This document shows positions 1 through 64,000 of a DNA stretch of 64,000 bases, one piece after another. Below the pieces are notes generated by a model, which saw only the letters and a program-made list of their open reading frames with translations, made no database searches and was not told the DNA's origin. Where the stretch lies: the sequence record MH791409.1, one strand, 5' to 3'. The position numbers and the translations under genes were made by a program. The DNA comes from Escherichia phage EcWhh-1. Positions within the stretch are counted from its first letter, which is position 1; each line of letters begins with the position of its first letter.

Positions 1-8
1 GCCCTTAA

Positions 9-170
9 TTAGTTGCTTGAATCGACTCTATAAACTTGACCACGGGTTTGGTAAACTTCGCCGTCCCATGTTTCAACTGTGATAGTAACGTACTCGGCAA
101 AAAGAGGACGTGTATCTGTCCAGAGATAACCATATTCACCTGTGACGAGCGTAACCCAGTACTTTCTCAT
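9..170 (-). CDS. hypothetical small protein, 53 aa
   Basis: Below ORF-track cutoff. ATG at 170 with AGGAG 5 nt upstream, TAA at 9-11. MRKYWVTLVTGEYGYLWTD... First gene downstream of gene 39. Confidence 0.45.
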   Translation of the reverse strand: MRKYWVTLVTGEYGYLWTDTRPLFAEYVTITVETWDGEVYQTRGQVYRVDSSN

Positions 171-184
171 AAAGTCTCCTTTTA

Positions 185-204
185 TACGGTACTCATGTAC
201 CGTA
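185..204 (-). other. perfect 8-bp hairpin just after gene 39 stop
   Basis: tacggtac-tcat-gtaccgta. No U-run follows on the minus strand, so this is an RNA stability or processing hairpin rather than a clear terminator. Confidence 0.4.
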
Positions 205-212
205 CGTATTTA

Positions 213-2033
213 TTATGACATCCAAGCCTTACGCAGCTGTGGGTCGTTTCCAAGGAGCATTTCGAACTGGTCTTTCCAATCTTCAGGTAATTGAACTACA
301 TCGAATTTAGGGTCTTGAATCATTCGACGGTATTCAGCCTTCTCAAGAGAACCGAGTCCTTTAATATAACGAATAGAATGCTTAGGTAGAGAGTCCTTAG
401 CTTTGGTATAACTAGGTACATCATAGAACCATTCCTGTTCTTTACCAACCTGAGCAATGATTACAGGAGTCTTACAGAAACGAATTCGTCCCTGTTCAAA
501 CAATTCCGGCCACTGACTAAAGAAAGCTAATAACGAAGGATAAATCGAACCAGTACCATCCACATCGGCGTCAGTCATGATAGCGATATTACGATAGTTG
601 GTTTTATCTGCAGGTTCACCAATAACCAGTCCAGTGATTGCACAGATATCAAACAATTCTTTGTTCTTCATGATATCGGCAGCAGTCATACCCCAGGTAT
701 TCATAACCTTTCCGCGTAACGGATAACCACCTTGGAGGTCTTTATTACGAACTTCAATGAAAGGACCCATTGCAGAATCACCTTCCGTAAGGAATAAAGT
801 CGTATCAGCATCTTTGCCATACATATTGGCTTTAATATGCTTATGGACCTTGGCTTTCAAAGCTTTCTTAGCAGCTTTTGTTTCGGCAGCCTTTTCAGCA
901 GCGAGCTTACGTGCTAATGCAGCCTCAATAATAGGCATCAACACAGCTTCATTAGCTAATATGGATTTAGCTAGTTTTTTAGAATCTAACTGAATATGCG
1001 AACGAATTTCACCATACGGCGATGTTAGACGTTCTTTAGTCTGGGAATCGAATCGCATATTTTTCATGCTTCGCACAAACATCAGCATCGTTAAACATTC
1101 TTTAATACGGGCTTTGGTTACTTCAATTTTAAACTTACGCTTAATTTGTGGGATAAGCTCGTCACAAATATCATCCATAACACATTCAACGTGGTGACCA
1201 CCGTTTTTAGTATGAATATTGTTCACGTACGTTAATTGTCGGAATCCATCAGGAGAGCGTCCTATAGATATCGAACAATTGTCCTGTTCTTGGATAATGC
1301 ACTCTTCGTCGAACTGTTTGGCGTATTTTTTAAACGACCCTTGGATTTTCTTACCATTAAATTTAAATTCAATATCAGGATAAATGACTGCTAAGGTTTG
1401 AAGTCGGTCAATGGTAATATCTTGATAAATTTTTTCAAATTGGTTCATTTCAAAGTGGCTAAAATCAGGTACAAATTCTACTTTGGTTCCATTAGTTTTA
1501 GATGGCTTTGATTTCCAAGAAACGTTTTCAGCGTTATTAGAGCAGTTAACAATAAGTTCAGATTTACCATCAGAAGTTGTGCCTGTAAACATCACAGAGA
1601 ATATATTTGTTAAACTGGAACCGACACCGTTTTGACCACCGGTAACACGTTCAGAGTCATCACCAAAGTTACCGCCTGCCTTGGTTTTTGTCCAAGCCGC
1701 GACGGGTCCTGGGATTTCTTCACCTTCAGGAGTAACCACTAGAGCTTGAGGAATACCACGGCCATTATCTTCTACAGTAACCTTATTAGAACTTAAATCA
1801 ATGCTTACTGAAATTTTGTTGGCAAACTTAAAATTAGTACGAATAGCTTCATCAACTGAGTTATCGATGATTTCATCAACTAATTTAAGAACACCCGCTA
1901 CATACCGTACTTTGGTAAACTCGCCGAAAAGAAATCGTTCATGGTCTTCAAATGATACACTTCCGATGTACATTCCAGGACGCTTAAGAACGTGTTCCTT
2001 ATCTGAAAGCATTTCAATTTTATTATCAATCAT
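213..2033 (-). CDS. 39: DNA topoisomerase II large subunit, uninterrupted gp39+gp60 type
   Basis: 606 aa. GHKL ATPase blocks (IIDNSVDEA, GQNGVGSS) and Toprim blocks (LTEGDSA, MTDADVDG). The C-terminal part, which T4 encodes as separate gp60, is in frame here. T4 synteny. Confidence 0.93.
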   Translation of the reverse strand: MIDNKIEMLSDKEHVLKRPGMYIGSVSFEDHERFLFGEFTKVRYVAGVLKLVDEIIDNSVDEAIRTNFKFANKISVSIDLSSNKVTVEDNGRGIPQALVVTPEGEEIPGPVAAWTKTKAGGNFGDDSERVTGGQNGVGSSLTNIFSVMFTGTTSDGKSELIVNCSNNAENVSWKSKPSKTNGTKVEFVPDFSHFEMNQFEKIYQDITIDRLQTLAVIYPDIEFKFNGKKIQGSFKKYAKQFDEECIIQEQDNCSISIGRSPDGFRQLTYVNNIHTKNGGHHVECVMDDICDELIPQIKRKFKIEVTKARIKECLTMLMFVRSMKNMRFDSQTKERLTSPYGEIRSHIQLDSKKLAKSILANEAVLMPIIEAALARKLAAEKAAETKAAKKALKAKVHKHIKANMYGKDADTTLFLTEGDSAMGPFIEVRNKDLQGGYPLRGKVMNTWGMTAADIMKNKELFDICAITGLVIGEPADKTNYRNIAIMTDADVDGTGSIYPSLLAFFSQWPELFEQGRIRFCKTPVIIAQVGKEQEWFYDVPSYTKAKDSLPKHSIRYIKGLGSLEKAEYRRMIQDPKFDVVQLPEDWKDQFEMLLGNDPQLRKAWMS

Positions 2034-2703
2034 TATGTTTTCTCTCGAATTGTTTTAAAATATTTTTATAGGACCCTTCAGGAAATCCACGTTTAATACT
2101 TTCTTTCATGAATTTAGCCAGTTTAGGTTTATCTAATTCTAACCATAAATCTTCTAAAGCGGATTCATATTCCCAAACAGGGCTTTTACGATTTTTAAGA
2201 CCGCATTTGATTAAGGCCTCGTCTGTATGTTTCTTACCAAAGAAAGGGTTGTTTTCTTTAGCCATTGCTTTGGAATGTTCAGGGCGTTTAATCCCATACA
2301 TAGGGTTAAGTTCACCTAATTTAAGGCCTGATTGGATTTTTATAGTTTCATGAGAATGATGTTTGTTAAAGAAAGGATTGTTTTCTTTACTAACGTCGGA
2401 GCCGAAAAATCCTTTAGGTGCTGCAGTTGCTCTATTAAAAAATAAATCAGATTTAGCCGCATTATTAAGGACTTGATACTTATACTCCGCTTTAGTAGCT
2501 TCTTCTCTTGTCTCGAATTCTTCAACTATCAAACTATCGAAAAGCTCAGGATGGGCAGCCAATTCAGACTTGTAAATCTCTTGGTACTTTTTAGATTTTA
2601 CGGAGCCGTGGTATCCGTTTAAATGTTTTTCTAGGCTAGTCGAACCTATATAAAATGGAGGTAATTTGTCTCCGGAATAAATCGTCAAGTAAACTATAAA
2701 CAT
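2026..2703 (-). CDS. GIY-YIG homing endonuclease (Seg-like, free-standing)
   Basis: 225 aa. N-terminal GIY-YIG (IVYLTIY...FYIGST). Repeated NNPFF(N/G)KKH and NPMYG NUMOD3-like repeats. Stop overlaps the gene 39 start by 8 nt. Confidence 0.8.
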   Translation of the reverse strand: MFIVYLTIYSGDKLPPFYIGSTSLEKHLNGYHGSVKSKKYQEIYKSELAAHPELFDSLIVEEFETREEATKAEYKYQVLNNAAKSDLFFNRATAAPKGFFGSDVSKENNPFFNKHHSHETIKIQSGLKLGELNPMYGIKRPEHSKAMAKENNPFFGKKHTDEALIKCGLKNRKSPVWEYESALEDLWLELDKPKLAKFMKESIKRGFPEGSYKNILKQFERKHND

Positions 2704-2726
2704 ACATCCTCCTTTAATTTATGAAG

Positions 2727-2756
2727 ATTATATCATGGCTTTATTGGAGCGTAAAC
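2727..2756 (-). promoter_or_regulatory. early-type promoter for the GIY-YIG gene
   Basis: Minus strand: GTTTAC (2756-2751), 18-nt spacer, TATAAT (2732-2727) preceded by TGa. AGGAGG SD before ATG 2703. Confidence 0.6.
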
Positions 2757-2777
2757 AAAAAAAGGGCCGAAGCCCTT
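2757..2777 (-). terminator. rho-independent terminator after lipoprotein gene
   Basis: Minus-strand RNA AAGGGC-UUCG-GCCCUU followed by a U7 run. Overlaps the stop codon at 2776-2778. Confidence 0.7.
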
Positions 2778-3036
2778 ATTCGAATCGAATAGTAGAGTTT
2801 TTAAACAGTAATCCTGAGCACACGGTACCCTTAACAGTTTTACCTGTAGGACCTACAGCAATGAATCCTGTACGTTGGAAGTCATCTTCAGAACATCCAA
2901 ACAAGCTATAACCTGTGATTTGGACCTGATCGAACCCGTTTGCATTCAAAACTTTAACAGCATTATCAGCATCAGTACAACCAACCAACGAAACTGCTAG
3001 TACAAGAGCCGCAATAGAACGATTAACATATTTCAT
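2776..3036 (-). CDS. predicted lipoprotein, 86 aa
   Basis: Signal peptide plus lipobox: MKYVNRSIAALVLAVSLVG|C. Confidence 0.6.
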   Translation of the reverse strand: MKYVNRSIAALVLAVSLVGCTDADNAVKVLNANGFDQVQITGYSLFGCSEDDFQRTGFIAVGPTGKTVKGTVCSGLLFKNSTIRFE

Positions 3037-3042
3037 AATTTC

Positions 3043-3219
3043 TCACTTAGTTAGCAGGTCATAGAACCCGCCGTTAACATGTTTAGGAGCTGAAACTAGC
3101 CGAACAGCCGGCCGATGGCAATCAGGGCAAACATCATTATCTCTTTCAGAGATTTTCTTGATTTTTTCGTATTCTTTTGCACAGTCTTCGGATTGGCATT
3201 TGTAATCATAAAGTGGCAT
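3043..3219 (-). CDS. FmdB-like CxxC...CxxC zinc-ribbon protein, 58 aa
   Basis: Below track cutoff. MPLYDYKCQSEDCAKEYEK...CPDCHRPAVRL. AAGGAA SD. ATG at 3219 follows the upstream stop (3221-3223). Confidence 0.55.
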   Translation of the reverse strand: MPLYDYKCQSEDCAKEYEKIKKISERDNDVCPDCHRPAVRLVSAPKHVNGGFYDLLTK

Positions 3220-3220
3220 A

Positions 3221-3658
3221 TTATTCCTTAAAGTGCGCTTTCAGCATCTGGTAAACAGTCCAGGCTTCAGAATTATTAGAGATAGTGATTTTAGTCAAAG
3301 GGAAATCACTCGGTTCAGATGGGGCTGCATCTTCAGACTGGTCTTCGTCTTCAGAAAAACCATCTTCGGCCCATTCGTCTTCACTGTCAACTACAACCAT
3401 TTCCGTAAAGAATTTACGCTCGCTTGGATATAAAACCATATCAATGTTATCACCATAAGCCAAGTCCACGTTCATCACATAACCTGCCGCTAATCTAACA
3501 GGGCAAAACCCTTCAGCATTGACAATAATATCGGCTAAGCTAGAATTATCAGGATTCCTAATATTATGGGCATTCAGCTTACGGAATTCAGCTTCTGCAG
3601 CGTCATCTTTAAAATAGTACCATTTACCTTTTTCAAATTCGAGTTCTTGATTAAGCAT
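3221..3658 (-). CDS. hypothetical acidic protein, 145 aa
   Basis: Start moved to ATG 3658 (GGAAGGAAAC SD; ATGCTTAA overlap with the upstream stop). Acidic tract SEDEWAEDGFSEDEDQSEDAAPSE. Confidence 0.55.
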   Translation of the reverse strand: MLNQELEFEKGKWYYFKDDAAEAEFRKLNAHNIRNPDNSSLADIIVNAEGFCPVRLAAGYVMNVDLAYGDNIDMVLYPSERKFFTEMVVVDSEDEWAEDGFSEDEDQSEDAAPSEPSDFPLTKITISNNSEAWTVYQMLKAHFKE

Positions 3659-3869
3659 TGTAAGTTTCCTTCCAGAAGTCGGTGCCTTCAGCAGTGATTT
3701 CACGGAACACTGCATAGATAGGGTTTTTATCACCTTGATTTTCGTATACATAAACCGACGATAAATGAGAAAACGTATCAGAATGTTCCTTTTGAACCAC
3801 GATTAAATCAGGGTTGAACAGAACATCTTCAAATTCTTCACGAGTCGAGTTCACAGTAACTTTAGCCAT
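3651..3869 (-). CDS. hypothetical protein, 72 aa
   Basis: Coding-strand ORF with GAGAGGAAAA SD and its own promoter-like element upstream. Confidence 0.5.
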   Translation of the reverse strand: MAKVTVNSTREEFEDVLFNPDLIVVQKEHSDTFSHLSSVYVYENQGDKNPIYAVFREITAEGTDFWKETYNA

Positions 3870-3900
3870 TTTATTTTCCTCTCATTTGTTGATAGGGTAA

Positions 3901-3930
3901 ATAGTATCACTACCCTACCGTATTGTATAC
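3901..3930 (-). promoter_or_regulatory. early-type promoter (weaker match)
   Basis: GTATAC (3930-3925), 18 nt, TACTAT (3906-3901), then the conserved ...CCCTATCAAC leader. Confidence 0.4.
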
Positions 3931-3943
3931 TATTTTTTAAACT

Positions 3944-4510
3944 TTATGCACGGTGAATGTTAGCATATTCAACAATAAAGCTTTCAGGAACAACCTTAAA
4001 GGTTCCAAGGAACACGATGTTATAGAGCTTAACGCCACCTTCAACCCACTGGTCTGTGATGTAACCAGACATGCTACTGGTTTCGTAAGTACCAAAAGGT
4101 TCGTCAACATATTTGAACGGTTTAGGAGTATTAAAACACACTCCTCGACCTAATTTCCATTTGAAATCAACGCCAACATGGGACTGGTCGATAGTTTCAA
4201 CGTCTTGAGCTACTACGCCACGGATATCATTGCTTTCACATACATACCCATCATGGGATTCAACTTCTTCAACTACAGGAGCGATGTACCCGGTAAATTC
4301 AGTCGATTCCAAGAATTTAGCACGCACATAACCGAATTGAGTTTCAGTCTGGCGATTTTTAGGAATGATACGAACTTTTACTTCATAATTTTCTTCACTG
4401 ACACCTTCTTTAAGTTGGATGCTAACAACTTCAACTAAACTGCCCGCAGCTTTTGAACGAGACTTTTTGGATACACGAACGATACTGCCGATATCGGAAA
4501 TAGTAATCAT
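3944..4510 (-). CDS. hypothetical protein, 188 aa (paralogue of 4584-5132)
   Basis: C-terminal block GYITDQWVEGGVKLYNIVFLGTFKVVPESF matches GWVTDQWIEDGVELLNVVHAGDFSIVPRSA of the neighbouring gene. Confidence 0.6.
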   Translation of the reverse strand: MITISDIGSIVRVSKKSRSKAAGSLVEVVSIQLKEGVSEENYEVKVRIIPKNRQTETQFGYVRAKFLESTEFTGYIAPVVEEVESHDGYVCESNDIRGVVAQDVETIDQSHVGVDFKWKLGRGVCFNTPKPFKYVDEPFGTYETSSMSGYITDQWVEGGVKLYNIVFLGTFKVVPESFIVEYANIHRA

Positions 4511-4552
4511 AATTTTTCTCTCTTGGTTAAAGGTTTATAATCCATGAGAGCC

Positions 4553-4581
4553 ATTATAACATGGCTCTCGATAAAGTAAAC
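4553..4581 (-). promoter_or_regulatory. early-type promoter
   Basis: GTTTAC (4581-4576), 17 nt, TATAAT (4558-4553) with an upstream TGt. Confidence 0.6.
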
Positions 4582-4583
4582 TA

Positions 4584-5132
4584 TTAATTCAATACGTTAA
4601 CCACTGCACTACGAGGTACTATGCTAAAATCACCAGCATGTACAACGTTCAGGAGTTCAACACCATCTTCAATCCACTGGTCTGTTACCCAACCACAGAT
4701 AGGATTATCAAAAGGACGACGGATAGCCACAGCAGCACACAACAGGTCGGTAGGGCCTTGTTCTTCAACTTCTTGGAACAGGATGAACTCATCTTCATAA
4801 ACCAGGTTTTTCTCTATTTTGTTATTATCTAACCGGCGACCGTGGATGACGTAAGATTTGTCAAACCACTCACTTTTGGCGAATTCTTCAACAATAAATT
4901 CGCCTTCGCCAAAAACATCAGTCAGAGTTTTATAACCAGAAATCAAGGCCTTAGTTTTAATTTCAGGTTCAACCAGTTTGTAGGTTTTGCCGATTTCGAT
5001 AGTCTGAGTAGTCATAGTGGTTTCCTTAATTTCCAGTGGTTTAACAGGGCATACATAAGTGCTTAAAACATCAAAATCAATCAGTTTAGCTGCCGGATTC
5101 GGGGTGTATTTAGGGTTGTAATTAAATTTCAT
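4584..5132 (-). CDS. hypothetical protein, 182 aa (paralogue of 3944-4510)
   Basis: ATGA overlap with the upstream stop at 5129-5132. An alternative start is ATG 5015 (AAGGAAAC SD, MTTQTIEIGK), which aligns with the paralogue's N-terminus MITISDIGS. Confidence 0.55.
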   Translation of the reverse strand: MKFNYNPKYTPNPAAKLIDFDVLSTYVCPVKPLEIKETTMTTQTIEIGKTYKLVEPEIKTKALISGYKTLTDVFGEGEFIVEEFAKSEWFDKSYVIHGRRLDNNKIEKNLVYEDEFILFQEVEEQGPTDLLCAAVAIRRPFDNPICGWVTDQWIEDGVELLNVVHAGDFSIVPRSAVVNVLN

Positions 5133-5638
5133 ATTGTTCTCAATTCAATAAAATCTACGAGTTCGGCATAGGATTTGCGGAACATTACTTGGCGGCCACC
5201 AATGACAACCTCATCTTCAGGTATTTCGTAAACAGCAAGATAGAATCCTTTAGAAGATAATTCTTTACGCTCTTCACGAGTGAACCAGCGCATCATATCA
5301 TACTCACTGGCAAAAGCAAAATGGTAGAGGTTAACAAACCAGCCTGGAATATAATCGTCGCAGCCTTCATAATCAGGTCGTTTCCACTTAGTTCTAATGG
5401 TTTTATTAGAATTTTCTACCAGCAACTTATCTTGACTTGGTAGTGGGATATTTTTATTAATGCTATGATGATGTCTAAAAATAGGTCTGTCTAAACCTAC
5501 TTCTAATAACCAGCCTTCACTCCATGAGTCTGTTGTACTTCTATACGGGGTCATTTGGGTACAGAGGTCTCGTCGTATTGTGATAGCGTTTCCATCATCT
5601 AAGATACTGAACGATGACTCAACTCGATAAATTTTCAT
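5129..5638 (-). CDS. hypothetical protein, 169 aa
   Basis: GAGGAG SD and an early promoter upstream. No domain recognised. Confidence 0.55.
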   Translation of the reverse strand: MKIYRVESSFSILDDGNAITIRRDLCTQMTPYRSTTDSWSEGWLLEVGLDRPIFRHHHSINKNIPLPSQDKLLVENSNKTIRTKWKRPDYEGCDDYIPGWFVNLYHFAFASEYDMMRWFTREERKELSSKGFYLAVYEIPEDEVVIGGRQVMFRKSYAELVDFIELRTI

Positions 5639-5665
5639 TTTGTTCTCCTCATGTTGATAGGGTAG

Positions 5666-5694
5666 ATAATATCATGTCATGAGGAGAAGTAAAC
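5666..5694 (-). promoter_or_regulatory. early-type promoter
   Basis: GTTTAC (5694-5689), 17 nt, TATTAT (5671-5666), leader ...CCCTATCAAC, GAGGAG SD. Confidence 0.6.
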
Positions 5695-5698
5695 ACTT

Positions 5699-6373
5699 TT
5701 ATCGATTTTTTACACTTAATGGGTCTGGATTCTCAGGAACATCTTCCAGGTTTAAAGCATATCGTTGGGCATATTTCAGCATCAAGATATCCTTAGCACA
5801 GTCATGGATAGAGTCATGGGCTACAAAGCCATTCAATGTTCCGTTAGGCAGAGGGCACATGCTTAATCCACGCGTCAGTGAATAGGCTTCAATGGCCGTG
5901 CGGATATCACGTTGGTTCCAGAATTTAACCGGTTCCAACTTAGTGGTATCGATTTCGTTCTCAGGAACACCTTCAGAACGATAAGCATCGCGAATAAGGT
6001 CCACTAAGATTGGAAAGTCAAAGGACATTCCGCGGCACCACATCTGCGATTTCCATTGGTCCACTTCGTTTTTACGGCAGTATTCCAGGAAATTACCAAT
6101 GCCGATAGAAGTACTCACATCAATTTCGGACGGAGCCAGGTTTTTACGTGCTTCGGGTCCTTGTTCTTTCCACCACTGCAATGTGCTTTTAGAGAACAGA
6201 CGTTTATCGCGTTGAGAAGCCAAATCGAATTTAATACGAAGGCCACGTTGAGTAAGCTCTTCAAACGATTCTACTACCTCTGGATTAGGGTCATAAGCAA
6301 TTACGGCGAGGTCGATAACTGCTGCATTTTGGGTAGTGGCAAAGGTTTCGAAGTCAATAATTATATCTTTCAT
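5699..6373 (-). CDS. dexA: exonuclease A (DEDDh 3'-5' exonuclease)
   Basis: 224 aa. Exo I IIDFET, Exo III HDSIHDCAKD. Lies immediately downstream of dda as in T4. Confidence 0.8.
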   Translation of the reverse strand: MKDIIIDFETFATTQNAAVIDLAVIAYDPNPEVVESFEELTQRGLRIKFDLASQRDKRLFSKSTLQWWKEQGPEARKNLAPSEIDVSTSIGIGNFLEYCRKNEVDQWKSQMWCRGMSFDFPILVDLIRDAYRSEGVPENEIDTTKLEPVKFWNQRDIRTAIEAYSLTRGLSMCPLPNGTLNGFVAHDSIHDCAKDILMLKYAQRYALNLEDVPENPDPLSVKNR

Positions 6374-6609
6374 TTAACGTACCTCATAAGGTCTCGGATT
6401 TGGCCAACAGTATAGTCTTCAATATAAACCGAAGAGATATTGTCGTCCATCAGTTTTTGCACTGCAATAAAATCACTTTCAATCTCTTTAAGTGAATGCA
6501 AGACCTTATGAGCCTTGCCACGGATATTTGTATCGTCTGGGTTGACCTTAATAATATATTCCGTCTCGAATTTCAACTTATAAAATTGGTCTTTAGTTAC
6601 TTTAATCAT
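6370..6609 (-). CDS. hypothetical protein, 79 aa
   Basis: Start moved to ATG 6609 (TGAGGAAAAT ATG right after the dda stop). 4-nt overlap with the dexA start. Confidence 0.5.
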   Translation of the reverse strand: MIKVTKDQFYKLKFETEYIIKVNPDDTNIRGKAHKVLHSLKEIESDFIAVQKLMDDNISSVYIEDYTVGQIRDLMRYVK

Positions 6610-6616
6610 ATTTTCC

Positions 6617-7948
6617 TCAAACATAATAGGCATCAGTACGAGCACGGGTAATACTAACATAAGCCAGCTGTGAAGCTAAATTGGCATCTGCCATGTGCAT
6701 GCACGGAGTATAGATGAAACTGTTTTGGACAGTAAGACCCTGTGATTTATGAACAGTGCTCACCGGAAGAGCTCGAACCTTAGTGAACATTCGCTTAGCT
6801 TTCCAGAAATCAGCCCACTTAGGTTTCTTACCAGTTCCACGCATAGCCTTGTACTCAGTAGCCACCTTAGCCAAGAAATAATGGAACTTCTCAACTGAAG
6901 CCTCATCAATAACTTTCAAGTGTTCTACATAGTACTCGTCATCCTCATCAACAGATTCAACCTGGAGGTCCCAGTAATTAATCATCTGGCGAGTGCCTAC
7001 ATCCTTGGCAGACAAGAACAATGAGGTGTGGTTCACATCTAAAATACGAACCATCTGGCCGTTATTAAAAATGGTTTCAGAGAATTTCTTACCGTCGTAT
7101 TCAAGTTCCTTAATAAAAGGCTCTTGCATCACGAGGATTTCGCCCTTGATATAAGGCGCATCGGTTTCATAAAGCTTTTTACGAATAATACTATTCAGTT
7201 TTTCAACTGATTTATTTGTATAAGCAAACATCCTATTCTCAAACAAGGCATCGGCATCTTTTACGATGGAAAAATAATTCATCATAAAATCTTTTAAAGC
7301 CGTTTGAGATTTAAAACCATGGACACCGTGACCTTCGAATATACAATCTCGGAACCATCCACCATTACGGATTTCAGTAGCAACCTCAATGATGGGAGCA
7401 TTACTACGCATTACTTCAGTAAGGTGCAGCTGTTTAATTTTAGGATGAGTAAAGAATGGAGACAACTGAGGGCTTCCATCACTTCCTGGTTCTACAGGTT
7501 GTAACTGTGCTCGGTCGCCAATCCCTAGTACAGTGCACCATGGTGGAACCGAAGCTTCGATAATCTTAAACAGCTTGCCGTCAATCATTGAGCCTTCGTC
7601 GACCACAAGAACATTACATTTGCTCAAGTCAGGAGCTTCACGTTGTTCAAAAATATCCTGGTCTTCGTATGTAGTCGGGTTAATCTTTAAGATTCGGTGG
7701 ATTGTCGATGCTTCTTGGCCTGCGAGTTTCGACAATACCTTCTTGGCCGCGTGTGTAGGTGCGGTCAAAATAACTCCGAGTTCGCCATTCTTGACTAAGT
7801 GGTCAAGGATAAATTTAGTAAGGGTCGTTTTACCTGTACCCGCAGGACCATTCAATGTAATCCATTCGCCCTTACGTCGTTTAATAGCTTCAATGATTTC
7901 TTTAAAGGCCGTCCGTTGCCCAATATTCAAGTCTTCAAATGTAATCAT
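6617..7948 (-). CDS. dda: Dda SF1B DNA helicase
   Basis: 443 aa. Near-colinear with T4 Dda as I recall it (INGPAGTGKTT Walker A, STIHRILKINP, SNAPIIEVATEIRNG, ALPVSTVHKSQG). Confidence 0.95.
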   Translation of the reverse strand: MITFEDLNIGQRTAFKEIIEAIKRRKGEWITLNGPAGTGKTTLTKFILDHLVKNGELGVILTAPTHAAKKVLSKLAGQEASTIHRILKINPTTYEDQDIFEQREAPDLSKCNVLVVDEGSMIDGKLFKIIEASVPPWCTVLGIGDRAQLQPVEPGSDGSPQLSPFFTHPKIKQLHLTEVMRSNAPIIEVATEIRNGGWFRDCIFEGHGVHGFKSQTALKDFMMNYFSIVKDADALFENRMFAYTNKSVEKLNSIIRKKLYETDAPYIKGEILVMQEPFIKELEYDGKKFSETIFNNGQMVRILDVNHTSLFLSAKDVGTRQMINYWDLQVESVDEDDEYYVEHLKVIDEASVEKFHYFLAKVATEYKAMRGTGKKPKWADFWKAKRMFTKVRALPVSTVHKSQGLTVQNSFIYTPCMHMADANLASQLAYVSITRARTDAYYV

Positions 7949-8244
7949 GCCAATTTTACTCGCTTAACATATAAAGTATCTAAAATCAATTTTAATTCTC
8001 GGGCCCGTTCTTTGGTAGGAAAAACTGTTTTAGTTTCCCACTTATCAAACCACCACTTTCTTGGCGTGCACACTGTTTCAAGGCGTCCAAGCCGAAGATA
8101 TCTTTTTGTTGAGATTTCATAAGCCTCTAAAGCAGTGTCAGCCCCAATCTTTGTCGAATACAAAGTCACTTCACCGGCATCTTCTAACGGAATTTCATAC
8201 CCGTCTTTGTCCTTGTGAACCAATACGTATGCATAGTACATCAC
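7945..8244 (-). CDS. hypothetical protein, 99 aa
   Basis: Coding-strand ORF with a 4-nt overlap onto the dda start. Occupies the dda.1 position. Confidence 0.5.
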   Translation of the reverse strand: MMYYAYVLVHKDKDGYEIPLEDAGEVTLYSTKIGADTALEAYEISTKRYLRLGRLETVCTPRKWWFDKWETKTVFPTKERARELKLILDTLYVKRVKLA

Positions 8245-8245
8245 G

Positions 8246-8995
8246 TTAACCTCTAATCAGTGAAAAAATTGAAGCATTCAGCGGAAGACCTTTTTTCAAC
8301 TTCAATTTGTCAATAAAAGAAAGGTGTTCTAAACGCTCCAGACCTTGAATAATTTTATCATACATATCGTAACGCGTTTCTGCTTCAGACAATTTAAACT
8401 TGACACGCCAGTCAGGTCCACCAATTAAAGATTTAAGACCTTTTTCCATAGTACCGATTGAAGCATTAGAACCGTGGATACGGGCCTTAACTGCGATAAC
8501 AGAAGGAGTCTTATCAGTAGCTCCTGATTTAATAAGGTCTTTAAGACGTTTTTCACGTTTTTTAAGACCTCTTTGGGTATCTTTTATATTTTTAACGATT
8601 TTACGGATTTTATAATAATTATCAGGGGTAACTTTAAAACTATTAGGCATTTTAGAACTACCTGAAATACGAACTGCTAAACGAGTCTGAGCACGTTTCA
8701 GTTCATCAAGGGACAAATCGGCACGTAAGCTGTTATACTTAACTTTAACTGGGATTACATTACCCTCAATATAGCCGATATCGTTGTTAAAACGTTCAAA
8801 TGAAATCTTATCATTAACTGAATTTTCATCAAAGTACTCGCCTGAATAAGCGCACACTTTTTGTTCGAGAAGTCTACGAACATATTTACTAGACAGATTG
8901 AAGTCCTTACCACGTTTATAAGCAGAAGCTTTGGTGTGTTTGCGGCGGTTGTAAACCTTTAACTCAAATTCATCGTTAGTTTTAATAGTAGGCAT
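8246..8995 (-). CDS. Srd-position protein, 249 aa (possible Srd homologue)
   Basis: The size and the slot between modA and dda match T4 srd. That assignment rests on synteny and size only. Central block CAYSGEYF...SFERFNNDIGYIEGNVIPV is noted. Confidence 0.4.
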   Translation of the reverse strand: MPTIKTNDEFELKVYNRRKHTKASAYKRGKDFNLSSKYVRRLLEQKVCAYSGEYFDENSVNDKISFERFNNDIGYIEGNVIPVKVKYNSLRADLSLDELKRAQTRLAVRISGSSKMPNSFKVTPDNYYKIRKIVKNIKDTQRGLKKREKRLKDLIKSGATDKTPSVIAVKARIHGSNASIGTMEKGLKSLIGGPDWRVKFKLSEAETRYDMYDKIIQGLERLEHLSFIDKLKLKKGLPLNASIFSLIRG

Positions 8996-9035
8996 GATAT
9001 TTTTCTCATCTTACGGACGATTAGTTGATAGGTCT

Positions 9036-9064
9036 ATAGTATCATGTTGCTTGATAAAGTAAAC
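9036..9064 (-). promoter_or_regulatory. early-type promoter
   Basis: GTTTAC (9064-9059), 17 nt, TACTAT (9041-9036), leader AGACCTATCAAC. Confidence 0.6.
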
Positions 9065-9068
9065 ACTT

Positions 9069-9096
9069 TTTTGCTTTAAATTTTCAACGGTATAAT
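9069..9096 (+). promoter_or_regulatory. consensus MotA-type middle promoter on the plus strand (antisense to modA)
   Basis: Plus strand: ttTTGCTTTA (9069-9078), 12 nt, TATAAT (9091-9096). It points into the 3' end of the minus-strand ART genes. No credible plus-strand ORF follows. Confidence 0.4.
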
Positions 9097-9133
9097 GAAT
9101 CAAGGACTTTGCCTTTCAATTAAACCGGGTGGT

Positions 9134-9748
9134 TCAGTAAGAAAGAACGGAAAGATTCCAAATGGTGTAATTATTCCATTTAGGATTTCTCTCAATAGAG
9201 TCTACGCGCAGCGTAGTTCCCGCAGGGAACATCATCTCATCTTCATCATTAATTAATTGTAAGTTTGCTACACGTGTAGATTCAGGAAATGCGCCTGGGA
9301 ACTCTTCAGGGGGCGCAGCACATAACATTTTAAAGATTTCTTCCTGATAATTGTACACAAATGGCGCATCATTAATACAAAAGATATTAAATGTGCCGTA
9401 GAAGTTATAAGATGCGAAATTCCTTGCTACGTTGAAGTCTTTAGAGAAGCTCATCACACGGTCGAATTCAATTACCGCACCCACACACATTGTGGACTCT
9501 AGATACTTCAGGGTCTTTTTAGATATACCGCGATAGAGCTTATCAGGCACTACAGAAGTCAGGTTCTTACGAATAATTTTGTTCAGAGTTTCCTGGATAG
9601 AATCAGGTTTATTTTCCATACACTGCCAGAGCGTGCTCTGTTCTAAATCAGAATACACCTCATCAATTTCTATCTGAGTATTCTCACGGAAATCATCGCA
9701 TTTGGCATTGTTGATAAATTCTGCTAATTTATGGCTTGGATATAACAT
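9134..9748 (-). CDS. modA: ModA/ModB-family ADP-ribosyltransferase
   Basis: 204 aa. R-S-E triad: LYRGIS, MSFSKD, NDEDEMMFPAG. The A versus B label comes from gene order only. Confidence 0.7.
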   Translation of the reverse strand: MLYPSHKLAEFINNAKCDDFRENTQIEIDEVYSDLEQSTLWQCMENKPDSIQETLNKIIRKNLTSVVPDKLYRGISKKTLKYLESTMCVGAVIEFDRVMSFSKDFNVARNFASYNFYGTFNIFCINDAPFVYNYQEEIFKMLCAAPPEEFPGAFPESTRVANLQLINDEDEMMFPAGTTLRVDSIERNPKWNNYTIWNLSVLSY

Positions 9749-9773
9749 ATTATTCTCCTCAGTTGATAGAAAG

Positions 9774-9803
9774 ATAGTAACATAAGCATCCTTGCCTGTA
9801 AAC
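9774..9803 (-). promoter_or_regulatory. early-type promoter
   Basis: GTTTAC (9803-9798), 18 nt, TACTAT (9779-9774), GAGGAG SD. Confidence 0.55.
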
Positions 9804-10372
9804 TAAAAATCTAACATTTTTAAATGAATTGTTTTATACTCGATTTCGTATGGATCCCTTTTGACGGTTTCGATTGCAACAATCTCAAATCGCGATAGAC
9901 TAGAGACCATGAACTCACATTCAGTTTCAACCATATCATAGAGGTCGATACGAGATTCATCTATTTCAAGCTCATCCACATTCCCTGCAAGAACAAGGTC
10001 GATAGCATGATTGTAGTAGTCGAAAATGAACGGTGCATTCCTGAGACTTAAAATGGTTTTGGTTCCATACTCCCATGCCCCTGCGAACTGACGAGCCTGA
10101 GAGTATTGTGTACTAAAAGAAGTAACTCGACCAGGAGACCATTGACACCCTACTGAAAGGAGCTCTAATTGCTCAAGTTCTCTGGTGGTAATCCCACGAT
10201 ACAACTCTACTGGAACCGCTGAAGTAACATGCTTGCGAACCAGTTTGTCGAGGTCGTAATGGAAGTTAGGGTCTTTTTTGGCGTCCAGACATTTCTCTAA
10301 CAACGCTTGTTCAGATTTTGAAAATTTAGAATTGATTCGGTCTTGATAAAGACATTTTTGTTCGATGTTCAT
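9803..10372 (-). CDS. modB: ModA/ModB-family ADP-ribosyltransferase
   Basis: 189 aa. LYRGIT, TSFSTQ, ETECEFMV (R-S-E). Paralogue of the adjacent gene. The label comes from gene order only. Confidence 0.7.
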   Translation of the reverse strand: MNIEQKCLYQDRINSKFSKSEQALLEKCLDAKKDPNFHYDLDKLVRKHVTSAVPVELYRGITTRELEQLELLSVGCQWSPGRVTSFSTQYSQARQFAGAWEYGTKTILSLRNAPFIFDYYNHAIDLVLAGNVDELEIDESRIDLYDMVETECEFMVSSLSRFEIVAIETVKRDPYEIEYKTIHLKMLDF

Positions 10373-10396
10373 ATGACCTCCAGTGATTTAGAGGTC

Positions 10397-10425
10397 ATTA
10401 TAACATGAAGGGAGGGGGTGTAAAC
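10397..10425 (-). promoter_or_regulatory. early-type promoter
   Basis: GTTTAC (10425-10420), 17 nt, TATAAT (10402-10397) with TGt. Confidence 0.6.
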
Positions 10426-10658
10426 TACTTAAACACACCAAGTGGGACGCCAAACACTGCAATGTCGGCAGCCATGCCTAATGAGGATTGGGTATATGAA
10501 GTATAGGAGCTTTTTGATTCATAAGAGCTTTTTGTTTCTGGCTTCTCAGCTTCAATCTTAGGAGCTTTTGCCTGAATATTTTTTTGCTCGGTTTCCTTAC
10601 GAGCTTGTTTACGGTCGATATCCAACGCCGATGTAGGTATATTAGTTAGCCAATTCAT
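10425..10658 (-). CDS. hypothetical protein, 77 aa, Ser/Tyr-rich with hydrophobic tail
   Basis: The track start is TTG. ATG 10658 is TAATG-coupled to the upstream stop. Contains KSSYESKSSYTSYTQSS, then AADIAVFGVPLGVF. Confidence 0.5.
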   Translation of the reverse strand: MNWLTNIPTSALDIDRKQARKETEQKNIQAKAPKIEAEKPETKSSYESKSSYTSYTQSSLGMAADIAVFGVPLGVFK

Positions 10659-10846
10659 TATTTTACCCAAGGGGCCCAAGGTGGAGGGTCTTGATAGTAA
10701 GAAGCTAGGTCACTAAGGACCTCTTTAGGCAACTTAAAACCGTGCTTCTGTATAATCATATCAAGTTCGTTGACAAGGTCAACAGGCGGCTCCTGAGTTG
10801 TTTCAGGCTCAGGGTCCGGAATGACAAACATATCAAATAAGTCCAT
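10658..10846 (-). CDS. hypothetical protein, 62 aa
   Basis: TAATG coupling to the upstream gene at 10846. Acidic and Pro-rich. Confidence 0.5.
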   Translation of the reverse strand: MDLFDMFVIPDPEPETTQEPPVDLVNELDMIIQKHGFKLPKEVLSDLASYYQDPPPWAPWVK

Positions 10847-11337
10847 TAGTAACCACCGATAGGACCATAACCATACATACGAGCTCGTAACTTAGCATCA
10901 CGAATAGCTTCTTCGGTCGGGGTAAAACGCAAACCAATATCAAAGTGTTTCCAAATCTGACATTCTACCTCCGTCAGGTCTTCGACGGTAGAAATCAGAT
11001 AAGTACGACCTTTAAGACGTTCAGTAGCCATTCTATCTCTATCTTTATAGAAAATATCCATTGTTCCATCGGCATACGGGTCTGCCGGGTAACGATAGCC
11101 TTTGATATGCAAGGCTTGAGCCACACTAAAAGGGCACCCCTCAGCGACATCAACATTTTTGTTATGGTAAGCCTTCATCAGAATATTTTCTGGCAGCTTA
11201 ATATCTTTTAATCTTGTTTCTAACTGGGTTATAGAATTCATACCATTGTCGACAAAGATAAGACACGCCGTAGCATCATAAGGACGCGTTTGGCCTGATG
11301 AATCACGTACATGGAATTCGAGTTCATAGACTTTCAT
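10846..11337 (-). CDS. hypothetical protein, 163 aa (T4 mrh-like size and position)
   Basis: Coding-strand ORF. Any name would rest on synteny and size only. Confidence 0.5.
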
Positions 11338-11491
11338 TATGTTTTCCTCTTTTTAGTTTACCTACTAAAGGACCATCCGGAATTTTATTTTCCTGGATGT
11401 ATTTCTCGTTTTCTTCCATCATTTTACTACCAATTTTAAGAAGCAAATCCATTGCCTCTTTAGTACGTGCTTCAGCTTCTTCAATAGTCAT
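11324..11491 (-). CDS. hypothetical small protein, 55 aa
   Basis: Below cutoff. ATGA overlap with the upstream stop (11488-11491). The 3' end overlaps the next start. [31 protein letters not shown]... Confidence 0.45.
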
Positions 11492-11688
11492 GATTTATCC
11501 CCATAGATATCACGCATAATCCTAAGGGCCTCGCGTTCTAATTTCTTTTCGCGTTCGTCACGGATGCCTTTAAGAATCCATTCCTCTGATTCACGTTTCA
11601 TTTCTGCATTAGCTTGGTCTAACCAACCGTCATCAAGATAATCACCGGGACGGTCTAGCCAATCTTTAAGCCATGATAAAGGTTTCAT
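11488..11688 (-). CDS. hypothetical protein, 66 aa
   Basis: TAATG coupling at 11688. Charged and helical. Confidence 0.5.
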
Positions 11689-12023
11689 TAATCACACGAG
11701 CCGGACGATGAGTCACAGCTTCCTGAGTCAGAATAAGACGAATCGCCGGTCCAAGAACTAACGGCAGCCGCTACTACAATAGGAGTGGTATCAATATAAT
11801 TTTGCCTTTGCGCTCGCTCGTCTTTTAATTTTTCTAAACGGGCTTTTAATTCGTCGGCATTTAAGCTCGAAGCGTGAGACCCAACATTGCCTGCTTTTTC
11901 AGGCTGACGGATAACTTCTTCCATCATACCGTCGCCTACATAAACATATTCCTTCGGGCCTGAGATAGGAACTACACCTTCGCCAGGAGTGGTCTTGAAA
12001 AAATTCTTAAGCCACTGAATCAT
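11688..12023 (-). CDS. hypothetical protein, 111 aa, Ser/Cys-rich C-terminus
   Basis: Tail VSSWTGDSSYSDSGSCDSSSGSCD. 4-nt overlap with the upstream gene. Confidence 0.5.
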   Translation of the reverse strand: MIQWLKNFFKTTPGEGVVPISGPKEYVYVGDGMMEEVIRQPEKAGNVGSHASSLNADELKARLEKLKDERAQRQNYIDTTPIVVAAAVSSWTGDSSYSDSGSCDSSSGSCD

Positions 12024-12229
12024 AGGAAACCTCGTTTAAATTCAACTTTATCAATATCATCAGTCTCGTGACGGATTTCGGCGTTAAATTCGATAGAACC
12101 GTCTTCATGCATCATAAATGAATGGACAATAACTTCGGTATACCAAGGAGTATAGAAATACTTTTTCAATACGTGATTAGCGATAATTTCATCCAAAGTT
12201 TTATTTGGTTTAATCCAACGATTTAACAT
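12020..12229 (-). CDS. hypothetical protein, 69 aa
   Basis: Start moved to ATG 12229 (GAGGAG SD). The longer track ORF would run through its own promoter. Confidence 0.5.
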   Translation of the reverse strand: MLNRWIKPNKTLDEIIANHVLKKYFYTPWYTEVIVHSFMMHEDGSIEFNAEIRHETDDIDKVEFKRGFL

Positions 12230-12255
12230 AGTGTTCTCCTCTATAAGATACATCT

Positions 12256-12285
12256 ATCTTAACATGGCCTACTCGTAAAGTAAAC
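12256..12285 (-). promoter_or_regulatory. early-type promoter (weak -10)
   Basis: GTTTAC (12285-12280), 18 nt, TAAGAT (12261-12256). Lies directly downstream of the soc terminator. Confidence 0.4.
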
Positions 12286-12295
12286 TACTAAAACG

Positions 12296-12319
12296 AAAAA
12301 AGGAACCCGAAGGTTCCTT
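12296..12319 (-). terminator. rho-independent terminator after soc
   Basis: AAGGAACC-UUCG-GGUUCCUU followed by a U-run on the minus strand. Confidence 0.75.
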
Positions 12320-12323
12320 ATAA

Positions 12324-12557
12324 TTAAACAATATCGGTAGGCGTAAACATCGCCGCGTTCTTAGTTCGCCAATCGGCTGCATCAGTCACTACAGTAGTAT
12401 AGGCTGCAACGGCCGAAGGGAAAGTCTGATAATGAGCATTAGCAATACGATGCTCATTTGAATAGATTTCAAACGGAACTGAAACCTCAGTACCTTTAAC
12501 TTCTTTACCTTCACCAGCTGGATGCGTAAAGGTTTTGATATTAACGAAACCACCCAT
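12324..12557 (-). CDS. soc: small outer capsid protein Soc
   Basis: 77 aa. GFVNIKTF...ANAHYQTFPS... matches T4 and RB69 Soc as I recall them. An exact late promoter lies upstream. Confidence 0.9.
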   Translation of the reverse strand: MGGFVNIKTFTHPAGEGKEVKGTEVSVPFEIYSNEHRIANAHYQTFPSAVAAYTTVVTDAADWRTKNAAMFTPTDIV

Positions 12558-12588
12558 AATTAACTCCTTTGTTGTTTAATTACAGGTG

Positions 12589-12596
12589 TATTTATA
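12589..12596 (-). promoter_or_regulatory. late promoter TATAAATA for soc
   Basis: Exact TATAAATA on the minus strand, 31 nt upstream of ATG 12557 and just after the gene 56 stop. Confidence 0.7.
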
Positions 12597-12598
12597 AC

Positions 12599-13120
12599 TT
12601 AATAACCTCGGTCTTGACGAGCAAAGTTCTCGGCATTTTTCAGGTAATACAGTTTAAAGATTTCTTCAGCGGTCAGTCCAAGACCCTGGAACATATTCAG
12701 AACAAAGTGCAGAATATCAATCATTTCGAATTTAATTTCGAGCTGGTCTTCAGGAGACAAATCGTTAATCAGGGTTTCACGACGTTCAGCATGTTGAGCT
12801 TTCCAAGGCTTCCATACTGCAGATGCATCTTTTTCACCATTGCTCATACCACCAAGAGAAGTCAGAAGTTCACGGAATTCGTCATCAATATAATCTTTCT
12901 GGTTGCGAAGCCAATCGACAACTTCACCCGCAGTGGCCAAATCATCAGGATGACGATTATATTCAGGCTTATCTTTAGCTAAACGAACCTGCAAAGATTT
13001 CTGCATATCAAGCATAACCTGCAGAGGGTCTTTATCTTCGTGAATCAGAGCATTAAAATAAGCTTCTTCAGCTTTATCGGCACCGGCAATCAGTTGAGAA
13101 CATTCATTAAAATGAGCCAT
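12599..13120 (-). CDS. 56: dCTPase-dUTPase (dCTP pyrophosphatase)
   Basis: Start at ATG 13120 (MAHFNE, AAGGAAA SD). Strongly similar to T4 gp56 (PLQVMLDMQ, IDDEFRELLTSLG, EIFKLYYLKNAENFARQDRGY). Confidence 0.93.
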   Translation of the reverse strand: MAHFNECSQLIAGADKAEEAYFNALIHEDKDPLQVMLDMQKSLQVRLAKDKPEYNRHPDDLATAGEVVDWLRNQKDYIDDEFRELLTSLGGMSNGEKDASAVWKPWKAQHAERRETLINDLSPEDQLEIKFEMIDILHFVLNMFQGLGLTAEEIFKLYYLKNAENFARQDRGY

Positions 13121-13161
13121 TATATTTTTCCTTATCAATTCATTTGTTAGTAAGTTAGATA

Positions 13162-13187
13162 ATTATAAACTGCTAGATTAAAGCGAA
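13162..13187 (-). promoter_or_regulatory. MotA-type middle promoter for gene 56
   Basis: ttCGCTTTA (13187-13179), 11 nt, TATAAT (13167-13162). Confidence 0.45.
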
Positions 13188-13214
13188 TAAATATTAATTT
13201 AACAGGAGGATAAC

Positions 13215-13415
13215 ATGGGTAGTATTTTTTACCAAATCTGGAAATTGGCTGAAAAGAAAGACAAGAAAATGATGTTAGGTTTTCTTGCGCTAGACGTATT
13301 CCTTTGGAATCTTTTAGTAGTTCCTGTAGCCGCTAGCCAAGGGGTAATTTTACCAGCGGTTACAATGGAACACGTATTAAGCATAATTGGATTCTTTAGC
13401 GGAGTTCCTGTCTAA
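13215..13415 (+). CDS. hypothetical membrane protein, 66 aa (only credible plus-strand gene)
   Basis: AGGAGG SD 5 nt before ATG 13215. Sits in the 56-61 intergenic gap. Hydrophobic (LGFLALDVFLWNLLVVPVAA). AATAAATA late-like box at 13186-13193. Confidence 0.5.
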   Translation: MGSIFYQIWKLAEKKDKKMMLGFLALDVFLWNLLVVPVAASQGVILPAVTMEHVLSIIGFFSGVPV

Positions 13416-14440
13416 ATTTTAGAATATTTTGAAAGCCTCATTTTTGCCATTAACCCTTGGGCTATATTAGCTTTCATATACGCCAATATATCATTTATAT
13501 CAGCTTTATCTTTCATAACCATATCATTTATATCTTTAGAAGGCCATGGAGCCTTGTCCCAGAATAGGACCCTTTCGCCGGCATCAACTAATCGTTGCAT
13601 ACGCTTAATTGTGTCAGGATGACGGGGTTCATTGTCCATTACCCAAGCACGAGTTTCTTTACATGGAACCATAGCCAAGTCCAACGACCCACCAGTAATT
13701 GCTATTGCATTAGGTACGAATAATGAATCAATAGGACCTTCCATTACCCACACCAATTGACGTTCGTCAACTGTATCCATTCCATATATTTTTGTAGCTT
13801 GGTCATGAGCTTTTATTGTAATATATTTTTGTGGAGCATCTTTACGCAAGGCTCGGCCCTGAAAACTTTCAATTTGTTTATTCTTATTGAAAATTGGAAT
13901 AACCAAACGTGGTTCAGGCATTTCTTTGGAATAGGTCCCCGGATTAACAGAATTCACCAATGCAGGCCATTCTTTAGTAAACCATAACCGATTCCATTTA
14001 TTTTCAGGAATGCACCGCAGAGTTACATACTTAATAATAGGATGGTCCTTAGGCATTCTATCTAATCGTTCACAGAAATTAAGCTTTTCGATGACAGGCA
14101 TCTTAGCTTTAATTTTTTCAGATATCTCCACCTTAGGTGCAGCTTGTCTCCCAAACGATTGCTCTTTATGTTTCTCAAGAATATATTCGCGATATAAATC
14201 AGGCTCATATTCGTATAGGTACTTCTTAATTCCTGCCGAATAATCACAGTTAAAACAGTGTAGCATTACAGAGCCGTCATTGGCCGGATAGGCCCAGAAT
14301 CGAGCTTTGTTCTCATCCTTTTGGGAGTCGCCACATACACGACAACGACAGTTTAATTTAAAATCACTACCAGTTACTTGTCTGAATTTAGGTTGGTAAT
14401 TCAAGGCACGTACAGCAAATTCTCTATCGACATATGACAT
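13412..14440 (-). CDS. 61: DNA primase
   Basis: 342 aa. N-terminal Zn ribbon CRCRVCGDS...CFNC and a Toprim core. Same length and synteny as T4 gp61. Confidence 0.93.
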   Translation of the reverse strand: MSYVDREFAVRALNYQPKFRQVTGSDFKLNCRCRVCGDSQKDENKARFWAYPANDGSVMLHCFNCDYSAGIKKYLYEYEPDLYREYILEKHKEQSFGRQAAPKVEISEKIKAKMPVIEKLNFCERLDRMPKDHPIIKYVTLRCIPENKWNRLWFTKEWPALVNSVNPGTYSKEMPEPRLVIPIFNKNKQIESFQGRALRKDAPQKYITIKAHDQATKIYGMDTVDERQLVWVMEGPIDSLFVPNAIAITGGSLDLAMVPCKETRAWVMDNEPRHPDTIKRMQRLVDAGERVLFWDKAPWPSKDINDMVMKDKADINDILAYMKANIAQGLMAKMRLSKYSKI

Positions 14441-14478
14441 TATTTTTCCTTGGGCTCTAAATTAATAGAGCCATTATA

Positions 14479-14640
14479 TCATTCGTTTTCGGATTTTTCT
14501 TTACGCTTTTTGGATGGGATTTGTTCAGGCCCTTTGTTGACGACTGCACCTGAGGTAGTTCCGGAGGCAATATTAGATGGGTTTCCACCTGCATCGCCTG
14601 CGACCATATCTTCGTTCATAACTTCTTTAAAAGATTTCAT
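14479..14640 (-). CDS. hypothetical small protein, 53 aa, late-promoter driven
   Basis: Below cutoff. Exact TATAAATA, then AGGAG, then ATG 14640. MKSFKEVMNEDMVAGDAGGNPSNIASGTTSGAVVNKGPEQIPSKKRKEKSENE. Confidence 0.5.
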   Translation of the reverse strand: MKSFKEVMNEDMVAGDAGGNPSNIASGTTSGAVVNKGPEQIPSKKRKEKSENE

Positions 14641-14653
14641 AGGCTCCTGGCCT

Positions 14654-14661
14654 TATTTATA
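14654..14661 (-). promoter_or_regulatory. late promoter TATAAATA
   Basis: Exact minus-strand TATAAATA overlapping the stop of the upstream ORF, 13 nt before ATG 14640. Confidence 0.55.
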
Positions 14662-14848
14662 TTACGAAAATAGCTTTGTCACCGTTGGCGTCAGTGACTT
14701 CGTACGTATCTTCGTGGTAAAGTGGGATAATCCAGGTCACACCATCATCAGCAATAACATGGATAGCTTCTTGGTCTTTTGATACGATTTCATATTCTTC
14801 GAACAACTCGAATACAGAAATCTTAGAGCCCGTACACATTGCACTCAT
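14657..14848 (-). CDS. hypothetical protein, 63 aa
   Basis: AAGGGAAC SD. Acidic. Confidence 0.5.
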   Translation of the reverse strand: MSAMCTGSKISVFELFEEYEIVSKDQEAIHVIADDGVTWIIPLYHEDTYEVTDANGDKAIFVI

Positions 14849-15044
14849 ATTGTTCCCTTCTTTTAATCAGTTGACGATGGGCCTTTTTAAGTTTACGAAG
14901 CTGGCGCTTAGTTGGCCGTGCAACATAAGCTTGAGTAGTTACTCGTCCAAAAACACCATACTTAGGTGAAGGAGAATCAATAAAGACTTCCCACTGGCAG
15001 GAGTAACCATATACCGCTTTAGAGAATTGAGTTAAAACAAACAT
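14823..15044 (-). CDS. RPTKRQ-motif small basic protein, 73 aa
   Basis: ARPTKRQLRKLKKAHR motif shared with 15866-16129 and 40002-40187. Confidence 0.55.
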   Translation of the reverse strand: MFVLTQFSKAVYGYSCQWEVFIDSPSPKYGVFGRVTTQAYVARPTKRQLRKLKKAHRQLIKRREQYECNVYGL

Positions 15045-15045
15045 A

Positions 15046-15486
15046 TCAACCTCGATTCATAAAGGCATTAAAAATCTGGTCGTCAATTGAATAAACCGGA
15101 GCTTCCAGAATTTTCAACAGGCTATTTTTGATATACTTGCTAGGGATATCCATATTAACGCAGTCGTTCAATTCATTGTCCGGGAGGATATCTTTAAATT
15201 CGAATCCTTCAAATTCAACCTTGTCAGGAAAACCATCAGCGAAAAAATAAACCAATTGGTGTATTGTATTGCGCGAAAATAATTTAGACTTAACAGCAAT
15301 AAGTTCTTGCCAGTGGTTTAATTCTCTATTAAGAAGTTTATGGGCAAATACAATCCTATCATCGCTATCAACAATAAAATAACCCAGGTATTGATGGTCG
15401 TCGCTCCAATACATTCTGTATGCCTGGGCATTTGGATTTTTACAACGAAGTTTTTTGATAACCAAATTTCTGTTAATCTTATTCAC
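15046..15486 (-). CDS. hypothetical protein, 146 aa
   Basis: GTG start at 15486 with a GAGGTG SD. Overlaps the sp stop by 8 nt. Confidence 0.5.
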   Translation of the reverse strand: MNKINRNLVIKKLRCKNPNAQAYRMYWSDDHQYLGYFIVDSDDRIVFAHKLLNRELNHWQELIAVKSKLFSRNTIHQLVYFFADGFPDKVEFEGFEFKDILPDNELNDCVNMDIPSKYIKNSLLKILEAPVYSIDDQIFNAFMNRG

Positions 15487-15772
15487 CTGTCACCTCTTTA
15501 ACGATATTTTTGTTATCGAAATTAGCATCACAGTACAGAACATAGTTATACTGCATAACACCGCTAGAAGCCAATTGGTCAGATACTTCTTTAACCATAT
15601 CAGGACGGTCACGTTTAGTGATGTTCATGATATCGGCATAAATCTGATGCTCAACTGCTTCTTGATCGGCAGTCATAGACCACTCACAAAGGTCTGCGTC
15701 ATAACCGGCCGTTACCGGAGCCGTGCCACATGATGCTACTGTAAGGATTGCTGCGATTAATAACTTTTTCAT
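15479..15772 (-). CDS. sp: Spackle periplasmic protein (superinfection exclusion / lysozyme inhibitor)
   Basis: Start at ATG 15772 (MKKLLIAAILTVASC). AGYDADLCEWSMTADQ...VMQYNYVLYCDANFDNKNI closely matches T4 Sp. Confidence 0.88.
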   Translation of the reverse strand: MKKLLIAAILTVASCGTAPVTAGYDADLCEWSMTADQEAVEHQIYADIMNITKRDRPDMVKEVSDQLASSGVMQYNYVLYCDANFDNKNIVKEVTGE

Positions 15773-15800
15773 TTTTAACTCCTCGTTAGTTGATAGGTCC

Positions 15801-15830
15801 ATAGTATCATTACCATAGACCATTGTAAAC
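15801..15830 (-). promoter_or_regulatory. early-type promoter
   Basis: GTTTAC (15830-15825), 18 nt, TACTAT (15806-15801). Confidence 0.55.
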
Positions 15831-15865
15831 ACTTATTTTACTTTAGCGTAATCTAAAGTTACTAA

Positions 15866-16129
15866 CTATGATTCCATTATCAGACGACGTTGACGACGGA
15901 GAACCTCACCGCCGACATAAGCACGAAAAGCTTTTTTGCACTGACGAATCTGGCGCTTAGTAGGACGAACAGTAAATTCGTAGAACTCTACAAAATCCAT
16001 TTCACCTTTAGTTTCCTGAGAAAGGACAAGTTCCCAGCGACTGTTAATACGATCTGCATAAATCTTATGCTTACCGAAAGACCGGTCCCAAAAGCCACTT
16101 TTAACAGGCTTCATAATTTGGATATTCAT
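15866..16129 (-). CDS. RPTKRQ-motif small basic protein, 87 aa
   Basis: Start at ATG 16129 (GAGGAA SD). VRPTKRQIRQCKKAFR motif. Confidence 0.55.
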   Translation of the reverse strand: MNIQIMKPVKSGFWDRSFGKHKIYADRINSRWELVLSQETKGEMDFVEFYEFTVRPTKRQIRQCKKAFRAYVGGEVLRRQRRLIMES

Positions 16130-16130
16130 T

Positions 16131-16271
16131 TTATTCCTCGTCTTCATGTTTATGAGCAATTTCTTCGAATTCACTGTCACAGTCTAAACAGGTTGCGTTG
16201 TCCCAAGCATCAAATACCGCTTGCTCTTCACAAACTGAACAGCCGCACACTACACATTCTACTTCTTCCAT
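16131..16271 (-). CDS. Cys-rich zinc-ribbon micro-protein, 46 aa
   Basis: Below cutoff. TAA-ATG junction with the dmd stop. GAGGAA SD. MEEVECVVCGCSVCEEQ...CLDCDSEF. Confidence 0.45.
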   Translation of the reverse strand: MEEVECVVCGCSVCEEQAVFDAWDNATCLDCDSEFEEIAHKHEDEE

Positions 16272-16478
16272 TTAGATTTCCTCAATGCGGGCATCATATT
16301 CAAAAACTTTATTGTCATTAACAAAGGCTTTCACCAGCGCATTATTCACTTCTGCATACTGCACCGTAACCCATTCAATCATATTTTGGTCACTAACATC
16401 CAGCGCAGTTTCTTTGGTAAACATATTACCATTTTCAAACCAACCAATAAACACTACGATCTCTTCTAATTTACGCAT
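16272..16478 (-). CDS. dmd: Dmd antitoxin (inhibitor of RnlA/LsoA RNases)
   Basis: Start at ATG 16478. VVFIGWFENGNMFTKE...VQYAEVNNALVKAFVNDNKV matches T4 Dmd. Lies just downstream of 41 as in T4. Confidence 0.85.
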   Translation of the reverse strand: MRKLEEIVVFIGWFENGNMFTKETALDVSDQNMIEWVTVQYAEVNNALVKAFVNDNKVFEYDARIEEI

Positions 16479-16479
16479 T

Positions 16480-16797
16480 TTAGATTTCCTCACAGAAGGC
16501 CCATTCAGCATGATAAACCGTGGCGCCTTTAGTATCATTTAAACAAACCACATCTACCGGAGCAATTACACGATAAAGACGAGGTTCTCCTCCCACTGAA
16601 CGAGCAGCTCGTCCAGCATAAATCTTAGCCAAACCGATATCTTCAGTAAAGAATACACGATTCAGGTTTTTCTTACGACCAGTTTCAGACAGAACTCCTG
16701 TTTCCTCAGGAGGACAAAGCATATTACCAATATTAGCCACACTACAACTTCCGTGATAATACACTTTATATTCTGCTTTACAGTCGATGGTTTTCAT
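16480..16797 (-). CDS. Arr-like (rifampin-ADP-ribosyltransferase-fold) protein, 105 aa
   Basis: The track start is TTG. ATG 16797 has a GGAG SD. By eye, the blocks YYHGS, RVFFTEDIGLAKIYA and RLYRVIAP align to Arr FYHGT, IYFS and YIYIVEP. Needs a profile search. Confidence 0.4.
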   Translation of the reverse strand: MKTIDCKAEYKVYYHGSCSVANIGNMLCPPEETGVLSETGRKKNLNRVFFTEDIGLAKIYAGRAARSVGGEPRLYRVIAPVDVVCLNDTKGATVYHAEWAFCEEI

Positions 16798-16821
16798 TTT
16801 GTTCTCCAAGTTGATAGGTCT

Positions 16822-16850
16822 ATAGTATCATGCCTATAGGAGATGTAAAC
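16822..16850 (-). promoter_or_regulatory. early-type promoter
   Basis: GTTTAC (16850-16845), 17 nt, TACTAT (16827-16822). Lies immediately downstream of the gene 41 terminator. Confidence 0.6.
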
Positions 16851-16856
16851 CCTTAA

Positions 16857-16881
16857 AACAAAAAAGGAGCCGAAGCTCCTT
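16857..16881 (-). terminator. rho-independent terminator after gene 41
   Basis: AAGGAGC-UUCG-GCUCCUU plus a U-run. The stem includes the TAA stop. Confidence 0.7.
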
Positions 16882-18310
16882 AAAATTTGATAGATGCTGC
16901 TAAATCGTCTAAATCACTTCTATTAACACGCGACTGGCGATTGACCTCTGCTTGGCGGTTCATTTCACCTGTAGCCTCACGAACAGTGTTCACTGGACCT
17001 GGGTTAAAATCGTCTTCAACTTCATACCAACGCTGGTTTCCTTTCTTAACACCAATCTTAAATTTGTTGTAGTAGCTCTTATCACCATAACGAGATTTAA
17101 GCTGCTTAACCATCTGCATACCCATCTGAGCAAACTCTTCTGTCTCGACCACACCTAACATGAAGTCTGCAGTATGTGCAATACCAAAGGATTCAGCGAT
17201 ATCAGCCATATCGATTTCGGCGGCAACGTTCGCACCACGAGTAGTCTGGGCTGCAGTCCACAACAATAATTTCTTCTCTACTGCAAGTCCACGTAGTTCT
17301 TCGGCAACCATCTTAATCAATCCATAACTGTTTTCAGAGAAAACTTTCGTACGGGATGAAGCACAGATAGCCAAGTAGTCGACGATAACGACCTGTGGGA
17401 CAAAGTTTTGTTTGAGCTTGTATTCGTTTAATAATGCACGGAATGTATCGGCATTAGCACCACCAGTAGGGTACTGTTTAATCTTTAAACGACCTAAAGT
17501 AGCAGTTGAACGCCACTTATCCATCTTAGCTTTATATTCAGGCCATGAGACGTGACCATCATCGATATCATCCAGTGATACATCCAGAAGGTTAGCATCG
17601 ATACGCTTAGCACATACTTCCTCTGCCATCTCCATAGAGATATAAAGAACATCATAACCGGATTGAAGGTAATCAGCAGCCAATGAACACAGTCCAAGAG
17701 ACTTACCTACGTTTGTTCCTGCCAACAATACGTTTTCAGTACCAAACTCTGCTCCACCCTTAGTAATCTTGTTCAGAATATTAAGACGGAATGGAACCTT
17801 ACGTGCTTTATCGGAATAACTTTTGAATCGTTCTTCATAGTCATCCATCCAGTCATGACCTAATTCGGAATCGAAACAAATCGATAATGCATCACGCATG
17901 ATATCTGGAATAGCACCAATACCTGGAAGTTTTCTATTTTGTTGCTCAACCGGAAGGTCGGCATTAGTTTGGATTTCAATGATTTTTGAAGTTGCATTAT
18001 ACATCGCTGCTTTCTGAACGTATTTCTCCGTTTCTTTAACCAACCATTCTTGGTCTTCGGGTCCAGCATTCAGTGAGCTTAAAAGCTCTTTAGCTCCTTG
18101 ATGTTCAACTTCTGAAAGCGTACTGTTATCTAATGCAATGCTCAATGCGTTCTTAGAAGGCACTGCATTATATTCATTGACGTGTTTTTTAATTTCTTTG
18201 AAAAGGGTCTTTGCAGGACCCTGGTCAAAATATGAATCATTCATATAAGGCCAGACCTTAGTGAAATAATCACTATTGCCTAGCAGTTGAGCCAAAATAG
18301 TTTCTACCAC
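16880..18310 (-). CDS. 41: replicative DnaB-like helicase
   Basis: Colinear with T4 gp41 (GVNVGKS-type Walker A: GTNVGKSLGLCSLAADY). There is no ATG. GTG 18310 gives MVETIL, aligning with T4 MVEIIL, with a GAGGTGG SD. The track start is GTG 18319. Confidence 0.93.
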   Translation of the reverse strand: MVETILAQLLGNSDYFTKVWPYMNDSYFDQGPAKTLFKEIKKHVNEYNAVPSKNALSIALDNSTLSEVEHQGAKELLSSLNAGPEDQEWLVKETEKYVQKAAMYNATSKIIEIQTNADLPVEQQNRKLPGIGAIPDIMRDALSICFDSELGHDWMDDYEERFKSYSDKARKVPFRLNILNKITKGGAEFGTENVLLAGTNVGKSLGLCSLAADYLQSGYDVLYISMEMAEEVCAKRIDANLLDVSLDDIDDGHVSWPEYKAKMDKWRSTATLGRLKIKQYPTGGANADTFRALLNEYKLKQNFVPQVVIVDYLAICASSRTKVFSENSYGLIKMVAEELRGLAVEKKLLLWTAAQTTRGANVAAEIDMADIAESFGIAHTADFMLGVVETEEFAQMGMQMVKQLKSRYGDKSYYNKFKIGVKKGNQRWYEVEDDFNPGPVNTVREATGEMNRQAEVNRQSRVNRSDLDDLAASIKF

Positions 18311-18633
18311 TTCCACCACCTCTTAGATTTAATTTTATCCAGTTCTTCTTGTATTTGCATTGTAACACATTTTTCTACATGAAGCGCTAGCTCTTCTTTT
18401 CGGTCTTCGGAAGGTGTTCCGAAATCAACCGACACTTTTCCATCTTTCTCAATAACAATATTCATCACATAAACGATGTGAGCAGTGCCATCGGGTAAAG
18501 TAAGCATAATTTCCTGCTTAACAGAACCCATTGACTTACGGATTATATCTAATGATTTCTCATAATAACGAGGGTCACTAGGACCCTCTTCGGTATCTTT
18601 AACAAAATTATCTAAATCAGATAAATCAGTCAT
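18304..18633 (-). CDS. 40: gp40-position protein (head vertex assembly chaperone slot), 109 aa
   Basis: Lies between uvsX and 41 as in T4. Overlaps both neighbours. Confidence 0.5.
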   Translation of the reverse strand: MTDLSDLDNFVKDTEEGPSDPRYYEKSLDIIRKSMGSVKQEIMLTLPDGTAHIVYVMNIVIEKDGKVSVDFGTPSEDRKEELALHVEKCVTMQIQEELDKIKSKRWWKW

Positions 18634-19807
18634 GGTCGCTCACAAAATTCATGTTTTCTAAATCGCTTTCGATGTCAGCAGCGCTTTGGGTATTTCCACC
18701 TAATTTAACAGAAACGTTCTTAGAGACACGAGAGTTAATAAGGTCGTTCACTGCATCGTCAACTTCTTTAATAGAATTAATTGCACCGAGCTTATACTTA
18801 TTCTCGATTGCTTCACGGAACGGAGCATGTTTAAACAGTGGTCCCCAGAACTCAACACAATCGGTAGCTTTAGCACGCCATGCTTTTTCTTCTTGAACCA
18901 TTTCACCTGTGGTTTCGTCAAGGAATGCACGATTATACCACCCAGCTTTAGGTTTCACGACAAAGCCGATATCAGTAGCCATTTCAAGCAATCCACTGAA
19001 TGGGTCGATACCGCCTTCAAAGTTAACGGTGATAGGGAACGTTGACTTCTCTTTAACCGTACGAGATTTCTCAGCCTTAAGTGTGAAGTCATAACCAGTG
19101 AGCTCAGTACCATCTTTAACCTGGCGTTTAGAGATAAAGAACACGGTAGAAGCAGAGTACAGAATACCAGTACCACCACCCATAATCTCTTTAGGATACA
19201 TTCCACCAATTTCCATAGCCGTGTGGTTAATTGCTACACAAGGGATATCCTTGATGGTCAGATAAGGTGTTACGATACGGAACAGAGATTTCAGTGACTT
19301 AGCACGAGTCATATCACCTACAACTTTCTCGTTCAAAGCATCTTCGGTTTCTTTCTTAGAAGCAGTGTTACCAATGGAGTCGATAAAGATAATAACCTTT
19401 TCGCCACGAGTAATTTCTTCTAACTGGTTGGTCATATCAACTTTAAGCTGTTCGACTGACTGGATTGGTGTATGAACCACACGTTCCAAATCAACACCCA
19501 TCGAACGGAAATAAGATTCTGAAGCACCGAACTCAGAGTCATAGAACAAGCAAATTGCGTCTGGATATTTCTTCATATATGCCGCAACCATAGTTAATCC
19601 AAACAACGTTTTAAAGTGTTTAGACGGTGCAGCAAAGATTGTCAAACCTGATTGTAAGCCTGCATTCAACGCACCACCCAATGCAATATTAAGCATAGGA
19701 ATACGAGTAGGAACTTCGTCACGACCATTAAACAATTTAGATTTGGTCAGGTCGGCAGTCATTTTAGAAGTAGAAGCTTTAATCAAACGGGATTTTAAAT
19801 CAGACAT
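18626..19807 (-). CDS. uvsX: UvsX RecA-like recombinase
   Basis: 393 aa. Walker A region AAPSKHFKT. T4 UvsX-like throughout. Synteny. Confidence 0.93.
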   Translation of the reverse strand: MSDLKSRLIKASTSKMTADLTKSKLFNGRDEVPTRIPMLNIALGGALNAGLQSGLTIFAAPSKHFKTLFGLTMVAAYMKKYPDAICLFYDSEFGASESYFRSMGVDLERVVHTPIQSVEQLKVDMTNQLEEITRGEKVIIFIDSIGNTASKKETEDALNEKVVGDMTRAKSLKSLFRIVTPYLTIKDIPCVAINHTAMEIGGMYPKEIMGGGTGILYSASTVFFISKRQVKDGTELTGYDFTLKAEKSRTVKEKSTFPITVNFEGGIDPFSGLLEMATDIGFVVKPKAGWYNRAFLDETTGEMVQEEKAWRAKATDCVEFWGPLFKHAPFREAIENKYKLGAINSIKEVDDAVNDLINSRVSKNVSVKLGGNTQSAADIESDLENMNFVSDHD

Positions 19808-19859
19808 TATATTTTTCCATAGGCATCATTATATTTTTCTCACGTTTTAAGATAGGGTA

Positions 19860-19887
19860 ATTATATCACTTCACAGCTACAGCATTA
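19860..19887 (-). promoter_or_regulatory. MotA-type middle promoter for uvsX
   Basis: taATGCTGTA (19887-19878), 12 nt, TATAAT (19865-19860). Confidence 0.5.
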
Positions 19888-20016
19888 CTTAATTCCTCGG
19901 TTGATAGCCTTATCGACTATCTTCCGAACTTCTCGTTTCTCGAGCCACACTAATAATAGCAAGCCTCCGAAAGAGAATAATAACAAACCTATAAAAAGCA
20001 ATAGAGGACCTAGCAT
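19885..20016 (-). CDS. single-pass membrane micro-protein, 43 aa
   Basis: Below cutoff. GAGGA SD. ATG 20016 overlaps the upstream stop by 7 nt. MLGPLLLFIGLLLFSFGGLLLLVWLEKREV... Confidence 0.45.
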   Translation of the reverse strand: MLGPLLLFIGLLLFSFGGLLLLVWLEKREVRKIVDKAINRGIK

Positions 20017-20903
20017 ACTACGTCCTCATAACGTGGCATTTCGTATTCAGAATGAATATTGGCACCGAAATAAATGAATTCAGCCAGACCAGGATGGAAT
20101 ACTAAACCTGGGTTCTCATGATAAATGATATGTGGTCTTGATTTCAGAATTTGATAATATTCAACCTTACTCGGTTTGAATTTAATAATCTCTACATCAG
20201 GACGATAGTCTTCGCGCTTAAATGAATCATTAGGGTCGGTGATATAAAGACGAGCACCTTCAGCGGCAGCTTGGTCTACAACTCTTTCGAATTGATAACA
20301 CTTATCCGAAATACGGAATGGATGGAAAATACCATCAATTTTAATAGGCGCTAGACCTTCAGAGTAACGCTCAATTACTGCAGGATTAATTACCTTTTGG
20401 TCTACAAAAATCTTATCAGAGGATGCACCTCGTGACATCAGGACGTCTTTCTGGCATTGATTCAAGACTGTAGTATAAAGTGAACGTTCAACTGAAGCCA
20501 CATCAATATCAATGAACTCGTCGATATAATAACGAGGAACTTCAGGGTCCATTGTGATATTAAAGTTGAATTGTACAGTATGAGCACCATCATAACCGGT
20601 GATATCGGTCACCAGTCCTGAGCAATCATAGTATTCGATTAGTGAATCGACTACAAACTCATTTTCAGACCAGAAATGTTTACGGGTTTCATAAGCATTT
20701 TCTTTATACCAAAGTGGTACGAAATTCAGTTCTGGGAATAATTCAATGCATTCTTTGATATCGCTCGAATTTCTAGGATAAGCCAGATAATCACCTGGAC
20801 GAGCACGATTTAAATGGAGTTGAAAATTACCGTCCTTAAGGACGGCATATTCACCTGTTTCGTAACTACGCATACTGAAAATAGGAACGATAAACAAACT
20901 CAT
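20010..20903 (-). CDS. orphan 297-aa protein in the beta-glucosyltransferase slot; candidate hmC glycosyltransferase
   Basis: ATGA-coupled to gene 42. Not alignable by eye to T4 beta-gt, except for a loose GT-B-like block IFHPFRISDKCYQFERVV versus T4 GGSFRSGQRESKMVEF. Confidence 0.35.
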   Translation of the reverse strand: MSLFIVPIFSMRSYETGEYAVLKDGNFQLHLNRARPGDYLAYPRNSSDIKECIELFPELNFVPLWYKENAYETRKHFWSENEFVVDSLIEYYDCSGLVTDITGYDGAHTVQFNFNITMDPEVPRYYIDEFIDIDVASVERSLYTTVLNQCQKDVLMSRGASSDKIFVDQKVINPAVIERYSEGLAPIKIDGIFHPFRISDKCYQFERVVDQAAAEGARLYITDPNDSFKREDYRPDVEIIKFKPSKVEYYQILKSRPHIIYHENPGLVFHPGLAEFIYFGANIHSEYEMPRYEDVVC

Positions 20904-21598
20904 TTCAGGAAACCTCGGACGTAGTCAAAATCACGTTCAAACACGTGTGCACTTACCATGGTGTGGGAATATGTACCTAAACCGACACCACACTGTTCAG
21001 CAATAAATGCCATCAGTTTACCCTGCAGATAGAAATCCAGCTGCATAACAACGGCGCAGTTTTGTGAACGCATATGAGTGTGTGCATACAGACGTCCATC
21101 ACGAATATAATATGTTACCGAATCGGTACACGGATATTCTAGGGATTCGTCAGAATCAAGGAGGGCTTGGTCTTGTTCTTGGAGAATTTGGAACACAACT
21201 CGTCTCGAGTTAGGCTTTTCTTTAAGCTCTTTAAGTAGGGCTGGGAGTTGGGCCACAATTCGAGGGCCATAGAAAGTGTTGAAGTTTGCAGGCAATACGT
21301 CACTTTTCGGCTTATCAATGAACTTAGCAACATTAGGGTATTCCTTAAATGCTTCGGCAGCGTCAGTACCACCAGAAATCATAAATTTCCAAAAGGATTC
21401 GGCATATTCATAACTAATACGATTGATACGTGGGTCGGTGAATTTATAGGTGCTTGCATCCAGTACTTCTACCGAAGCAGAACCAATTTCATAACAACGT
21501 CCGATACGAGAATCAACTGCAAACTGTGGAGCTTCCAGGATTTCTTCGTTCATTTGTTTAAATGCATTTTCAAAACTAACAGCGGTAATGTGTTTCAT
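20900..21598 (-). CDS. 42: thymidylate-synthase-family deoxypyrimidylate hydroxymethylase (divergent gp42)
   Basis: 232 aa. Conserved blocks: KPNSRR, YPCTDSVTYYIRDGRL, HMRSQN, SAHVF. Lies at the T4 gene 42 position, but is much more diverged from T4 gp42 than its neighbours are from their T4 counterparts. Confidence 0.7.
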   Translation of the reverse strand: MKHITAVSFENAFKQMNEEILEAPQFAVDSRIGRCYEIGSASVEVLDASTYKFTDPRINRISYEYAESFWKFMISGGTDAAEAFKEYPNVAKFIDKPKSDVLPANFNTFYGPRIVAQLPALLKELKEKPNSRRVVFQILQEQDQALLDSDESLEYPCTDSVTYYIRDGRLYAHTHMRSQNCAVVMQLDFYLQGKLMAFIAEQCGVGLGTYSHTMVSAHVFERDFDYVRGFLK

Positions 21599-22131
21599 TT
21601 ATTCACCTTATTTTCAATATATTCGTTCAGACGTTTTAATTCTACCATATCAACATTAAGCAAATTATTATGGCCGTCATGATTTAAGATTTTAAACACG
21701 TTTTCAAAACATGTTTCGTATTGCCGGATAGTTAGGTTGAACTCATCTTTGGTTAATTTAATAAGGTCGTCTTCGAAGTCTTCGTCTAATGGATTGCGAG
21801 TTAAAATAACCTCGATAACGTTAAATTCGGATTTAAACCCTTTCCAATCTTCCAGTTCTACATAAGGGTCCATTTCACCACGAAGGAATCCTGAGTAAAC
21901 AATATTACTTGGATAACCACGGTCAAGGATATAAACGAAATTAGGGTCTAAAAACTTATACAGAGTTTCAACTAAAGCCTTATCGTTATCAGTTCCTAAT
22001 GAAATACACTTGCCATTAATCTTTTTAGGAAAATCAATAAGGCGGTATTTCTTATTGGATAACAGATTTTTAATTAAAGTGGACTTCCCGGAATTATCCG
22101 GGCCGTCTATAACAATGATTTTTGGATTCAT
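21595..22131 (-). CDS. P-loop (thymidylate/dNMP kinase-like) kinase
   Basis: 178 aa. Walker A VIDGPDNSGKST, DRG motif. ATGA overlaps at both ends. Confidence 0.55.
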   Translation of the reverse strand: MNPKIIVIDGPDNSGKSTLIKNLLSNKKYRLIDFPKKINGKCISLGTDNDKALVETLYKFLDPNFVYILDRGYPSNIVYSGFLRGEMDPYVELEDWKGFKSEFNVIEVILTRNPLDEDFEDDLIKLTKDEFNLTIRQYETCFENVFKILNHDGHNNLLNVDMVELKRLNEYIENKVNK

Positions 22132-22511
22132 GGATGATAGGCCTTATAACTATCAAGAGTTCCTTCACGAACCATTTCTTTAAAGTGGTCAGGACGGATT
22201 GCTCGGTCATCGATGATAAAAGTATAACTCGGCTTATGCGTAAGCAGATTATGATATTTCAATCCAATCTTTTCAAGGTTCTTAACCAATGCAGGAACTA
22301 CTTCAACCAAGATTCGACCTGGGCCACATGAAGTCATGCCACGGGCAGTGAATAATGTAATCTCGTACCCTTCATCATAAAGCTTATTAATCATGGACAC
22401 CATTTCGGTGTCCGGTTTAAAGTTCTCATAATCACGGTCATGGTTCCAAATCGTGATTGTGTTATCGATATCAAAACATAAATGTGGCTTATTTTCTACT
22501 CGATGCGACAT
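22128..22511 (-). CDS. HAD-superfamily phosphatase
   Basis: Motif I FDIDNTIT, motif II LFTAR, motif III KPSYTFIIDDR. ATG 22511 is TAATG-coupled (alternative start ATG 22526). Confidence 0.6.
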   Translation of the reverse strand: MSHRVENKPHLCFDIDNTITIWNHDRDYENFKPDTEMVSMINKLYDEGYEITLFTARGMTSCGPGRILVEVVPALVKNLEKIGLKYHNLLTHKPSYTFIIDDRAIRPDHFKEMVREGTLDSYKAYHP

Positions 22512-24184
22512 TAAATTTTCTTCCATTGTTTGTGGAGTTCAGTAGAACCTGTAGGTTTATATTTTACACCAGTTTCCTGGTCAAGCAAAACCCACTTATC
22601 AGGACAACGAGTAATAATTTGAGCCGTGATAGGGTCACGAACTTCATCGACAAATTCACCAGTAATAAGCTTACGCTTATGAGGATGCCGCTTCAGCAGC
22701 ACACTCAGTTGATACAAACCGTTATAATAAGCACCCAGAGCTTTCAGAGGGTTATTCTTAAAGTAACCTGCCAGCGCCATCCAAATAACAGCAATCCAGA
22801 GCTTGTGCTTAAATGTGCACATAGGAATATCGTCTAAAGGCATAACCTTTTCGATATCAACGAATACACGAGTTCCGTTACGAGTTAATCCACCCCATAG
22901 AGGGTCTGAGTTAAATTTGTCATAGCCATCGATAGAATAAAGCACCTTAGCTTCATCATAAATCGCAGGGCCTTTAGAACTATTACCGAAATAACCACGT
23001 GGGTCGATGATTTTAATATCACCTTCGTCCGACAGCATAATATTACTGTAGTGCGGGTCGCCATGAATAAGTTGGTACGGTTCTTTATGTTCAGACAGAA
23101 TTTCTAGTGCATGGCGGAGAAGTTTTTCGGGGTCGCCTACTTTGAAATCGTTAACATAGGTAATGCCCTGTGGAGCAAAGCCTTCAATCAATCCGGCAAT
23201 AGAAGCATTACGAATAAGGACCTTGTCCAACACTTCTTTCTTAACATCGGAATACCATTGCTCATCGGACGGGTTATCGATAGTTCCACCGAATGAACGT
23301 AATGCACTAATGACCTTATAAACCATGAGGACTTTAGTTTCTTTGGACATAAACCGGTAGGCATCTGCCATGGTACGACCAAAGATACGTTCCATTTTAA
23401 TGAATTCGCCTGGAGAAAAGTCTACAATGCTAGGAACGAATTCAGAATCAATAGAATTATACCAATTGATTTCTTTAGATTGAATTTCTTTACCTAATTC
23501 GTTAGTTGGTACTTTAATAGCCAGATTCTCGGTGAACTCTAATTTATTAAATTCACGGTTAATTTCAGAATCTTCATGGGCCTTGGCAAGTTTCAATTTG
23601 TCACCGACATCAACTACAAAATCCAGTTTACGTTCAGTCAAATAGACCATTGAATCCAGGTTATCAGCAAGGTCTTCGCCATAATTAGAACGGTCGAAAC
23701 CTGTCCAATTGGCTACCTGATACAAACCAACTACACCGCCACCGGTACCAATTTCACGTAAGTACGGTTCTTCAAATGTAAAGCGACAGTCAGTTCCATA
23801 GGTATAACAATAGTCGTTACCCCATTCAACTTTATGACCGATAGGAATGATGTCACACCAGTTAAACAGGACATTATGGCCAATGATATCTTCGGCAATG
23901 CAATCGATAGCATGAGCTGAACCATTAGCAACATCAACGTTACGAATAGTGAATTTAGGCTTATCACCAGTAATCATGTTAATGGATTTAATATAGCCTT
24001 TAACGAGGTCGTTAAATTTGCTGTGAATAACCAGAATAATTTCATCTGATTGGTTACTATACAAATCATACAAATGTTTTAATACCGTATGTTGTTTGTA
24101 GTTAACCAATACCTTTGGGATTTCGTTAGTAATTGGATACAACCGTGAGCCAAGACCTGCGCCTAAAATAACAACCTTTTTCAT
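22511..24184 (-). CDS. bifunctional sugar-1-phosphate nucleotidyltransferase / APH-choline-kinase-like kinase
   Basis: Start at ATG 24184 (GAGGAA SD). N-terminal VILGAGLGSRLYPIT...PKVLV (GxGxRL NTase). C-terminal LIHGDPHYSNIM...IIDPRG (Brenner HGDxxxxN plus Dxx). Confidence 0.65.
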   Translation of the reverse strand: MKKVVILGAGLGSRLYPITNEIPKVLVNYKQHTVLKHLYDLYSNQSDEIILVIHSKFNDLVKGYIKSINMITGDKPKFTIRNVDVANGSAHAIDCIAEDIIGHNVLFNWCDIIPIGHKVEWGNDYCYTYGTDCRFTFEEPYLREIGTGGGVVGLYQVANWTGFDRSNYGEDLADNLDSMVYLTERKLDFVVDVGDKLKLAKAHEDSEINREFNKLEFTENLAIKVPTNELGKEIQSKEINWYNSIDSEFVPSIVDFSPGEFIKMERIFGRTMADAYRFMSKETKVLMVYKVISALRSFGGTIDNPSDEQWYSDVKKEVLDKVLIRNASIAGLIEGFAPQGITYVNDFKVGDPEKLLRHALEILSEHKEPYQLIHGDPHYSNIMLSDEGDIKIIDPRGYFGNSSKGPAIYDEAKVLYSIDGYDKFNSDPLWGGLTRNGTRVFVDIEKVMPLDDIPMCTFKHKLWIAVIWMALAGYFKNNPLKALGAYYNGLYQLSVLLKRHPHKRKLITGEFVDEVRDPITAQIITRCPDKWVLLDQETGVKYKPTGSTELHKQWKKI

Positions 24185-24244
24185 TATCTGTTCCTCAAGT
24201 GAATGTAGGTACATTATACACTATTTTTAATAAATTTCTATTGC

Positions 24245-24745
24245 TTAAATCTTATCTTTACCGTATTCCATGCACTGTTCTACTGCAGCAGGCACTTTGG
24301 TCTTAAGCTTGTTGATTTGTTTCTTATAATCACGAGCCTTATCGAAGCTCTCGGTTTCGAGCATTTCGTAATAACGAGCCTCGTGGACAGAAATCTGTAG
24401 ATTGATATGGTTTACACACATGGCATACAGTTTCTGCTTTTTGTACAAATCATCTTGGCGCTTCATTTCTGCCTGGTGTTTGGCTAGTACCGCTTCACGC
24501 TTAGACTCTTGTTCACGTTGGAATTCGATTTCCCTTTGAGCATATTTTGCACAGTTATTACCACATTGATTATTAGCTCGGGTGTACACAAGTCCAGAAC
24601 CGGCACGGAATTTCATTTCGCCGTCGAATTGTTTCTGTTCAGCTGCGATACGAGCTTTACCAACTTCATCAGCAGAAACTGCATCACCGTATTGGACTGC
24701 GCAACCTGATAGGAGCATACTCATTGCGATAATTAACTTTTTCAT
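24245..24745 (-). CDS. predicted lipoprotein, 166 aa
   Basis: MKKLIIAMSMLLSG|C lipobox. Coiled-coil-like, charged mature part. Confidence 0.6.
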   Translation of the reverse strand: MKKLIIAMSMLLSGCAVQYGDAVSADEVGKARIAAEQKQFDGEMKFRAGSGLVYTRANNQCGNNCAKYAQREIEFQREQESKREAVLAKHQAEMKRQDDLYKKQKLYAMCVNHINLQISVHEARYYEMLETESFDKARDYKKQINKLKTKVPAAVEQCMEYGKDKI

Positions 24746-24752
24746 AATATCC

Positions 24753-24890
24753 TCAATTAAAACAGTTATACTTAATTTGTGCTATAAGAATAATCCATCC
24801 CATGATTAATGTTGGAATCATTGGAGGAATTGCCACTGCCCAATAAACGGTAAAGGCAGCCATTATAAGAAATAAAATAATTATCTTCAT
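24753..24890 (-). CDS. membrane micro-protein, 45 aa
   Basis: Below cutoff. ATGA overlap with the imm stop. MKIIILFLIMAAFTVYWAVAIPPMIPTLIMGWIILIAQ... Confidence 0.45.
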   Translation of the reverse strand: MKIIILFLIMAAFTVYWAVAIPPMIPTLIMGWIILIAQIKYNCFN

Positions 24891-25123
24891 TGTTTAACGA
24901 TAATGATTTGTGCGTTTGATTTATGTTCAGCGACTATAGCCCAGATTAAAGCCACTACCCAACCAATCATCGTCCACCCTAACAGGAGATTAAGGAAGAA
25001 GATTCCGACATTGCTACGAGTGCCTCGCAGAAGGGCCAGAATCCATGGTAAAAAGTAACCAATGAACATAATAACCAGAGAACCGAATCCTAAAACACCA
25101 GCACTAACGATTAAAGCTTCCAT
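24887..25123 (-). CDS. imm: superinfection immunity protein Imm-like
   Basis: Start at ATG 25123 (GAGGAAAT SD). Two TM segments. LNLLLGWTMIGWVVALIWAI matches the Imm_superinfect signature. Lies at the T4 imm position. Confidence 0.7.
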   Translation of the reverse strand: MEALIVSAGVLGFGSLVIMFIGYFLPWILALLRGTRSNVGIFFLNLLLGWTMIGWVVALIWAIVAEHKSNAQIIIVKQ

Positions 25124-25154
25124 TGTAATTTCCTCTAAGTAGTTGATAGGAAGG

Positions 25155-25184
25155 ATACTACCACGTTCCTTGTGGTATGTAAAC
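25155..25184 (-). promoter_or_regulatory. early-type promoter
   Basis: GTTTAC (25184-25179), 18 nt, TAGTAT (25160-25155). Lies right after the gene 43 stop. Confidence 0.5.
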
Positions 25185-25186
25185 AC

Positions 25187-27898
25187 TTAAAAGTCGAACA
25201 TATCAAATAATGTTGCTTTTTTCTCGTAGTCGATTTTAGCAGACTCGGTAAAACCAGTTAGAGGCTTGATAAAGGTCTTTTGGAACAGTACGTTGTAGTC
25301 CATCCAACGGAGGACTTGGTCACGAATCTGAACTGGGAGTTCAATACCTGACGGCCATGCCATACAGGCTTCACCAAACGGGTTGCCTTCTTTAAGTGGC
25401 AGTACATATACCTTTTCACCGTCAACGATACGAGGCATAGTCAAATCACCAGCAGAAGCACGCATGTAAGCTAAGCAACCTTTGATGTGGTACGGGCATT
25501 TAGAACCAGGGAATCCGCCTTCATTATATTTCTCGATGTTGTTAGCACTGGATACTGCTGCAATGCTTACATAGTCCAGTTCGTTAAATTCCTTATTAAA
25601 CTGTTTGAAATATTCTTGCAAAGACGCCTCGCCTTCTTGAAGCATACGACGGATACATTCTTTCAGAGCTTTCTGAACAGCTTTAGGTGTACTTGATTTC
25701 TGAGTTTCGAGACCCATGATTTTCAAGTGTGGTTCGGCATAACGAGTGCCTTCCATGTCCCAAACGTTCAGTGCATAACGTTTCTTGCCTGTCCAGAATC
25801 CACCAAGACCTTTAGAACCAAGTGGAGGACCTGCGATAGCTTCTCGGTCCATGAACATCAAGTGTTGTTTGTTGTTCATGTATTCGCACATCTCACGGAA
25901 GCCTGCATCAATAGTCGGTTCCATACGTTCACGTGCAAATTTATCTAAGAAGTCGACCCAGTGGTTAGTGTCACGGAATTTATCTTCGCCTACTTTATTG
26001 ATGATTGCATCTGCCTTAACATAAATGGAGTCAGTATCACCATAGAGCACGAACTTCTGGTTTTCAGTCTTACACACGCTATTCAGATATTCGTTAACCT
26101 TACGTTCAATCCATTGGAGAGCCATTTGACCAAACAGTGTGATTGCAGTTGCGTTCCTGAGGTCGTAATAACGAAACCATACGTTACCAAGTGCACCATA
26201 AAGGGAGTTGATAAGCAACTTACGGTTAATCTGAGCAGTGTTACCTGCAACTTCGGTACGTTCAGCTCTGAACAACATTTCTTTTAAAGAAGAGGCCGAC
26301 AGTTTTTTAATCTGGGCTTTTATTTCATCAGAGAAGTCGAAACGGTAATCGATATCCAGTGGACTATCAACAGACAGATTAGGATTTTCCAATGCTTCTT
26401 TAATTAACTCGCCATTACGTTGGGCTGCAAGCATATAACCTTTATGTTCTTTACGTTGTAAGAACACCTTCGTGATTTCTGTAGGAATCACACCATCACG
26501 GTCTTTATAGTACATCATGCCGTTAGGAGAGCAACTGTAGGTGTCGCTAGGACGCGGAGCAGTTCCGGCAATATATTCATGTATCGGTGCGTTGGCGAAT
26601 GTGCCTGCGATGGTCTCTGGGCTTATATTCACTTGTCGAATGATACTCGGGTACAGAGATGTAAGGTCGAAACTCATTACATATTTGTACGCGTTAGGAA
26701 TAGGTTCCTTAACGAAAGCACCTGGATAAGGTTGAACCGCATGCGATTTGGCCTGAGGAATAACTTTACCCTGTTCTTTAAGGCTATTAAAGATAATAGC
26801 GTCCCAAGTCTTAATTGGACTGAACACCGACTGAATCTGCATCTTAGCATAATAACCCATGTCCAGACTAAGAAGAATGAACTGGCGTTTCATATCAATC
26901 TGCACAACACGATATACGTCGATAATGTTATAGGAAATATATCGTTGGTGGTTCGTCTCACGTAACTTGGAGATAGGACCATCATATTTCAACTTACCTA
27001 CTTTCAATTCATATTCAGAAACATAATCCAGAGAATAAGAAGGCTGGTTAGTAAAGCTGAATTTTTTATAAAGGTCGATATAATCCAGAACAGAGATACC
27101 GAACAGTGTAATAATTTCGCGAACACCGTACATATTCTCGATAACTTTAACACGAGTCTTACGATGTGGGCTTAATCGCTTAGCAGTGTTCTCACCAAAC
27201 AGATTTTTCAGACGGTTATAAACGTATGGCACGTCAAATGATTCAACGTTCCATCCAGTCAAAATCACAGGAGTTTTCTGTTGCCAGAAATTCAGATACT
27301 CAAGCATCATTTCTTCTTCAGAATTAAACGGAAGATAAACGATTTTGTCAATGATTTCTTGTGGAACTTCGTCACCACCTTCGTCTTGGAGTTTCTCAGC
27401 GATTTTAATCGACCACTCTTCGACCGTACCATAAGGTGAAACTAAAAGGTCAAATACATAGAATTTATCATCAATCGAGTCGTAGTGAGTAATGGCATCG
27501 ATAGGATGTTTAGCCTGGGCAGGTTCAGGGAATCCATCAGGGGATGTTACCTCGATGTCGAAGTTAGCAATACGAATCTTGGAAGAATCATACTTGATTT
27601 CTTTACGATAGGTATCAGACAAATAGGCTAATTTATAGTCGTCCATACCAAGGGCTTCGAGACCCATATCGTCCATGCGCTTCATCCACTGAGAAGCATC
27701 GCGCATTGAATCGAATTCTTTCTTAACACAACCCTTACCGTAGATGTCAATATATTTTACGGCTTGCTCTGGGTTAGCGTGCATAAACATTGTAGGCTTG
27801 TAAGGAACTTCACGACTACGTTCGTTACCATTTTTATCGATGTAACGTTCGAGAATATTATCACCGATTTGTTCGACTGTCAAATAGAATTCTTGCAT
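25187..27898 (-). CDS. 43: DNA polymerase (family B)
   Basis: Start at ATG 27898 (MQEFYLTVEQIGD, AAGGAA SD). Very close to RB69/T4 gp43 as recalled (FDIEV exo I, SLYPSII, YGDTDS). Confidence 0.97.
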   Translation of the reverse strand: MQEFYLTVEQIGDNILERYIDKNGNERSREVPYKPTMFMHANPEQAVKYIDIYGKGCVKKEFDSMRDASQWMKRMDDMGLEALGMDDYKLAYLSDTYRKEIKYDSSKIRIANFDIEVTSPDGFPEPAQAKHPIDAITHYDSIDDKFYVFDLLVSPYGTVEEWSIKIAEKLQDEGGDEVPQEIIDKIVYLPFNSEEEMMLEYLNFWQQKTPVILTGWNVESFDVPYVYNRLKNLFGENTAKRLSPHRKTRVKVIENMYGVREIITLFGISVLDYIDLYKKFSFTNQPSYSLDYVSEYELKVGKLKYDGPISKLRETNHQRYISYNIIDVYRVVQIDMKRQFILLSLDMGYYAKMQIQSVFSPIKTWDAIIFNSLKEQGKVIPQAKSHAVQPYPGAFVKEPIPNAYKYVMSFDLTSLYPSIIRQVNISPETIAGTFANAPIHEYIAGTAPRPSDTYSCSPNGMMYYKDRDGVIPTEITKVFLQRKEHKGYMLAAQRNGELIKEALENPNLSVDSPLDIDYRFDFSDEIKAQIKKLSASSLKEMLFRAERTEVAGNTAQINRKLLINSLYGALGNVWFRYYDLRNATAITLFGQMALQWIERKVNEYLNSVCKTENQKFVLYGDTDSIYVKADAIINKVGEDKFRDTNHWVDFLDKFARERMEPTIDAGFREMCEYMNNKQHLMFMDREAIAGPPLGSKGLGGFWTGKKRYALNVWDMEGTRYAEPHLKIMGLETQKSSTPKAVQKALKECIRRMLQEGEASLQEYFKQFNKEFNELDYVSIAAVSSANNIEKYNEGGFPGSKCPYHIKGCLAYMRASAGDLTMPRIVDGEKVYVLPLKEGNPFGEACMAWPSGIELPVQIRDQVLRWMDYNVLFQKTFIKPLTGFTESAKIDYEKKATLFDMFDF

Positions 27899-27956
27899 TT
27901 CATTTCCTTTATAGACGAGTGATTGTCTTTTGTTTGTTGATGAATCATTATACTCC

Positions 27957-27978
27957 AAAAAGGGACTTCGGTCCCTTT
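27957..27978 (-). other. 8-bp hairpin upstream of gene 43
   Basis: AAAGGGAC-CGAA-GUCCCUUU then UUGGAG-TATAAT (27952-27947). May be a weak terminator, a leader hairpin or a promoter context. Confidence 0.4.
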
Positions 27979-27980
27979 GC

Positions 27981-28196
27981 TTAAATTTCTATTGTCAAGC
28001 GTTTAATAGTCGGATTGCCATCTTCGTCTTTAGTTTTAATCATAGCCTGGAAGACTTGCTGACCTGGATGTAGTAACTTATGGAGGTCCTTTTGAAATTC
28101 TATTTGGAGCTCTTCGGAAAGGTCAAAAACAGTTTGAGTTGGTGAAAGCCCATACACCTCTTTAAGACGTTCGCACGTTTCAATTTCAAGAATCAT
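27981..28196 (-). CDS. hypothetical protein, 71 aa
   Basis: ATG 28196 lies 1 nt after the regA TAA. The track N-terminal extension overlaps regA. Confidence 0.5.
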   Translation of the reverse strand: MILEIETCERLKEVYGLSPTQTVFDLSEELQIEFQKDLHKLLHPGQQVFQAMIKTKDEDGNPTIKRLTIEI

Positions 28197-28197
28197 A

Positions 28198-28560
28198 TTA
28201 ATTACCAATCGTATACTTAGACAATAGTTCCCAGTCATTTTTCTGTTTAAAGGAAATGACACGGAAATTATTAGTAATTTCGAACAATTCAGAATCGTCT
28301 ACTATATCAATAAGTCCCCAATCCTTAAGAAGCTGGGCGATAGAATCACGACGTTGGTAGTCTTCACCATCGATATCTACCTGGCGGCCATCCATACGCA
28401 ACATCTCTTTAAAGTGGACAATATAATACCGTCCTTGCTTTTGCAAAATGTGACAGGATTGATATAGTTTCTTTTCTTTATTATTAGCGATACCCATACG
28501 AGTCAGGGTCTCTTTCACTTTCAAAAAGTCTTCAGGTTGTTTCAGAGTAATTTCAATCAT
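28198..28560 (-). CDS. regA: RegA translational repressor
   Basis: 120 aa. MIEITLKQPEDFLKVKETLTRMGIANN...FRVISFKQK is near-identical in pattern to T4 RegA. Confidence 0.95.
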   Translation of the reverse strand: MIEITLKQPEDFLKVKETLTRMGIANNKEKKLYQSCHILQKQGRYYIVHFKEMLRMDGRQVDIDGEDYQRRDSIAQLLKDWGLIDIVDDSELFEITNNFRVISFKQKNDWELLSKYTIGN

Positions 28561-28566
28561 TTTAAT

Positions 28567-29139
28567 TTACCATTCCAATGCTTTCTTTTTCAAGTCTTTT
28601 TGTTCTTTCACATTTTTAGTTACGGATTTCAGGAACTCGTCCGTAACCAACCCTTTCATCTTCTTAAGCATTGCTGGAAGATGGCCTTTAATTTTATAAG
28701 TCTCGAGATAACGATAAGCGTCATCATTATTAATTGAATGGTATTTCATCAATAAACGAGTAATAAAAACTACACTAACTTCATCATCATGGGCCTTAGC
28801 CCATTTACCAAATCTCTTACCCTTAGGAACGGCATGTAAAAGATAATTGAAGTGACTTTGGTCGTCAAGTTTAAGACAGTTAACCATCGCGGCTTGCATA
28901 ATACAATCTACGTGTTGGCTCAAACTATTATCTAGCCAAAATTGATTATAGTTTTCTGATTGAGCCAAGTTACGTTGTTTTTTACCGTATGTGATATCGT
29001 TCATAATGGCAAACAATTCGTTTTCAGCCTTTTCTTTAAATGAATCGGCTAAGGCTTGAATAGCAGCGTCGTTACGTTGTTTCCAAGCAACTTCATGTTC
29101 ATTCAGTTCAACGTCATCATCAAAAAGACTTATAGCCAT
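28567..29139 (-). CDS. 62: clamp loader small subunit
   Basis: 190 aa. T4 gp62-like (NEHEVAW, GLVTDEFLKSVTKNVKEQK). Confidence 0.92.
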   Translation of the reverse strand: MAISLFDDDVELNEHEVAWKQRNDAAIQALADSFKEKAENELFAIMNDITYGKKQRNLAQSENYNQFWLDNSLSQHVDCIMQAAMVNCLKLDDQSHFNYLLHAVPKGKRFGKWAKAHDDEVSVVFITRLLMKYHSINNDDAYRYLETYKIKGHLPAMLKKMKGLVTDEFLKSVTKNVKEQKDLKKKALEW

Positions 29140-30089
29140 TGGAGCTCCAGAGCAAGTTGGATAAACAGATAAGTCAGGTGAATTTCTGGGTTAGCAGCAA
29201 TACCATGGTATTGGTTATTTTCACCGACGATTTCATACATTCTAACAATGCTTGGTCCAGGCAATTTACCATAGAGTTCATTAGCCAATGTCATAATAAA
29301 GTTGGCATAATCATTGACATGACGTGGAGCTAATGCACGGAGTTCTTTAAAGTTTTTATCTTTCAGTGCAGCCACTACTTCATCAATAGGCGAATTGGTA
29401 TTCATTACAATACTCAAAATGCCTGTATCGATTTTACCACTTGAGGAATAACGGTCTAGTTGGTTAACTGTTTTACGGAAGTCAGGGAAGTTTTGTTTAA
29501 CCAAAGCAGCAATAACTTTAAGGTCTTCGACTTCGATATTTTCGTTTTTACAAATTGCTACGGCACGATGAATCATTTCTTTCATCATGGCTGTTTGGTC
29601 AGCTGGAGTGGCTTCACCAAATTTAATTACACGACAACGGGATTGAAGTGGACCGATGATACCATCAATATTGTTTGCTGTAATAATTACAGAACAGTTT
29701 GAGGAATAGGCCTCTAAGAATGAACGAAGGTGGCGTTGAGCTTCAGCAACACCAGCACGGTCGAATTCGTCAATAACAATTACCTTACGTTTACCTTCGA
29801 TAGATTTAGAAGATGCAAAACGAGTAAGTTCGTTACGAACGAAATCAATACGACAGTCGGAACCGTTAACAAACAACATGTCTGAATTTGTATCAGCACA
29901 CAATGCTTTAGCCACGGTAGTTTTACCTGTGCCTGGTGAAGCAGAGACTAGGATAATGTTAGGGATTAGGCCCTTATTAACAATGGCTTGGAGGGTTTCT
30001 TTATCATGTGCAGGCAGAATACACTCAGATAAAGTACCTGGACGATATTTCTGTTCGAACATGAATTCATTATTGTTTACTGTAAGCAT
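29130..30089 (-). CDS. 44: clamp loader large subunit (AAA+)
   Basis: 319 aa. EQKYRP, SPGTGKTT, VIVIDEFD, SRC. T4 gp44-like. Confidence 0.95.
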   Translation of the reverse strand: MLTVNNNEFMFEQKYRPGTLSECILPAHDKETLQAIVNKGLIPNIILVSASPGTGKTTVAKALCADTNSDMLFVNGSDCRIDFVRNELTRFASSKSIEGKRKVIVIDEFDRAGVAEAQRHLRSFLEAYSSNCSVIITANNIDGIIGPLQSRCRVIKFGEATPADQTAMMKEMIHRAVAICKNENIEVEDLKVIAALVKQNFPDFRKTVNQLDRYSSSGKIDTGILSIVMNTNSPIDEVVAALKDKNFKELRALAPRHVNDYANFIMTLANELYGKLPGPSIVRMYEIVGENNQYHGIAANPEIHLTYLFIQLALELQWL

Positions 30090-30126
30090 ATTAATTTCCT
30101 CAGGTTTGTTTTTACATTATACTCCA

Positions 30127-30145
30127 AGGGAGGAATTTCCTCCCT
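30127..30145 (-). other. hairpin between genes 45 and 44
   Basis: GGGAGGA-(AUU)-UCCUCCC, followed by TTGGAG-TATAAT (30121-30116). Same architecture as upstream of gene 43. Confidence 0.4.
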
Positions 30146-30150
30146 ATGCT

Positions 30151-30849
30151 TTAGAACGAGTGGCTTGAGCCTGCTTCCATAGCTAATACATAAGAAGCTT
30201 GTGTACCTTCAAACTTAGCTGCAAATCGAGCATCCTGACCTTCACCGCGCGCCCATAACAACACATGATAATCAGCAGGCATCATTTTCATATTGGTTTT
30301 GTTAATGATGAACTTAAAGTCAGGACCATCATGGTCGGCCACGACCAGAGAATACAATGGGCGAGTTAATTCTTTATCGTCGACTTGTTTATAACCGTTG
30401 ATAACAATTTTACCATCGTCTACAGTGATTGCAAATGTATCAATACTCAGACCAGAGGACACACGCATCAACTGTTGATAATCTTCGGCTTTCAGGTCGA
30501 AAATAACTTCGGCCACAGGGAACGGAATAGCTTTACTTGGGAATGCGATTGTGCTTGGGTCGGCAATAGGCCACTTAATTGTTGAACGTTGGTCTTTAAT
30601 AATTAATGTTGTTTGGTCTTCACTTACCGAAACTTCAGCACTTTCCGATACCAAAGACAGAATACTTAAGAAGCCATTCAAATCATAGATTGCTGCTTCG
30701 ATATCGAAGGTATCACTTACAGTAGCTTCACCATAACTTGCACCGGTAACAGATCGGGTCAGAATGGTGTTACCTGGTTTAAGCATAATGCCTGGGTTAA
30801 TACCAGAGAAGTTTTTAAGAATGTTCAGGGTTTCTTTAGAGAATTTCAT
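30151..30849 (-). CDS. 45: sliding clamp
   Basis: 232 aa. Colinear with T4 gp45 (AIYDLNGFL, IFINKTNMKM-type block). Confidence 0.95.
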   Translation of the reverse strand: MKFSKETLNILKNFSGINPGIMLKPGNTILTRSVTGASYGEATVSDTFDIEAAIYDLNGFLSILSLVSESAEVSVSEDQTTLIIKDQRSTIKWPIADPSTIAFPSKAIPFPVAEVIFDLKAEDYQQLMRVSSGLSIDTFAITVDDGKIVINGYKQVDDKELTRPLYSLVVADHDGPDFKFIINKTNMKMMPADYHVLLWARGEGQDARFAAKFEGTQASYVLAMEAGSSHSF

Positions 30850-30874
30850 AATGTTTCCTTATCAAGTCAAATTA

Positions 30875-31309
30875 TTAAGCAATTACGATCATTTGTTTAC
30901 GGATTGATTCAGGCAGAGATTCAATATACTCTGGAATCTTGGAAGCAATAATAGAACCGGCTTCAAGCAACTGCTCATCAGGGTCGACGCAATAATCATC
31001 TTCTAAACGTTCAGAACCGTCGCGGTCGATAACAAGTTTAGCACCTGCAGCCAAAGAATCTTTAAAGTGTTTACGCATGATTTCAATCCACTTATCAGAT
31101 ACATCATTATCGATGATACTGTACAGCATAAACTTGGTTTCTTGTGGAAGAGACTGCAGTCGGCGTGCAGAGTCGGTATCAATATTCAGTACCCATGATT
31201 TACGGATACGGTTCTGATTATGTGGGTTGGAATCAGTACGGATGGTTTTAACTTGGATATCTTTAACGGTAACGCCATTAGAAGTAGCAAACATAATATT
31301 TTCTCTCAT
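30875..31309 (-). CDS. rpbA: RpbA-position protein (RNA polymerase-binding protein slot)
   Basis: Lies between 45.2 and 45 as in T4. Alternative start ATG 31294. A consensus middle promoter lies upstream. Confidence 0.5.
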   Translation of the reverse strand: MRENIMFATSNGVTVKDIQVKTIRTDSNPHNQNRIRKSWVLNIDTDSARRLQSLPQETKFMLYSIIDNDVSDKWIEIMRKHFKDSLAAGAKLVIDRDGSERLEDDYCVDPDEQLLEAGSIIASKIPEYIESLPESIRKQMIVIA

Positions 31310-31324
31310 TTAGTTGGTAAATGT

Positions 31325-31350
31325 ATTATAAATCAATATTTTAAAGCAAT
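31325..31350 (-). promoter_or_regulatory. MotA-type middle promoter
   Basis: ATTGCTTTA (31350-31342), 11 nt, TATAAT (31330-31325). Confidence 0.6.
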
Positions 31351-31542
31351 TTAATCAAAGTACTCATAGACAAACCATGCTGGATTTCTATTTGACATGA
31401 TTGTAACATATTCTGACTTAAAAGCATTTTGGAGATAATCTTCAGTAACAAGATGTTCGTCTCCAGAGAAGTTGTTAACTAAAACATATCTCTTTATTTC
31501 TGGAACGGCCAACAAATGCTGGCCTGTTATAAAATCACTCAT
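31351..31542 (-). CDS. hypothetical protein, 63 aa (45.2 slot)
   Basis: 4-nt overlap with the gene 46 stop. Confidence 0.5.
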   Translation of the reverse strand: MSDFITGQHLLAVPEIKRYVLVNNFSGDEHLVTEDYLQNAFKSEYVTIMSNRNPAWFVYEYFD

Positions 31543-33221
31543 TCTAACACCGTGAATCGCCCAACTTTCTTCATTTGAAGATGTTGGCCATAAGCTTGTG
31601 GGTCATGGTCTCGGTGAGAGATAATGAACACGTTCGTATCCTCAAGGCTATTCAAGATGGTTGCAATGCTCTTAACGCCTTCAGAATCCGTGGCACTGTC
31701 AAATACCTCATCAAGAATCAGTGTGGATATATTAACACCTGATACCCTAGAAGCAATATCACGCCATGTAAAAAGTAGTGCGATATCAATACGTGCTTTC
31801 TCACCCTGTGAAAATGAAGCATAACTAAAGTCTTCACGTCCACGTGATTTAATCGTCTCATTGAATTCTTCGTCTAGGGTAAAGACGTAGTCCGCTTCCA
31901 TAATCTTCAAATAAGAATTAATCTGCTTATTAAAGATAGGAATGTATTTCTTAATAATGGAACCTTTAATACCTGTATCCTTCAACATTTCTGTCAGAAT
32001 TCCACGATGATATTTTTCCATTACCAAGGACGATTTGGTAGAGACGATTTTATCAAGCTCTGCTTGAAGCGCAGCAATCTCTTCGGCATTACTTACGAAC
32101 TCAGCTGCCGCTTGGTCAATTAATACCTTAACCTTTTTGGCTTTCTCTACAGCAGTAATGGCTTGCTGCTTATGAGTAGCTATCTGAGATTTAATAGCCA
32201 ACGCTTTATTGCGTTGTTCTGTTACTTGGTCTTTAATGAGCTTGAGCTCTTGGTATTGCTCATTAATCTTATCCAAAGATTTTTGAAGCTCAAAGTTTTT
32301 ATCCTTAATTTTAGTAAGGATATTACCATGCTCTTCTAACCCTTGCATACACGTAGGGCAGTGACCACCGGTTTCGTATAACTTAACCACCTTTGTAAAG
32401 GTTGCCATATCATTTTTGATTGCAAATCCTTTATTACTCAGGTCACTCATGGAATCGCTAGGGTCATCATCTACGATAACATTGAGTAATTCATCAGTCA
32501 GGGATTCTATGCTCGCCTTAGCAGTCCTGGCTTCTTTAACGAGCTCATCATACATTAATTGTAGACGGGCAGCGTTTTCGCCAGATAATTTACGTTGACG
32601 TTCTTCGTTGTCATTATAAATTTTAATTTGTTGGGTAATAGAATCTTGCTTAACGTCTATTACTTGGATTTGGCTATTAGTCTCACGAATCAAAGATTTG
32701 TTCAACTTATCCATATCCGCCAATACAGAAACCTCTAAGAGGTCTTCGACGAGTTTTCTTCTTGCAGGAGTGGATAGGCCCATAAAAGGGGTATATCCAG
32801 CTGTGCCGAGTACGACAATTTGTTTGAAGCTTGCATAGGACATTCCGATAAGCTGTTCAAATTCCGCTTGGAAGTCTTTACTGCTGGCAGATTCATCAAG
32901 ACGTTCACCGTCACAAGAGATTTCAAAAACGTTGGGTTTTTGCCCGCGTTTGATATAGTATTCTTTGCCATCATATTCCATCCACAGTTCGACCAAAAGG
33001 TCTTTCTTGTTACTTGAGTTAATCAACTGCCCTTTCTTAACATCACGAAAAGGCTTACCGAACAGAGCAAATGTTACAGCTTCAAGGAATGTTGATTTCC
33101 CTGCACCATTTTTACCAGTGACTAAGGTCTTTTGGACCTTATCAAGTTGGATTGTAATGGGCTGCTGCCCGACCGACATAATATTTTTATACGTTACTTT
33201 CTTTAACTTAAAAGTCTTCAT
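31539..33221 (-). CDS. 46: recombination endonuclease subunit (Rad50/SbcC-like)
   Basis: Start at ATG 33221 gives 560 aa, colinear with T4 gp46 (GKNGAGKST, FSQGEKARIDIALLF, LILDEVFD). Confidence 0.95.
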   Translation of the reverse strand: MKTFKLKKVTYKNIMSVGQQPITIQLDKVQKTLVTGKNGAGKSTFLEAVTFALFGKPFRDVKKGQLINSSNKKDLLVELWMEYDGKEYYIKRGQKPNVFEISCDGERLDESASSKDFQAEFEQLIGMSYASFKQIVVLGTAGYTPFMGLSTPARRKLVEDLLEVSVLADMDKLNKSLIRETNSQIQVIDVKQDSITQQIKIYNDNEERQRKLSGENAARLQLMYDELVKEARTAKASIESLTDELLNVIVDDDPSDSMSDLSNKGFAIKNDMATFTKVVKLYETGGHCPTCMQGLEEHGNILTKIKDKNFELQKSLDKINEQYQELKLIKDQVTEQRNKALAIKSQIATHKQQAITAVEKAKKVKVLIDQAAAEFVSNAEEIAALQAELDKIVSTKSSLVMEKYHRGILTEMLKDTGIKGSIIKKYIPIFNKQINSYLKIMEADYVFTLDEEFNETIKSRGREDFSYASFSQGEKARIDIALLFTWRDIASRVSGVNISTLILDEVFDSATDSEGVKSIATILNSLEDTNVFIISHRDHDPQAYGQHLQMKKVGRFTVLE

Positions 33222-33471
33222 CGTTATAAGCATCCTTGATGCATGATTCAGCCATATGAATTAATGTTTCTGGAGTATCATCTACCATTACATTAAAGCT
33301 AAATTCTACAGCCCAATCGGTAGCAACATAAACTTTAATAAGCTCGTTGGTATCGCGAGTGCTCACGGCTTCAAACCAGAACTTAATTGTACTAGGTTGA
33401 CCATCATCATCAATAACTATACAGTCGTGTTCCAGTTCAAGTCCCGATTTTTTGAATTCATCTAAAGTCAT
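33208..33471 (-). CDS. hypothetical protein, 87 aa (46.1 slot)
   Basis: ATGA overlap with the gene 47 stop. Confidence 0.5.
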   Translation of the reverse strand: MTLDEFKKSGLELEHDCIVIDDDGQPSTIKFWFEAVSTRDTNELIKVYVATDWAVEFSFNVMVDDTPETLIHMAESCIKDAYNDEDF

Positions 33472-34490
33472 CGTGTAACCTCATTATAAAGTTGTGCAGC
33501 CATAGTCTTAAGGGCTTTAACATCGGCTTCAGTGTGGCCATCAGGAAGGGCATCGATATAATCATACATCATATCCAAGAGGGATTTAACTTCGTCTTCC
33601 TCTTCAGAATCATCGATATCAACACTATTATCTACCTTAGACACAATACGTAAAGAGTGAACAACCTTTTCAAGCTCTGATTCGAACTTAGTAAGACCGT
33701 CATCGATTTTATCGACTATAACACGAACTGCGATATTTGTAAAATCTTTGTAATCGATAGTCTCGTTAGGATAATGAATCTTACGATGCCAACAGGTTTC
33801 ATTAATGATGAAATCCATTTTATGAGTTTCGGTATCGAAAATCCAGAAACCACGAGGGTCGTTCTCATCGCCTGCAGTAAGGGTCCATGGAGTACCAATG
33901 TACTTGACGTTTGCTGCATCAGAAATAGTGTGGAAGTGGCCTGACCAAACTTGCTTATACTTTTTAAGGAAATCAGGTTCTAAACCATGAGATTTCATTC
34001 CTTTATAGAAATAGAAACCATTTAATTCCCAATGTCCAATACAGAAATCTGCTGTGGTATTTTTGATATGGTCCATGATATCGGTCGTGTTTTCTTCACA
34101 CATCCATGGAATCAAATCAATTTCGGTGCTATCAAAGTTAACAGTAGTAGGTTTTTCAATAACCTTGATATGGTCATATTTACCCAGAACTTCAGAAGCT
34201 GCGTTCGGAGTCAATGTATTTTTGTAGTGGGCATCATGGTTCCCGACAACGGTATACATGGTGATGCCATTGGTTTTAAGCAAATCTGAAATATGCCGAG
34301 CAAATTCCATACACTTATGAGTAATTGCTTTACGAACGTCAAAGATATCACCATATTGAATCCACACGGTAATACCATTTGCTTTAGAATAATTGATAGC
34401 ATCTTTAATGCCGGACAATTGAATGTTTTGGACCCAAGGGTCGTCGTTCTTAACTCCAAGGTGCCAGTCACCTGTGTTTAATATTTTCAT
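33468..34490 (-). CDS. 47: recombination endonuclease subunit (Mre11/SbcD-like)
   Basis: Start at ATG 34490 (MKILNTGDWHLG). Phosphoesterase motifs GDIFD, GNHD, GHFH. Confidence 0.95.
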   Translation of the reverse strand: MKILNTGDWHLGVKNDDPWVQNIQLSGIKDAINYSKANGITVWIQYGDIFDVRKAITHKCMEFARHISDLLKTNGITMYTVVGNHDAHYKNTLTPNAASEVLGKYDHIKVIEKPTTVNFDSTEIDLIPWMCEENTTDIMDHIKNTTADFCIGHWELNGFYFYKGMKSHGLEPDFLKKYKQVWSGHFHTISDAANVKYIGTPWTLTAGDENDPRGFWIFDTETHKMDFIINETCWHRKIHYPNETIDYKDFTNIAVRVIVDKIDDGLTKFESELEKVVHSLRIVSKVDNSVDIDDSEEEDEVKSLLDMMYDYIDALPDGHTEADVKALKTMAAQLYNEVTR

Positions 34491-34630
34491 AAGCCGAGCA
34501 CCGTTATCGCAATGCAAAATAAAATTATTGAGATGAACCCATCAGGAGTAGAAAAGAATCCTATCCAACAGGCTCGTGTGAATGTGTAGAATGCCATGAA
34601 TAACACGACATATCCTAAAAGTAATTCCAT
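34487..34630 (-). CDS. membrane micro-protein, 47 aa
   Basis: Below cutoff. GAGGAG SD. ATGA overlap with the gene 47 start. MELLLGYVVLFMAFYTFTRACWIGFF... Confidence 0.5.
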   Translation of the reverse strand: MELLLGYVVLFMAFYTFTRACWIGFFSTPDGFISIILFCIAITVLGL

Positions 34631-34672
34631 ATGTTCTCCTCAGTTGGTTCATTTTATCATCCTAATATAAAG

Positions 34673-34696
34673 CAAAAAAGGAGCCTAAGCTCCTTT
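34673..34696 (-). terminator. rho-independent terminator
   Basis: AAGGAGC-UUAG-GCUCCUU plus a U6 run on the minus strand. Confidence 0.65.
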
Positions 34697-34858
34697 ACCA
34701 ATTAATACGCCATACAGAGGTTCATGAGAAGACCTGAACTTGATAGGCTTATAGGTAATAGTACCTTCATTTTCCGCTTTAATACGAGCAGCTTCAAATT
34801 TAAGTATCATCTCATTTTTGTCAGATTTAATCTTATCAAAATCCATCGAATTCGTCAT
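34685..34858 (-). CDS. hypothetical small protein, 57 aa
   Basis: Below cutoff. AAGAGG SD. MTNSMDFDKIKSDKNEMILKFEAARIKAENEG... The stop lies in the terminator stem. Confidence 0.4.
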   Translation of the reverse strand: MTNSMDFDKIKSDKNEMILKFEAARIKAENEGTITYKPIKFRSSHEPLYGVLIGKGA

Positions 34859-34946
34859 TCATAAAACCTCTTAAACTTTTTCGTATTCGTCATTCATAGC
34901 TTAAAAATCCGGATGTTCGTCTTTCATTAGCCACCTGTCCATGTTA

Positions 34947-35147
34947 TCATCGTTGCCACCACTTCTTAAGTTGATGTGAATCCACCCAAACCTTGGCTAC
35001 AGGCTCAATCCGAAAAATTTCATCGGAATACTGCCCAACCATTTTATATTCGGTTTCAGTCTGCTTAATACAAATATTACCGTATGAGCGAAGTCTGAAG
35101 GCGGCTCCAATAAGAAGCCTTTTAAAGGGTTTATTTACTAGCGCCAT
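34947..35147 (-). CDS. hypothetical protein, 66 aa
   Basis: Start moved to ATG 35147 (MALVNKPF), 17-nt overlap with the upstream gene. Weak SD. Confidence 0.4.
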   Translation of the reverse strand: MALVNKPFKRLLIGAAFRLRSYGNICIKQTETEYKMVGQYSDEIFRIEPVAKVWVDSHQLKKWWQR

Positions 35148-35442
35148 TGATAATTTCCCAAATCTGTTTACGCGTAGTTTCCCACATAACTCTAACGATT
35201 TCGTCAGTAGTCGGTTGACGGTAAATACCACGTAATTTAATTATAGCATATTTGTAAGCTTCGAAATTGTTTTCGAGAACAGCGCCCTGAGCATGTGTAT
35301 TAAGACGCTTAATTTCACGGGCATTCTTTTTAAGAATTTTGGCAGCTTGAGAAGCGGCTTCTTTAGCATTATTCTCTTCTAAACGCTTCTGGGCTTCTTC
35401 AATTTGCTCTTCGGTCAATTGAGAAATGTCGGTGCTTTGCAT
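35131..35442 (-). CDS. hypothetical protein, 103 aa
   Basis: Helical and charged. Tightly packed downstream of the gene 55 operon. Confidence 0.55.
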   Translation of the reverse strand: MQSTDISQLTEEQIEEAQKRLEENNAKEAASQAAKILKKNAREIKRLNTHAQGAVLENNFEAYKYAIIKLRGIYRQPTTDEIVRVMWETTRKQIWEIINGASK

Positions 35443-35443
35443 A

Positions 35444-35671
35444 TTAATCCTTGTAATTCAGTTTTATATAAAAATCTTCGTCGGTAACGTGATAGTTATA
35501 AGTTAATGTTCCTTTTTCAGCTTTAATTTCTACCGAATCAGGGTGTTTTGGGTCTATTACAATAGGAAGCTTGGCAATATCCTTAAGATACATTTTAAGA
35601 ACATAAGGAATTGCCGAATACTCTCCATCTACTTCTTCTAAAAGGCCTACCAGGTTAATCTTGAGTTCCAT
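35444..35671 (-). CDS. hypothetical protein, 75 aa
   Basis: The track start is TTG. The first ATG is 35671 ([10 protein letters not shown]), which overlaps the gene 55 end. Confidence 0.45.
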
Positions 35672-36212
35672 ATAAAAAATCCAGCTCACCAACTTTAGAT
35701 TCGGCGCTCTTATCAGACCCTGGCGCTTTAACTAAAGAGGTTTCATACTGAGTCATTTTGTCGTAAATATCCTGGATAAAAGTTTCATCTGCGATACCTA
35801 CCATGTCGTCGTCATTGGCGTCATAAACGTTATGGACGAAGTAGCTGTATTTCTTTGCCATTTCTTTACGTTCTTTCTTGATACGCTGAACAAAGGCATT
35901 AAAACAAGCCATAGTGATATATGCATGCGGGTTGTCGTATTTTGTTTCGTCGAAGTTATGAAGACCTTTAATAGAGGCTTCGATTCCATCAGCAATCATT
36001 TCTTGCTTCCAAGATTGGGTATATCCGGAGAAGTTGAAACGCTTAGAAAGGCCTTCAGCAATGAGCATAATAGCCAAGCCGATAACGTCGTTCTGACGAA
36101 CTATTTTATTAGGGTCGGTATTTTCTCGGAGTTCTGTTTTCCACTGGGTAATGGCTTTCAGAAGCTCCTTATTATTTACATAGTTATTTTTAGTCAGTTT
36201 AATTTCGGTCAT
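35655..36212 (-). CDS. 55: late sigma factor gp55
   Basis: 185 aa. NNKELL...[48 protein letters not shown] is near-identical to T4 gp55. Confidence 0.96.
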
Positions 36213-36243
36213 TGTTACCTCAGATAACTCAAATCATAGGTCT

Positions 36244-36278
36244 ATTATATCATAGTATTTGGAGACCCGTTTAAAGCA
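36244..36278 (-). promoter_or_regulatory. MotA-box promoter region upstream of gene 55
   Basis: gaTGCTTTA (36278-36272), 14 nt, TACTAT (36257-36252). An overlapping TATAAT lies at 36249-36244. Confidence 0.45.
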
Positions 36279-36542
36279 TCAACGGAGTAAGCAATAAGCC
36301 TGAAATACTGTTTCAAGGATTTGTATGAACTCGGGATAAGAAATTGTATCAGTACATCCATGTTCGGACATATATCCGCAAAATTCTTTAAAAAGTTCCG
36401 GATAATCCCGATGGTTGTATTTGGAAATATGAGACTTCCATACTAAAGAAGTCTCACCACAAACAAACTCAACATCCATACAGTTATCTATTAAGAAAAA
36501 TCCGAGACCTTCATAAGCGAGGGTGGTGGATATGGGTTTCAT
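36279..36542 (-). CDS. hypothetical protein, 87 aa
   Basis: Coding-strand ORF with a 4-nt overlap onto the upstream gene. Confidence 0.5.
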   Translation of the reverse strand: MKPISTTLAYEGLGFFLIDNCMDVEFVCGETSLVWKSHISKYNHRDYPELFKEFCGYMSEHGCTDTISYPEFIQILETVFQAYCLLR

Positions 36543-36805
36543 TGTAGGAATCGAGCTCCTTCTAATGCATCATCAAGATTATCAAACTCATCGACGTAAT
36601 CAATACCGCCAACTTCATCTTTAGCGTATAGCCAGTACCGTTTAAATTCATATTCGATAATAAAGTGGTCACCTTCAATCTGGAGAGCCCCATCACCATT
36701 AAATTGGACTGCATAACCTGTAAAGCGGACATCATTCAGGAGTTCTTCTTTCATAGCAATCATTTCCAAGTTTTTATCGTAATTAGAGAGTTTTATTTTA
36801 ATCAT
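36539..36805 (-). CDS. hypothetical protein, 88 aa
   Basis: Coding-strand ORF with overlapping neighbours. Confidence 0.5.
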   Translation of the reverse strand: MIKIKLSNYDKNLEMIAMKEELLNDVRFTGYAVQFNGDGALQIEGDHFIIEYEFKRYWLYAKDEVGGIDYVDEFDNLDDALEGARFLQ

Positions 36806-37046
36806 TTAAATAATCCTCAAATTCATTTAATGTCATGCCTTCGTCCCAAGCTATTTTAGGATCGGGCATTTTCATATAAGTGGTCTTAGAGCTTATAGGA
36901 AATATCCTGAAATCGCGATGACTTCCACTTAGCATATTAGCCGCTTTTATAATGGTTTCACTATTATTCATCATAGGGGTACGTTGGAAACCGGCTAAAG
37001 CTTTAAGGACTATTATAACCGATACATCTTCAGGCAAATTACTCAT
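36798..37046 (-). CDS. hypothetical protein, 82 aa
   Basis: Coding-strand ORF with overlapping neighbours. Confidence 0.5.
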   Translation of the reverse strand: MSNLPEDVSVIIVLKALAGFQRTPMMNNSETIIKAANMLSGSHRDFRIFPISSKTTYMKMPDPKIAWDEGMTLNEFEDYLND

Positions 37047-37372
37047 TTAGCTGCCTTAACAATTTTCAGGTCAACGAATTTTTTCTTACGTTGATTCTTC
37101 ATACGACGGATGGTTTTGTCTGTGATTTCACCTGGCTGCCAAGCTTTAGATTCGACACCAAAGGCGGCCACATCAAACTCGTCGAGAATATATTGAACCA
37201 GGATTTCACGAATACCGTTCTTACCAATTTTTTGGTCTTTAGAGTGCATGATTGGTAACAGTTCAGCAACCCATTGGTCAAGAACCTGAGGAGTTACAAA
37301 GCCAGTTTTCATCAGTTCATTAACTTTATCGAAAGCGAAAGAGTTCAGTACGTTTTTAATAGCTTGTGACAT
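37043..37372 (-). CDS. hypothetical protein, 109 aa
   Basis: GAGGAAATTATT-ATG leader and MSQAI N-terminus, both also found on gene 44090-44938. Confidence 0.55.
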   Translation of the reverse strand: MSQAIKNVLNSFAFDKVNELMKTGFVTPQVLDQWVAELLPIMHSKDQKIGKNGIREILVQYILDEFDVAAFGVESKAWQPGEITDKTIRRMKNQRKKKFVDLKIVKAAK

Positions 37373-37412
37373 AATAATTTCCTCAGTTTAAAAATTTATA
37401 ATCCGTAGGACC

Positions 37413-37442
37413 ATTATACTCTGGTCCCAAGAGTTTGTAAAC
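37413..37442 (-). promoter_or_regulatory. early-type promoter
   Basis: GTTTAC (37442-37437), 18 nt, TATAAT (37418-37413). A TATAAATT late-like box lies at 37400-37393. Confidence 0.55.
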
Positions 37443-37642
37443 TATTTTTGTGCTAATGCACCTTTCCAACCTTCATACATCATTGCGGCTGATATTAATA
37501 TTGCTCCTGCGCATTTTGAATATTTGTTATTCCAAAACCAGTTTAGAAAAACTTCGTCATCAATACCTTGAGCTATCATATTTTCAAAGAACTGACGACG
37601 GGCTTCAGCAATTCGTTGTGATAATTTAGATTCAGGATTCAT
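37442..37642 (-). CDS. hypothetical protein, 66 aa
   Basis: Coding-strand ORF with a C-terminal hydrophobic segment (CAGAILISAAMMYEGW). Confidence 0.5.
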   Translation of the reverse strand: MNPESKLSQRIAEARRQFFENMIAQGIDDEVFLNWFWNNKYSKCAGAILISAAMMYEGWKGALAQK

Positions 37643-37774
37643 TTAAATTTTCCAGTTGCCGTTTTCATCAATAAATTTAATCCAGTCATTTACTGACCAC
37701 TTAGTCGTATCGCCTTTTGGAGTAACATTTAAAGTGTATAATCCTTGTTTAAAAAGCATACGTTTGATATTCAT
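37643..37774 (-). CDS. hypothetical small protein, 43 aa
   Basis: Start moved to ATG 37774 (GAGGAAAAT SD just after the upstream TGA). MNIKRMLFKQGLYTLNV... Confidence 0.45.
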   Translation of the reverse strand: MNIKRMLFKQGLYTLNVTPKGDTTKWSVNDWIKFIDENGNWKI

Positions 37775-37781
37775 ATTTTCC

Positions 37782-38075
37782 TCAGCTGTAACGATAGCAT
37801 TCGTTTGATTTACGTTTTGCAACTCGATGAGAAGTATTGTAATCAGGTTCATCGTCGCTGTAAACATCTTTTTTCAGTTTTCTCACTTCTTTACGAAGTT
37901 GGCGGTTCATTTCATTCTTAACTTCAGAATCAACGCCGCTAAAGCGTTTCCATTTATCTGACCGGAAGATATTTTCATTCAAAGTTTCTTCCGATACGCC
38001 ATCAGGTGCTTTACGTCTAGCAATGCAATTAAAATCTCTAGATGGCAATTCTTTACGACGGATAGTTTTACCCAT
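37782..38075 (-). CDS. hypothetical basic protein, 97 aa
   Basis: Coding-strand ORF, Lys/Arg-rich. Confidence 0.5.
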   Translation of the reverse strand: MGKTIRRKELPSRDFNCIARRKAPDGVSEETLNENIFRSDKWKRFSGVDSEVKNEMNRQLRKEVRKLKKDVYSDDEPDYNTSHRVAKRKSNECYRYS

Positions 38076-38077
38076 AG

Positions 38078-38332
38078 TTACCTCAACAGTTTGTATCCAA
38101 TAAGGTTTTTAATGTACTGGATGTCTTTGATATCCAAATCCAACTTAAGGTCTTTCAGACGGTCGGCCAGGGTCAAAAAGGTTACATGCTTCCAATTCTT
38201 AACAGGACAGCAATAAGTCTTAGGACCATTTGCAATTTCAATATTCTTATCAGTGACGGTGAGAAAAATTAGGCGCTCATCATCCAGATTAAGGGTGATG
38301 ACATTTTTCATTGAATGCAATTTCAGGCTCAT
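38078..38332 (-). CDS. hypothetical protein, 84 aa
   Basis: Coding-strand ORF with an ATGA overlap onto the upstream micro-ORF. Confidence 0.5.
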   Translation of the reverse strand: MSLKLHSMKNVITLNLDDERLIFLTVTDKNIEIANGPKTYCCPVKNWKHVTFLTLADRLKDLKLDLDIKDIQYIKNLIGYKLLR

Positions 38333-38505
38333 AATTTAATTTCCTTAGCTATCGAACAAAATACACCACGGTCACAAATCATTTTAATATTAAGGTCAAT
38401 TATGGTATACCACACGTCTAGGCTAGATATTTCAGTTACTAGAACAGCTTTGCCGTTGATTGAATAATACTGGTTGACTTTAATTTCTTTATCTTGGATA
38501 GTCAT
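38329..38505 (-). CDS. hypothetical small protein, 58 aa
   Basis: Below cutoff. GAGGAG SD and an early promoter upstream. MTIQDKEIKVNQYYSINGKAVLV... Confidence 0.5.
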   Translation of the reverse strand: MTIQDKEIKVNQYYSINGKAVLVTEISSLDVWYTIIDLNIKMICDRGVFCSIAKEIKL

Positions 38506-38534
38506 AATGTTCTCCTCATGTGTTGATAGGATAG

Positions 38535-38563
38535 ACTATAACACGTGAGGAGAGGAAGTAAAC
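38535..38563 (-). promoter_or_regulatory. early-type promoter
   Basis: GTTTAC (38563-38558), 17 nt, TATAGT (38540-38535). Confidence 0.55.
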
Positions 38564-38564
38564 A

Positions 38565-38882
38565 CTAATCTTCAATTAAATCTCGGTCATAACCAAGTTC
38601 AATCAAAAGTGACTTAAAGGCAGGAATATTTTCTATTTTCTTATTATCGACAAATATGACAGGATAGCGTATCGCTAAGCTCTTGAAGCCGGCACGTTTG
38701 GCCAATGATACTATAAGAGGCTTGTCATATACCGCGCCTGACGGCGTCTGGTTAATCACAGGATAGAAAGTATGTGGGATAGAAAGGGAATTTAGGAGCG
38801 ATAGAACTGCAATGCACCCTGGACAGCGCATGACTGTCTCAGGGATACCGTAAATCTCAATTTTAGTTAACTTTTGGTCCAC
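38565..38882 (-). CDS. thioredoxin/glutaredoxin-fold protein (CPGC), NrdH-like slot
   Basis: IEIYGIPETVMRCPGC...YPVIFVDNKKI. Preferred start GTG 38882 (AAGGAG SD 9 nt upstream). Alternative start ATG 38930. Confidence 0.55.
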   Translation of the reverse strand: MDQKLTKIEIYGIPETVMRCPGCIAVLSLLNSLSIPHTFYPVINQTPSGAVYDKPLIVSLAKRAGFKSLAIRYPVIFVDNKKIENIPAFKSLLIELGYDRDLIED

Positions 38883-39159
38883 AGGAAATAACTCCTTGGT
38901 AGTCCCAAGTTTTGATAACTTCTTCGTCATTAGTGTTGTACGGAACGTAAACCTGTACAAGAAAACCTGTGTCATCGAAAGAGAAATAAACGGTTGGTTT
39001 GATTCCGTGAATCTCTGATAGAGCATAGATATCTTTAAGGTCTTCTTCCTTATCTTTAAAGAATTCGGGGTTCAGGTCACAGTCATGGAAGTACCAATCA
39101 TCACCGAACTTGTCCCATGCGGTCCAATTGGTAGCTACATATTCTTCAAAACGTTTCAT
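38863..39159 (-). CDS. hypothetical protein, 98 aa
   Basis: Coding-strand ORF with an ATGA overlap onto the upstream gene. Confidence 0.5.
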   Translation of the reverse strand: MKRFEEYVATNWTAWDKFGDDWYFHDCDLNPEFFKDKEEDLKDIYALSEIHGIKPTVYFSFDDTGFLVQVYVPYNTNDEEVIKTWDYQGVISCGPKVN

Positions 39160-39371
39160 TCTTTCACCTTCATCATTTTAGAAATAACACCATGAACAGA
39201 CTGGATTCGTTTTTCGAACTCAGACCCTTCAAGACCTTTTTCAGTACTCAGGGCACCGATAATAACAAACAGTAATCCAAACGGGATGACCAGGATTAAA
39301 AGGCACACGATAAACAAGGCAAATGTAATATTGGCCAGGATATCGGAAACAGCATTACGAAATTTGTTCAT
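39156..39371 (-). CDS. membrane protein, 71 aa
   Basis: ATG 39371 is TAATG-coupled. TM segment ITFALFIVCLLILVIPFGLLFVIIGAL. Confidence 0.5.
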   Translation of the reverse strand: MNKFRNAVSDILANITFALFIVCLLILVIPFGLLFVIIGALSTEKGLEGSEFEKRIQSVHGVISKMMKVKE

Positions 39372-39496
39372 TAAAGAACCCACATGTTAGTTACAACAAA
39401 TAACCATTGAGCAGGATACTCAACACCCATAATACGCACCGCATCGTTCAGAGATTCGGCTAAAGCATAAAATGTGTAGCCATAAAAATTAATCAT
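39371..39496 (-). CDS. hypothetical micro-protein, 41 aa
   Basis: Below cutoff. ATGA overlap with the gene 49 stop and TAATG coupling with the next start. Confidence 0.4.
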   Translation of the reverse strand: MINFYGYTFYALAESLNDAVRIMGVEYPAQWLFVVTNMWVL

Positions 39497-39966
39497 TTAA
39501 GCGATTTCCTCAGTTGTTTTTTAAACGAATCGACCATTTGTTTCTTAGTGGCAGATTCATTATAAGTCATTCCATGTGAAAGCATTTCAGCAATCATTTC
39601 TTCCTTACCCAACCTGCTGAACTCTTTGGTTTTATCAGGAACGAAATTAGGATGAATATTATTTTCAGTATAATCAGCTTTCAGATAGACCAGCAAATTC
39701 TCTAACCATTCGAGGTAGTCAACGTTTTGACCTTTAAGACCAGAACGGTTGAACTTATGCTTCATTTGTCCTTCTGCAGCATTGCACAGGTTACATAGTA
39801 AACCACGAACCTTACCGGCTTTTGGCCCGTTTAACTCGTGGTCGTGGTCAAGGTGGTTACTTTGAACATCAGGGTTTAATTCACGTTTACAAATCAAACA
39901 CTTACCACATTGTGCATCATAAAGTTTTTGTTTTTCTTCTTTGTATAATTTGCCGGTCAACAACAT
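39493..39966 (-). CDS. 49: endonuclease VII (Holliday junction resolvase)
   Basis: 157 aa. MLLTGKLYKEEKQK...HLDHDHELNGPKAGKVRGLLCNLCNAAEG is near-identical to T4 gp49. Confidence 0.96.
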   Translation of the reverse strand: MLLTGKLYKEEKQKLYDAQCGKCLICKRELNPDVQSNHLDHDHELNGPKAGKVRGLLCNLCNAAEGQMKHKFNRSGLKGQNVDYLEWLENLLVYLKADYTENNIHPNFVPDKTKEFSRLGKEEMIAEMLSHGMTYNESATKKQMVDSFKKQLRKSLK

Positions 39967-39971
39967 AATAA

Positions 39972-40003
39972 ACCCTTACCATTATTAGATAAGGGTATTT
40001 ATT
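39972..40003 (-). promoter_or_regulatory. gene 49 leader hairpin sequestering the SD, plus late-like box
   Basis: ACCCTTA (39978-39972 arm) pairs with TAAGGGT (39996-39990), which contains the SD. AATAAATA at 40003-39996 abuts the 5' arm. Confidence 0.45.
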
Positions 40004-40187
40004 ATTTTTCAAATGTACTATAGAACGAACGATGCAACCGTTTAAATTGACGAATCATCTTTTTGGTAGGGCGAGTATACAATCCTACACAGGTGGCCAT
40101 AAACTGGTCGGTAGGACTTCCTTTGATAAGAAGTTTCCAGACCTTACTGCCATCCAACTTTTCGGTATAGACTAATTTAGTTTTCAT
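40002..40187 (-). CDS. RPTKRQ-motif small basic protein, 61 aa
   Basis: TRPTKKMIRQFKRLHR motif. Third family member. Confidence 0.55.
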   Translation of the reverse strand: MKTKLVYTEKLDGSKVWKLLIKGSPTDQFMATCVGLYTRPTKKMIRQFKRLHRSFYSTFEK

Positions 40188-40360
40188 CAGAACGCCTTAT
40201 CAGCAAAGCGAAGTTGAGCTTCAAGCCAATGGATATAGTCGGCTGCAGCTTTAATCAAATCGGATTCTAGGTCAGGTAAAGAACCCGAATCCGACAACTC
40301 GTAAAGCGAATGTTCAATCAGACGGCCTTTGTGACGGCCAATTTCAATTTTGGTACTCAT
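40187..40360 (-). CDS. hypothetical small protein, 57 aa
   Basis: Below cutoff. GGAG SD. TGATG junction with the next gene. MSTKIEIGRHKGRLIEHSLYELSDSG... Confidence 0.45.
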   Translation of the reverse strand: MSTKIEIGRHKGRLIEHSLYELSDSGSLPDLESDLIKAAADYIHWLEAQLRFADKAF

Positions 40361-40523
40361 ATCCAAACTCCATATCGATTAAATCATTGTTTGAAGGTTC
40401 ATTATACTCTATTTCGGAATCGTTGTAAACCGGTTCCTCTGGCTCGGTAGTTTCCCACCGAGCGACATACCATGGCTTAACGGTCACACCACCAACTCGA
40501 TACTTCAAAATCGGGTTCACCAT
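40344..40523 (-). CDS. hypothetical acidic protein, start uncertain
   Basis: Only the C-terminal part (VKPWYVARWETTEPEEPVYNDSEIEYNEP...) is free of the overlap with 40477-40785. Candidate starts are ATG 40523 or an in-frame GTG about 11 nt before the upstream stop. Confidence 0.3.
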   Translation of the reverse strand: MVNPILKYRVGGVTVKPWYVARWETTEPEEPVYNDSEIEYNEPSNNDLIDMEFGYEYQN

Positions 40524-40785
40524 CTTCCCAGTACCAAGGGCCGACCGGGTGCCAATCGCCGTGTTCATCTTCTTCAAATTCTTCGGATTCAAGCCCAACG
40601 TATTGCCATTGGACCTCATAAGCGGTGCCACCAATTACAACAGTGTTCTCGCCATACGGGTGAGCTACAGCAAAGTCTATACCTTCTGCTTTAGCCAGCC
40701 AAACCATATATTCGTATAGTTTATATTCCAGGTCATCTTCGGTGCCATCACCTAGAAAAATGGTTTGTTCGTTTAATTCAATCAT
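40477..40785 (-). CDS. hypothetical acidic Trp-rich protein, 102 aa
   Basis: Coding-strand ORF with a 4-nt overlap onto the upstream gene. Confidence 0.55.
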   Translation of the reverse strand: MIELNEQTIFLGDGTEDDLEYKLYEYMVWLAKAEGIDFAVAHPYGENTVVIGGTAYEVQWQYVGLESEEFEEDEHGDWHPVGPWYWEDGEPDFEVSSWWCDR

Positions 40786-40970
40786 AATTCCACCATAAAT
40801 TCAAATAGCTGGTCACGTACACAAGTATCAGTCCAACCCCATTTGGTGGCTTCTTCTTTTAACCAATCCGGGAGATTTGCCAATACGGTTTCTTTACTAG
40901 GCGCAGGAGTATCAAACTCACTTGCAAACTCTCTTGCGCAGGTTCCATAAGCTATATCAAATTCGGTCAT
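40782..40970 (-). CDS. hypothetical protein, 62 aa
   Basis: Start moved to ATG 40970 (MTEFDIAYG), ATGA-coupled to the upstream micro-ORF. Confidence 0.5.
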   Translation of the reverse strand: MTEFDIAYGTCAREFASEFDTPAPSKETVLANLPDWLKEEATKWGWTDTCVRDQLFEFMVEL

Positions 40971-41134
40971 TTGAAGTTCCAGAATGAAGCACCAACCAGA
41001 AATAAAGGCCAACAAATCATAGACGTCAGCCACCAACAAAAGTCACCTGCACCGAAATCATCTAATTTAGCTAGGGTCTTAGCATAACCAATACCGATGA
41101 TAAGATACAAAATACCCAACAATAATTCAATCAT
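40967..41134 (-). CDS. membrane micro-protein, 55 aa
   Basis: Below cutoff. ATGA coupling at both ends (nrdC stop and next start). MIELLLGILYLIIGIGYAKT...WPLFLVGASFW. Confidence 0.5.
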   Translation of the reverse strand: MIELLLGILYLIIGIGYAKTLAKLDDFGAGDFCWWLTSMICWPLFLVGASFWNFK

Positions 41135-41394
41135 TTGAAATACGCTCGCAGTTGGTCAAAGCCACCAATAGAAGTTCCATCGGGAGCAAATACCTGTGGC
41201 ATAGTCAAACCTACCTGAGATTCACGTCCAAGAGCAGCCAGGAGTTCGGCAATCTTCTCATCATCAAATACACCTTTTTCCGGCATCACGTTAATGAATT
41301 CGTAAGGTTGTTTCTTAACATCAAGCAGACGTTTGGCATTATCACAGAAAACACAACGGTGAATATTTGAATCGTAACCATAAACTTTAAACAT
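41131..41394 (-). CDS. nrdC: T4-type thioredoxin/glutaredoxin
   Basis: 87 aa. MFKVYGYDSNIHRCVFCDNAKRLL...MPQVFAPDG..IGGFDQLR is near-identical to T4 NrdC. Confidence 0.95.
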   Translation of the reverse strand: MFKVYGYDSNIHRCVFCDNAKRLLDVKKQPYEFINVMPEKGVFDDEKIAELLAALGRESQVGLTMPQVFAPDGTSIGGFDQLRAYFK

Positions 41395-41395
41395 T

Positions 41396-41632
41396 TTAAA
41401 TTCCTAATATTTGTTTGAATGCTTCAGAACGGTCGAGTTCTGTTCCATATTTTTCCGTGTGCTCATTTTTTAAATCATACACATCAGATAGTATATTATT
41501 ATACGAACGAGTTAAAGCAGATTTTAAAACTGAATAACTGTCCGGAAATTTACCGTGCTCTTTATAATAAGCTAGAGTAAGTTCGCGGACTGCCTTATCG
41601 GCAGCCTCTACATATTCTTTACGCTTTGCCAT
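41396..41632 (-). CDS. hypothetical protein, 78 aa
   Basis: Start moved to ATG 41632 ([15 protein letters not shown]). Overlaps the upstream stop by 14 nt. Confidence 0.45.
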
Positions 41633-41930
41633 TTTCGTCTCGCTCAAATCGGTGTTTGCAATGGCGGCATTTATATCGAAGATTACTGGTTTGCCAATGG
41701 ACCAATTGAACCTGTTCTGTGCCACACTTAGGACAGTTAGGAACATTCTTAGAAGCTTGTTCTCGTCGTGCGACCATAGCCATTACAGCATCCCAATTAA
41801 CGGCATCACCATAATCATCACAACCATGAATTTTACCGACCAATTCAACTTCAACATCCTCGGCTTTAATAAATTTCAATAAACCGGTATTAGATGCTGA
41901 AGCAATATCTTCAGCTAAACGTTGTTTCAT
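41619..41930 (-). CDS. zinc-ribbon protein, 103 aa
   Basis: CPKCGTEQ...CRHCKHRF. 4-nt overlap with the upstream gene. Confidence 0.55.
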
Positions 41931-42937
41931 TTCAGCAGCTCCAGAGCCTGTTCAAGACGGTCTAAACGATTGGTAGACTCTTCCCAAAGTTTCTTGGCAG
42001 CGGTATATTGCCCGGTCAGTTTTTTGTTAATAGCCAAGGCATCTTTATACGCTTTTTCTAAGGCAACGATTTCCGGTAACTTGGATTTAGTAATTGGTGT
42101 ATGGGCCATGATAGGGCTGTTCAAGTCGTTAATCAAGTCTTCTAATGTAGCAGGCTCTTTATCAGTATTCACAATTTCCTCACATTTTTCTTGGTAAATT
42201 TCAGCGTCAGTTTTTGGAACGGTACATTTGATTTCGCGAACTGTTACTAAGACCTCATATCCTTTCCAGCCTAAGCGGTGTTTAACTTCTTGGGTCTCAT
42301 ATTTCTCTACTGTATCCATCAAAGCTAGGGCTTGTTCGATAGTATTCAAGGTATCGTAAGCAATATCTTGATACTTTACAACTTCCGCATCATCTTTAGG
42401 TTTCCTATTAGGTGACCAAATAACAGAAATAATAGCTTTTCCTTTATAACTATTTGTTTTAATCATGCAATTAGCCATCGGGTGAATAGTACGACAATCA
42501 CCGGAAACTATAGTTTTAGAGGCCGCTTTGAGAATTAATGCAGAGTTAGCCTTGAATTCGCTAACCCAACGTTGCGGAAATAAACTACTAGGGTCCATAC
42601 CTTTAATTTTGATATAACCTTTTATGGTATCACCAAACCATTTGTAGCTAACAACGTGGCTAGAACCCGGATATTTCTCTTTACCGAACTCAGAAAGGAT
42701 GTCCTTATTGACCAGTCGAGAAAGCAGTCGAGAACCTTTAAATGTATCTACGATATCAGGAATAAACAAACGACCCGCTATCTTTTCGATTTCAGCTTTG
42801 AAACAGCGCGATAATGCATCATCAATTTGGTCGACCCATTTATTGATATTAGAAACTATTACCACATATGGGGTTAATGGAGGGGTGTTGGCAGTGATAT
42901 ACGTAGTAAAGGCATTGATGTATTCAGTACGAGTCAT
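41927..42937 (-). CDS. hypothetical protein, 336 aa, C-terminal coiled coil
   Basis: Own early promoter. Tail ...[22 protein letters not shown]. Confidence 0.6.
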   Translation of the reverse strand: MTRTEYINAFTTYITANTPPLTPYVVIVSNINKWVDQIDDALSRCFKAEIEKIAGRLFIPDIVDTFKGSRLLSRLVNKDILSEFGKEKYPGSSHVVSYKWFGDTIKGYIKIKGMDPSSLFPQRWVSEFKANSALILKAASKTIVSGDCRTIHPMANCMIKTNSYKGKAIISVIWSPNRKPKDDAEVVKYQDIAYDTLNTIEQALALMDTVEKYETQEVKHRLGWKGYEVLVTVREIKCTVPKTDAEIYQEKCEEIVNTDKEPATLEDLINDLNSPIMAHTPITKSKLPEIVALEKAYKDALAINKKLTGQYTAAKKLWEESTNRLDRLEQALELLK

Positions 42938-42963
42938 GATATTCTCCTCAAGTTGATAGAAAG

Positions 42964-42993
42964 ATTATACTCCATCCATCCTTGGATGTAAAC
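42964..42993 (-). promoter_or_regulatory. early-type promoter
   Basis: GTTTAC (42993-42988), 18 nt, TATAAT (42969-42964). Confidence 0.55.
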
Positions 42994-42994
42994 A

Positions 42995-43870
42995 TTATTT
43001 TAGAGCTAATACTGCAGCGCGGAGCTTGTCACGCTGGAGTTCCATGTTCTTGATGCGAATCAATACGTCTTGGATACTCTTTTTCTCATCTTCGATCTGG
43101 CCGTTTAAACGGTGGATTGATTCCTGGAGATGGTCCTCATGATACTTCTCGATAGGTTTCATCGTAGGGTTAGTAACCACCATAGAATTATCAGGTGTAA
43201 TTTTCCAATGATACGGTTTGGAATTGAATGGACTCGGTACAGCCGTGGTTTTGAATTTGTCATAGGCTGCATACTGGCCTACACTGTCACATGATACTGC
43301 AGAGGTAGAGATACGTCGTTCCATTTGTGGGTCCTTTTGTTGGGATTGGTAAGGGGCATAAGACAAAAGATATTCGCGAGTTAGTTTAATTCTGATGTAT
43401 ACTGCATCAGCCAGCCCGGAACATTCTGCGTACTCGTCAGTAGTAACCTTATATGATTCTACAGCCTTAATACGAGCCATTGCTTCTCTGAATAAGGTTT
43501 CAAATGCTTCACGAAGGGCCTTATTACCTTTTGAGGTAGGACGGAAACGAACTTGAACACCATCATCCAAAATATTAATGACCAGGTTACGAGCTGTAAA
43601 ATTAATATTTTTGATATTGACAGGAACCGTAGAAATACGCCCTGCAGTAGCCAATAGGTCTTTGATATTAGCTCGTAATGTTGCACCAAACAGATGGGCC
43701 GGGCTACGGCAATAATCATTCAAAGAGCTGATGTAAGTTCCTTTACGGCCTACACCATAAGTATAATTACCATTACAAATATGACCAAAGTCAGCTAGGC
43801 GGTCAATAGCGATACGACGAGTCGTGTCATGGTCATAGATGGAATATTCTTTACGTGTTTTAATGTTCAT
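42995..43870 (-). CDS. hypothetical protein, 291 aa, C-terminal coiled coil
   Basis: ATG 43870 lies 1 nt after the upstream TAA (the track start lies further upstream, inside the neighbouring gene). Tail ...IKNMELQRDKLRAAVLALK. Confidence 0.55.
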   Translation of the reverse strand: MNIKTRKEYSIYDHDTTRRIAIDRLADFGHICNGNYTYGVGRKGTYISSLNDYCRSPAHLFGATLRANIKDLLATAGRISTVPVNIKNINFTARNLVINILDDGVQVRFRPTSKGNKALREAFETLFREAMARIKAVESYKVTTDEYAECSGLADAVYIRIKLTREYLLSYAPYQSQQKDPQMERRISTSAVSCDSVGQYAAYDKFKTTAVPSPFNSKPYHWKITPDNSMVVTNPTMKPIEKYHEDHLQESIHRLNGQIEDEKKSIQDVLIRIKNMELQRDKLRAAVLALK

Positions 43871-43871
43871 A

Positions 43872-44087
43872 TTAAAGTCCAAATAATTTTTCATAGAGTT
43901 TAGCAATAGGCCATAGAACTAGCATACATAGCCAGGCAAAGCAAAATACCGGCCATACGAATGTAATGAATACTGCATCATAGCTTGATTCAATTTCAAC
44001 CGGGTTCCATGCACCGGACTTATGAACAAATAATGCAGTAATAAATCCTATCACAAGATATCCAATAATAAAACTGATAATTTCCAT
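43872..44087 (-). CDS. membrane protein, 71 aa
   Basis: Two predicted TM segments (IISFIIGYLVIGFITALFV; FVWPVFCFAWLCMLVLWPI). Confidence 0.55.
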   Translation of the reverse strand: MEIISFIIGYLVIGFITALFVHKSGAWNPVEIESSYDAVFITFVWPVFCFAWLCMLVLWPIAKLYEKLFGL

Positions 44088-44089
44088 AA

Positions 44090-44938
44090 TTAATCCTTAA
44101 GAAGATTTAGGATATCGATATATTTTTGACGTTCAGCCTTAGCTTTAGCATTCAGACCAGAGAGTCGGAAAATCTCATCATCTTGTTGTTGGATTGTAAC
44201 ATTCAAGCAAGTAAGCAAATTGCTAAAATACTCAATCTGGGCTTGATGCTTCTCATTGCTGCGCACTGGCACAGGTTCCGGTTTAGGAGCTTGTTCTGAA
44301 GGCTCTTCAGTCAGGTCTTTAATTTGGTACAGTTTAATACGCTGACCCGCTCCAGTTTCGGCATCACCAAAACTAAGAACACCATGCCGTTCTAATTCAG
44401 ACAGGGCTAAGCGCAGGTGGAACTTCCAGTTGTCATATTGACAACCACTATAAGTGGAAACAATATACCCACCATGTTCAGGTATTTGACTTTTAATAAT
44501 ATTAAAGACAATCCAATCGCCTGAACCATTGGTCTTAAAGGTCATTTGTTTATCAAGACCTTTTGCAAGGCGAGCGCCAAGAGCCAGTAGACGCCGTTGG
44601 TTGGCATGAAGGTCTTGAACAACTTCGTCAAATGACATCGCCGGGATTAAACGACCATAAAGGTCGTAGCCTTTGTTATAATTTTTAAGAATAATTTTGG
44701 CATTAGCACGAGACAACATACCTGTTTTACGAAGAGTTTTCATGACTCGGTCTTCTAACGTAAACGAACCTTTAGTCTTGTCAAAGATTTTAGTGAAGTC
44801 ATCTTTAACAGTACAAACATTGAACTTGTCCCACATCATATATAGAACCCTTTCAACCACTTCATTAGAACTCGGAATAAAACCAAAATTAATAACTTTT
44901 TTAACTTCAGAACGAATTTGATTAATTGCCTGTGACAT
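44090..44938 (-). CDS. hypothetical protein, 282 aa, C-terminal coiled coil
   Basis: Shares its leader and MSQAI start with 37043-37372. Tail ...AKAERQKYIDILNLLKD. Confidence 0.6.
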   Translation of the reverse strand: MSQAINQIRSEVKKVINFGFIPSSNEVVERVLYMMWDKFNVCTVKDDFTKIFDKTKGSFTLEDRVMKTLRKTGMLSRANAKIILKNYNKGYDLYGRLIPAMSFDEVVQDLHANQRRLLALGARLAKGLDKQMTFKTNGSGDWIVFNIIKSQIPEHGGYIVSTYSGCQYDNWKFHLRLALSELERHGVLSFGDAETGAGQRIKLYQIKDLTEEPSEQAPKPEPVPVRSNEKHQAQIEYFSNLLTCLNVTIQQQDDEIFRLSGLNAKAKAERQKYIDILNLLKD

Positions 44939-44975
44939 AATAATTTCCTCAGTAAGTAATTAAGAACCTAGAACC

Positions 44976-45002
44976 ATTATACCATCCTTGGTATAAAGCG
45001 TT
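44976..45002 (-). promoter_or_regulatory. MotA-type middle promoter (variant box)
   Basis: aaCGCTTTA (45002-44994), 12 nt, TATAAT (44981-44976). Confidence 0.45.
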
Positions 45003-45526
45003 TATGCGAGAACCGTCTTTAAACGCTCTTCAAATTTCTGAAGCAGAGCTTGGCGTTCAGCTCGTTGTGATTTGTACTGCTCGATACGACCTGAAGTGAG
45101 GGCGTACTGTTCGTTTACTGATTCCCGCATGAATTCAGGAATCTCTTTACACGCTTTGATTTCGTCAAACTTATCAATAACCGCTTGTTCCTCGGCAATC
45201 AGATTATCGAAATAAGCGATATCAGATTTAACATTTGCCAGGTCGGATTCAGTAGGCATTAAACGTTTGTTACGTTCAGCTTGATAAGCTTGATTGTTTT
45301 CACGGCTCCAGTAAAGAATACGTTTTTTGTTAGTGTTTTTATAGAGCTCTACAATACCAACTGAATCGATGATAGCAATCCAGTTCCAACGGCTTTTGTA
45401 AATCTCTCCTCCAGATACGGTAATCTCATTACCACAAGCAACGTCGTTAAAGAACTTGCTTTGTTTTTCAGATTTGAAATTACCATTATTAAAATTAATC
45501 AGTGAAAAAATATCTTTAGCGTTCAT
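45002..45526 (-). CDS. hypothetical protein, 174 aa, C-terminal coiled coil
   Basis: Own early promoter. Tail ...RAERQALLQKFEERLKTVLA. Confidence 0.6.
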   Translation of the reverse strand: MNAKDIFSLINFNNGNFKSEKQSKFFNDVACGNEITVSGGEIYKSRWNWIAIIDSVGIVELYKNTNKKRILYWSRENNQAYQAERNKRLMPTESDLANVKSDIAYFDNLIAEEQAVIDKFDEIKACKEIPEFMRESVNEQYALTSGRIEQYKSQRAERQALLQKFEERLKTVLA

Positions 45527-45552
45527 GATAACCTCCAGTAGTTGATAGGTCT

Positions 45553-45581
45553 ATAGTATCATTTCTACTGGAGATGTAAAC
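45553..45581 (-). promoter_or_regulatory. early-type promoter
   Basis: GTTTAC (45581-45576), 17 nt, TACTAT (45558-45553), leader AGACCTATCAAC. Confidence 0.6.
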
Positions 45582-45583
45582 AA

Positions 45584-45925
45584 CTAATAGAAACTTTTTT
45601 CACCGGATTGACCACTAAACCAAGCGGATTGGGTGTTCTCTTTCCGTTGGTGTTTAATACGAATAAGGTATTCATTCCTGATGGCGCAGAGTTCACCTCG
45701 GAAGTCGCCTGCCAACTTTACCTGCTTACGGTCTAGATTTATTAAGGCCTGAGTCTTAGCGGCCAAGGCCAGTCTCTTGTAGTCTCCTTCTTCACAATCG
45801 GTTTTATAAACCTTTTCGGCGAATTTGTATTTAAATTCATTATCATAGTCCTCGACGGACTGTTTCATGGCATTAGAGTACTTCAACTCTGCTTTTATAA
45901 GGTCGTAACTAAATTGTTCGAACAT
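45584..45925 (-). CDS. hypothetical protein, 113 aa
   Basis: Coding-strand ORF. No domain recognised. Confidence 0.5.
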   Translation of the reverse strand: MFEQFSYDLIKAELKYSNAMKQSVEDYDNEFKYKFAEKVYKTDCEEGDYKRLALAAKTQALINLDRKQVKLAGDFRGELCAIRNEYLIRIKHQRKENTQSAWFSGQSGEKSFY

Positions 45926-45935
45926 AATTTCACCT

Positions 45936-46916
45936 TTATTTCAGAAGTGTAACTTCAGCGATTTCGTTCCAGTCATTTTTATCAGTGGCAATGAAGTCCG
46001 CCAGATAAAGAGCTGTACGTAATGATACGTTACGAAGACGAGATACATTAGCCTTCATCCATGCTAAAGCTTGATAAGTCTCAGCATCAGTCAGACCTCG
46101 ATTTTGCATCATATCAGTGGACAGGATAACGTCTTCAACACGAACCATAATCTCTTCGTTCGAGTGAACTCCGAGGTCTAAGTAAACTGAACGAGATACT
46201 AAAGCCTGGAGGTGTGGAGCAAGTTTAGTTCCACGCTCTAATTCACGGTCAATATCAACGTTGGTGATGAACACGATGGTGCCTTCGTATTCGAATTCTT
46301 TATCGATATTTTTATCATCGAGGTAAGAACTTGAAGTGCTCCAGCACACTTTACGTTTTTCACCAGTATCCAATGCTGCTTTTAACAGGTTCAGGATATC
46401 CATATCAGAGAATACATCAACATCATCGATAAGAAGAACACTATTAGGGCCGCGGTTATTCCAAAGCTGCTCGTAAAGACCGATTCCACTAATCTTTCCG
46501 TTGATTGATTTATATTCGATAGTTTCATTTTCGTGGGCATTTTGTAATGCTTTATCCAAAGAATACGTTTTACCAATACCTGCGGCACCAGAGATGATAA
46601 GGGAACGAATTTTACCATCGATGATTCCGTTGGTCATCATGTTCATTACTTTAAAACGTTTGTTGATGCGATGTTTCATTTCTTCAGCGGATTCAGTAAT
46701 CACTACAGGAGCTTCAGTACCTTCCATTTCAACGTCACATTTGAACACCCATACACCACGTTCAACACCATCAATCTGTACGAATACCTTGCCATCACCG
46801 AGGTGAGCTTCGGATTCATGAATTTTATTTGGGAACCAGGTTTTACCTGAACTCATGAACGTACCAGAGATTTCATTACCGCGATAGATACCTTTGTTGA
46901 TTTTGATAGTTAACAT
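45936..46916 (-). CDS. AAA+ ATPase
   Basis: Start at ATG 46916 (AAGGAG SD). Walker A IISGAAGIGKTYS, Walker B VLLIDDVD. Confidence 0.7.
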   Translation of the reverse strand: MLTIKINKGIYRGNEISGTFMSSGKTWFPNKIHESEAHLGDGKVFVQIDGVERGVWVFKCDVEMEGTEAPVVITESAEEMKHRINKRFKVMNMMTNGIIDGKIRSLIISGAAGIGKTYSLDKALQNAHENETIEYKSINGKISGIGLYEQLWNNRGPNSVLLIDDVDVFSDMDILNLLKAALDTGEKRKVCWSTSSSYLDDKNIDKEFEYEGTIVFITNVDIDRELERGTKLAPHLQALVSRSVYLDLGVHSNEEIMVRVEDVILSTDMMQNRGLTDAETYQALAWMKANVSRLRNVSLRTALYLADFIATDKNDWNEIAEVTLLK

Positions 46917-46951
46917 TTTATTCTCCTTCACTCAGTAGATTTGATAGGTCT

Positions 46952-46980
46952 ATAATAACATGTTTGAAATGGATGTACAC
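46952..46980 (-). promoter_or_regulatory. early-type promoter (GTGTAC variant)
   Basis: GTGTAC (46980-46975), 17 nt, TATTAT (46957-46952). About 40 nt are near-identical to the copy at 47264-47292. Confidence 0.5.
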
Positions 46981-46982
46981 AC

Positions 46983-47213
46983 TTATTTTGCAATAATTTC
47001 ACAGAAGCCATCTTTATAGCGGGCCCATGTTTCACCATTTACTGTATAAAGAGCAGCTTTACGACCATTAGGCATAACAACTTGTTTACCTTTGTTTTTA
47101 GTTACAGCTTCAATAATTTCGTATTCTTCGGCACGATCAGCTTTAAATGTATCTTCCAGAGCGATCAAGTTAGTAGTGTAAGAACCGTATTTGTAATTTT
47201 TGATAGCGTACAT
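46983..47213 (-). CDS. hypothetical protein, 76 aa
   Basis: Flanked by the two near-identical promoter copies. Confidence 0.55.
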   Translation of the reverse strand: MYAIKNYKYGSYTTNLIALEDTFKADRAEEYEIIEAVTKNKGKQVVMPNGRKAALYTVNGETWARYKDGFCEIIAK

Positions 47214-47263
47214 TTTTATATCTCCGTTTGGTTTAAGTTTTCAGCTCTTTAGCTGATAGGTCT

Positions 47264-47292
47264 ATAATAACATGTTTAAAGCAGATGTACAC
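47264..47292 (-). promoter_or_regulatory. early-type promoter (GTGTAC variant)
   Basis: GTGTAC (47292-47287), 17 nt, TATTAT (47269-47264). Confidence 0.5.
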
Positions 47293-47312
47293 TACTTTTT
47301 TGCACTAAACCC

Positions 47313-47334
47313 AAAAAAGGCCCGAAGGCCTTTT
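47313..47334 (-). terminator. rho-independent terminator
   Basis: AAAAGGCC-UUCG-GGCCUUUU plus a U-run. Abuts the TGA at 47336-47338. Confidence 0.7.
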
Positions 47335-47335
47335 A

Positions 47336-48346
47336 TCATTTATAATACGAGTTATGGTTTTCTAGGTAAACCTGCTCAACGAACTTGTCCCAGAACTTCA
47401 TATCTACCTTATCAGGCATACCGTTCTTAGCTGCCCAGATGGCATTGGTTTCGACTTCATCAACTATAGCTTCGAGCTCAGCCTGTACATCTTTAAAAGC
47501 ATGTAGCCCCTGTTTGATTTCAAGGATAAATGGTGCTGTTCGTAAAGGATATTGAAGGTCACCGGTCATATAGATTTCCTTCAACTGATATCCAGCACGA
47601 TAAGCATGGCTCAGAGCTTTCCAGTCAATACCTTCATTAGCTTCAGCCTTACGAGCACGTTCGCCATATTCTGCATCAAGTTTATTCAGAGATTGCTTAA
47701 GCTCGACCAATGACAGAGTAGTTTGGTACTTACGTCCGAGGACAGTATAGAACGTTTGAGGACCTGTTTTCTCGTGGTTATGAAATACCCATTCACAGAA
47801 CTCGTTTTCAGGGAGCCGGTGCTTAATATCTTCTACCTTAGTACGTCGTTGCTTAGTAGAACCATCTTCTTGATAATCAACCCACTGTTCAGGAATCTGG
47901 TTAACGATAGCCAGTACACCACGCAGAGCAGCCAGACGAGAACCCTTAACACCATATTTAGAAGCTTGCTTACGAACGTACCCTAAATAGGCTTTCATGT
48001 TGGTTGTATAGAACCGAGAACGATTGTCTTGGATAAATTTCCATACATCAGGTAAATCAGATTTAACCACCAGTTCAGGTGGAGTATGAATCATGTCCAG
48101 AGCAACTGTTTCGCCATCAGCCGCTAGTTTAAAGAAATATTTCAGGCTGTAAAGCTCGTGGTCGACATCATCTTTAGTGTTTTTGGAAGCAGTGTTATTC
48201 GTGTTCAGGTTGGTATGGTTCATAGCCGTACCTAACAGAATATCACGCGGATGCGGAACAAAGATTTCTTTAAAATCGACATCAGATTCCGGAGTACTTG
48301 TTCCATAAAGGTGGCTACCGAAGTAGCCTTTCATAACTGTTCTCAT
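47336..48346 (-). CDS. predicted nucleotidyltransferase (pol-beta superfamily, RlaP-like)
   Basis: 336 aa. GSHLYGTSTPESDVDF (G-S...D-x-D) signature. ATGA overlap with the upstream gene. Confidence 0.6.
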   Translation of the reverse strand: MRTVMKGYFGSHLYGTSTPESDVDFKEIFVPHPRDILLGTAMNHTNLNTNNTASKNTKDDVDHELYSLKYFFKLAADGETVALDMIHTPPELVVKSDLPDVWKFIQDNRSRFYTTNMKAYLGYVRKQASKYGVKGSRLAALRGVLAIVNQIPEQWVDYQEDGSTKQRRTKVEDIKHRLPENEFCEWVFHNHEKTGPQTFYTVLGRKYQTTLSLVELKQSLNKLDAEYGERARKAEANEGIDWKALSHAYRAGYQLKEIYMTGDLQYPLRTAPFILEIKQGLHAFKDVQAELEAIVDEVETNAIWAAKNGMPDKVDMKFWDKFVEQVYLENHNSYYK

Positions 48347-48795
48347 TCTTTATTCTCGAAGTGGATTACAGGGCAGACCTTAGATTTACGAGCTTTGATA
48401 TATTGGATGACAACGTTTTCTTTAGTTTCTCGGCCTTCACGCTCAGCTTGAATACGTTGCCATTCCTTTTCTTCTCTACGGGCATCATACCATGAGTGTA
48501 AATTCATCGCACCGAATGCCAAACCAATGGATAGCGCAATAATAAGAGATATTGCAACCAACCCTAAAACAAACCCGAGACTCAACAGAACAGGGGTACT
48601 TAATACAAAGAAATGCTCTAATACACCAGCACCTGCAACAGTTAATCCAAAAAGCGTACTACCTGCAACAACAGCACAAGCAAAACAAGCCCAAACCATT
48701 TTCCAGAAGTAAGCACACAAAGAGTGTGGTCGAGAATGGCGGTCATAAAAACGGTCGTGTAATTTAACGTGCCAAGAGTTTGTATTGATAATCAT
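48343..48795 (-). CDS. membrane protein, 150 aa
   Basis: Three hydrophobic segments (CAYFWKMVWACFACAVVAGSTLFGL...). Confidence 0.55.
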   Translation of the reverse strand: MIINTNSWHVKLHDRFYDRHSRPHSLCAYFWKMVWACFACAVVAGSTLFGLTVAGAGVLEHFFVLSTPVLLSLGFVLGLVAISLIIALSIGLAFGAMNLHSWYDARREEKEWQRIQAEREGRETKENVVIQYIKARKSKVCPVIHFENKE

Positions 48796-48804
48796 AATAT
48801 TTCC

Positions 48805-49365
48805 TTAAGAGTTCATAGTTGGGATAACAGAGTTCAGATAAGAGACTAAAGCTTTGAGCTCGTCCTTAGTAAATACCACTTCATTTTCACCGTCGTGTCT
48901 TTGGGTCAAGGATAGCAAATCACGACCCTGATGTTGATACACAGACAATTCGGTGTCATAATCCATTTCTTCTTCATCACCTTCAAAGGTTTCACTAGAA
49001 CGAATTACCGCATCTTGGCCAGGGACTTTCCATTCAACTTCTGGATGGCATTCTTCCTGGAACAGTTTAAAAATATATTTAAAGAAATTAGCAGAATCAC
49101 TAATGCTTAGACATTCCCCATCCGTTTCCAAATTAAACCCGTTGTCATGGTTATAAATCTGGGCCCACATATCATCGTTAATATTAAATACACCTCTAAA
49201 ACTACCATTAAGATATTGGTGTTTGTCCAAAACCTTTAAATCGTAAAGTGGTTTGATATCTTGGATAGTCAGTACGATTTTATCGTCTTCTTGTGAAAGC
49301 ACAATTGCATTATCAACTACTTCAGCGGTCAGGTCACCAAACAACCCAGATGTTTCAATAATCAT
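48805..49365 (-). CDS. hypothetical acidic protein, 186 aa
   Basis: C-terminal block VFTKDELKALVSYLNS, shared with 49562-49759 and 50066-50302. Confidence 0.55.
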   Translation of the reverse strand: MIIETSGLFGDLTAEVVDNAIVLSQEDDKIVLTIQDIKPLYDLKVLDKHQYLNGSFRGVFNINDDMWAQIYNHDNGFNLETDGECLSISDSANFFKYIFKLFQEECHPEVEWKVPGQDAVIRSSETFEGDEEEMDYDTELSVYQHQGRDLLSLTQRHDGENEVVFTKDELKALVSYLNSVIPTMNS

Positions 49366-49375
49366 TTTCCGTTCC

Positions 49376-49558
49376 TCATTTCACATTTTGTTTAATAAAA
49401 TTTAACAACTCTTTAAGAGCTTCATCTTCTTCTTTAGAAAGCCTGCTACATTCACTAGCTGGGTAATCATTGCAAAACGCAGTTTCAAATCTGGCCACTG
49501 CTCCAGCATATGACTCGATAAGCTCTTCAAGTTTTAAATGCTTTTCTTCGGTTTTCAT
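49376..49558 (-). CDS. hypothetical helical protein, 60 aa (paralogue of 49879-50061)
   Basis: FCNDYPASECSRL...ALKELLNFIKQ versus MCEGYSYSGIERCKRD...ALVDYLEELK. Confidence 0.5.
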   Translation of the reverse strand: MKTEEKHLKLEELIESYAGAVARFETAFCNDYPASECSRLSKEEDEALKELLNFIKQNVK

Positions 49559-49561
49559 AAA

Positions 49562-49759
49562 TCACCGGTTGTGTTTTAAAATACTATAAAGCTCTTCGAC
49601 CTGGCTTGCGTTCAGACAAATCATATCATTTTCTTGTTGGAGCGTAATTCCACCTTTTTCTTCCCAATCTTTAACAAAGATGTCATCGTCAGACTCTTCA
49701 ACATCGGCCAAAAGGACGATAATACCGTCTTCAGAATTACCACTCGGATCGTATAACAT
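49562..49759 (-). CDS. hypothetical acidic protein, 65 aa
   Basis: Start moved to ATG 49759 (GAGGAAA SD, TAATG coupling). MLYDPSGNSEDGIIVLLADVEESDDD... Confidence 0.5.
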   Translation of the reverse strand: MLYDPSGNSEDGIIVLLADVEESDDDIFVKDWEEKGGITLQQENDMICLNASQVEELYSILKHNR

Positions 49760-49854
49760 TACAGTTTCCTCGCTAACCATGAAAAGAATAAACCAATTAA
49801 AACAGGCCCTACAGCCATTGTTAGCCAAGCCCAAGGTTCAAGATAGTAAATCAT
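49759..49854 (-). CDS. possible membrane peptide, 31 aa
   Basis: MIYYLEPWAWLTMAVGPVLIGLFFSWLARKL. TAATG-coupled to the next gene. Very short, so tentative. Confidence 0.3.
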   Translation of the reverse strand: MIYYLEPWAWLTMAVGPVLIGLFFSWLARKL

Positions 49855-49878
49855 CTCATGCTCCTGTGCCATCAGCCA

Positions 49879-50061
49879 TTATGCTTTCAATTCTTCTAAA
49901 TAATCAACCAAAGCCTGTTTTGATTTAGCCAAATCTCGTTTACACCGTTCTATTCCAGAATATGAATAACCTTCACACATCTCAACCGCAAGGTCGTTAG
50001 AATCTCTTTCAATTTCAATAGCCAATTTAAGAATTTTTGCACACTGTTCAGTAGTTAACAT
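49879..50061 (-). CDS. hypothetical helical protein, 60 aa
   Basis: Paralogue of 49376-49558 (C-x2-Y-x4-6-C motif). Confidence 0.5.
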   Translation of the reverse strand: MLTTEQCAKILKLAIEIERDSNDLAVEMCEGYSYSGIERCKRDLAKSKQALVDYLEELKA

Positions 50062-50065
50062 AATA

Positions 50066-50302
50066 TCACCAGTATTTGTTGATAGTAGAAATTAATTCTT
50101 GGGCTTGGGCTGTATTCAGTTTACACCCACAACCCTTTAATGTGTCTTTAAGGAGCCACGGTTCCTTGAGCTCGTCCTTTTCCAGACGAATTCTGTATCC
50201 TCGATAATCGGCAAAGATACTTCGGTCGTCGAATATCTTAATCTCAAGGATACGACCATTGATTTCATATTCTAATGAAACCGTAGTACTTGTAAGTTTC
50301 AT
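50066..50302 (-). CDS. hypothetical protein, 78 aa
   Basis: C-terminal CKLNTAQAQELISTINKYW block shared with downstream paralogues. Confidence 0.5.
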   Translation of the reverse strand: MKLTSTTVSLEYEINGRILEIKIFDDRSIFADYRGYRIRLEKDELKEPWLLKDTLKGCGCKLNTAQAQELISTINKYW

Positions 50303-50315
50303 ACTGTTTTCCTCA

Positions 50316-50546
50316 TTAAATTTTTTCGAATAATGCTAAAGCTTTTTCGATAGCTACAGATTTAGTACCAATAACCATTTTAGGCTGGTATTGGAACTTA
50401 GTAGCTTCGTAAACTTCTAAACCGGTTACTTTACCATTTTGTTCGATAATAGCAAAGGTGGCGTTTTCAAAATCTTCAGCTTTAACTTTAAGTGCTTTAG
50501 AAGCTTTAGCGATATCGATAACTTTCAGGTTGGTGATGGTTTTCAT
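50316..50546 (-). CDS. hypothetical protein, 76 aa
   Basis: GAGGAG SD. First gene after an early promoter. Confidence 0.55.
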   Translation of the reverse strand: MKTITNLKVIDIAKASKALKVKAEDFENATFAIIEQNGKVTGLEVYEATKFQYQPKMVIGTKSVAIEKALALFEKI

Positions 50547-50574
50547 TTTGTTCTCCTCATTAGTTGGTAGGTCT

Positions 50575-50603
50575 ATAGTATCATGTTCCTAGAGGATGTA
50601 AAC
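50575..50603 (-). promoter_or_regulatory. early-type promoter
   Basis: GTTTAC (50603-50598), 17 nt, TACTAT (50580-50575). Confidence 0.6.
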
Positions 50604-50612
50604 ACCTAAACG

Positions 50613-50640
50613 AAAAAAGGTCCCACCGAAGTGAGACCTT
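50613..50640 (-). terminator. rho-independent terminator
   Basis: AAGGUCUCAC-UUCG-GUGGGACCUU (one mismatch) plus a U6 run. Confidence 0.65.
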
Positions 50641-50643
50641 TGA

Positions 50644-51027
50644 TTATTCTAACGTCAGCAAATACTTAGTCTGGTAAAAGACGCCAGTGATATCGTCCAA
50701 AGTCGACTGGATGGCCTTGGGAAGGGTGTCATAGATTTTATCAGTTGCTTTAAGAAGCTCATCAAGGAAATCTACAGGGTCCTTAGGCAAGTCTGAAGCA
50801 GACGGTAATGATGCTTTATATTCTTTGCCACTGAATCCAAGATATTGCTCACTAAATTGGTCCAGAGGTCCTTGAACTTCTACATAATAGAAGTCATACG
50901 CTTTGTGTCTTGCATAGCTTTTGGTTTCTAAATGGGCTGACTTAAAATAGGCTAAAGAAACCAGTAGCCAACCAATATAAGAATCCACTTCAGACCCTCG
51001 ACCGGGTACGAAATCATTGAATTTCAT
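50644..51027 (-). CDS. hypothetical protein, 127 aa
   Basis: Coding-strand ORF. No domain recognised. Confidence 0.55.
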   Translation of the reverse strand: MKFNDFVPGRGSEVDSYIGWLLVSLAYFKSAHLETKSYARHKAYDFYYVEVQGPLDQFSEQYLGFSGKEYKASLPSASDLPKDPVDFLDELLKATDKIYDTLPKAIQSTLDDITGVFYQTKYLLTLE

Positions 51028-51307
51028 CTTCTACCTTCATTAGTTTTGCATAACGCTCTCCGATGGCACGACCTTCAATTGAGCATGCTTCTATAGTCCG
51101 ACAACTTGAATTCTTCCAGGAAGCCGTAACATAGGCCCAATAGTCTTCGGAGGCCTTTACGCTTGGTCTACTCATTTGCGCATAAACAGGCATCGCACTA
51201 CTAGCAAACGCGTCCATCAATTTATCATTGGTATCATTTGCTAGTGAAACTGAAGGGCCTAAACATCCCGCCATAAGGATACAAGCCGCTGTACGGAAAA
51301 TATCCAT
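51014..51307 (-). CDS. predicted lipoprotein, 97 aa
   Basis: MDIFRTAACILMAG|C lipobox. Confidence 0.5.
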   Translation of the reverse strand: MDIFRTAACILMAGCLGPSVSLANDTNDKLMDAFASSAMPVYAQMSRPSVKASEDYWAYVTASWKNSSCRTIEACSIEGRAIGERYAKLMKVEDEIQ

Positions 51308-51399
51308 ACAAATGTCCTTTGTTGTTTTATACTATTTGCCTTTCGGCCTTAACCGATAGCGATTACCAAAAGCTAAAGCTCTACGGTTAGTATTATTAT

Positions 51400-51678
51400 T
51401 TATAGCTTTTTAAGCTTACGACAATAAGAATAGAACACGTCGTTAAAATTATATTCAACCCAATTCCTCTGTATAGGCGAGGTAATGGAAAGCATATAAT
51501 GCGCTTTAATTAAATCCATCCCATTTTTATTAGGACACTCTTTATTATTAGCATTATACGTCGCTGCTACAACCTCTATCTCTCTTTTGTAAGCCACATC
51601 ATCCATGATAGGCGAAAGAACAATATAAGAAATAGCCACAGCGAACGCTAGAATTAAAATCTTTGAATTTAGGTCCAT
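51400..51678 (-). CDS. membrane-anchored protein, 92 aa
   Basis: N-terminal TM segment ILILAFAVAISYIVLSPI. Confidence 0.5.
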   Translation of the reverse strand: MDLNSKILILAFAVAISYIVLSPIMDDVAYKREIEVVAATYNANNKECPNKNGMDLIKAHYMLSITSPIQRNWVEYNFNDVFYSYCRKLKKL

Positions 51679-51685
51679 AGTACCC

Positions 51686-52258
51686 TCAACTCGTTATTTC
51701 TATCCAGTGCTTCCTGCACAATGACACGTAAGAATCGTTGCCACCTATAGAAACTTGGGCTCCGTCCTTAATTGCGATACCATCTTGGATACGAGCCGTC
51801 ATAGTAGCTTTACGGCCGCAATGGCACACACCTTTGTACTCAACGAGTTTATCTGCCGTAGCGAGTAATTCAGCAGAGCCAGGAAACAGTTTACCCTGAA
51901 AATCAGTTCTTAGTCCATAGCACATAACTGGAACATTATAATTGTCTACTATCTTTGCCAGTTGTTTTATCTGTACAGGTTCTAAGAATTGTGCTTCATC
52001 CACAAACACACAGTGGATATCTTTTTGAGATTCAGCCCAACGATAGAACTCGTATAGGTCCATATCCGGAGTCACTGCATTAGCCTCTTGGCTAATCCCT
52101 ATACGAGATGAAATGCTATGGCTTGATTCTCTATTGTCTATCGCAGGCTTTAAAAGGAGTACGCCCATACCACGTTCTTTGTAGTTATGAGCGGCTGTTA
52201 GCAATGAAGCGGTCTTCCCGGAATTCATTGCTGCGTAGTGAAAATAAAGTTGGGCCAT
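51686..52258 (-). CDS. tk: thymidine kinase
   Basis: 190 aa. YAAMNSGKTASLL, VFVDEAQF, CHCGRKA...SLCRKHW. T4 Tk-like. Confidence 0.95.
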   Translation of the reverse strand: MAQLYFHYAAMNSGKTASLLTAAHNYKERGMGVLLLKPAIDNRESSHSISSRIGISQEANAVTPDMDLYEFYRWAESQKDIHCVFVDEAQFLEPVQIKQLAKIVDNYNVPVMCYGLRTDFQGKLFPGSAELLATADKLVEYKGVCHCGRKATMTARIQDGIAIKDGAQVSIGGNDSYVSLCRKHWIEITS

Positions 52259-52267
52259 ATTACCTTC

Positions 52268-52453
52268 TTAAAGACTATTTACATAAGCTATTAATTCATT
52301 TTCTTTCTCATCAAATCGATTGGCAAATTCTTCCTGGTGTTCGGCATCTATAGGGCCATATTCATCATAAAAAGAATTTGCTTCTGCATGCTCATCCAAA
52401 AGCTCATGGATAAGCTCAAATAATTTATCTTTCTGTTCTTTACTCAGACTCAT
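52268..52453 (-). CDS. hypothetical acidic protein, 61 aa
   Basis: Start moved to ATG 52453 (AAAGGTG SD, ATGA coupling). Confidence 0.5.
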   Translation of the reverse strand: MSLSKEQKDKLFELIHELLDEHAEANSFYDEYGPIDAEHQEEFANRFDEKENELIAYVNSL

Positions 52454-52662
52454 AACCATTGCACCTTTAAGCAATATTCTTCTACATGATGTTTACGTTT
52501 ATTTTTATCTATAAAAGTATATTCAACGTATTCACCGATATACCATTTATCGGTGTTGTGTTGACTTTTTATAGGGCATTTAGTTACTCGGGTTTCAGTC
52601 CAACGTCGAATAATTTCCGCTTTGTTTTTAGGGTCAAACGGATGTGGGTAATGGGCTTTCAT
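52450..52662 (-). CDS. hypothetical protein, 70 aa
   Basis: Coding-strand ORF that overlaps the macro-domain gene end. Confidence 0.5.
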   Translation of the reverse strand: MKAHYPHPFDPKNKAEIIRRWTETRVTKCPIKSQHNTDKWYIGEYVEYTFIDKNKRKHHVEEYCLKVQWL

Positions 52663-53101
52663 AATCTACCACCACTAAATTAATATCAGGAGTAAACAAA
52701 TTAATCAATTGATAAACCTTGTCCCAATCACCACCAGCAATACCACAACCGATACGAGGGATATAAATTCTTGGTTTAAACAAAAGACCCTTTGCGGTAC
52801 GGTTTAATTCTATCATACAGTTTACTAAAGCACCGTAATCAAGATTAGGACCTGGTTCGTATTGGGTGTATAAATTATAGCAAATTTGGCCCTTATTACC
52901 TGTGGCTTGAGTAAACGTGCCAAGTTTTTCCAAATGGCCTAAATAAGTGGTTTTATCGATAGCGAGAATAGGCGGATAAGCCTTAGCCAATTGTCCGGCT
53001 ACACCTGAACCCATTGTGTGGAAACAGTTGCACCCGTGCGCAACATTATTGCCTTGAAGAAACAGGGCGACGATATCGCCCTTAATATAATCAATAATCA
53101 T
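52634..53101 (-). CDS. macro-domain protein (ADP-ribose binding/hydrolase)
   Basis: 155 aa. GDIVALFLQGNNVAHGCNCFHTMGSGVAGQL and IPRIGCGIAGGDW motifs. Confidence 0.65.
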   Translation of the reverse strand: MIIDYIKGDIVALFLQGNNVAHGCNCFHTMGSGVAGQLAKAYPPILAIDKTTYLGHLEKLGTFTQATGNKGQICYNLYTQYEPGPNLDYGALVNCMIELNRTAKGLLFKPRIYIPRIGCGIAGGDWDKVYQLINLFTPDINLVVVDYESPLPTSV

Positions 53102-53454
53102 TTAGAGTTTAATCCTCGATTGTAAGAATCGACGAGTCTGTCTACCATAGACGCGCACATTTCTTTGTACTTTTTATCAGATGGAATACATTCAGTAACG
53201 TTTAGACGTTGCTCGTATCTTTTAGAAAGAGTTTTCTCTTTCATTCGGCGATGCTCTACGTCGTTCTGGCCATCTTTAAAAGCAGCTGTGATTTTTGAAC
53301 TGAATTCGATAACGCATTCAGTATTACTTGGATGACAATAATCTTTTGCTGTACGGGTAGCATACTCGACAATTGAATTATTGCTATCATCAACTTGTGA
53401 CGCTAATACTCCCGGAGCTATCAACATAAGCGCTATAGTCATCTGCTTAATCAT
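53098..53454 (-). CDS. secreted protein, 118 aa
   Basis: Signal peptide MIKQMTIALMLIAPGVLA|SQ. Confidence 0.5.
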   Translation of the reverse strand: MIKQMTIALMLIAPGVLASQVDDSNNSIVEYATRTAKDYCHPSNTECVIEFSSKITAAFKDGQNDVEHRRMKEKTLSKRYEQRLNVTECIPSDKKYKEMCASMVDRLVDSYNRGLNSK

Positions 53455-53994
53455 TTAATATACCGCCTCAAACATCTTTTTAGATTTTAGGTAATTGGCC
53501 TTTTCTAGAACTTCAGAAGCATATTTACTGCCTGCTTTGACGTTCCAGCCCGCATTATAAGAAGCAATCGCTTTTCTCAGGTCACCTTTGTGAACATCAA
53601 TCCAATAAGACAGTTCAATGTAGGCCCAAGAGGCACTGTTCTGTCGTTTTTGGACCATACGAATTATTTCTTTGTCTGACATCTTCCAACCTACCTGTTG
53701 AACACGACTTCTTAACGTAGGCAAGTAATTTTGGAACATGCCATAAGCATGGTGCTTATCTTTATTTAAACCTTGATTAATTCCGGCTGATGATTCCTGC
53801 CATAGTAATCCGGCCATGATATATCCTAATCCTTTTTGATTAGGGTTTTCTTTGAACTTTCCCGACTTTTGGTATTGTTCACCGAAAGCATACGCATAAT
53901 GTAAATTATCGAGTTGTTCATTACTGAAAGTAGGCTCTACGCTATAGGCAGACATACTAACTGTCAATAGTAAAGTGGCTAATACTTTTTTCAT
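53455..53994 (-). CDS. secreted lytic transglycosylase (SLT domain)
   Basis: Signal peptide MKKVLATLLLTVSMSAYS. SLT motifs WQESS, GMFQ, SYNAGW. Confidence 0.7.
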   Translation of the reverse strand: MKKVLATLLLTVSMSAYSVEPTFSNEQLDNLHYAYAFGEQYQKSGKFKENPNQKGLGYIMAGLLWQESSAGINQGLNKDKHHAYGMFQNYLPTLRSRVQQVGWKMSDKEIIRMVQKRQNSASWAYIELSYWIDVHKGDLRKAIASYNAGWNVKAGSKYASEVLEKANYLKSKKMFEAVY

Positions 53995-54006
53995 GAGACC
54001 TCATTA

Positions 54007-54465
54007 TTAAAGATAGATTACTTTCGTGCTGGTTTTACCTTCTAAACGTTTAGAGTTAACAAATGCCATACGACATTTTAATGAATATCCTTTATCAGGA
54101 TGTTTACGATCTACGGTCATACCCAACCATAAGGTTTTATCGGTAATCTCGAGACGCAGCGGACGATACACCTTACCTGGGACAATTTCGGATTCTACAT
54201 CAGGCAGAGGTTCCTGGATTAAGAATTCATGGATTTCTTTAACATGGTTATGGAGTTGCTTGAATAAAGCAAAAACGTATTTTTCGTCGATTTCACGTTG
54301 GATAGCACGGTCCAACAAATGATTGGAGTACTTAATAAAGAAGGCTGGGACTCCGCTCTTAATGGCGGCTTTTTTGATGGACGCATTCAGTTCACGGAAT
54401 TCGGTTTCAAACTGACGACGTAATTTGTTGCGGCGGATGAATACTTCTGAATTAATTTCTGACAT
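54007..54465 (-). CDS. regB: RegB endoribonuclease
   Basis: 152 aa. EVFIRRNKLRRQFE...HLLDRAIQREIDEKYVF matches T4 RegB. Confidence 0.93.
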   Translation of the reverse strand: MSEINSEVFIRRNKLRRQFETEFRELNASIKKAAIKSGVPAFFIKYSNHLLDRAIQREIDEKYVFALFKQLHNHVKEIHEFLIQEPLPDVESEIVPGKVYRPLRLEITDKTLWLGMTVDRKHPDKGYSLKCRMAFVNSKRLEGKTSTKVIYL

Positions 54466-54493
54466 TTTGTAATCTCCTGTAGTTGATAGGTTT

Positions 54494-54522
54494 ATAGTAT
54501 CATGTCTACAGGAGATGTAAAC
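54494..54522 (-). promoter_or_regulatory. early-type promoter
   Basis: GTTTAC (54522-54517), 17 nt, TACTAT (54499-54494). Confidence 0.6.
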
Positions 54523-54526
54523 TGCT

Positions 54527-54736
54527 TTATTCTTGGAATGGGGTAAGTTTTCCAGCAGCTGAACAAATTTCTACCAGTACAGGGTAAAACTCTTTCACTT
54601 GTTCAAGGCGTTGGGCTGCATACTGTACTTCGCCTTCTTCGAGACAAGCCATTTGGTCGTCAAGCAAGTATTTGTGGTAACCAGTACAGGCTTCACCGAT
54701 GATACGTTGGAAATCTTGCAAACTTTCAATTTTCAT
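54527..54736 (-). CDS. hypothetical protein, 69 aa
   Basis: Start moved to ATG 54736 (GAGGAAAAA SD, TGATG junction). Confidence 0.5.
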   Translation of the reverse strand: MKIESLQDFQRIIGEACTGYHKYLLDDQMACLEEGEVQYAAQRLEQVKEFYPVLVEICSAAGKLTPFQE

Positions 54737-55014
54737 CAGTATTTTTCCTCGGGTTGGAAAACGGAACGACATGCCCACATGCTTGCTTCTTTCAAGCGTT
54801 CGATTGCTGTACGAATCTGGGCTAGGCGTTCATGGGTGAGGTTGAATTCTTCATCACTCATTTTATCAACACCCGAGCATGTAAAGGCTTCAACATATTC
54901 TTCTTCCAAGGCTTTAAAGATTAACCCTAATCGAACTTCAGCATCTTTAATCGCGTTCACTTTACCGATTTTATCGTCGGTATGCGGCTTATAACCCTTA
55001 ATATCTTCAATCAT
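54736..55014 (-). CDS. hypothetical protein, 92 aa
   Basis: Coding-strand ORF with a 4-nt overlap onto the upstream gene. Confidence 0.5.
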   Translation of the reverse strand: MIEDIKGYKPHTDDKIGKVNAIKDAEVRLGLIFKALEEEYVEAFTCSGVDKMSDEEFNLTHERLAQIRTAIERLKEASMWACRSVFQPEEKY

Positions 55015-55229
55015 TTCGCTTCCTCATCAGATGCAATATCGTATTCAACTAAATGAATCCCATCATATCCACCACGAACAGAGATATATGTGCTAGGATA
55101 AACGGTTTCTTTACCGTTCCATTGTCCACCATTCCAACATTCCAAAAAGCCTTGTTCGCCCTGTTCGTGGAACCAGTCAACAAACATCTTCAGAGCTTCA
55201 TCAGAGCCTTCAATTGTCAATTTAGACAT
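55011..55229 (-). CDS. hypothetical protein, 72 aa
   Basis: Coding-strand ORF with overlapping neighbours. Confidence 0.5.
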   Translation of the reverse strand: MSKLTIEGSDEALKMFVDWFHEQGEQGFLECWNGGQWNGKETVYPSTYISVRGGYDGIHLVEYDIASDEEAK

Positions 55230-55518
55230 ATTTCTTCCAGTCAGAAATCATATAAATCTCTTGGTCATATGTCAAGAGACTACGAGTTATAATACCCTTA
55301 CAAGGCCCTGAGATGAACTCGAGGGTGAAGTAAGGAACCTGTTTCATTAATCGGATGCTCGGGGCATGACATCTAAAACGAGAGCCCTTAAAGGGCCCTG
55401 TCATGAATACATATTCTAATGGATAGAAATAAGCATACTCGAAATTTTTAGTAAGGTCCTCTCTTCGAACCTTACGTGAGAAATAACAGAACTCAAAAAG
55501 TTCTTCATCAGTCATCAT
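55222..55518 (-). CDS. hypothetical protein, 98 aa
   Basis: Start moved to ATG 55518 (ATGA overlap with the upstream stop, AGGA SD). Confidence 0.5.
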   Translation of the reverse strand: MMTDEELFEFCYFSRKVRREDLTKNFEYAYFYPLEYVFMTGPFKGSRFRCHAPSIRLMKQVPYFTLEFISGPCKGIITRSLLTYDQEIYMISDWKKYV

Positions 55519-56042
55519 TGCATTCCTATCACAAAGAACAGAGGCAAAGGCTTGTCGCCTTGACACATAAATTTATTAATCATTACCTGGTAAGCTTCAT
55601 AGAACTTATCCATCGCCGGAAGGCGCATCGGCTCTTCGATAATAATCAATAATCGAGTAACAGATAGTCCACGATACTTATGGAAATTGTCTTCATCAAG
55701 GAAACTGCGCACAGTATCATAGACAACAAAACCAGGACCTTCGACTTGGAGATGTGGTTGTGCCTTAGAAACCTGTTTTATTACATTACAAATTTCCCGC
55801 GAGCGATGCGAAGAACTTGACATAACAATCACATCATTACCTTTGGAAACCCAATCAGCTGCGAACTGAGCAAGGGCACTTGTTTTACCTGTTTGGCGTC
55901 CGCCGTCAAGTCGAAGAGTACCAAACTCTTGCATTCTTGAAGCTGGTTCATACCAGGTGTATTGGTCTGAGTCTAAACGTTCAATGGCGCGTTCAGCGAA
56001 GGCGTGCATTAAGGTTAGATAAATGGGAGTTAAAAATTTCAT
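55515..56042 (-). CDS. small P-loop NTPase, 175 aa
   Basis: Walker A GGRQTGKTSA, Walker B-like LLIIIEEP. Confidence 0.55.
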   Translation of the reverse strand: MKFLTPIYLTLMHAFAERAIERLDSDQYTWYEPASRMQEFGTLRLDGGRQTGKTSALAQFAADWVSKGNDVIVMSSSSHRSREICNVIKQVSKAQPHLQVEGPGFVVYDTVRSFLDEDNFHKYRGLSVTRLLIIIEEPMRLPAMDKFYEAYQVMINKFMCQGDKPLPLFFVIGMQ

Positions 56043-56203
56043 AGTAGTCTCTTAGCGGTGGGGCCGTTCCTTGGCACATTAAGTCGTCCATGTATCCGTA
56101 TGTAAACCCTTTACCGCACTTGGGCTCGACCTTATTACAGGTAGGGAAAGGCCCATCACTCAGAGGACGCAACGTTCATGAGGAGAGGGTCGGCTTGCCT
56201 TTA

Positions 56204-56503
56204 TTAGAAAGAACCAGAACCTTTAATTGTGTTCTGACGACCTTTATTTTCTAATTCAGAGTGGTCGATTTCATATGCTTGTGCTACGCCAAAGGCCTTT
56301 TTAACTTTAGCTAAAGAACCTTTAGATGTAACAATATTAAAAGTATTACCTTTGGTAAAATCAACCAAATCGACTTGTACACCCTGTTTACCAAGGCTTG
56401 CTACAATAGCGTCAACATATTCTTGGTCTAAAGTGCCTTGGACTCCAATTTGAAATGCTTTAGGGGCTTTGGCTTCTGTAATAAATTCTTGATAAGTTTT
56501 CAT
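56204..56503 (-). CDS. head internal protein with capsid-targeting sequence
   Basis: 99 aa. N-terminus MKTYQEFITE|A equals the T4 IP capsid-targeting and gp21-cleavage consensus. The remainder is unlike T4 IPII/IPIII. Confidence 0.7.
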   Translation of the reverse strand: MKTYQEFITEAKAPKAFQIGVQGTLDQEYVDAIVASLGKQGVQVDLVDFTKGNTFNIVTSKGSLAKVKKAFGVAQAYEIDHSELENKGRQNTIKGSGSF

Positions 56504-56527
56504 ATTATTCCTTAAGTTGATAGAAGT

Positions 56528-56557
56528 ATTCTATCACGGATTTAATTAAGCGTAAAT
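56528..56557 (-). promoter_or_regulatory. early-type promoter (inside denV 3' end)
   Basis: ATTTAC (56557-56552), 18 nt, TAGAAT (56533-56528). Confidence 0.4.
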
Positions 56558-56962
56558 AGCCTTACCATAATGTTTGTACCAGGTAGGGCGCTGTGCAATT
56601 TTTTCGTCTAAACGGGCTTGTGAAATAGCGATAGAAGCTTCGTGAGGAACATAATCACCACGGAATTCCTGAGGAATATCACTAATGTCCTGGACCGTAG
56701 TATCCTTGATATTAAAACCACGTTTTAAACATTCGGCTATAAGCTCAATTTGTCGCTTACGTAAAAATTCAAGCTTATCGTAAAAGAATGTAACATGGCC
56801 TGTGCCAAGGATAAAAGTAGGACTGATTTTAAAATCACGAACACGTTTACCGTTAGCAACATGCTTACGAACTGCACCGAAAACACGTGGTAATTCACGA
56901 TATTCAGCCATTAAGTGTTGGTCAGCCAATTCAGATACTAAGGTAAGGTTGATACGAGTCAT
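56546..56962 (-). CDS. denV: endonuclease V (pyrimidine-dimer DNA glycosylase)
   Basis: 138 aa. Essentially identical in pattern to T4 DenV ([28 protein letters not shown]...). Confidence 0.97.
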
Positions 56963-56990
56963 TTTTTAATCTCCTGTAGTTGATAGGTCT

Positions 56991-57019
56991 ATAGTATCAT
57001 GCCTACAGGAGAAGTAAAC
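56991..57019 (-). promoter_or_regulatory. early-type promoter
   Basis: GTTTAC (57019-57014), 17 nt, TACTAT (56996-56991). Confidence 0.6.
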
Positions 57020-57418
57020 TTATTTGTAAGTTTTCATCCAATTCTTAAACAAAGCTGCGACGTCTTTCTCTTTAACGTTCAATTTAACGTCCAGCATTTT
57101 GCCACCAGCGGCACGTGTCTGACGAATCTTAGCCGTACCGGTTTCGCCATTCCACTCAACATAATACTGTCCGGTGTTCATAGCGATACCATCGCCATAG
57201 TCTTCGTTCTTAGAAGTAGTGAATGCTAACTTCATGGTCTTAGAGACACGGGCCTGCATGCCTGTCTGCAGAGCGTTACGAACGCGAATAACCTGAGGAG
57301 TGGCCTGGGTAAGGTTCTCATTCAGTTCTTCAGTGAACTCTTCGGATTCAAACATCGCCAAAAGTTCTTTAGATGCAGGAATTACATTCTCTGCGATAAA
57401 TTCATTATAAGTTTTCAT
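57020..57418 (-). CDS. head internal protein with capsid-targeting sequence
   Basis: 132 aa. N-terminus [10 protein letters not shown]|N. Lies just downstream of e, as ipIII does in T4. Confidence 0.7.
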
Positions 57419-57899
57419 ATGCTTTCCAAGTACCTGTTTTAAATGTAGAAATCACGCGCTTAGCACGATTAGGAGTTTGTCTATACCAACGAGATTGAGC
57501 CAGGTTAACTGCCGCATCGTCCCAACGTTTCTGTTGGAGCATACGTAAAGAGTTAGTGAACCCTGCTACGCCTGCTTCACCCATTTGGAAGACCATGTTA
57601 ATTAAAGCACAACGACGAACTTCGTCCAGTACATCATAAACAGGTTTCAATTTAGGATTACGCAGAATAGCTCTACGAGCATTTTCAACCGATCGGTTAA
57701 AGAGTTGCTCAGCTTCAGCCATAGTAATACGACCGTTGCAAACTCGACCCATAAGCTTATCAAGTTCAGCGCGAGCAACATCTTTAGATGGGTTCTTGGT
57801 AATCAACTGGCCAATGCCAATAGTCCAATAACCTTCGGTGTCTTTATAAAGATTTAAATCAAGACCTTCGTCTTGACGTAACATATCAAAAATATCCAT
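57405..57899 (-). CDS. e: lysozyme (endolysin)
   Basis: 164 aa. [13 protein letters not shown]...[13 protein letters not shown]...matches T4 lysozyme, including catalytic E11, D20 and T26. Confidence 0.97.
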
Positions 57900-57900
57900 A

Positions 57901-57929
57901 ATACCTCCTGAGTATAGGAGGTATTTATA
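57901..57929 (-). promoter_or_regulatory. gene e late promoter plus SD-sequestering hairpin
   Basis: Exact TATAAATA (57929-57922) overlaps the 5' arm of the hairpin ATACCTCCT-ATACTC-AGGAGGTAT (57924-57901), whose 3' arm is the SD. Confidence 0.7.
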
Positions 57930-58379
57930 TCAAAAGAGCGAATCTAAAACCTTAAACATCGACGGACCCATGACATATTCCCATTGAGGACGTTTAATCA
58001 AGGCGAACGCATCGAATTCAGGAACCGTGCGACCATCAGGGAACGTATGGTAAGCGGTACATTTGCAATCCTTGAACTGCTCGTGTTCCACAGGCACAGT
58101 ATATAAGAACAGATGTAGATTCTTATTGCTTGAATATTTGAACTCACCTAGGTCTTTCAGGAACGCAGGATCGTATGCTGTGAATCCGATCTCTTCTTCG
58201 GTTTCACGCATTGCCGCTTGAATAGGCTCTTCGCCCGGTTCGACATGGCCTTTAGGAATGTCCCATTTATGACGCATGTTCTCTGGATTACGAGAGCCTG
58301 TTACACGACCCATAACTAGTTCTTTATCAACGGTCATGAATAAAATACCGGCAGATAATTCTTTCGCTTTCTTACTCAT
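57930..58379 (-). CDS. nudE: Nudix hydrolase
   Basis: Start at ATG 58379 (MSKKAKE). Nudix box GHVEPGEEPIQAAMRETEEEIG. Lies at the T4 e.1 position. Confidence 0.85.
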   Translation of the reverse strand: MSKKAKELSAGILFMTVDKELVMGRVTGSRNPENMRHKWDIPKGHVEPGEEPIQAAMRETEEEIGFTAYDPAFLKDLGEFKYSSNKNLHLFLYTVPVEHEQFKDCKCTAYHTFPDGRTVPEFDAFALIKRPQWEYVMGPSMFKVLDSLF

Positions 58380-58608
58380 CGTCTCGTTCCCATGATTGTT
58401 TAAAGATATCTCGTATAATAATTTCAACACATGTTTCTGTTGACGGACTTTCACTATCAGATATTTGGACCATATAATCAGAAATAGGTCGGAACATATC
58501 CAAGTCGCTTTCTAAATCTTCTTTGATTTTCTCTTCTGATGTTCCGGTGTCATAGGAATACAGATAAGAATCACATGACTCGGATTTAATATAAATTGCA
58601 ATACTCAT
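58372..58608 (-). CDS. hypothetical acidic protein, 78 aa
   Basis: ATGA overlap with the upstream gene. Confidence 0.5.
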   Translation of the reverse strand: MSIAIYIKSESCDSYLYSYDTGTSEEKIKEDLESDLDMFRPISDYMVQISDSESPSTETCVEIIIRDIFKQSWERDDE

Positions 58609-59192
58609 TTACGGCATTCCTCAATAAAGGAGTTCAATGTATTTTTCTTGGTGTTATCATCATATACCTTTTTAACTTTAGAAATACGAAAAGGTACTTC
58701 GATAACCGAGGTCCATAAAAATGACGCAATAAGACCTGAGATAGCCGCAGACATCGCTGAAGCAAATACACAAATAGGCAGGTCATTATCTGTTTTCAGG
58801 AAAAACCAAAGGAGTGGAAAAAATAATATTCCCATCCAAACATAGAACCTAGAACTCACTAATTTGTCATATTCGTCACTCCATGCACGAAAGCCGTATT
58901 TTTTGCTATAACAAATCAATGGGTCGGGTGTCTGTTCTTTGAGTGGTTCTGGTTGCCAACCGTTTACGATATAGCCCATTTTATATTCCTCAATTAAAAG
59001 CCGTTTCATTTCAGCAGTACAACCGGACCAATCTATCGTACTAGCTGGAATTCCTTCATCGCCATCATCAATATTTCGCCAAGACTTTTTAATAACCATA
59101 TTCTCACCACTTGGGATAATAATTCCAGCATTTTCCGACCGACGGATGAAGTTTGCATCAATACCCATACACCCAGGTTCATAAAGGGCCAT
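58605..59192 (-). CDS. membrane protein, 195 aa
   Basis: C-terminal half has 2-3 TM segments (FYVWMGILFFPLLWFFL; CVFASAMSAAISGLIASFLW). Confidence 0.55.
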   Translation of the reverse strand: MALYEPGCMGIDANFIRRSENAGIIIPSGENMVIKKSWRNIDDGDEGIPASTIDWSGCTAEMKRLLIEEYKMGYIVNGWQPEPLKEQTPDPLICYSKKYGFRAWSDEYDKLVSSRFYVWMGILFFPLLWFFLKTDNDLPICVFASAMSAAISGLIASFLWTSVIEVPFRISKVKKVYDDNTKKNTLNSFIEECRK

Positions 59193-59878
59193 TACCAGCC
59201 CTCCATAGGAAATTCCAGATAAACTTGAGCATTAACACGGATTTCATTAGTAATCTTTTTAACACGGTCGGTATTACGAGAGACACGACCAAACCAGCGC
59301 CAACCGTTACTTACTGCACGAGAACCTGTATGCCATGTCTGCCAATCAAACTGGAGTAACGTGCGGTCAGGGGCATCCCACTTGGTTAATTCATTAGACT
59401 CAATTTTTTCCAGAACTTCTTTATGCCACTGGCGATAGATAAGTTCGCCTTCAGGAATCTGGCTAAATTGTGCAGTTCCGGTTGCAAAATAAGTAGGACA
59501 CACATCAGCGTTAACAAGACCGAGAATATGTTCAGAATGGTAACGAGGATTATCATAATCAGGTTGCCCTGCGGTAATAAAGTGCTGGCCAACCGGAATA
59601 TCCGGACGCGGTACATCATCATGATGATAACCTGGGATAGCAGGGTACCAACCAGGCATCAGCATATGAACACGAGAATCAAATACAACCTGGTCGGTGT
59701 TCCAATCATCTGGTAGGTTCATGATGAAGCTGCGGGTAATAGGTCCGCCATTATCAAAAGCGAAGGCTAACGAGCTGTTGAAGAACATAGGTTCGTTTTT
59801 GATTTTATCATTAGAAATTTTACCAGCGAAACCGCCTACTGCACGAGCTTTAGAATTAAAAGTTTTTGGACCGTTCAT
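59192..59878 (-). CDS. putative Fe(II)/2-oxoglutarate dioxygenase-like protein
   Basis: 228 aa. HxD candidate YHHDD, distal H in QTWHTG, and an RVS (RxS) 15 residues later. This pattern reading needs a fold search. Confidence 0.4.
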   Translation of the reverse strand: MNGPKTFNSKARAVGGFAGKISNDKIKNEPMFFNSSLAFAFDNGGPITRSFIMNLPDDWNTDQVVFDSRVHMLMPGWYPAIPGYHHDDVPRPDIPVGQHFITAGQPDYDNPRYHSEHILGLVNADVCPTYFATGTAQFSQIPEGELIYRQWHKEVLEKIESNELTKWDAPDRTLLQFDWQTWHTGSRAVSNGWRWFGRVSRNTDRVKKITNEIRVNAQVYLEFPMEGW

Positions 59879-59892
59879 AATATTTTCCTCAC

Positions 59893-60105
59893 TTACTTTT
59901 TGTTGAAAAAGTACATTTTACCTTTAGGGGACAAGGATACACGAAGTGCATTACCAATACCAACTGAACATTTAACCAGGTCAGCAGATTTCAATTCACC
60001 AAATGCTTGACGAAGGTCTCCATCACGAGTGTTAACCATCAGGCATTTAGCACCAGCTGCACGAACTTCGTTTAACATGTTGATTGCTTGATTAGAAAGT
60101 TTCAT
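59893..60105 (-). CDS. hypothetical protein, 70 aa
   Basis: Start moved to ATG 60105 (GGAG SD). The longer track ORF runs through its own promoter. Confidence 0.5.
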   Translation of the reverse strand: MKLSNQAINMLNEVRAAGAKCLMVNTRDGDLRQAFGELKSADLVKCSVGIGNALRVSLSPKGKMYFFNKK

Positions 60106-60142
60106 TTTATTCTCCATTTCACTCTGTTGTTTTGATAGGTCT

Positions 60143-60171
60143 ATAGTATCACACCTATAGACCTTGTAAAC
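60143..60171 (-). promoter_or_regulatory. early-type promoter
   Basis: GTTTAC (60171-60166), 17 nt, TACTAT (60148-60143). Confidence 0.6.
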
Positions 60172-60183
60172 AATTTTATGCAA

Positions 60184-61143
60184 TTATTTTTCGAAAGGAC
60201 GAATTAAATGATGGTTATCTTGGAATCGTTTGATGTAGTCACTTTCACCTAAAGTCTTGTACATATTAACCACAGCTTGGTAGTTTTCCCATGCATAAGT
60301 GCGGAACCAACCTGAAGTGATTGAGGTACACACTTTCTCAAGAGCCATATAGAAACTTAATGATGGTGAAATATTGAAGTCATTAGGAACCTGTGAACGT
60401 TCTAGTGCCAGGACACAAGTTTCTTCATATACACCAGCCAGTTTAATAGCTTCAGGCAAAGCCTCGAACTTCTCACGAGAGGTCATGACTTCAGAACCTT
60501 CCTTCATATAAAAGGTATATGCAGGGCGCCCTGCCAATGCCACTGCTTCATGGATAGAGTCGTGGTCTAGCGTATAAATGGTATCGTTAAAGAACGATGA
60601 TTTGTTTACATCCAATTTAGGGTGCTTGTAGCTCAACGTTTCTTTTTGACGTTGCAGCATAATTTCCTGGAGTTCTTCGTTCAGGGTGATACCTTTATTA
60701 CGAAGGTATTTGATGTGGGACATAGTTTTCAGGAAGAAAGGATTATTCTTCAGGAAACGATGAGAGGTTTTGATAGCCAGACAGATATCAGGCGTGGCCC
60801 AATAAAAGCCTGTCATACGGTCCTTTTTAATATGATTTTCAGCATATTTTAGGAGACGATAACTTGAGGTGAAATCTTCGTCTTGAAGCTCACCGGTGAT
60901 TTCTCGTACGTTAGTCAGAGCACGAACGATATATGCTTCAAAATAGGTTTCTTTACCGTTGTACATGCATTTAAAAGCCTGGACATCAGGGTTATCCACA
61001 GGAACATGGGCGCCGAACATCCGAGCTTTAAAGTGGTTCCATGAGCCTTGGTCGGCAATGAAATCCCAATCAGAATTTTCGATATACTTACTTTCAATCA
61101 GACCAGCGTGGTGCAGTGCACGAGAACCAATAACTAACATCAT
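60184..61143 (-). CDS. hypothetical protein, 319 aa (possible pol-beta-like NTase N-terminus)
   Basis: N-terminal VIGSRAL...NSDWDFI loosely fits the G-S...D-x-D pattern. Otherwise unrecognised. Confidence 0.5.
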   Translation of the reverse strand: MMLVIGSRALHHAGLIESKYIENSDWDFIADQGSWNHFKARMFGAHVPVDNPDVQAFKCMYNGKETYFEAYIVRALTNVREITGELQDEDFTSSYRLLKYAENHIKKDRMTGFYWATPDICLAIKTSHRFLKNNPFFLKTMSHIKYLRNKGITLNEELQEIMLQRQKETLSYKHPKLDVNKSSFFNDTIYTLDHDSIHEAVALAGRPAYTFYMKEGSEVMTSREKFEALPEAIKLAGVYEETCVLALERSQVPNDFNISPSLSFYMALEKVCTSITSGWFRTYAWENYQAVVNMYKTLGESDYIKRFQDNHHLIRPFEK

Positions 61144-61156
61144 AATATTTTCCTCA

Positions 61157-61324
61157 TTAGTAGAGACGAGTTACTTCATATTTACCTAGTTCAGATTTTT
61201 TTGCTTCAACACGCGTGGCAGCGAGATTAGCGGCCTCTAGTGAAGAAAATTGAAGCACTTGTGAAGTATTCTGCCTTACGCCACCTTGTGGGTGAGTAAC
61301 AAAAACAATAAGAACATTATACAT
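61157..61324 (-). CDS. hypothetical small protein, 55 aa
   Basis: Below cutoff. GAGGAAAATATT-ATG leader identical to that of the next gene. MYNVLIVFVTHPQGGVRQNTSQ... Confidence 0.5.
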   Translation of the reverse strand: MYNVLIVFVTHPQGGVRQNTSQVLQFSSLEAANLAATRVEAKKSELGKYEVTRLY

Positions 61325-61345
61325 AATATTTTCCTCAGAGTAAAC

Positions 61346-61585
61346 TTAAATTTCGGCAACGTAAGTATTATGCAATTCCCACATATCATCGGAATTACTC
61401 TCAACGATAGGAATTATCTCATTAGAAATTTCTTCTGCATAAGGGTCATTGATACAGTGGGCATCTTCAAAACGAACACCGTAATCAGACTTCTTATAGG
61501 CAAAGCCATAAATCTTTTTAAACTTGGCACGAGTAATGCGTACCGGTTCATTAGACTTATCGGACATCGGAGCGTAATACCACAT
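61346..61585 (-). CDS. hypothetical protein, 79 aa
   Basis: GAGGAG SD. A promoter-like element lies upstream (TACTAT 61618-61613, ATGTAC 61642-61637). Confidence 0.5.
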   Translation of the reverse strand: MWYYAPMSDKSNEPVRITRAKFKKIYGFAYKKSDYGVRFEDAHCINDPYAEEISNEIIPIVESNSDDMWELHNTYVAEI

Positions 61586-61628
61586 ATGTTCTCCTCATGT
61601 TTGTGTAGGGTAATAGTAACACGTATTT

Positions 61629-61958
61629 TTAGAGTTGTACATCACTTCTGCAATATTCTAAAAATAATTTATCGTTGTCTACCGTATCCCAACGACGCCA
61701 AGATGGATTCCAGACCAGAGCGTTGTCACCACAATCATTGAGCTTAAAATGGTCGTAGTACATAGCTATACGTCTAGTTTCGTCACCAGAGAACCCCAGT
61801 ATAGGCTCACCATGGGTGTGATACATATGATGGTGCATTGAGAGGTCGCATTTGTAAAACATCTCACGTTTACCACGAACGAACAAGAAGGCTTGCCCAT
61901 TCATATAGAATTCTTTGTCTGTTTTCAAAAGATATTTGAATACCGAATCTTTATGCAT
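61629..61958 (-). CDS. hypothetical His-rich protein, 109 aa
   Basis: Start moved to ATG 61958 (AGGAGG SD). Confidence 0.5.
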   Translation of the reverse strand: MHKDSVFKYLLKTDKEFYMNGQAFLFVRGKREMFYKCDLSMHHHMYHTHGEPILGFSGDETRRIAMYYDHFKLNDCGDNALVWNPSWRRWDTVDNDKLFLEYCRSDVQL

Positions 61959-61988
61959 AAATCCTCCTACCACATCCATGTGGTTAAA

Positions 61989-62216
61989 TTATTTTCCTAA
62001 CGAAACACGAGTAGGTTTTTTACCAAAATAGTCTTCGTAAGAACCATCTAAACGACCTGCTTTAGACCGACAATACGAATCATACTTTTTGTAATAAGTC
62101 ATCTCAGTATTATAACGTGGGTGTCTATCGGCCATAATAATACTTAGTGGCCAACCTTTGGCATAATCGCGAAGACCGTTTATTTTACGAATGTATCGTT
62201 TTTTCAATTTTAGCAT
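61989..62216 (-). CDS. hypothetical basic protein, 75 aa
   Basis: Coding-strand ORF that overlaps the upstream family member by 7 nt. Confidence 0.5.
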   Translation of the reverse strand: MLKLKKRYIRKINGLRDYAKGWPLSIIMADRHPRYNTEMTYYKKYDSYCRSKAGRLDGSYEDYFGKKPTRVSLGK

Positions 62217-62434
62217 GAGCTTGGGTACCAGATTTCACCATCGGCACGAGCAACGAAGGTGCGACCAGCTTCTTCACCATAACAAGAGCTATTCAGCCAA
62301 TCTTCGAGACGAACTTCACCGTCATAATCGTCGAGCTCAACACCAAAATCCTGAGCAGAAGCCATATCTTTTACTTTCTTATACAGTGCAGCCAGTTCAA
62401 GTGCCGCTTTTTCTAATTCATTAATAGTAGTCAT
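62210..62434 (-). CDS. W-x-S-S-C C-terminal-motif family member 1 (74 aa)
   Basis: Start at ATG 62434 (TAA-GGTGATAAAA-ATG). Ends GEIWYPSSC*. Acidic. Confidence 0.6.
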   Translation of the reverse strand: MTTINELEKAALELAALYKKVKDMASAQDFGVELDDYDGEVRLEDWLNSSCYGEEAGRTFVARADGEIWYPSSC

Positions 62435-62444
62435 TTTTATCACC

Positions 62445-62654
62445 TTAGCAAGACATAGAGGAGCTAAACCAGAAACCTTCACCTTCAGGAATACCGTAAT
62501 CATCACGGACCCATTCGTAATCATCATATTCCGGACTAGAAGCTGGAATATATTCTTCGCCACCAGCGTGGAAGTGCTGACCTGTTTCGTCAGCCACGGA
62601 CTGGCCTTTACGTACTAATTCACGGATTTGTTTTTCAATTTCATCAATAGTCAT
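62445..62654 (-). CDS. W-x-S-S-S-x-x-C family member 2 (69 aa)
   Basis: Ends GFWFSSSMSC*. TAAGGAAATAAA-ATG junction. Confidence 0.6.
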   Translation of the reverse strand: MTIDEIEKQIRELVRKGQSVADETGQHFHAGGEEYIPASSPEYDDYEWVRDDYGIPEGEGFWFSSSMSC

Positions 62655-62663
62655 TTTATTTCC

Positions 62664-62861
62664 TTAGCATTCGTAAGAGGAGGACACCCAGGAGCCACCT
62701 GTAATTGTAATACAGCCATTGTAAATCGTGATATGACGGTCCAGATGGTTTTCACCATCGATATAGATATCAGCTTCTTCGCGTTCTTCTTTACAAATCT
62801 GGATAACGTTTTCAATAGCTGCGGCTGCAGTACGGATTGCACAATCTAGTTCACGAGACAT
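62664..62861 (-). CDS. W-x-S-S-S-x-x-C family member 3 (65 aa)
   Basis: Ends GSWVSSSYEC*. TAAGGAATTATT-ATG junction. Confidence 0.6.
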   Translation of the reverse strand: MSRELDCAIRTAAAAIENVIQICKEEREEADIYIDGENHLDRHITIYNGCITITGGSWVSSSYEC

Positions 62862-62870
62862 AATAATTCC

Positions 62871-63152
62871 TTAACATTCAGAAGAAGAGGACACCCAACC
62901 ACCATTTTCTAGGCTGGTAGTGTAATCATGTTGGTTTACAATAGCGTACTGAGCTTCACCGTATTCTTCCCAGTGGGCAAGGTCGGCTTTCAGGGCGCCA
63001 GGAGAATAATAGTCACCGCCCATACCGCGAGCAGGGTATATATTAAAATGAGTCTCATATTTGTTAGCAATTTCCTCAGCACGTCGAATAGCTTTATGGA
63101 TATCATTTACTGCTTTGGCCAGCTCTTTATTTTTACGGTAATCATTCATCAT
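62871..63152 (-). CDS. W-x-S-S-S-x-x-C family member 4 (93 aa)
   Basis: Ends GGWVSSSSEC*. TAAGGAAACACT-ATG junction. Confidence 0.6.
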   Translation of the reverse strand: MMNDYRKNKELAKAVNDIHKAIRRAEEIANKYETHFNIYPARGMGGDYYSPGALKADLAHWEEYGEAQYAIVNQHDYTTSLENGGWVSSSSEC

Positions 63153-63161
63153 AGTGTTTCC

Positions 63162-63452
63162 TTAGCACATTGCTGAAGAGGAGACCCAAGCACCAACTGT
63201 AACGACACCATTTTCAACTTCACCGCCGTTGTTTTCAATTTCATCTTTAAACCACTGGGAGCATTCATAACCGACAGGATAATATGTACGGCCTGAACCA
63301 TAATCACCGGTGCCGAATTGGATACCATACTTATCGGCAATAGCTTCGCATTCATGTTCGATGGCATCTACTTTATTCAGAAGAGCATAGATAGCCTTTT
63401 CTGCAGATTTCTCGTCATTGTGTTCTGGGATTTCAATTTCAATTTTATTCAT
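63162..63452 (-). CDS. W-x-S-S-S-x-x-C family member 5 (96 aa)
   Basis: Ends GAWVSSSAMC*. ATGA overlap with the upstream membrane-protein gene. Confidence 0.6.
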   Translation of the reverse strand: MNKIEIEIPEHNDEKSAEKAIYALLNKVDAIEHECEAIADKYGIQFGTGDYGSGRTYYPVGYECSQWFKDEIENNGGEVENGVVTVGAWVSSSAMC

Positions 63453-63802
63453 GATTTACATTCCTTAATAAAGGTTTCAAGGTCATTACGTTTAGTTTGT
63501 TTTACATACTCATTATAATTAGCCATCTCTAAAGCATATCTCTTACGGATGGGAGCATTCAAAGCATTTGTATGGCAAATATCATACACGAGAGGGATAA
63601 AATAGGCCACAACTGCTGGAGCGATTATCATATAGAAACCCATCTCAATAGGTGTGACTCCTTCGATTACAGCCATAACCACGGTCATTACCAGGCCAAT
63701 TAGGCCACCAAGCATGGCTGTAACAATCCCTAATAATAAATTGGCACCAATATCATATTCAGCCAATTGATAAACATGCGATGAAAGACTAGGCCGTTCC
63801 AT
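63449..63802 (-). CDS. membrane protein, 117 aa
   Basis: Start moved to ATG 63802 (AAAGAGG SD). Three TM segments. Confidence 0.5.
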   Translation of the reverse strand: MERPSLSSHVYQLAEYDIGANLLLGIVTAMLGGLIGLVMTVVMAVIEGVTPIEMGFYMIIAPAVVAYFIPLVYDICHTNALNAPIRKRYALEMANYNEYVKQTKRNDLETFIKECKS

Positions 63803-63989
63803 TTTGAACCTCTTTAGCGTATTCACGGCATTCAGCAATAAAGCGATTAAGCTTCCGTTGTTGTTTACGACTTTCTAATGTGTACTCAGCAGTTAAGATA
63901 CCAAGCTCGGCTTTATCATAATTTTTAATATCAGTGTAAGATGGTCGACGGTCGACCATTCCAAATACATCACCATTTTCTAAAGCCAC
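63789..63989 (-). CDS. hypothetical protein, possibly 5'-truncated by window edge
   Basis: The track start is GTG 63989. The frame stays open to the window end at 64000. Confidence 0.4.
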   Translation of the reverse strand: MALENGDVFGMVDRRPSYTDIKNYDKAELGILTAEYTLESRKQQRKLNRFIAECREYAKEVQNGTA

Positions 63990-64000
63990 ATAGCATACTA

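Follow-up and report, generated by a model that had tools for sequence, protein, structure and literature searches.

Recurring predicted early-promoter cassettes in the early region of a JS98-like phage, with probable gene shuffling at the nrdC.11/nrdC.10 slot

The DNA analysed here, called the window throughout, is a stretch of 64,000 nt from Escherichia phage EcWhh-1 (MH791409.1) and represents the early-gene arm of a JS98-like T4-type coliphage of the genus Dhakavirus. Over the entire window the identity to JS98 is about 94.5%, and around 45-49 kb the identity to UP19, JS10 and JS98 is about 95-96%. The early genes are located on the minus strand, which is also the strand of all genes and promoters described below. 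An Rfam search of the window returned 0 families at threshold.

The slot on which this study focuses lies between homologues of nrdC.11 and nrdC.10. The upstream neighbour, the nrdC.11 homologue (47336..48346), encodes a nucleotidyltransferase of the RlaP family. Its stop codon is followed right away by a predicted intrinsic terminator (47315..47334) of the form AAAAGGCC-UUCG-GGCCUUUU then UU, from which the linker GGGTTTAGTGCAAAAAAGTA leads to the -35 box of P1. This early promoter of ORF76 (47264..47292) comprises a -35 box GTGTAC (47292-47287), a 17-nt spacer with TGt, a -10 box TATTAT (47269-47264) and the core AGACCTATCA at 47263-47254. P2 (46952..46980), the early promoter of nrdC.10, starts 2 nt past the ORF76 stop codon and again combines GTGTAC (46980-46975) and TATTAT (46957-46952) at a spacing of 17 nt. 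The -35 box of both promoters carries one mismatch to the early consensus. The nrdC.10 homologue (45936..46916) is predicted to be transcribed from P2; it shows weak P-loop NTPase matches, all of them under the Pfam curated cut-offs.

ORF76 (46983..47213) encodes a protein of 76 aa for which a Pfam search gave no match and which is assigned to PHROG families of unknown function. Ten Dhakavirus records contain it, and in many others it is missing or replaced. A recent arrival of ORF76 from another genomic site is not supported, as its remote homologues keep the nrdC.11-nrdC.10 interval in the two genomes inspected for their context, EcS1 and CC31.

In a free diagonal search a direct repeat of 55 nt with a period of 312 nt was found, whose upstream copy (47254..47308) contains P1 and whose downstream copy (46942..46996) contains P2 and the deletion junction of IME08-type phages. 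The two copies bracket ORF76 as a single ORF, as stated in the original prediction. To call them near-identical was too strong: they share 46/55 positions, and over the promoter the focal pair is identical at 46/57, which is the joint top value of 78 cassette pairs (median 33.5), but 54463-54528 and 56960-57025, from the regB and denV cassettes, show 91% identity over 66 nt.

P1 and P2 belong to a recurring family. The strict pattern GTTTAC-N17/18-TANNAT has 21 matches in the window, 21/21 of them on the minus strand, versus 0.66 +/- 0.76 in shuffled sequences, and AGACCTATCA with at most one mismatch has 14 matches, all on the minus strand, where 3.9 are expected. A generic sigma-70 scan of 44-52 kb gave 29 sites versus 21.9 +/- 4.7 after shuffling and was too unspecific to define the family, in place of which a lineage-specific pattern was adopted. 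The objective rule that we used (-35 with at most one mismatch, spacer of 17/18, -10, TGn, and Shine-Dalgarno (SD) sequence plus ATG plus ORF) yields 24 sites on the minus strand and 0 on the plus strand. This agrees with the minus-strand unit of about 24 copies that had been proposed before, and each of the 16 example coordinates then listed is the low-coordinate end of the -10 hexamer of a recovered site.

The unit begins with an A-rich UP region (the 20 nt upstream of the cassettes are 73% AT, the window 61%), followed by the -35 box GTTTAC, the spacer of 17/18 nt ending in TGn and the -10 box TA(C/T)(T/A)AT. The conserved core AGACCTATCAAC lies across the presumed transcription start, and the 3' end is formed by a GGAG SD, an A-rich tract and ATG. 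Of the 22 curated cassettes 20 have TGn, and all close with GGAG/GAGG/AGGA and then ATG.

Two kinds of stem-loop accompany these promoters. Terminators with a UUCG loop, which resemble canonical intrinsic terminators in their stems and T-runs, are found 7-26 nt upstream of the -35 box of five cassettes (at about 2757-2775, 12296-12317, 16851-16879, 47315-47334 and 50616-50641). All five had been named in the original prediction, but its wording that cassettes often lie beside such a terminator is too strong, as only 5/22 cassettes have one upstream. About half of the cassettes show a stem-loop which encloses the -10 box and in which the spacer is paired with the leader or the SD (permutation p<5e-5). 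We call a hairpin class A if the spacer pairs with the SD and class B if it pairs just downstream of the -10 box.

Besides P1, the cassettes with a UUCG terminator are those of mrh.2 (12256..12285; terminator 16 nt upstream), of the ORF preceding dmd (16822..16850; terminator 16866-16879 plus T-run, 15 nt upstream), of a variable 76-aa ORF at 50316..50546 (50575..50603) and of the ORF at 2026..2703 (2727..2756; terminator directly upstream). The latter ORF is a window-specific insertion encoding a GIY-YIG/NUMOD3 Seg-like homing endonuclease, which brings its own terminator and cassette. Class A hairpins, whose 3' arm covers the SD and whose 5' arm lies upstream of the start, belong to the cassettes of motB.2 (5666..5694; TCTCCTCATG/CATGAGGAGA), 55.6 (38535..38563; -10 TATAGT, about 12 bp), nrdC.8 (45553..45581; TCTCCAGTAG/CTACTGGAGG), regB (54494..54522; TCTCCTGTAG/CTACAGGAGA) and denV (56991..57019), the last one being formed as in the regB cassette and the T4 denV promoter. 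Class B hairpins are found in the cassettes of cef (3901..3930; -35 GTATAC), sp (spackle; 15801..15830; with G.U pairs), 55.2 (37413..37442) and a small ORF at 59893..60117 (60143..60171; AGGTCTATAG/CTATAGACCT). The motB cassette (4553..4581) has a 9-bp hairpin GAGAGCCAT/ATGGCTCTC around the -10 box, and the hairpin of the srd cassette (9036..9064) is weak. The family further includes the cassettes of modA (9774..9803), modB (10397..10425), imm (25155..25184), nrdC.4 (42964..42993) and a variable internal-protein-like ORF (56528..56557; -35 ATTTAC), in whose spacer an indel edge is located at 56546. Most cassettes are followed by conserved orthologues of T4 early genes (motB, modA, modB, srd, imm, sp, regB, denV) and not by variable ORFans, which does not support the idea that they bracket accessory genes in general.

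The cassettes contain all features of T4-type early promoters (Pe), i.e. UP, -35, TGn and -10. They match both the T-even consensus TTTACW-N17-TAYWAT of promoter-early/stem-loop elements (PeSLs; PMC4122927) and the UP/-35/TGn/-10 architecture of the T4 early promoters, which were described as 'uber' promoters (Hinton 2010, PMC2988021). A typical early promoter is known for the regB gene of T4 (PMC3014915). In RB55, which belongs to the T4 species, promoters homologous to the regB and denV cassettes occur in the same places, and the 34-nt denV promoter core is found upstream of denV with 97% identity. We see no difference in kind from T4 Pe, apart from which the JS98-group version has the strongly conserved start region. 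Judged by its sequence, the recurring unit is an early promoter of the phage, as had been suggested, with predicted activity, start sites and timing. By analogy with T4, the host sigma-70 RNA polymerase would fire the cassettes right after infection. Their GGAG/A-rich SD is the type of site cut by the phage nuclease RegB, whose target is a single-stranded GGA plus an A-rich stretch of 11 nt (PMC1702504), and cleavage there may contribute to the shut-off of early mRNA.

The nrdC.11/nrdC.10 slot occurs in three states, namely promoter-ORF76-promoter, a single promoter (IME08 type) and an unrelated ORFan of 84 aa with the same flanks on both sides; public Dhakavirus genomes show at least five architectures of the slot. 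In IME08-type phages exactly one repeat unit and ORF76 are missing. The alignments of IME08 and Esco_phi_B-01 break at 46996|47254, and the overlap in the relative comprises 54 nt, which is the repeat. The 84-aa ORFan was found in two phages only, IME341 and E33. We rejected the idea that ORF76 and the IME341 ORF are diverged alleles, as they give no alignment at E<=100.

In JS98, P1 and P2 have the same spacer. Among the relatives the -35/spacer types, alpha and beta, and the leader types form a mosaic, which places the exchange points inside the promoter; the inferred crossovers fall either in the -10/+1 core or upstream of the -35 box, in its A-rich stretch. In the IME08-type phages the spacer of the single promoter is of the alpha type and differs from that of both copies in the window. 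The architecture of the window is therefore not the direct parent of the IME08-type deletion, which requires at least two events or gene conversion. Between the cassettes 40-66 nt are shared, over which the efficient homologous recombination of the phage could cross over between copies, and such crossovers, of presumed direction and mechanism, would have given the three states of the slot. Because the breakpoints fall inside the promoter, the PeSL-type reading holds here. Promoter-mediated gene shuffling at this slot is clear, but it is of a kind that has already been described.

For the cassettes as a class, the gene shuffling suggested in the original prediction is not supported. When 41 indel/replacement events were scored against five relatives, edges were found at 9/21 cassette junctions versus 37/117 other gene junctions (Fisher p=0.22), a comparison of low power in which events were merged by coordinate and the gene calls are heuristic, with reliable stops and some unreliable starts. 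In 4-kb bins cassettes and indel edges are not correlated (Spearman -0.03). A long flanking repeat is present in 1/17 window-only segments, the focal one; the other indels show SD-ATG microhomology only, or no homology. Breakpoints in the relatives coincide with cassettes at the focal slot, but there is no enrichment for the class, and a general role of the cassettes as markers of indel boundaries is not supported.

These numbers are also what one would expect if the cassettes were conserved strong promoters only, resembling each other by constraint, with indels at any gene boundary that tolerates them and boundaries seen at the promoter edge since the promoter must be kept. Cassette junctions are indeed no more often affected than others, and nearly all indel edges lie at gene junctions whether or not these carry a cassette, with 5 intragenic edges only. 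Several edges are positioned at the 5' edge of the -35 box, as such a selection filter would give, namely exactly at its 5' end in the denV cassette (57019/57020), 6 nt upstream of it in the regB cassette (54528) and 10 nt upstream of it in the sp cassette (replacement breakpoint 15840). The conserved genes downstream of most cassettes fit this explanation too. At the focal slot, however, the junction is located within the shared 54-55 nt and not at their edge, the shared spacer, the unusual -35 GTGTAC and TATTAT exceed the functional consensus, P1 and P2 appear homogenised in JS98, and IME341 carries an unrelated ORFan in the same flanks. Constraint also accounts poorly for the likeness of the regB and denV cassettes, since the T4 regB promoter differs in spacer and stem; this indicates ectopic exchange between cassettes. 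We regard constraint on the promoters as a possible but doubtful explanation, and prefer recombination between the cassettes at the focal slot.

The pairing of the spacer with its own downstream region has a mean of -11.2 kcal/mol, versus -7.7 +/- 0.6 when the partners are permuted, and 0/20000 permutations reach the observed value. The same pairing is seen in JS98, IME08 and CLBP2 (z -7 to -8). Eleven embedded stems reach -11.9 kcal/mol or stronger, and individual stem folds have z values of -3.3 to -6.1. In the focal promoters P1 and P2 no significant stem-loop was found (z -0.8 and 0.06). The stem-loop element of P1 is the upstream terminator, and P2, which has neither a terminator nor a significant hairpin, is a 'half' element.

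For covariation the arms were aligned with the -35 box and GGAG as anchors, and pairing was judged by permutation of paralogues; 4/10 stem pairs are changed on both sides, and the score lies above all 500 shuffles. Within the genus (JS98, IME08, Ec2-ASingh, Esco_phi_B-01, CLBP2) the orthologous cassettes hardly differ, and those of TH22 align poorly; the variation is too small for independent covariation to appear among these orthologues. In the T4 regB promoter the spacer-SD pairing is kept with a different sequence. The embedded stems are unlikely to be intrinsic terminators, as an A-rich and not a U-rich sequence follows them and a U-tract is lacking.

Strong hairpins are present in 0/5 cassettes with a terminator versus 11/17 without (p=0.035). 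Early units may be insulated in two alternative forms, either by an upstream UUCG terminator (5 cassettes) or by the promoter-embedded stem-loop. In the second form the -35/-10 spacer would provide the 5' arm and the discriminator or leader the 3' arm, which in class A includes the SD itself. Since the promoter's own transcript begins inside the loop, the stem would exist only in RNA reading through from upstream. Translation-inhibitory hairpins of T4 e, soc, 49 and I-TevI work on this principle (Uzan & Miller 2010, PMC3014915): the promoter is placed in the 5' arm or the loop and the SD in the 3' arm, and the ribosome-binding site is masked in the read-through RNA, while the promoter's own transcript does not fold into the SD-masking hairpin. 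According to the predicted folds the class A cassettes share the internal promoter and the SD in the 3' arm. The internal promoter of the T4 examples is late and follows a temporal logic, whereas that of the cassettes is an early promoter of sigma-70 type; moreover, the SD is covered in class A stems only. It remains uncovered in class B and in the focal pair, and because of these class B stems a single function for all stem-loops is not established. As a tentative proposal, many early promoters of the JS98 group and T4 may lie inside an insulating stem-loop in which the leader forms the 3' arm, joined in about a third of the cases by the GGAG SD/RegB site.

The inverted repeats around the -10 box could alternatively act as DNA, either as an operator bound by a dimeric regulator or as a cruciform cut by endonuclease VII, which is encoded by gene 49 of the phage. 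The arms of class B, for instance AGGTCTATAG/CTATAGACCT, form perfect palindromes with their centre just upstream of the -10 box and would suit such a role, but the arms differ among the cassettes while their pairing is kept, which argues against one shared operator. In addition, internal mismatches of the stems are always G.U when read on the sense strand, with 8 cells at 3 independent loci, and in no case A.C. Strong stems and upstream terminators also exclude each other, as would fit stems acting in read-through RNA, so that we consider a function as DNA unlikely. It is highly improbable that the variable ORFs are moved by a homing endonuclease or a site-specific recombinase reading the core or the stem-loop: the Seg-like insertion 2026..2703 with its terminator and cassette and the mobE insertion of IME08 (13132|13187) are in line with it, the invariant core TAYTATAGACCTATCA could in principle serve as recognition site and a specific protein was raised as a possibility by Arbiol et al. 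(PMC2839356), but the focal slot is flanked by a nucleotidyltransferase and a weakly NTPase-like gene with no endonuclease or recombinase adjoining, ORF76 and the IME341 ORF are tiny and without nuclease domain, and the crossover points vary by lineage (-10/+1 core; upstream of -35), as homologous exchange gives. With good confidence we favour the reading that the motif consists of early promoters of the JS98 group, which would be insulated by a terminator or an embedded stem-loop and would recombine at the focal slot.

PeSLs were described for three pairs of T4-type phages, RB49/phi1 (Arbiol et al. 2010, PMC2839356), PST/T4 and nt-1/KVP40 (Comeau et al. 2014, PMC4122927). Like these, the cassettes are intergenic composites of an AT-rich region, an early promoter, in many cases a stem-loop, an SD and ATG, and at one slot tandem copies surround an ORFan for which close relatives show a deletion or replacement. 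The stem-loop often extends over the -10 box or the spacer, as it does in RB49/phi1. The crossovers are inferred between the -10 box and the SD/ATG, where junctions of PeSL mini-circles were sequenced by Arbiol et al. (PMC2839356) in RB49/phi1; in our case natural variants are consistent with such products. In contrast to the published pairs the phages belong to the genus Dhakavirus, of which JS98 was mentioned there in passing for the g43 region. The stems of the cassettes are without G-run/C-run, most cassettes precede conserved early genes, and as a class they are not enriched at indel boundaries in the 64-kb window. Many of the cassette stems include the SD, an aspect which is not discussed in PMC2839356 and PMC4122927. 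There is also a likeness to the shuffling of T-even internal protein (IP) loci (Repoila et al. 1994), as far as these are summarized in PMC2839356 and PMC4122927, since the IP-like ORFs of the window, which start with MKTY(Q/N)EFI and are bounded by the cassettes with upper ends at 56557 and 57019, are variable among relatives. Compared with the loci as summarized there, the nrdC.11/nrdC.10 slot lies outside, and ORF76 has no IP leader.

The slot offers a clean natural case, beyond the three published phage pairs, of an ORFan position with alternative states that are bounded inside promoter repeats, and it supports the view that gene exchange in T4-type phages can use regulatory cassettes as portable homology. 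Some caution is needed, as most gain and loss of ORFs in the 64-kb early region took place at ordinary junctions with little or no homology, and promoter cassettes are therefore one route and not the dominant one. If the proposal on the embedded stems is true, an early gene could be translated, and its RNA cut by RegB, only when transcribed from its own promoter, with the stem replacing the terminator as insulator. The 'SL' of the PeSLs would then have to be reinterpreted, and the principle of e, soc, 49 and I-TevI, described for a few late promoters, would become a general design rule for early units. The conservation of the embedded stems through different sequences in T4 and the JS98 group points to a testable rule for the insulation of early genes against read-through.

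By the annotation of JS98 and IME08, the window covers the early-gene arm (rIIA.1, 39 ... dda, modA/B, 41, uvsX, 43, 45, 46, 47, 55, nrdC.x, tk, regB, denV, e and others), in which essentially all genes are encoded on the minus strand. The segment from 45 to 49 kb is about 95-96% identical to the Escherichia phages UP19, JS10 and JS98 (genus Dhakavirus, Tevenvirinae), and whole-window blastn gave colinear chains with JS98 (94.5% mean identity), IME08, Ec2-ASingh, Esco_phi_B-01 and CLBP2. The pattern GTTTAC-N17/18-TANNAT is found 21 times in the window, always on the minus strand, compared to 0.66 ± 0.76 times in shuffled sequences, which bears out the repeated motif of the original prediction; the 16 example positions named there all mark the lower coordinate of a -10 hexamer at a site recovered here. 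AGACCTATCA with at most one mismatch matches 14 times in the window, again only on the minus strand (3.9 expected). When a site additionally had to show TGn or else a perfect -35, together with an SD sequence, an ATG and an ORF no shorter than 30 codons, 24 sites were obtained on the minus and none on the plus strand of the window.

The curated set comprises 22 cassettes. Their consensus consists of an A-rich upstream region (AT upstream 73% versus 61%), GTTTAC, a spacer ending in CATG(a/t), TA(C/T)(T/A)AT, AGACCTATCAAC, GGAG, an A-rich tract and ATG, and 20 of them carry TGn. Four strict matches within ORFs were left out of the cassette count. These exact GTTTAC-N18-TANNAT matches, found by pattern search on the minus strand (47342-47371, 37836-37865, 40401-40430 and 61316-61345), may be chance, relics or internal promoters; one of them occupies the final codons of nrdC.11, right ahead of the nrdC.11 terminator. 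Judged from sequence, the UP/-35/TGn/-10 elements form a strand-specific family. T4 early promoters have the same architecture and are very strong (PMC2988021). Most cassettes sit ahead of conserved T4-type early genes. The cassettes probably fire early.

The focal pair of cassettes is P1 and P2, the early promoters of ORF76 (a 76-aa ORF) and nrdC.10. On the minus strand the nrdC.11 stop is followed by a terminator (47334-47315), a linker, P1 (GTGTAC-N17-TATTAT-AGACCTATCAG), a leader and ORF76 (47213..46983); two nucleotides after its TAA, P2 (GTGTAC-N17-TATTAT-AGACCTATCAA), a leader and nrdC.10 follow. The two 55-nt repeat copies holding P1 and P2 are identical at 46 positions, with a period of 312 nt; over the 57-nt promoter frame none of the 78 cassette pairs scores higher (46 identities, a tie for the top; median 33.5). 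Another close pair is formed by the minus-strand cassettes of regB (54463-54528) and denV (56960-57025), with 91% identity across 66 nt that take in the hairpin arms.

Alignments of IME08 and Esco_phi_B-01 run to 46996 and restart at 47254 with an overlap of 54 nt on the side of the relatives, which therefore possess a single promoter and no ORF76. A survey of the phage collection revealed at least five architectures of the nrdC.11/nrdC.10 interval. The order terminator-P1-ORF76-P2 is present in 10 records, in which ORF76 is 100% conserved, and a terminator with a single promoter in IME08, KIT01, MX01, Bp7 and others. In fDHCT2 and similar phages an extra 47-aa ORF past nrdC.11 precedes the terminator and the single promoter. 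IME341 and E33 carry terminator-P1, an 84-aa ORF (ORF84, found only in these two) and P2. Finally, an ORF of about 252 aa on the plus strand, annotated as 'tail needle knob', lies between the terminator and a single promoter in AnYang (L007, 720-1478) and C6 (L008, 720-1475). ORF76 and ORF84 share no similarity, and neither has a known function. Full-length relatives of ORF76 (39-54% identical) and shorter partial matches occur in other genera, among others in EcS1, PEi20, CC31 and two Serratia phages. The context was inspected for EcS1 and CC31, where the relatives reside in the same nrdC.11-nrdC.10 interval; the variability of this slot is therefore old.

Anchored on the -10 box, the promoters at the slot are a mosaic of two -35 plus spacer types, alpha (GTTTAC aacctcgtagagcatg) and beta (GTGTAC at.tgctttaaac.tgt), and three leader types (nrdC.10, ORF76 and ORF84). 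P1 of IME341 combines alpha with the ORF84 leader and its P2 combines beta with the nrdC.10 leader, while the single promoter of IME08 is alpha with the nrdC.10 leader. The two states are therefore one reciprocal exchange apart, within the -10/+1 core, the region that held the mini-circle junctions sequenced by Arbiol et al. (PMC2839356). Both copies are of the beta type in the window and in JS98, where the spacers are identical; to account for this, an exchange must have occurred upstream of the -35, or gene conversion must have acted between the two copies, or both. This ORFan slot is polymorphic with junctions inside the promoter repeats, and the original prediction was right to liken the pair to cassettes proposed to mediate gene shuffling. 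The observed slot states would result from homologous recombination, either of P1 with P2 or of a donor with the resident promoter. At 68560-68760 of JS98 (L003 ~18560-18760, outside the window) a promoter was seen whose spacer is beta-like (acctcctttaaacatga) and whose leader (cagtgtgaaggaga) resembles that of nrdC.10; it may be a distant-locus relative of the focal promoters.

The comparison of the window with five Dhakavirus relatives yielded 41 unique indels or replacements of at least 40 bp. Their edges lie nearly all at gene junctions and only 5 are intragenic. Cassette junctions were struck in 9 of 21 cases versus 37 of 117 for other junctions (Fisher p=0.22; 41 events, five relatives), or 9/21 versus 9/27 for junctions with a spacer of at least 30 nt, and cassette and edge counts in 4-kb bins are not correlated (Spearman -0.03). 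The claim that cassettes as a class mark indel boundaries was thus overgeneralised. Among 17 window-only segments, a long flanking repeat is present at the focal one alone. In three others the flanking homology is 11-22 nt long and consists of SD-ATG or stop/start sequence (taatgaggagaacaaaATGaaa at 50297/50541, tgaggaaaatattATG at 61141/61322 and taaATGa.taa at 36798/37039), in one it is N-terminal coding sequence, and the remaining segments have none. Several edges coincide exactly with the 5' border of a promoter (57019/57020, 54528, 15840 and 2752); a selection filter explains these as well as a recombination mechanism does. For one slot it is demonstrated that the cassettes serve as homology for recombination, and the identity of the regB and denV cassettes suggests it as well, but as a class property in the window it is not demonstrated. 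From the junction statistics and the position of most cassettes before conserved early genes, the cassettes are thus first of all early promoters of the phage.

Small genes of the relatives (46.1, orf77, orf102 and others) are absent in their entirety from the window at 33217-33221, 40183-40187, 52449-52453 and 49869-49875, with exact junctions at overlapping stop/start codons (5-7 nt overlap) and no cassette. A window-specific insertion between 39.1 and 39 (2026..2703, minus strand) encodes a GIY-YIG/NUMOD3 (Seg-like) homing endonuclease of 225 aa. None of the five Dhakavirus relatives compared has this gene, which comes with its own UUCG terminator and early-promoter cassette (whole unit 2026-2775, minus strand). 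The minus-strand ORFs 56204-56503 and 57020-57418, whose N-termini (MKTYQEFITE in the first) resemble the T-even internal head protein leader, are present, absent or replaced across relatives. A separate 47-nt repeat family (62644-62690, 62851-62897 and 63142-63188) marks the junctions of three consecutive small ORFs, and a 180-bp segment (62451-62630) bounded by paralogous N-terminal coding sequence is missing from Esco_phi_B-01 and TH22.

The five predicted UUCG-loop terminators are present, 7-26 nt upstream of a -35, and form terminator-promoter composites with a common linker. A sixth similar terminator with a UUAG loop (34680-34693, minus strand) precedes a MotA box (TGCTTTA, 34674-34668) and a -10 (TAAAAT, 34656-34651) and no early promoter; this composite of terminator and middle promoter (34651-34693) resembles the 'PmSL' of nt-1 and lies beside a replacement breakpoint (34490|34648-34671). 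The original interpretation holds for the nature of the elements and the focal pair, and was too general in viewing cassettes as terminator-plus-promoter units as well as for the indel boundaries.

In about half of the cassettes, here named by their high-coordinate end, the spacer is complementary to its own downstream sequence, a feature outside the original prediction. In class A (5694, 38563, 45581, 54522, 57019; weaker in 50603, 16850, 10425, 2756) the spacer TCTCCnnnnn pairs with nnnnnGGAGA, the SD sequence, with an inner TGATA/TATCA stem around the -10 box; folds reach -18 to -22 kcal/mol (z -3.5 to -6.1). In class B (60171, 15830, 4581, 3930, 37442) the partner of the spacer is the sequence directly downstream of the -10 box, extended in some cases by the 3' part of the box itself. 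The mean pairing energy of spacers with their own downstream region is -11.2 kcal/mol, against -7.7 ± 0.6 for permuted partners (0/20000 permutations as strong). JS98, IME08 and CLBP2 give a like signal, the Gaprivervirus TH22 a weaker one. With arms aligned solely on the -35 and GGAG, 4 of 10 stem pairs changed on both sides, and the covariation score was 0.218 versus 0.113 ± 0.028 in shuffles (0/500) and at most 0.08 in slid registers. Where a stem contains an internal mismatch, it is a G.U on the sense strand (8 cells, 3 independent loci) and in no case an A.C. These promoter-embedded stems have copy-specific complementarity. In RB55 (T4 species; L020) the denV promoter (~65357) has the same stem as the denV cassette of the window, whereas the regB promoter (~62762) has a different one, TTCCTCTTGACTG/CAGTTAAGAGGAGA, with the spacer-SD pairing kept; together with the 91% identity this suggests that, in the JS98 lineage, the denV cassette converted that of regB. 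RB55 also has stems of 8-14 bp around the -10 of its ipII and ipIII promoters.

No cassette of the 22 combines a strong stem with an upstream terminator (strong stems in 0/5 with a terminator versus 11/17 without, p=0.035). P1 and P2 have no such stem (z -0.8 and 0.06); P1 depends on the terminator ahead of it, and P2 has neither. Transcription would start about 7 nt past the -10, inside the loop, and the stem is therefore possible only in read-through RNA. The stems may thereby insulate units from read-through, and those of class A may additionally mask the SD/RegB site. RegB cleaves single-stranded GGA plus an A-rich tract in SD sequences of early mRNAs, its own included (PMC1702504, PMC3014915). 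For T4 e, soc, 49 and I-TevI a hairpin masks the SD in read-through RNA, and a promoter inside the hairpin yields translatable RNA (PMC3014915). SD-covering stems embedded in early promoters are not mentioned in the two T4 reviews consulted, PMC3014915 and PMC2988021.

PeSLs, the promoter-early stem-loop cassettes of T4-type phages, recombine in RB49 and phi1 and give mini-circles (PMC2839356). The class-wide link to plasticity claimed for them was not observed in this window. The focal slot provides a good further example, not a new kind of element, and the cassettes represent a T-even flavour of the PeSL concept, in a genus where PeSLs were mentioned only in passing before.

Follow-up and report, generated by a model that had tools for sequence, protein, structure and literature searches.

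The mobD region of Escherichia phage EcWhh-1 carries, between rI.-1 and nrdC.11, a block of five genes in which proteins read as beta-rich (A1, A2 and MobD.1) alternate with 60-aa proteins read as helical (B1 and B2). This raises the question of whether one two-gene module was duplicated here or whether the genes have separate histories. A reading made from the DNA letters alone, which we call the sequence-only reading, had proposed a locally duplicated and diverging pair. The window, by which we mean the whole 64,000-nt stretch that was analysed, is from a Dhakavirus (T4-like) and is 98% identical to Escherichia phage IME08. All ORFs named in the sequence-only reading (78, 60, 31, 65, 60, 186 and 150 aa) are present on the minus strand exactly as described (Table 1), and mobD.1, mobD.3, nrdC.11, rI.-1 and tk are annotated as neighbours of the block, which is part of the accessory early-gene region from rI.-1 to nrdC.11. 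T4 tolerates deletion of the nrdC.11-mobD.3 block (PMC9825161). Our literature search found no functional study of mobD.1-mobD.5, tk.1/tk.2, DUF7438 or DUF7189.

Table 1. Features in and around the five-gene block (positions of the window).
Feature	Positions	Strand	Basis
Terminator-like hairpin	50641-50616	-	Sequence read; precedes early-promoter-like site
Early-promoter-like site, GTTTACA, 16 nt, TG-n-TACTAT	50602-50575	-	Consensus scan and sequence read
Hairpin and promoter-like site together	50575..50641	-	
76-aa ORF (phrog_18567), upstream of block	50316..50546	-	
A1, 78 aa (phrog_10363)	50066..50302	-	
B1, 60 aa, DUF7438, MobD.3 orthologue	49879..50061	-	
Hydrophobic 31-aa peptide ORF (phrog_12165)	49759..49854	-	phrog_12165, E 3e-25
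A2, 65 aa, DUF7189	49562..49759	-	
B2, 60 aa, divergent DUF7438 member (phrog_2758)	49376..49558	-	
MobD.1, 186 aa	48805..49365	-	Annotated mobD.1 in IME08 and JS10
MobD.1 repeat I, residues 1-50	49216..49365	-	AF2 model, A2 match, Pfam T4_y05I_N
MobD.1 repeat II, residues 55-108	49042..49203	-	AF2 model
MobD.1 repeat III (T4_y05I_C), residues 109-186 and stop	48805..49041	-	Pfam PF24448, E 1.6e-21; AF2 model
Membrane protein, 150 aa (phrog_944)	48343..48795	-	
NrdC.11, RlaP-type nucleotidyltransferase	47336..48346	-	Pfam PF10127, E 5.5e-10
Third DUF7438 paralogue (Tk.2 orthologue)	52268..52474	-	Pfam E 2.3e-18; local HMM E 5e-24

The early-promoter-like site probably marks the start of the transcription unit of the block, a promoter role that we infer from its sequence, and nrdC.11 is probably the final gene of this unit, a terminator-like hairpin (47334-47315) following directly after it. 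Of the fetched loci, the window and IME08 alone have the 76-aa ORF upstream of the block. The putative 31-aa ORF, the stop codon of which overlaps the A2 start codon (TAATG), is kept in 11 of the 12 distinct close genomes, and a third-position bias is absent from it in the few sequences at hand. For A1 and A2, variable sites at the first, second and third codon positions number 12/9/41 and 5/4/24, respectively, and this third-position excess is the pattern expected for coding sequence. The closest RefSeq annotation, that of IME08, lacks two real genes, and the 90-aa ORF with a TTG start that it gives for A2 is probably too long.

The sequence-only reading had joined A1, A2 and MobD.1 through a common C-terminal block. 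A relation between A2 and MobD.1 does exist, but it runs through residues 19-43, the C-terminal block scoring at background level, and for the proposed link to A1 there is no significant sequence match. When profiles built from disjoint sequence sets were compared, A2 aligned with MobD.1 residues 19-43 over 25 columns, the hairpin among them (hhalign Prob 90%, E 1.5e-6), and BLASTP over residues 20-43 gave an E-value of 0.001, the sole significant pair among the five proteins. For the C-terminal block, A2 reached only E 5e-4, and the unrelated DUF7438 profile scored E 6e-4 on the same helix, so that this match is no better than background. A regular expression for the terminal block matched only its three source proteins, and a looser version was weakly enriched, with three observed against 0.6 expected matches; being post hoc, it is not counted as evidence. 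A2 belongs to DUF7189 (PF23819; gathering cutoff 27 bits), scoring 102.9 bits (E 1e-29) with residues 1-65 on profile positions 1-68. One phage record labels a homologue of A2 'DUF2283', which the Pfam scan did not reproduce. On MobD.1 itself the DUF7189 model gave E 0.011, and it finds up to three domain matches in MobD.1 paralogues. Judged from these alignments and from a topology read from sequence, A2 appears to consist of one beta-beta-beta-beta-alpha unit, with repeat I of MobD.1 as its homologue. DUF7189, T4_y05I_N and T4_y05I_C are separate Pfam models, and it is the profile comparison that ties DUF7189 to the first, y05I_N unit here.

MobD.1, known in T4 as y05I, is present in 743 phage records and carries both y05I domains above cutoff and in order, T4_y05I_N (PF24449) with 142.5 bits and T4_y05I_C (PF24448) with 76.8 bits. 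The AF2 model, which is of moderate confidence (pLDDT 69.7, pTM 0.56), consists of three beta-beta-beta-beta-alpha units. Repeat I is predicted to have strands at residues 2-4, 12-17, 20-25 and 28-32 and a helix at 34-44, repeat II strands at 59-63, 66-73, 76-80 and 85-88 and a helix at 91-105, and repeat III strands at 110-114, 118-121, 138-145 and 148-157 and a helix at 167-183, which bears the conserved motif K-x-E-A-x-A-L-x-x-Y-L-N-S-V-I-P-T-M. As no sequence similarity of repeat II to repeats I or III was detected, we call it a repeat from the predicted structure only. In more distant T4-like phages, T4_y05I_C is a stand-alone gene of approximately 65-85 aa, and such genes share the position of MobD.1 upstream of the membrane-protein gene. 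Indeed, 42 of the 45 occurrences of the phrog_944 membrane-protein gene are directly preceded (gap of -11 to +28 nt) by a y05I_C/DUF7189-type gene. T4 lacks this membrane protein and has the mobD homing endonuclease at that site.

The fold of the units is predicted to be PC4-like, as in Pur-alpha, Whirly proteins, MRP and SsgB. The predicted models superpose on solved PC4-like, PUR and Whirly members, and the MobD.1 model aligns with Pur-alpha repeats I-II over 103 residues. Domains of this type made from one chain or from two, and the three-repeat layout of Pur-alpha, have been described (PMC7549692). By analogy with Pur-alpha, repeats I and II of MobD.1 might pack together to form one PC4-like domain, possibly with helix swapping between the paired units, as the 103-residue alignment would suggest. 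Repeat III and the single-unit proteins would then complete their fold by pairing between chains, as homo- or heterodimers.

What such domains might bind is a separate matter. Going by the Pfam name 'y05I-like putative transcription factor', MobD.1 and the proteins of one unit would be genuine ssDNA/RNA binders or transcription factors, which might act with NrdC.11, and this would agree with a fold class made up mostly of single-stranded nucleic-acid binders (Pur-alpha, Whirly, MRP1/2) and with the conserved order of a y05I_C-type gene, the membrane protein and the RlaP nucleotidyltransferase. However, the bulk net charge is -24 for MobD.1 (pI 4.2) and -12 for A2 (pI 4.05), and, judged on bulk charge alone, the proteins do not seem to offer the basic or aromatic sheet surface through which single-stranded nucleic acids are bound. 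Furthermore, none of the block proteins matches a PurA or Whirly Pfam family at E-values up to 1, and the structural matches include SsgB, which shares the PC4-like fold but has a protein, not a nucleic acid, as its binding partner. We regard nucleic-acid binding as rather doubtful, and the strong negative charge also casts doubt on the 'putative transcription factor' label. Due to their acidity, MobD.1 and A2, and with them the A-type proteins as a group, seem more likely to be protein binders, like SsgB, or nucleic-acid mimics than binders of DNA or RNA.

A further possibility is that the A-type proteins resemble each other by convergence, a beta-hairpin with an N-capped amphipathic helix after it being a common local motif, and that DUF7189 is unrelated to A1 and possibly to repeats II and III. 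The comparisons of A1 speak for this. In a word-indexed search of 5.8e9 proteins, the relatives of A1 with at least 78% identity formed 13 clusters, and when 1.84e9 representatives were searched exhaustively with an HMM, just one distant homologue (P0071) was added. In all, the A1 searches returned close relatives, one homologue with 42% identity and a YHS-repeat protein sharing a 20-residue hairpin motif, and neither the word-indexed nor the HMM search produced a sequence bridging A1 to DUF7189 or y05I. A1 has no Pfam family and no DUF7189 match, no BLASTP alignment with A2 (hhalign Prob 5%) and no significant similarity to MobD.1 by BLASTP or profile comparison. The missing sequence signal of repeat II and the equally good fit of the DUF7438 profile to the C-terminal helix of MobD.1 point the same way. 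Against convergence, the match between A2 and repeat I is robust and extends over the hairpin, a single sequence (L043 5741-5956) is matched by both HMMs, and the A1 and MobD.1 models recover the same PDB families. The A1 model (pLDDT 83) shows four beta strands and a helix, thus one beta-beta-beta-beta-alpha unit, and then an extra C-terminal helix. We consider this convergence unlikely. A1 itself is best described as a lineage-restricted orphan with a predicted fold compatible with the A-type units and without a sequence link to them.

The similarity of the two 60-aa proteins is borne out, albeit as that of distant paralogues. B1 and B2 are approximately 17% identical and their pairwise BLASTP alignment is not significant (E 0.83), but when disjoint sequence sets were used for the B2/MobD.2a clade and for the rest of DUF7438, the two profiles matched along their whole length, over 59 columns (hhalign Prob 96.9%, E 1.7e-10). 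Narrow profiles limited to the orthologues of B1 and of B2 gave only E 0.0057. Our first hhalign scores for B1-B2, and for A2 and unit III, were inflated by sequences common to both profiles, and the final values are those from disjoint sets. DUF7438 (PF24219; 57 profile positions, gathering cutoff 25 bits) matches B1, the Tk.2 copy of the window, T4 Tk.1, Tk.2, MobD.3 and MobD.4, and RB69 MobD.2a, with E-values between 1e-13 and 1e-18. B1 scores 57.7 bits (E 1.5e-15; residues 2-58 on positions 1-57) and groups with T4 MobD.3 in a single-linkage network (phmmer E <1e-10), and by sequence we assign it as the MobD.3 orthologue. B2 lies below the cutoff at 19.9 bits (E 1e-3), with a full-length match of residues 3-56 to positions 2-55. 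Its nearest relatives are RB69-type MobD.2a proteins (phmmer E ~1e-5), which themselves match DUF7438 at E ~4e-16, and B2 can be assigned to DUF7438 as a divergent MobD.2a-like copy. Like other family members, B1 and B2 have a length of approximately 60 aa, an N-terminal M-x-T-x-E-Q...L-I and a C-terminal L-x-x-Y-L-E-x-L. The C-x2-Y...C motif, which the sequence-only reading took as their hallmark, is common to B1 and B2 but is not conserved across the family: T4 MobD.3 lacks the second cysteine and MobD.2a proteins lack the motif. DUF7438 proteins are acidic, and their conserved ends around a variable middle suggest a two-helix hairpin, which for B1 is predicted from the alignment pattern. 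PDB sequence searches with the DUF7438 profile and with MobD.1 gave nothing below E 0.2. The third DUF7438 copy of the window, absent from the sequence-only reading, adjoins tk and scores 66.7 bits. The window thus holds at least three copies, and T4 has five (Tk.1, Tk.2, MobD.4, MobD.3 and a frameshifted MobD.2a).

Neither B1 nor B2 is the other's closest relative, each lying nearer to a different gene in other phages, indicating that their duplication is older than the divergence of the T4-like genera, and the pairing of A with B genes is not conserved. T4 has DUF7438 genes in arrays without a beta-rich partner, in RB69-like phages the order is B-A-x-B-MobD.1, and the sole distant A1 homologue sits between nrdC.10 and a DUF7203 gene, with no DUF7438 gene adjacent. 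Among relatives, B2 behaves as a variable cassette. In comparison with JS10 it forms an indel of 186 nt that is gene-exact, 7 of the 12 distinct close genomes that keep A2 lack it, and it is found in 24 phage records, compared with 75 for A1 and 255 for A2, and in about one third of the records with an A1 gene. Genes of the block thus come and go as gene-exact cassettes, and the five genes represent two old, expanded small-protein families alternating here by chance. Three A-type and two B-type genes can be arranged in ten orders, of which one alternates strictly. A1 and B1 are direct neighbours in each of the 12 distinct close genomes, and a functional link between them is therefore possible within this narrow clade.

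That a module of a beta-rich and a 60-aa helical protein was duplicated locally, its partners interacting for instance as toxin and antidote, is very unlikely: homologous B genes, the order A1-B1-(31-aa peptide)-A2-B2-MobD.1, A-to-B gaps of 3-4 nt and the constant A1-B1 neighbourhood would fit, but B1 and B2 have closer relatives in T4 or RB69, A1 and A2 show no significant similarity, B2 is lost while A2 stays, B arrays occur without A genes, and all gaps of the block are equally tight, so that the A-to-B spacing is not special. The toxin-antidote idea in particular is unsupported. None of the block proteins matches a toxin-antitoxin or defence family in Pfam, PHROGs or PADLOC, and the best antitoxin-type score was an insignificant one, to Unstab_antitox (E 0.016), for the Tk.2-like copy only.

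Taken together, we consider it probable that the block combines two old families, A-type PC4-like units and independent DUF7438 proteins, without obligate pairs. No block gene would then depend on its neighbour as a partner, and the DUF7438 proteins, whose role would not depend on the A-type proteins, would probably bind host or phage factors as small binder proteins. Our analysis corrects the duplicated-pair reading, places B2 in DUF7438 and ties A2 to MobD.1, and the block illustrates how small accessory genes turn over cassette by cassette in the variable parts of T4-like genomes. The impact is modest, and the roles of the block proteins are inferred. For MobD.1, a widespread and uncharacterised T4 gene, the predicted layout of three units as in Pur-alpha and the occurrence of free single units lead to a structural hypothesis that can be tested. 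One might even speculate, although we think it quite improbable, that single PUR-like units of acidic character (DUF7189, y05I_C where it stands alone, and A1) pair combinatorially, with each other or with MobD.1 repeat III, to form different PC4-like domains, and that these complexes act with the downstream membrane protein or mimic nucleic acid against host factors. If so, MobD.1 would join Pur-alpha as only the second known protein with both intramolecular and intermolecular PC4-like domains.

Compared with known systems, the block shares with type II toxin-antitoxin loci the presence of small adjacent genes with very short spacing. However, its genes lack conserved co-occurrence and adjacency across relatives, one partner being lost alone in many of them, and they belong to a long polycistronic early unit rather than to a self-contained operon. 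The wider PC4-like/Whirly class, for which we compared PBF-2 p24, StWhy2, MRP1/2, SsgB and Borrelia Bpur, differs from the phage proteins in that a sequence-level relationship was not detected, that the phage proteins are strongly acidic and that A1 carries its additional helix. [quoted passage not shown] The modelled MobD.1 layout, with two units able to form an intramolecular domain and a third needing a partner, resembles that of Pur-alpha, and the single-unit phage proteins resemble Bpur, in which a one-unit protein must dimerise.

On the minus strand of the Dhakavirus genome, a T4-like phage, a block at 48805-50302 in the mobD region carries two 60-aa proteins (B1 and B2), a 31-aa hydrophobic peptide ORF (pep31) and three larger proteins, A1, A2 and MobD.1, here called A-type. 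All ORFs claimed by the sequence-only reading were found, on the minus strand (see the table). Variable sites fall mostly at the third codon position in A1 (12/9/41 for the three positions) and A2 (5/4/24), and both are therefore real genes. The region 48300-50600 matches 132 phage records and shares 98% identity with Escherichia phage IME08, where, as in JS10, the annotated surrounding genes run, in the direction of transcription, tk, rI, rI.-1, mobD.3, mobD.1, membrane protein and nrdC.11. The equivalent stretch of T4 reads mobD.5, mobD.4, mobD.3, mobD.2a, mobD.2, mobD.1, mobD homing endonuclease and nrdC.11. The mobD region between rI.-1 and nrdC.11 is a variable small-gene block, and T4 tolerates deletion of its nrdC.11-mobD.3 segment (PMC9825161).

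Genes of the block and sequence patterns flanking it
Feature	Length	Position	Strand	Placement	Assignment or basis
Terminator-like hairpin		50641-50616		upstream of block	sequence pattern
Promoter-like GTTTACA-16-TG-n-TACTAT		50602-50575		after hairpin 50641-50616	sequence pattern
A1	78 aa	50302..50066	minus		phrog_10363, no Pfam
B1	60 aa	50061..49879	minus		DUF7438
pep31	31 aa	49854..49759	minus		phrog_12165
A2	65 aa	49759..49562	minus		DUF7189
B2	60 aa	49558..49376	minus		phrog_2758
MobD.1	186 aa	49365..48805	minus		T4_y05I_N + T4_y05I_C
Membrane protein	150 aa	48795..48343	minus		phrog_944
Second terminator-like hairpin		47334-47315		after nrdC.11	sequence pattern

The two hairpins and the promoter-like site suggest, as sequence patterns, that one early transcription unit spans the whole block. 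Just upstream, a 76-aa ORF (phrog_18567, 50316-50546), present among the fetched loci only in the window and IME08, is another variable cassette. According to tblastn, the closest RefSeq genome, IME08 (NC_014260), contains the A1 gene (locus L001, 5768-6004) and B2 (L001, 5078-5260) without annotated CDS; its A2 is annotated as 90 aa from a TTG start, overlapping the 31-aa peptide ORF. Downstream, in 42 of 45 occurrences (loci L001-L046), a y05I_C or DUF7189-type gene lies immediately before the phrog_944 membrane-protein gene, which is followed by the gene for NrdC.11, an RlaP-type nucleotidyltransferase; the three form the conserved module of the region. The phrog_944 gene overlaps the start of nrdC.11 (47336-48346 in the window). 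In T4 the phrog_944 gene is missing, and the mobD homing endonuclease occupies its place.

The A and B genes had been read as a two-gene module that was duplicated locally and is diverging. We reject this interpretation on several grounds. B2 occurs in only 5 of 12 distinct close genomes with A1, and JS10 differs from the window by a gene-exact 186-nt indel, which starts just past the stop codon of A2 and ends with that of B2. The cassette (49376-49561, by presence/absence comparison with JS10 and locus L005) has TGA at both junctions. Among relatives, B2 behaves as an exact cassette, and its pairing with A2 is not kept. Records in the phage collection number 743 for MobD.1, 255 for A2, 75 for A1 and 24 for B2. 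In T4, DUF7438 genes are arrayed without an A-type partner, and the gene order in RB69-like phages is B-A2-(MobD.2)-B-MobD.1. Strict alternation of three A-type and two B-type genes is one of 10 possible orders, and the A-B spacing of 3-4 nt is not special, because all junctions of the block are equally tight (4-nt overlap to 24-nt gap). JS10-type relatives have an additional DksA/TraR zinc-finger gene, absent from the window, between B1 (the MobD.3 orthologue) and pep31; in JS10 it encodes 85 aa (locus L002, 4367-4624; Pfam E 1.6e-9). None of the block proteins matched a toxin-antitoxin or defence family. What does stay together across relatives is another set of neighbours, the phrog_944 module described above.

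The proposed kinship of the 60-aa proteins holds, whereas their recent duplication does not. Pairwise BLASTP of B1 and B2 is not significant (E 0.83); B1 matches Pfam DUF7438 with 57.7 bits and B2 with 19.9 bits, under the 25-bit cutoff yet full-length. An iterative search of all ORFs from 40 T4-like loci around nrdC.11, T4, RB69 and one Klebsiella phage yielded 68 distinct DUF7438-type sequences, with sub-families matching T4 Tk.1, Tk.2, MobD.3, MobD.4 and MobD.2a, all Pfam-confirmed (E 1e-13 to 1e-18). B1 groups with T4 MobD.3, and B2 lies closest to the MobD.2a proteins (phmmer E about 1e-5). When B2 and MobD.2a (n=8) were compared with all others (n=58) as disjoint sets, the profiles aligned end-to-end (Prob 96.9%, E 1.7e-10, 59 columns) at 17% identity; B1 and B2 are therefore homologous, but old paralogues. 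DUF7438 proteins are acidic and about 60 aa long, and the C-x2-Y...C cysteines, taken earlier as a shared signature, are not conserved across them. A third copy in the window, at 52268-52474, is the Tk.2 orthologue. The T4 mobD.2a gene (NC_000866, locus L009, 5994-6166, minus), with an annotated length of 38 aa, corresponds to the front half of a DUF7438 gene that a 1-nt deletion has split. A closely related Tequatrovirus has an intact 57-aa version (L018 4668-4841), whose back half is matched by an unannotated 33-aa ORF downstream in T4.

The A-type proteins had been linked by a common C-terminal block. A2 and MobD.1 are indeed alike, but the strong match is near the N-terminus of MobD.1, at residues 19-43 (hhalign with disjoint sets, Prob 90%, E 1.5e-6; BLASTP E 0.001; Pfam DUF7189 on MobD.1, E 0.011). 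The C-terminal block gave E 5e-4 by hhalign after removal of shared sequences, and the match alone is background for an amphipathic helix, because an unrelated DUF7438 profile scores E 6e-4 on the same helix. A protein of about 71 aa (L043 5741-5956) matched by both the DUF7189 and MobD.1 HMMs hints that DUF7189 may be linked to the MobD.1 C-terminal domain too. T4-like phages that are more distant also have the y05I_C unit as a gene of its own, about 65-85 aa long. Some Tequatrovirus relatives encode tandem MobD.1 paralogues of about 180 and 173 aa (L018 5461-6531, L020 5452-6537, L045 5452-6537), the second with three separate DUF7189 HMM domain matches. Two further variants, the 120-aa P0039, in which a DUF7189-like N-terminus is fused to y05I_C, and a truncated 153-aa form in phage vB_EcoM_005 (locus L008, 5001-5462), suggest recombination or deletion between MobD.1 units. 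In a Pectobacterium phage PM2-like locus (L041 5057-5233), a 58-aa ORF without a Pfam match ends in a beta strand followed by FSKEDAVLIAKEILK, and may be one further beta-rich unit of A type.

A1 had no BLASTP alignment with A2 (hhalign Prob 5%) and no significant match to MobD.1, and is a narrow orphan: 13 clusters at >=78% identity were found among 5.8 billion proteins, and one more homologue, P0071 (42% identity), emerged when 1.84 billion representatives were searched exhaustively with a profile. The P0071 gene lies between nrdC.10 and a DUF7203 gene on an RB69-like contig (L052 4001-4243), with no adjoining DUF7438 gene; from this other site it follows that the A1 family has moved between sites. 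The central hairpin of A1 (residues 26-45, SIFADYRGYRIRLEKDELKE) resembles a repeated hairpin of P0072, a bacterial protein of 285 aa that contains four YHS domains (E 3e-5 for the whole library). The matching hairpins include cysteine-free copies, such as SIFADHNGYRVYFDSKES, and the likeness may reflect either convergence or a distant relationship to the YHS/TRASH hairpin.

The AF2 model of MobD.1 (49 input sequences, pLDDT 69.7) contains three successive four-strand plus helix units (residues 1-45, 57-105 and 110-183), which are predicted to fall in the PC4-like (PUR/Whirly) fold class, in which beta-beta-beta-beta-alpha units pair intra-chain or across two chains (PMC7549692). A2 also reads, from its sequence, as four putative strands and a helix. 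The A1 model (pLDDT 83) shows four strands and then two helices, and reaches TM 0.7-0.8 to other 77-86-aa T4-like phage proteins in a viral structure library. If A1 is such a unit, we infer from topology and a non-significant hhalign alignment that the equivalent of the repeat helix would be residues 41-56 ('EKDELKE...') rather than the helix at the terminus, which the sequence-only reading had aligned. A-type proteins probably build up PC4-like domains: MobD.1 units I and II would pair within the chain, and unit III would pair across chains, as would the single units that are free. Pfam labels MobD.1 a 'putative transcription factor'; MobD.1 (pI 4.2, net charge -24) and A2 (pI 4.05, net charge -12) are very acidic. 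SsgB has a PC4-like fold and its partner is a protein, not nucleic acid. Given this acidity and precedent, we tentatively regard protein binding or mimicry of nucleic acid as more likely than direct DNA/RNA binding.

Apart from A1, the families of the block are already Pfam or PHROG entries. What is added here is the placement of B2 in DUF7438, the tie of DUF7189 to MobD.1 unit I, the rejection of the duplicated pair and a model-based reading of MobD.1 as a putative three-unit, Pur-alpha-like protein. Of the three repeats of Pur-alpha, I and II together make up a domain within the molecule, and III dimerises between molecules (PMC7549692); as modelled, MobD.1 shares this layout.
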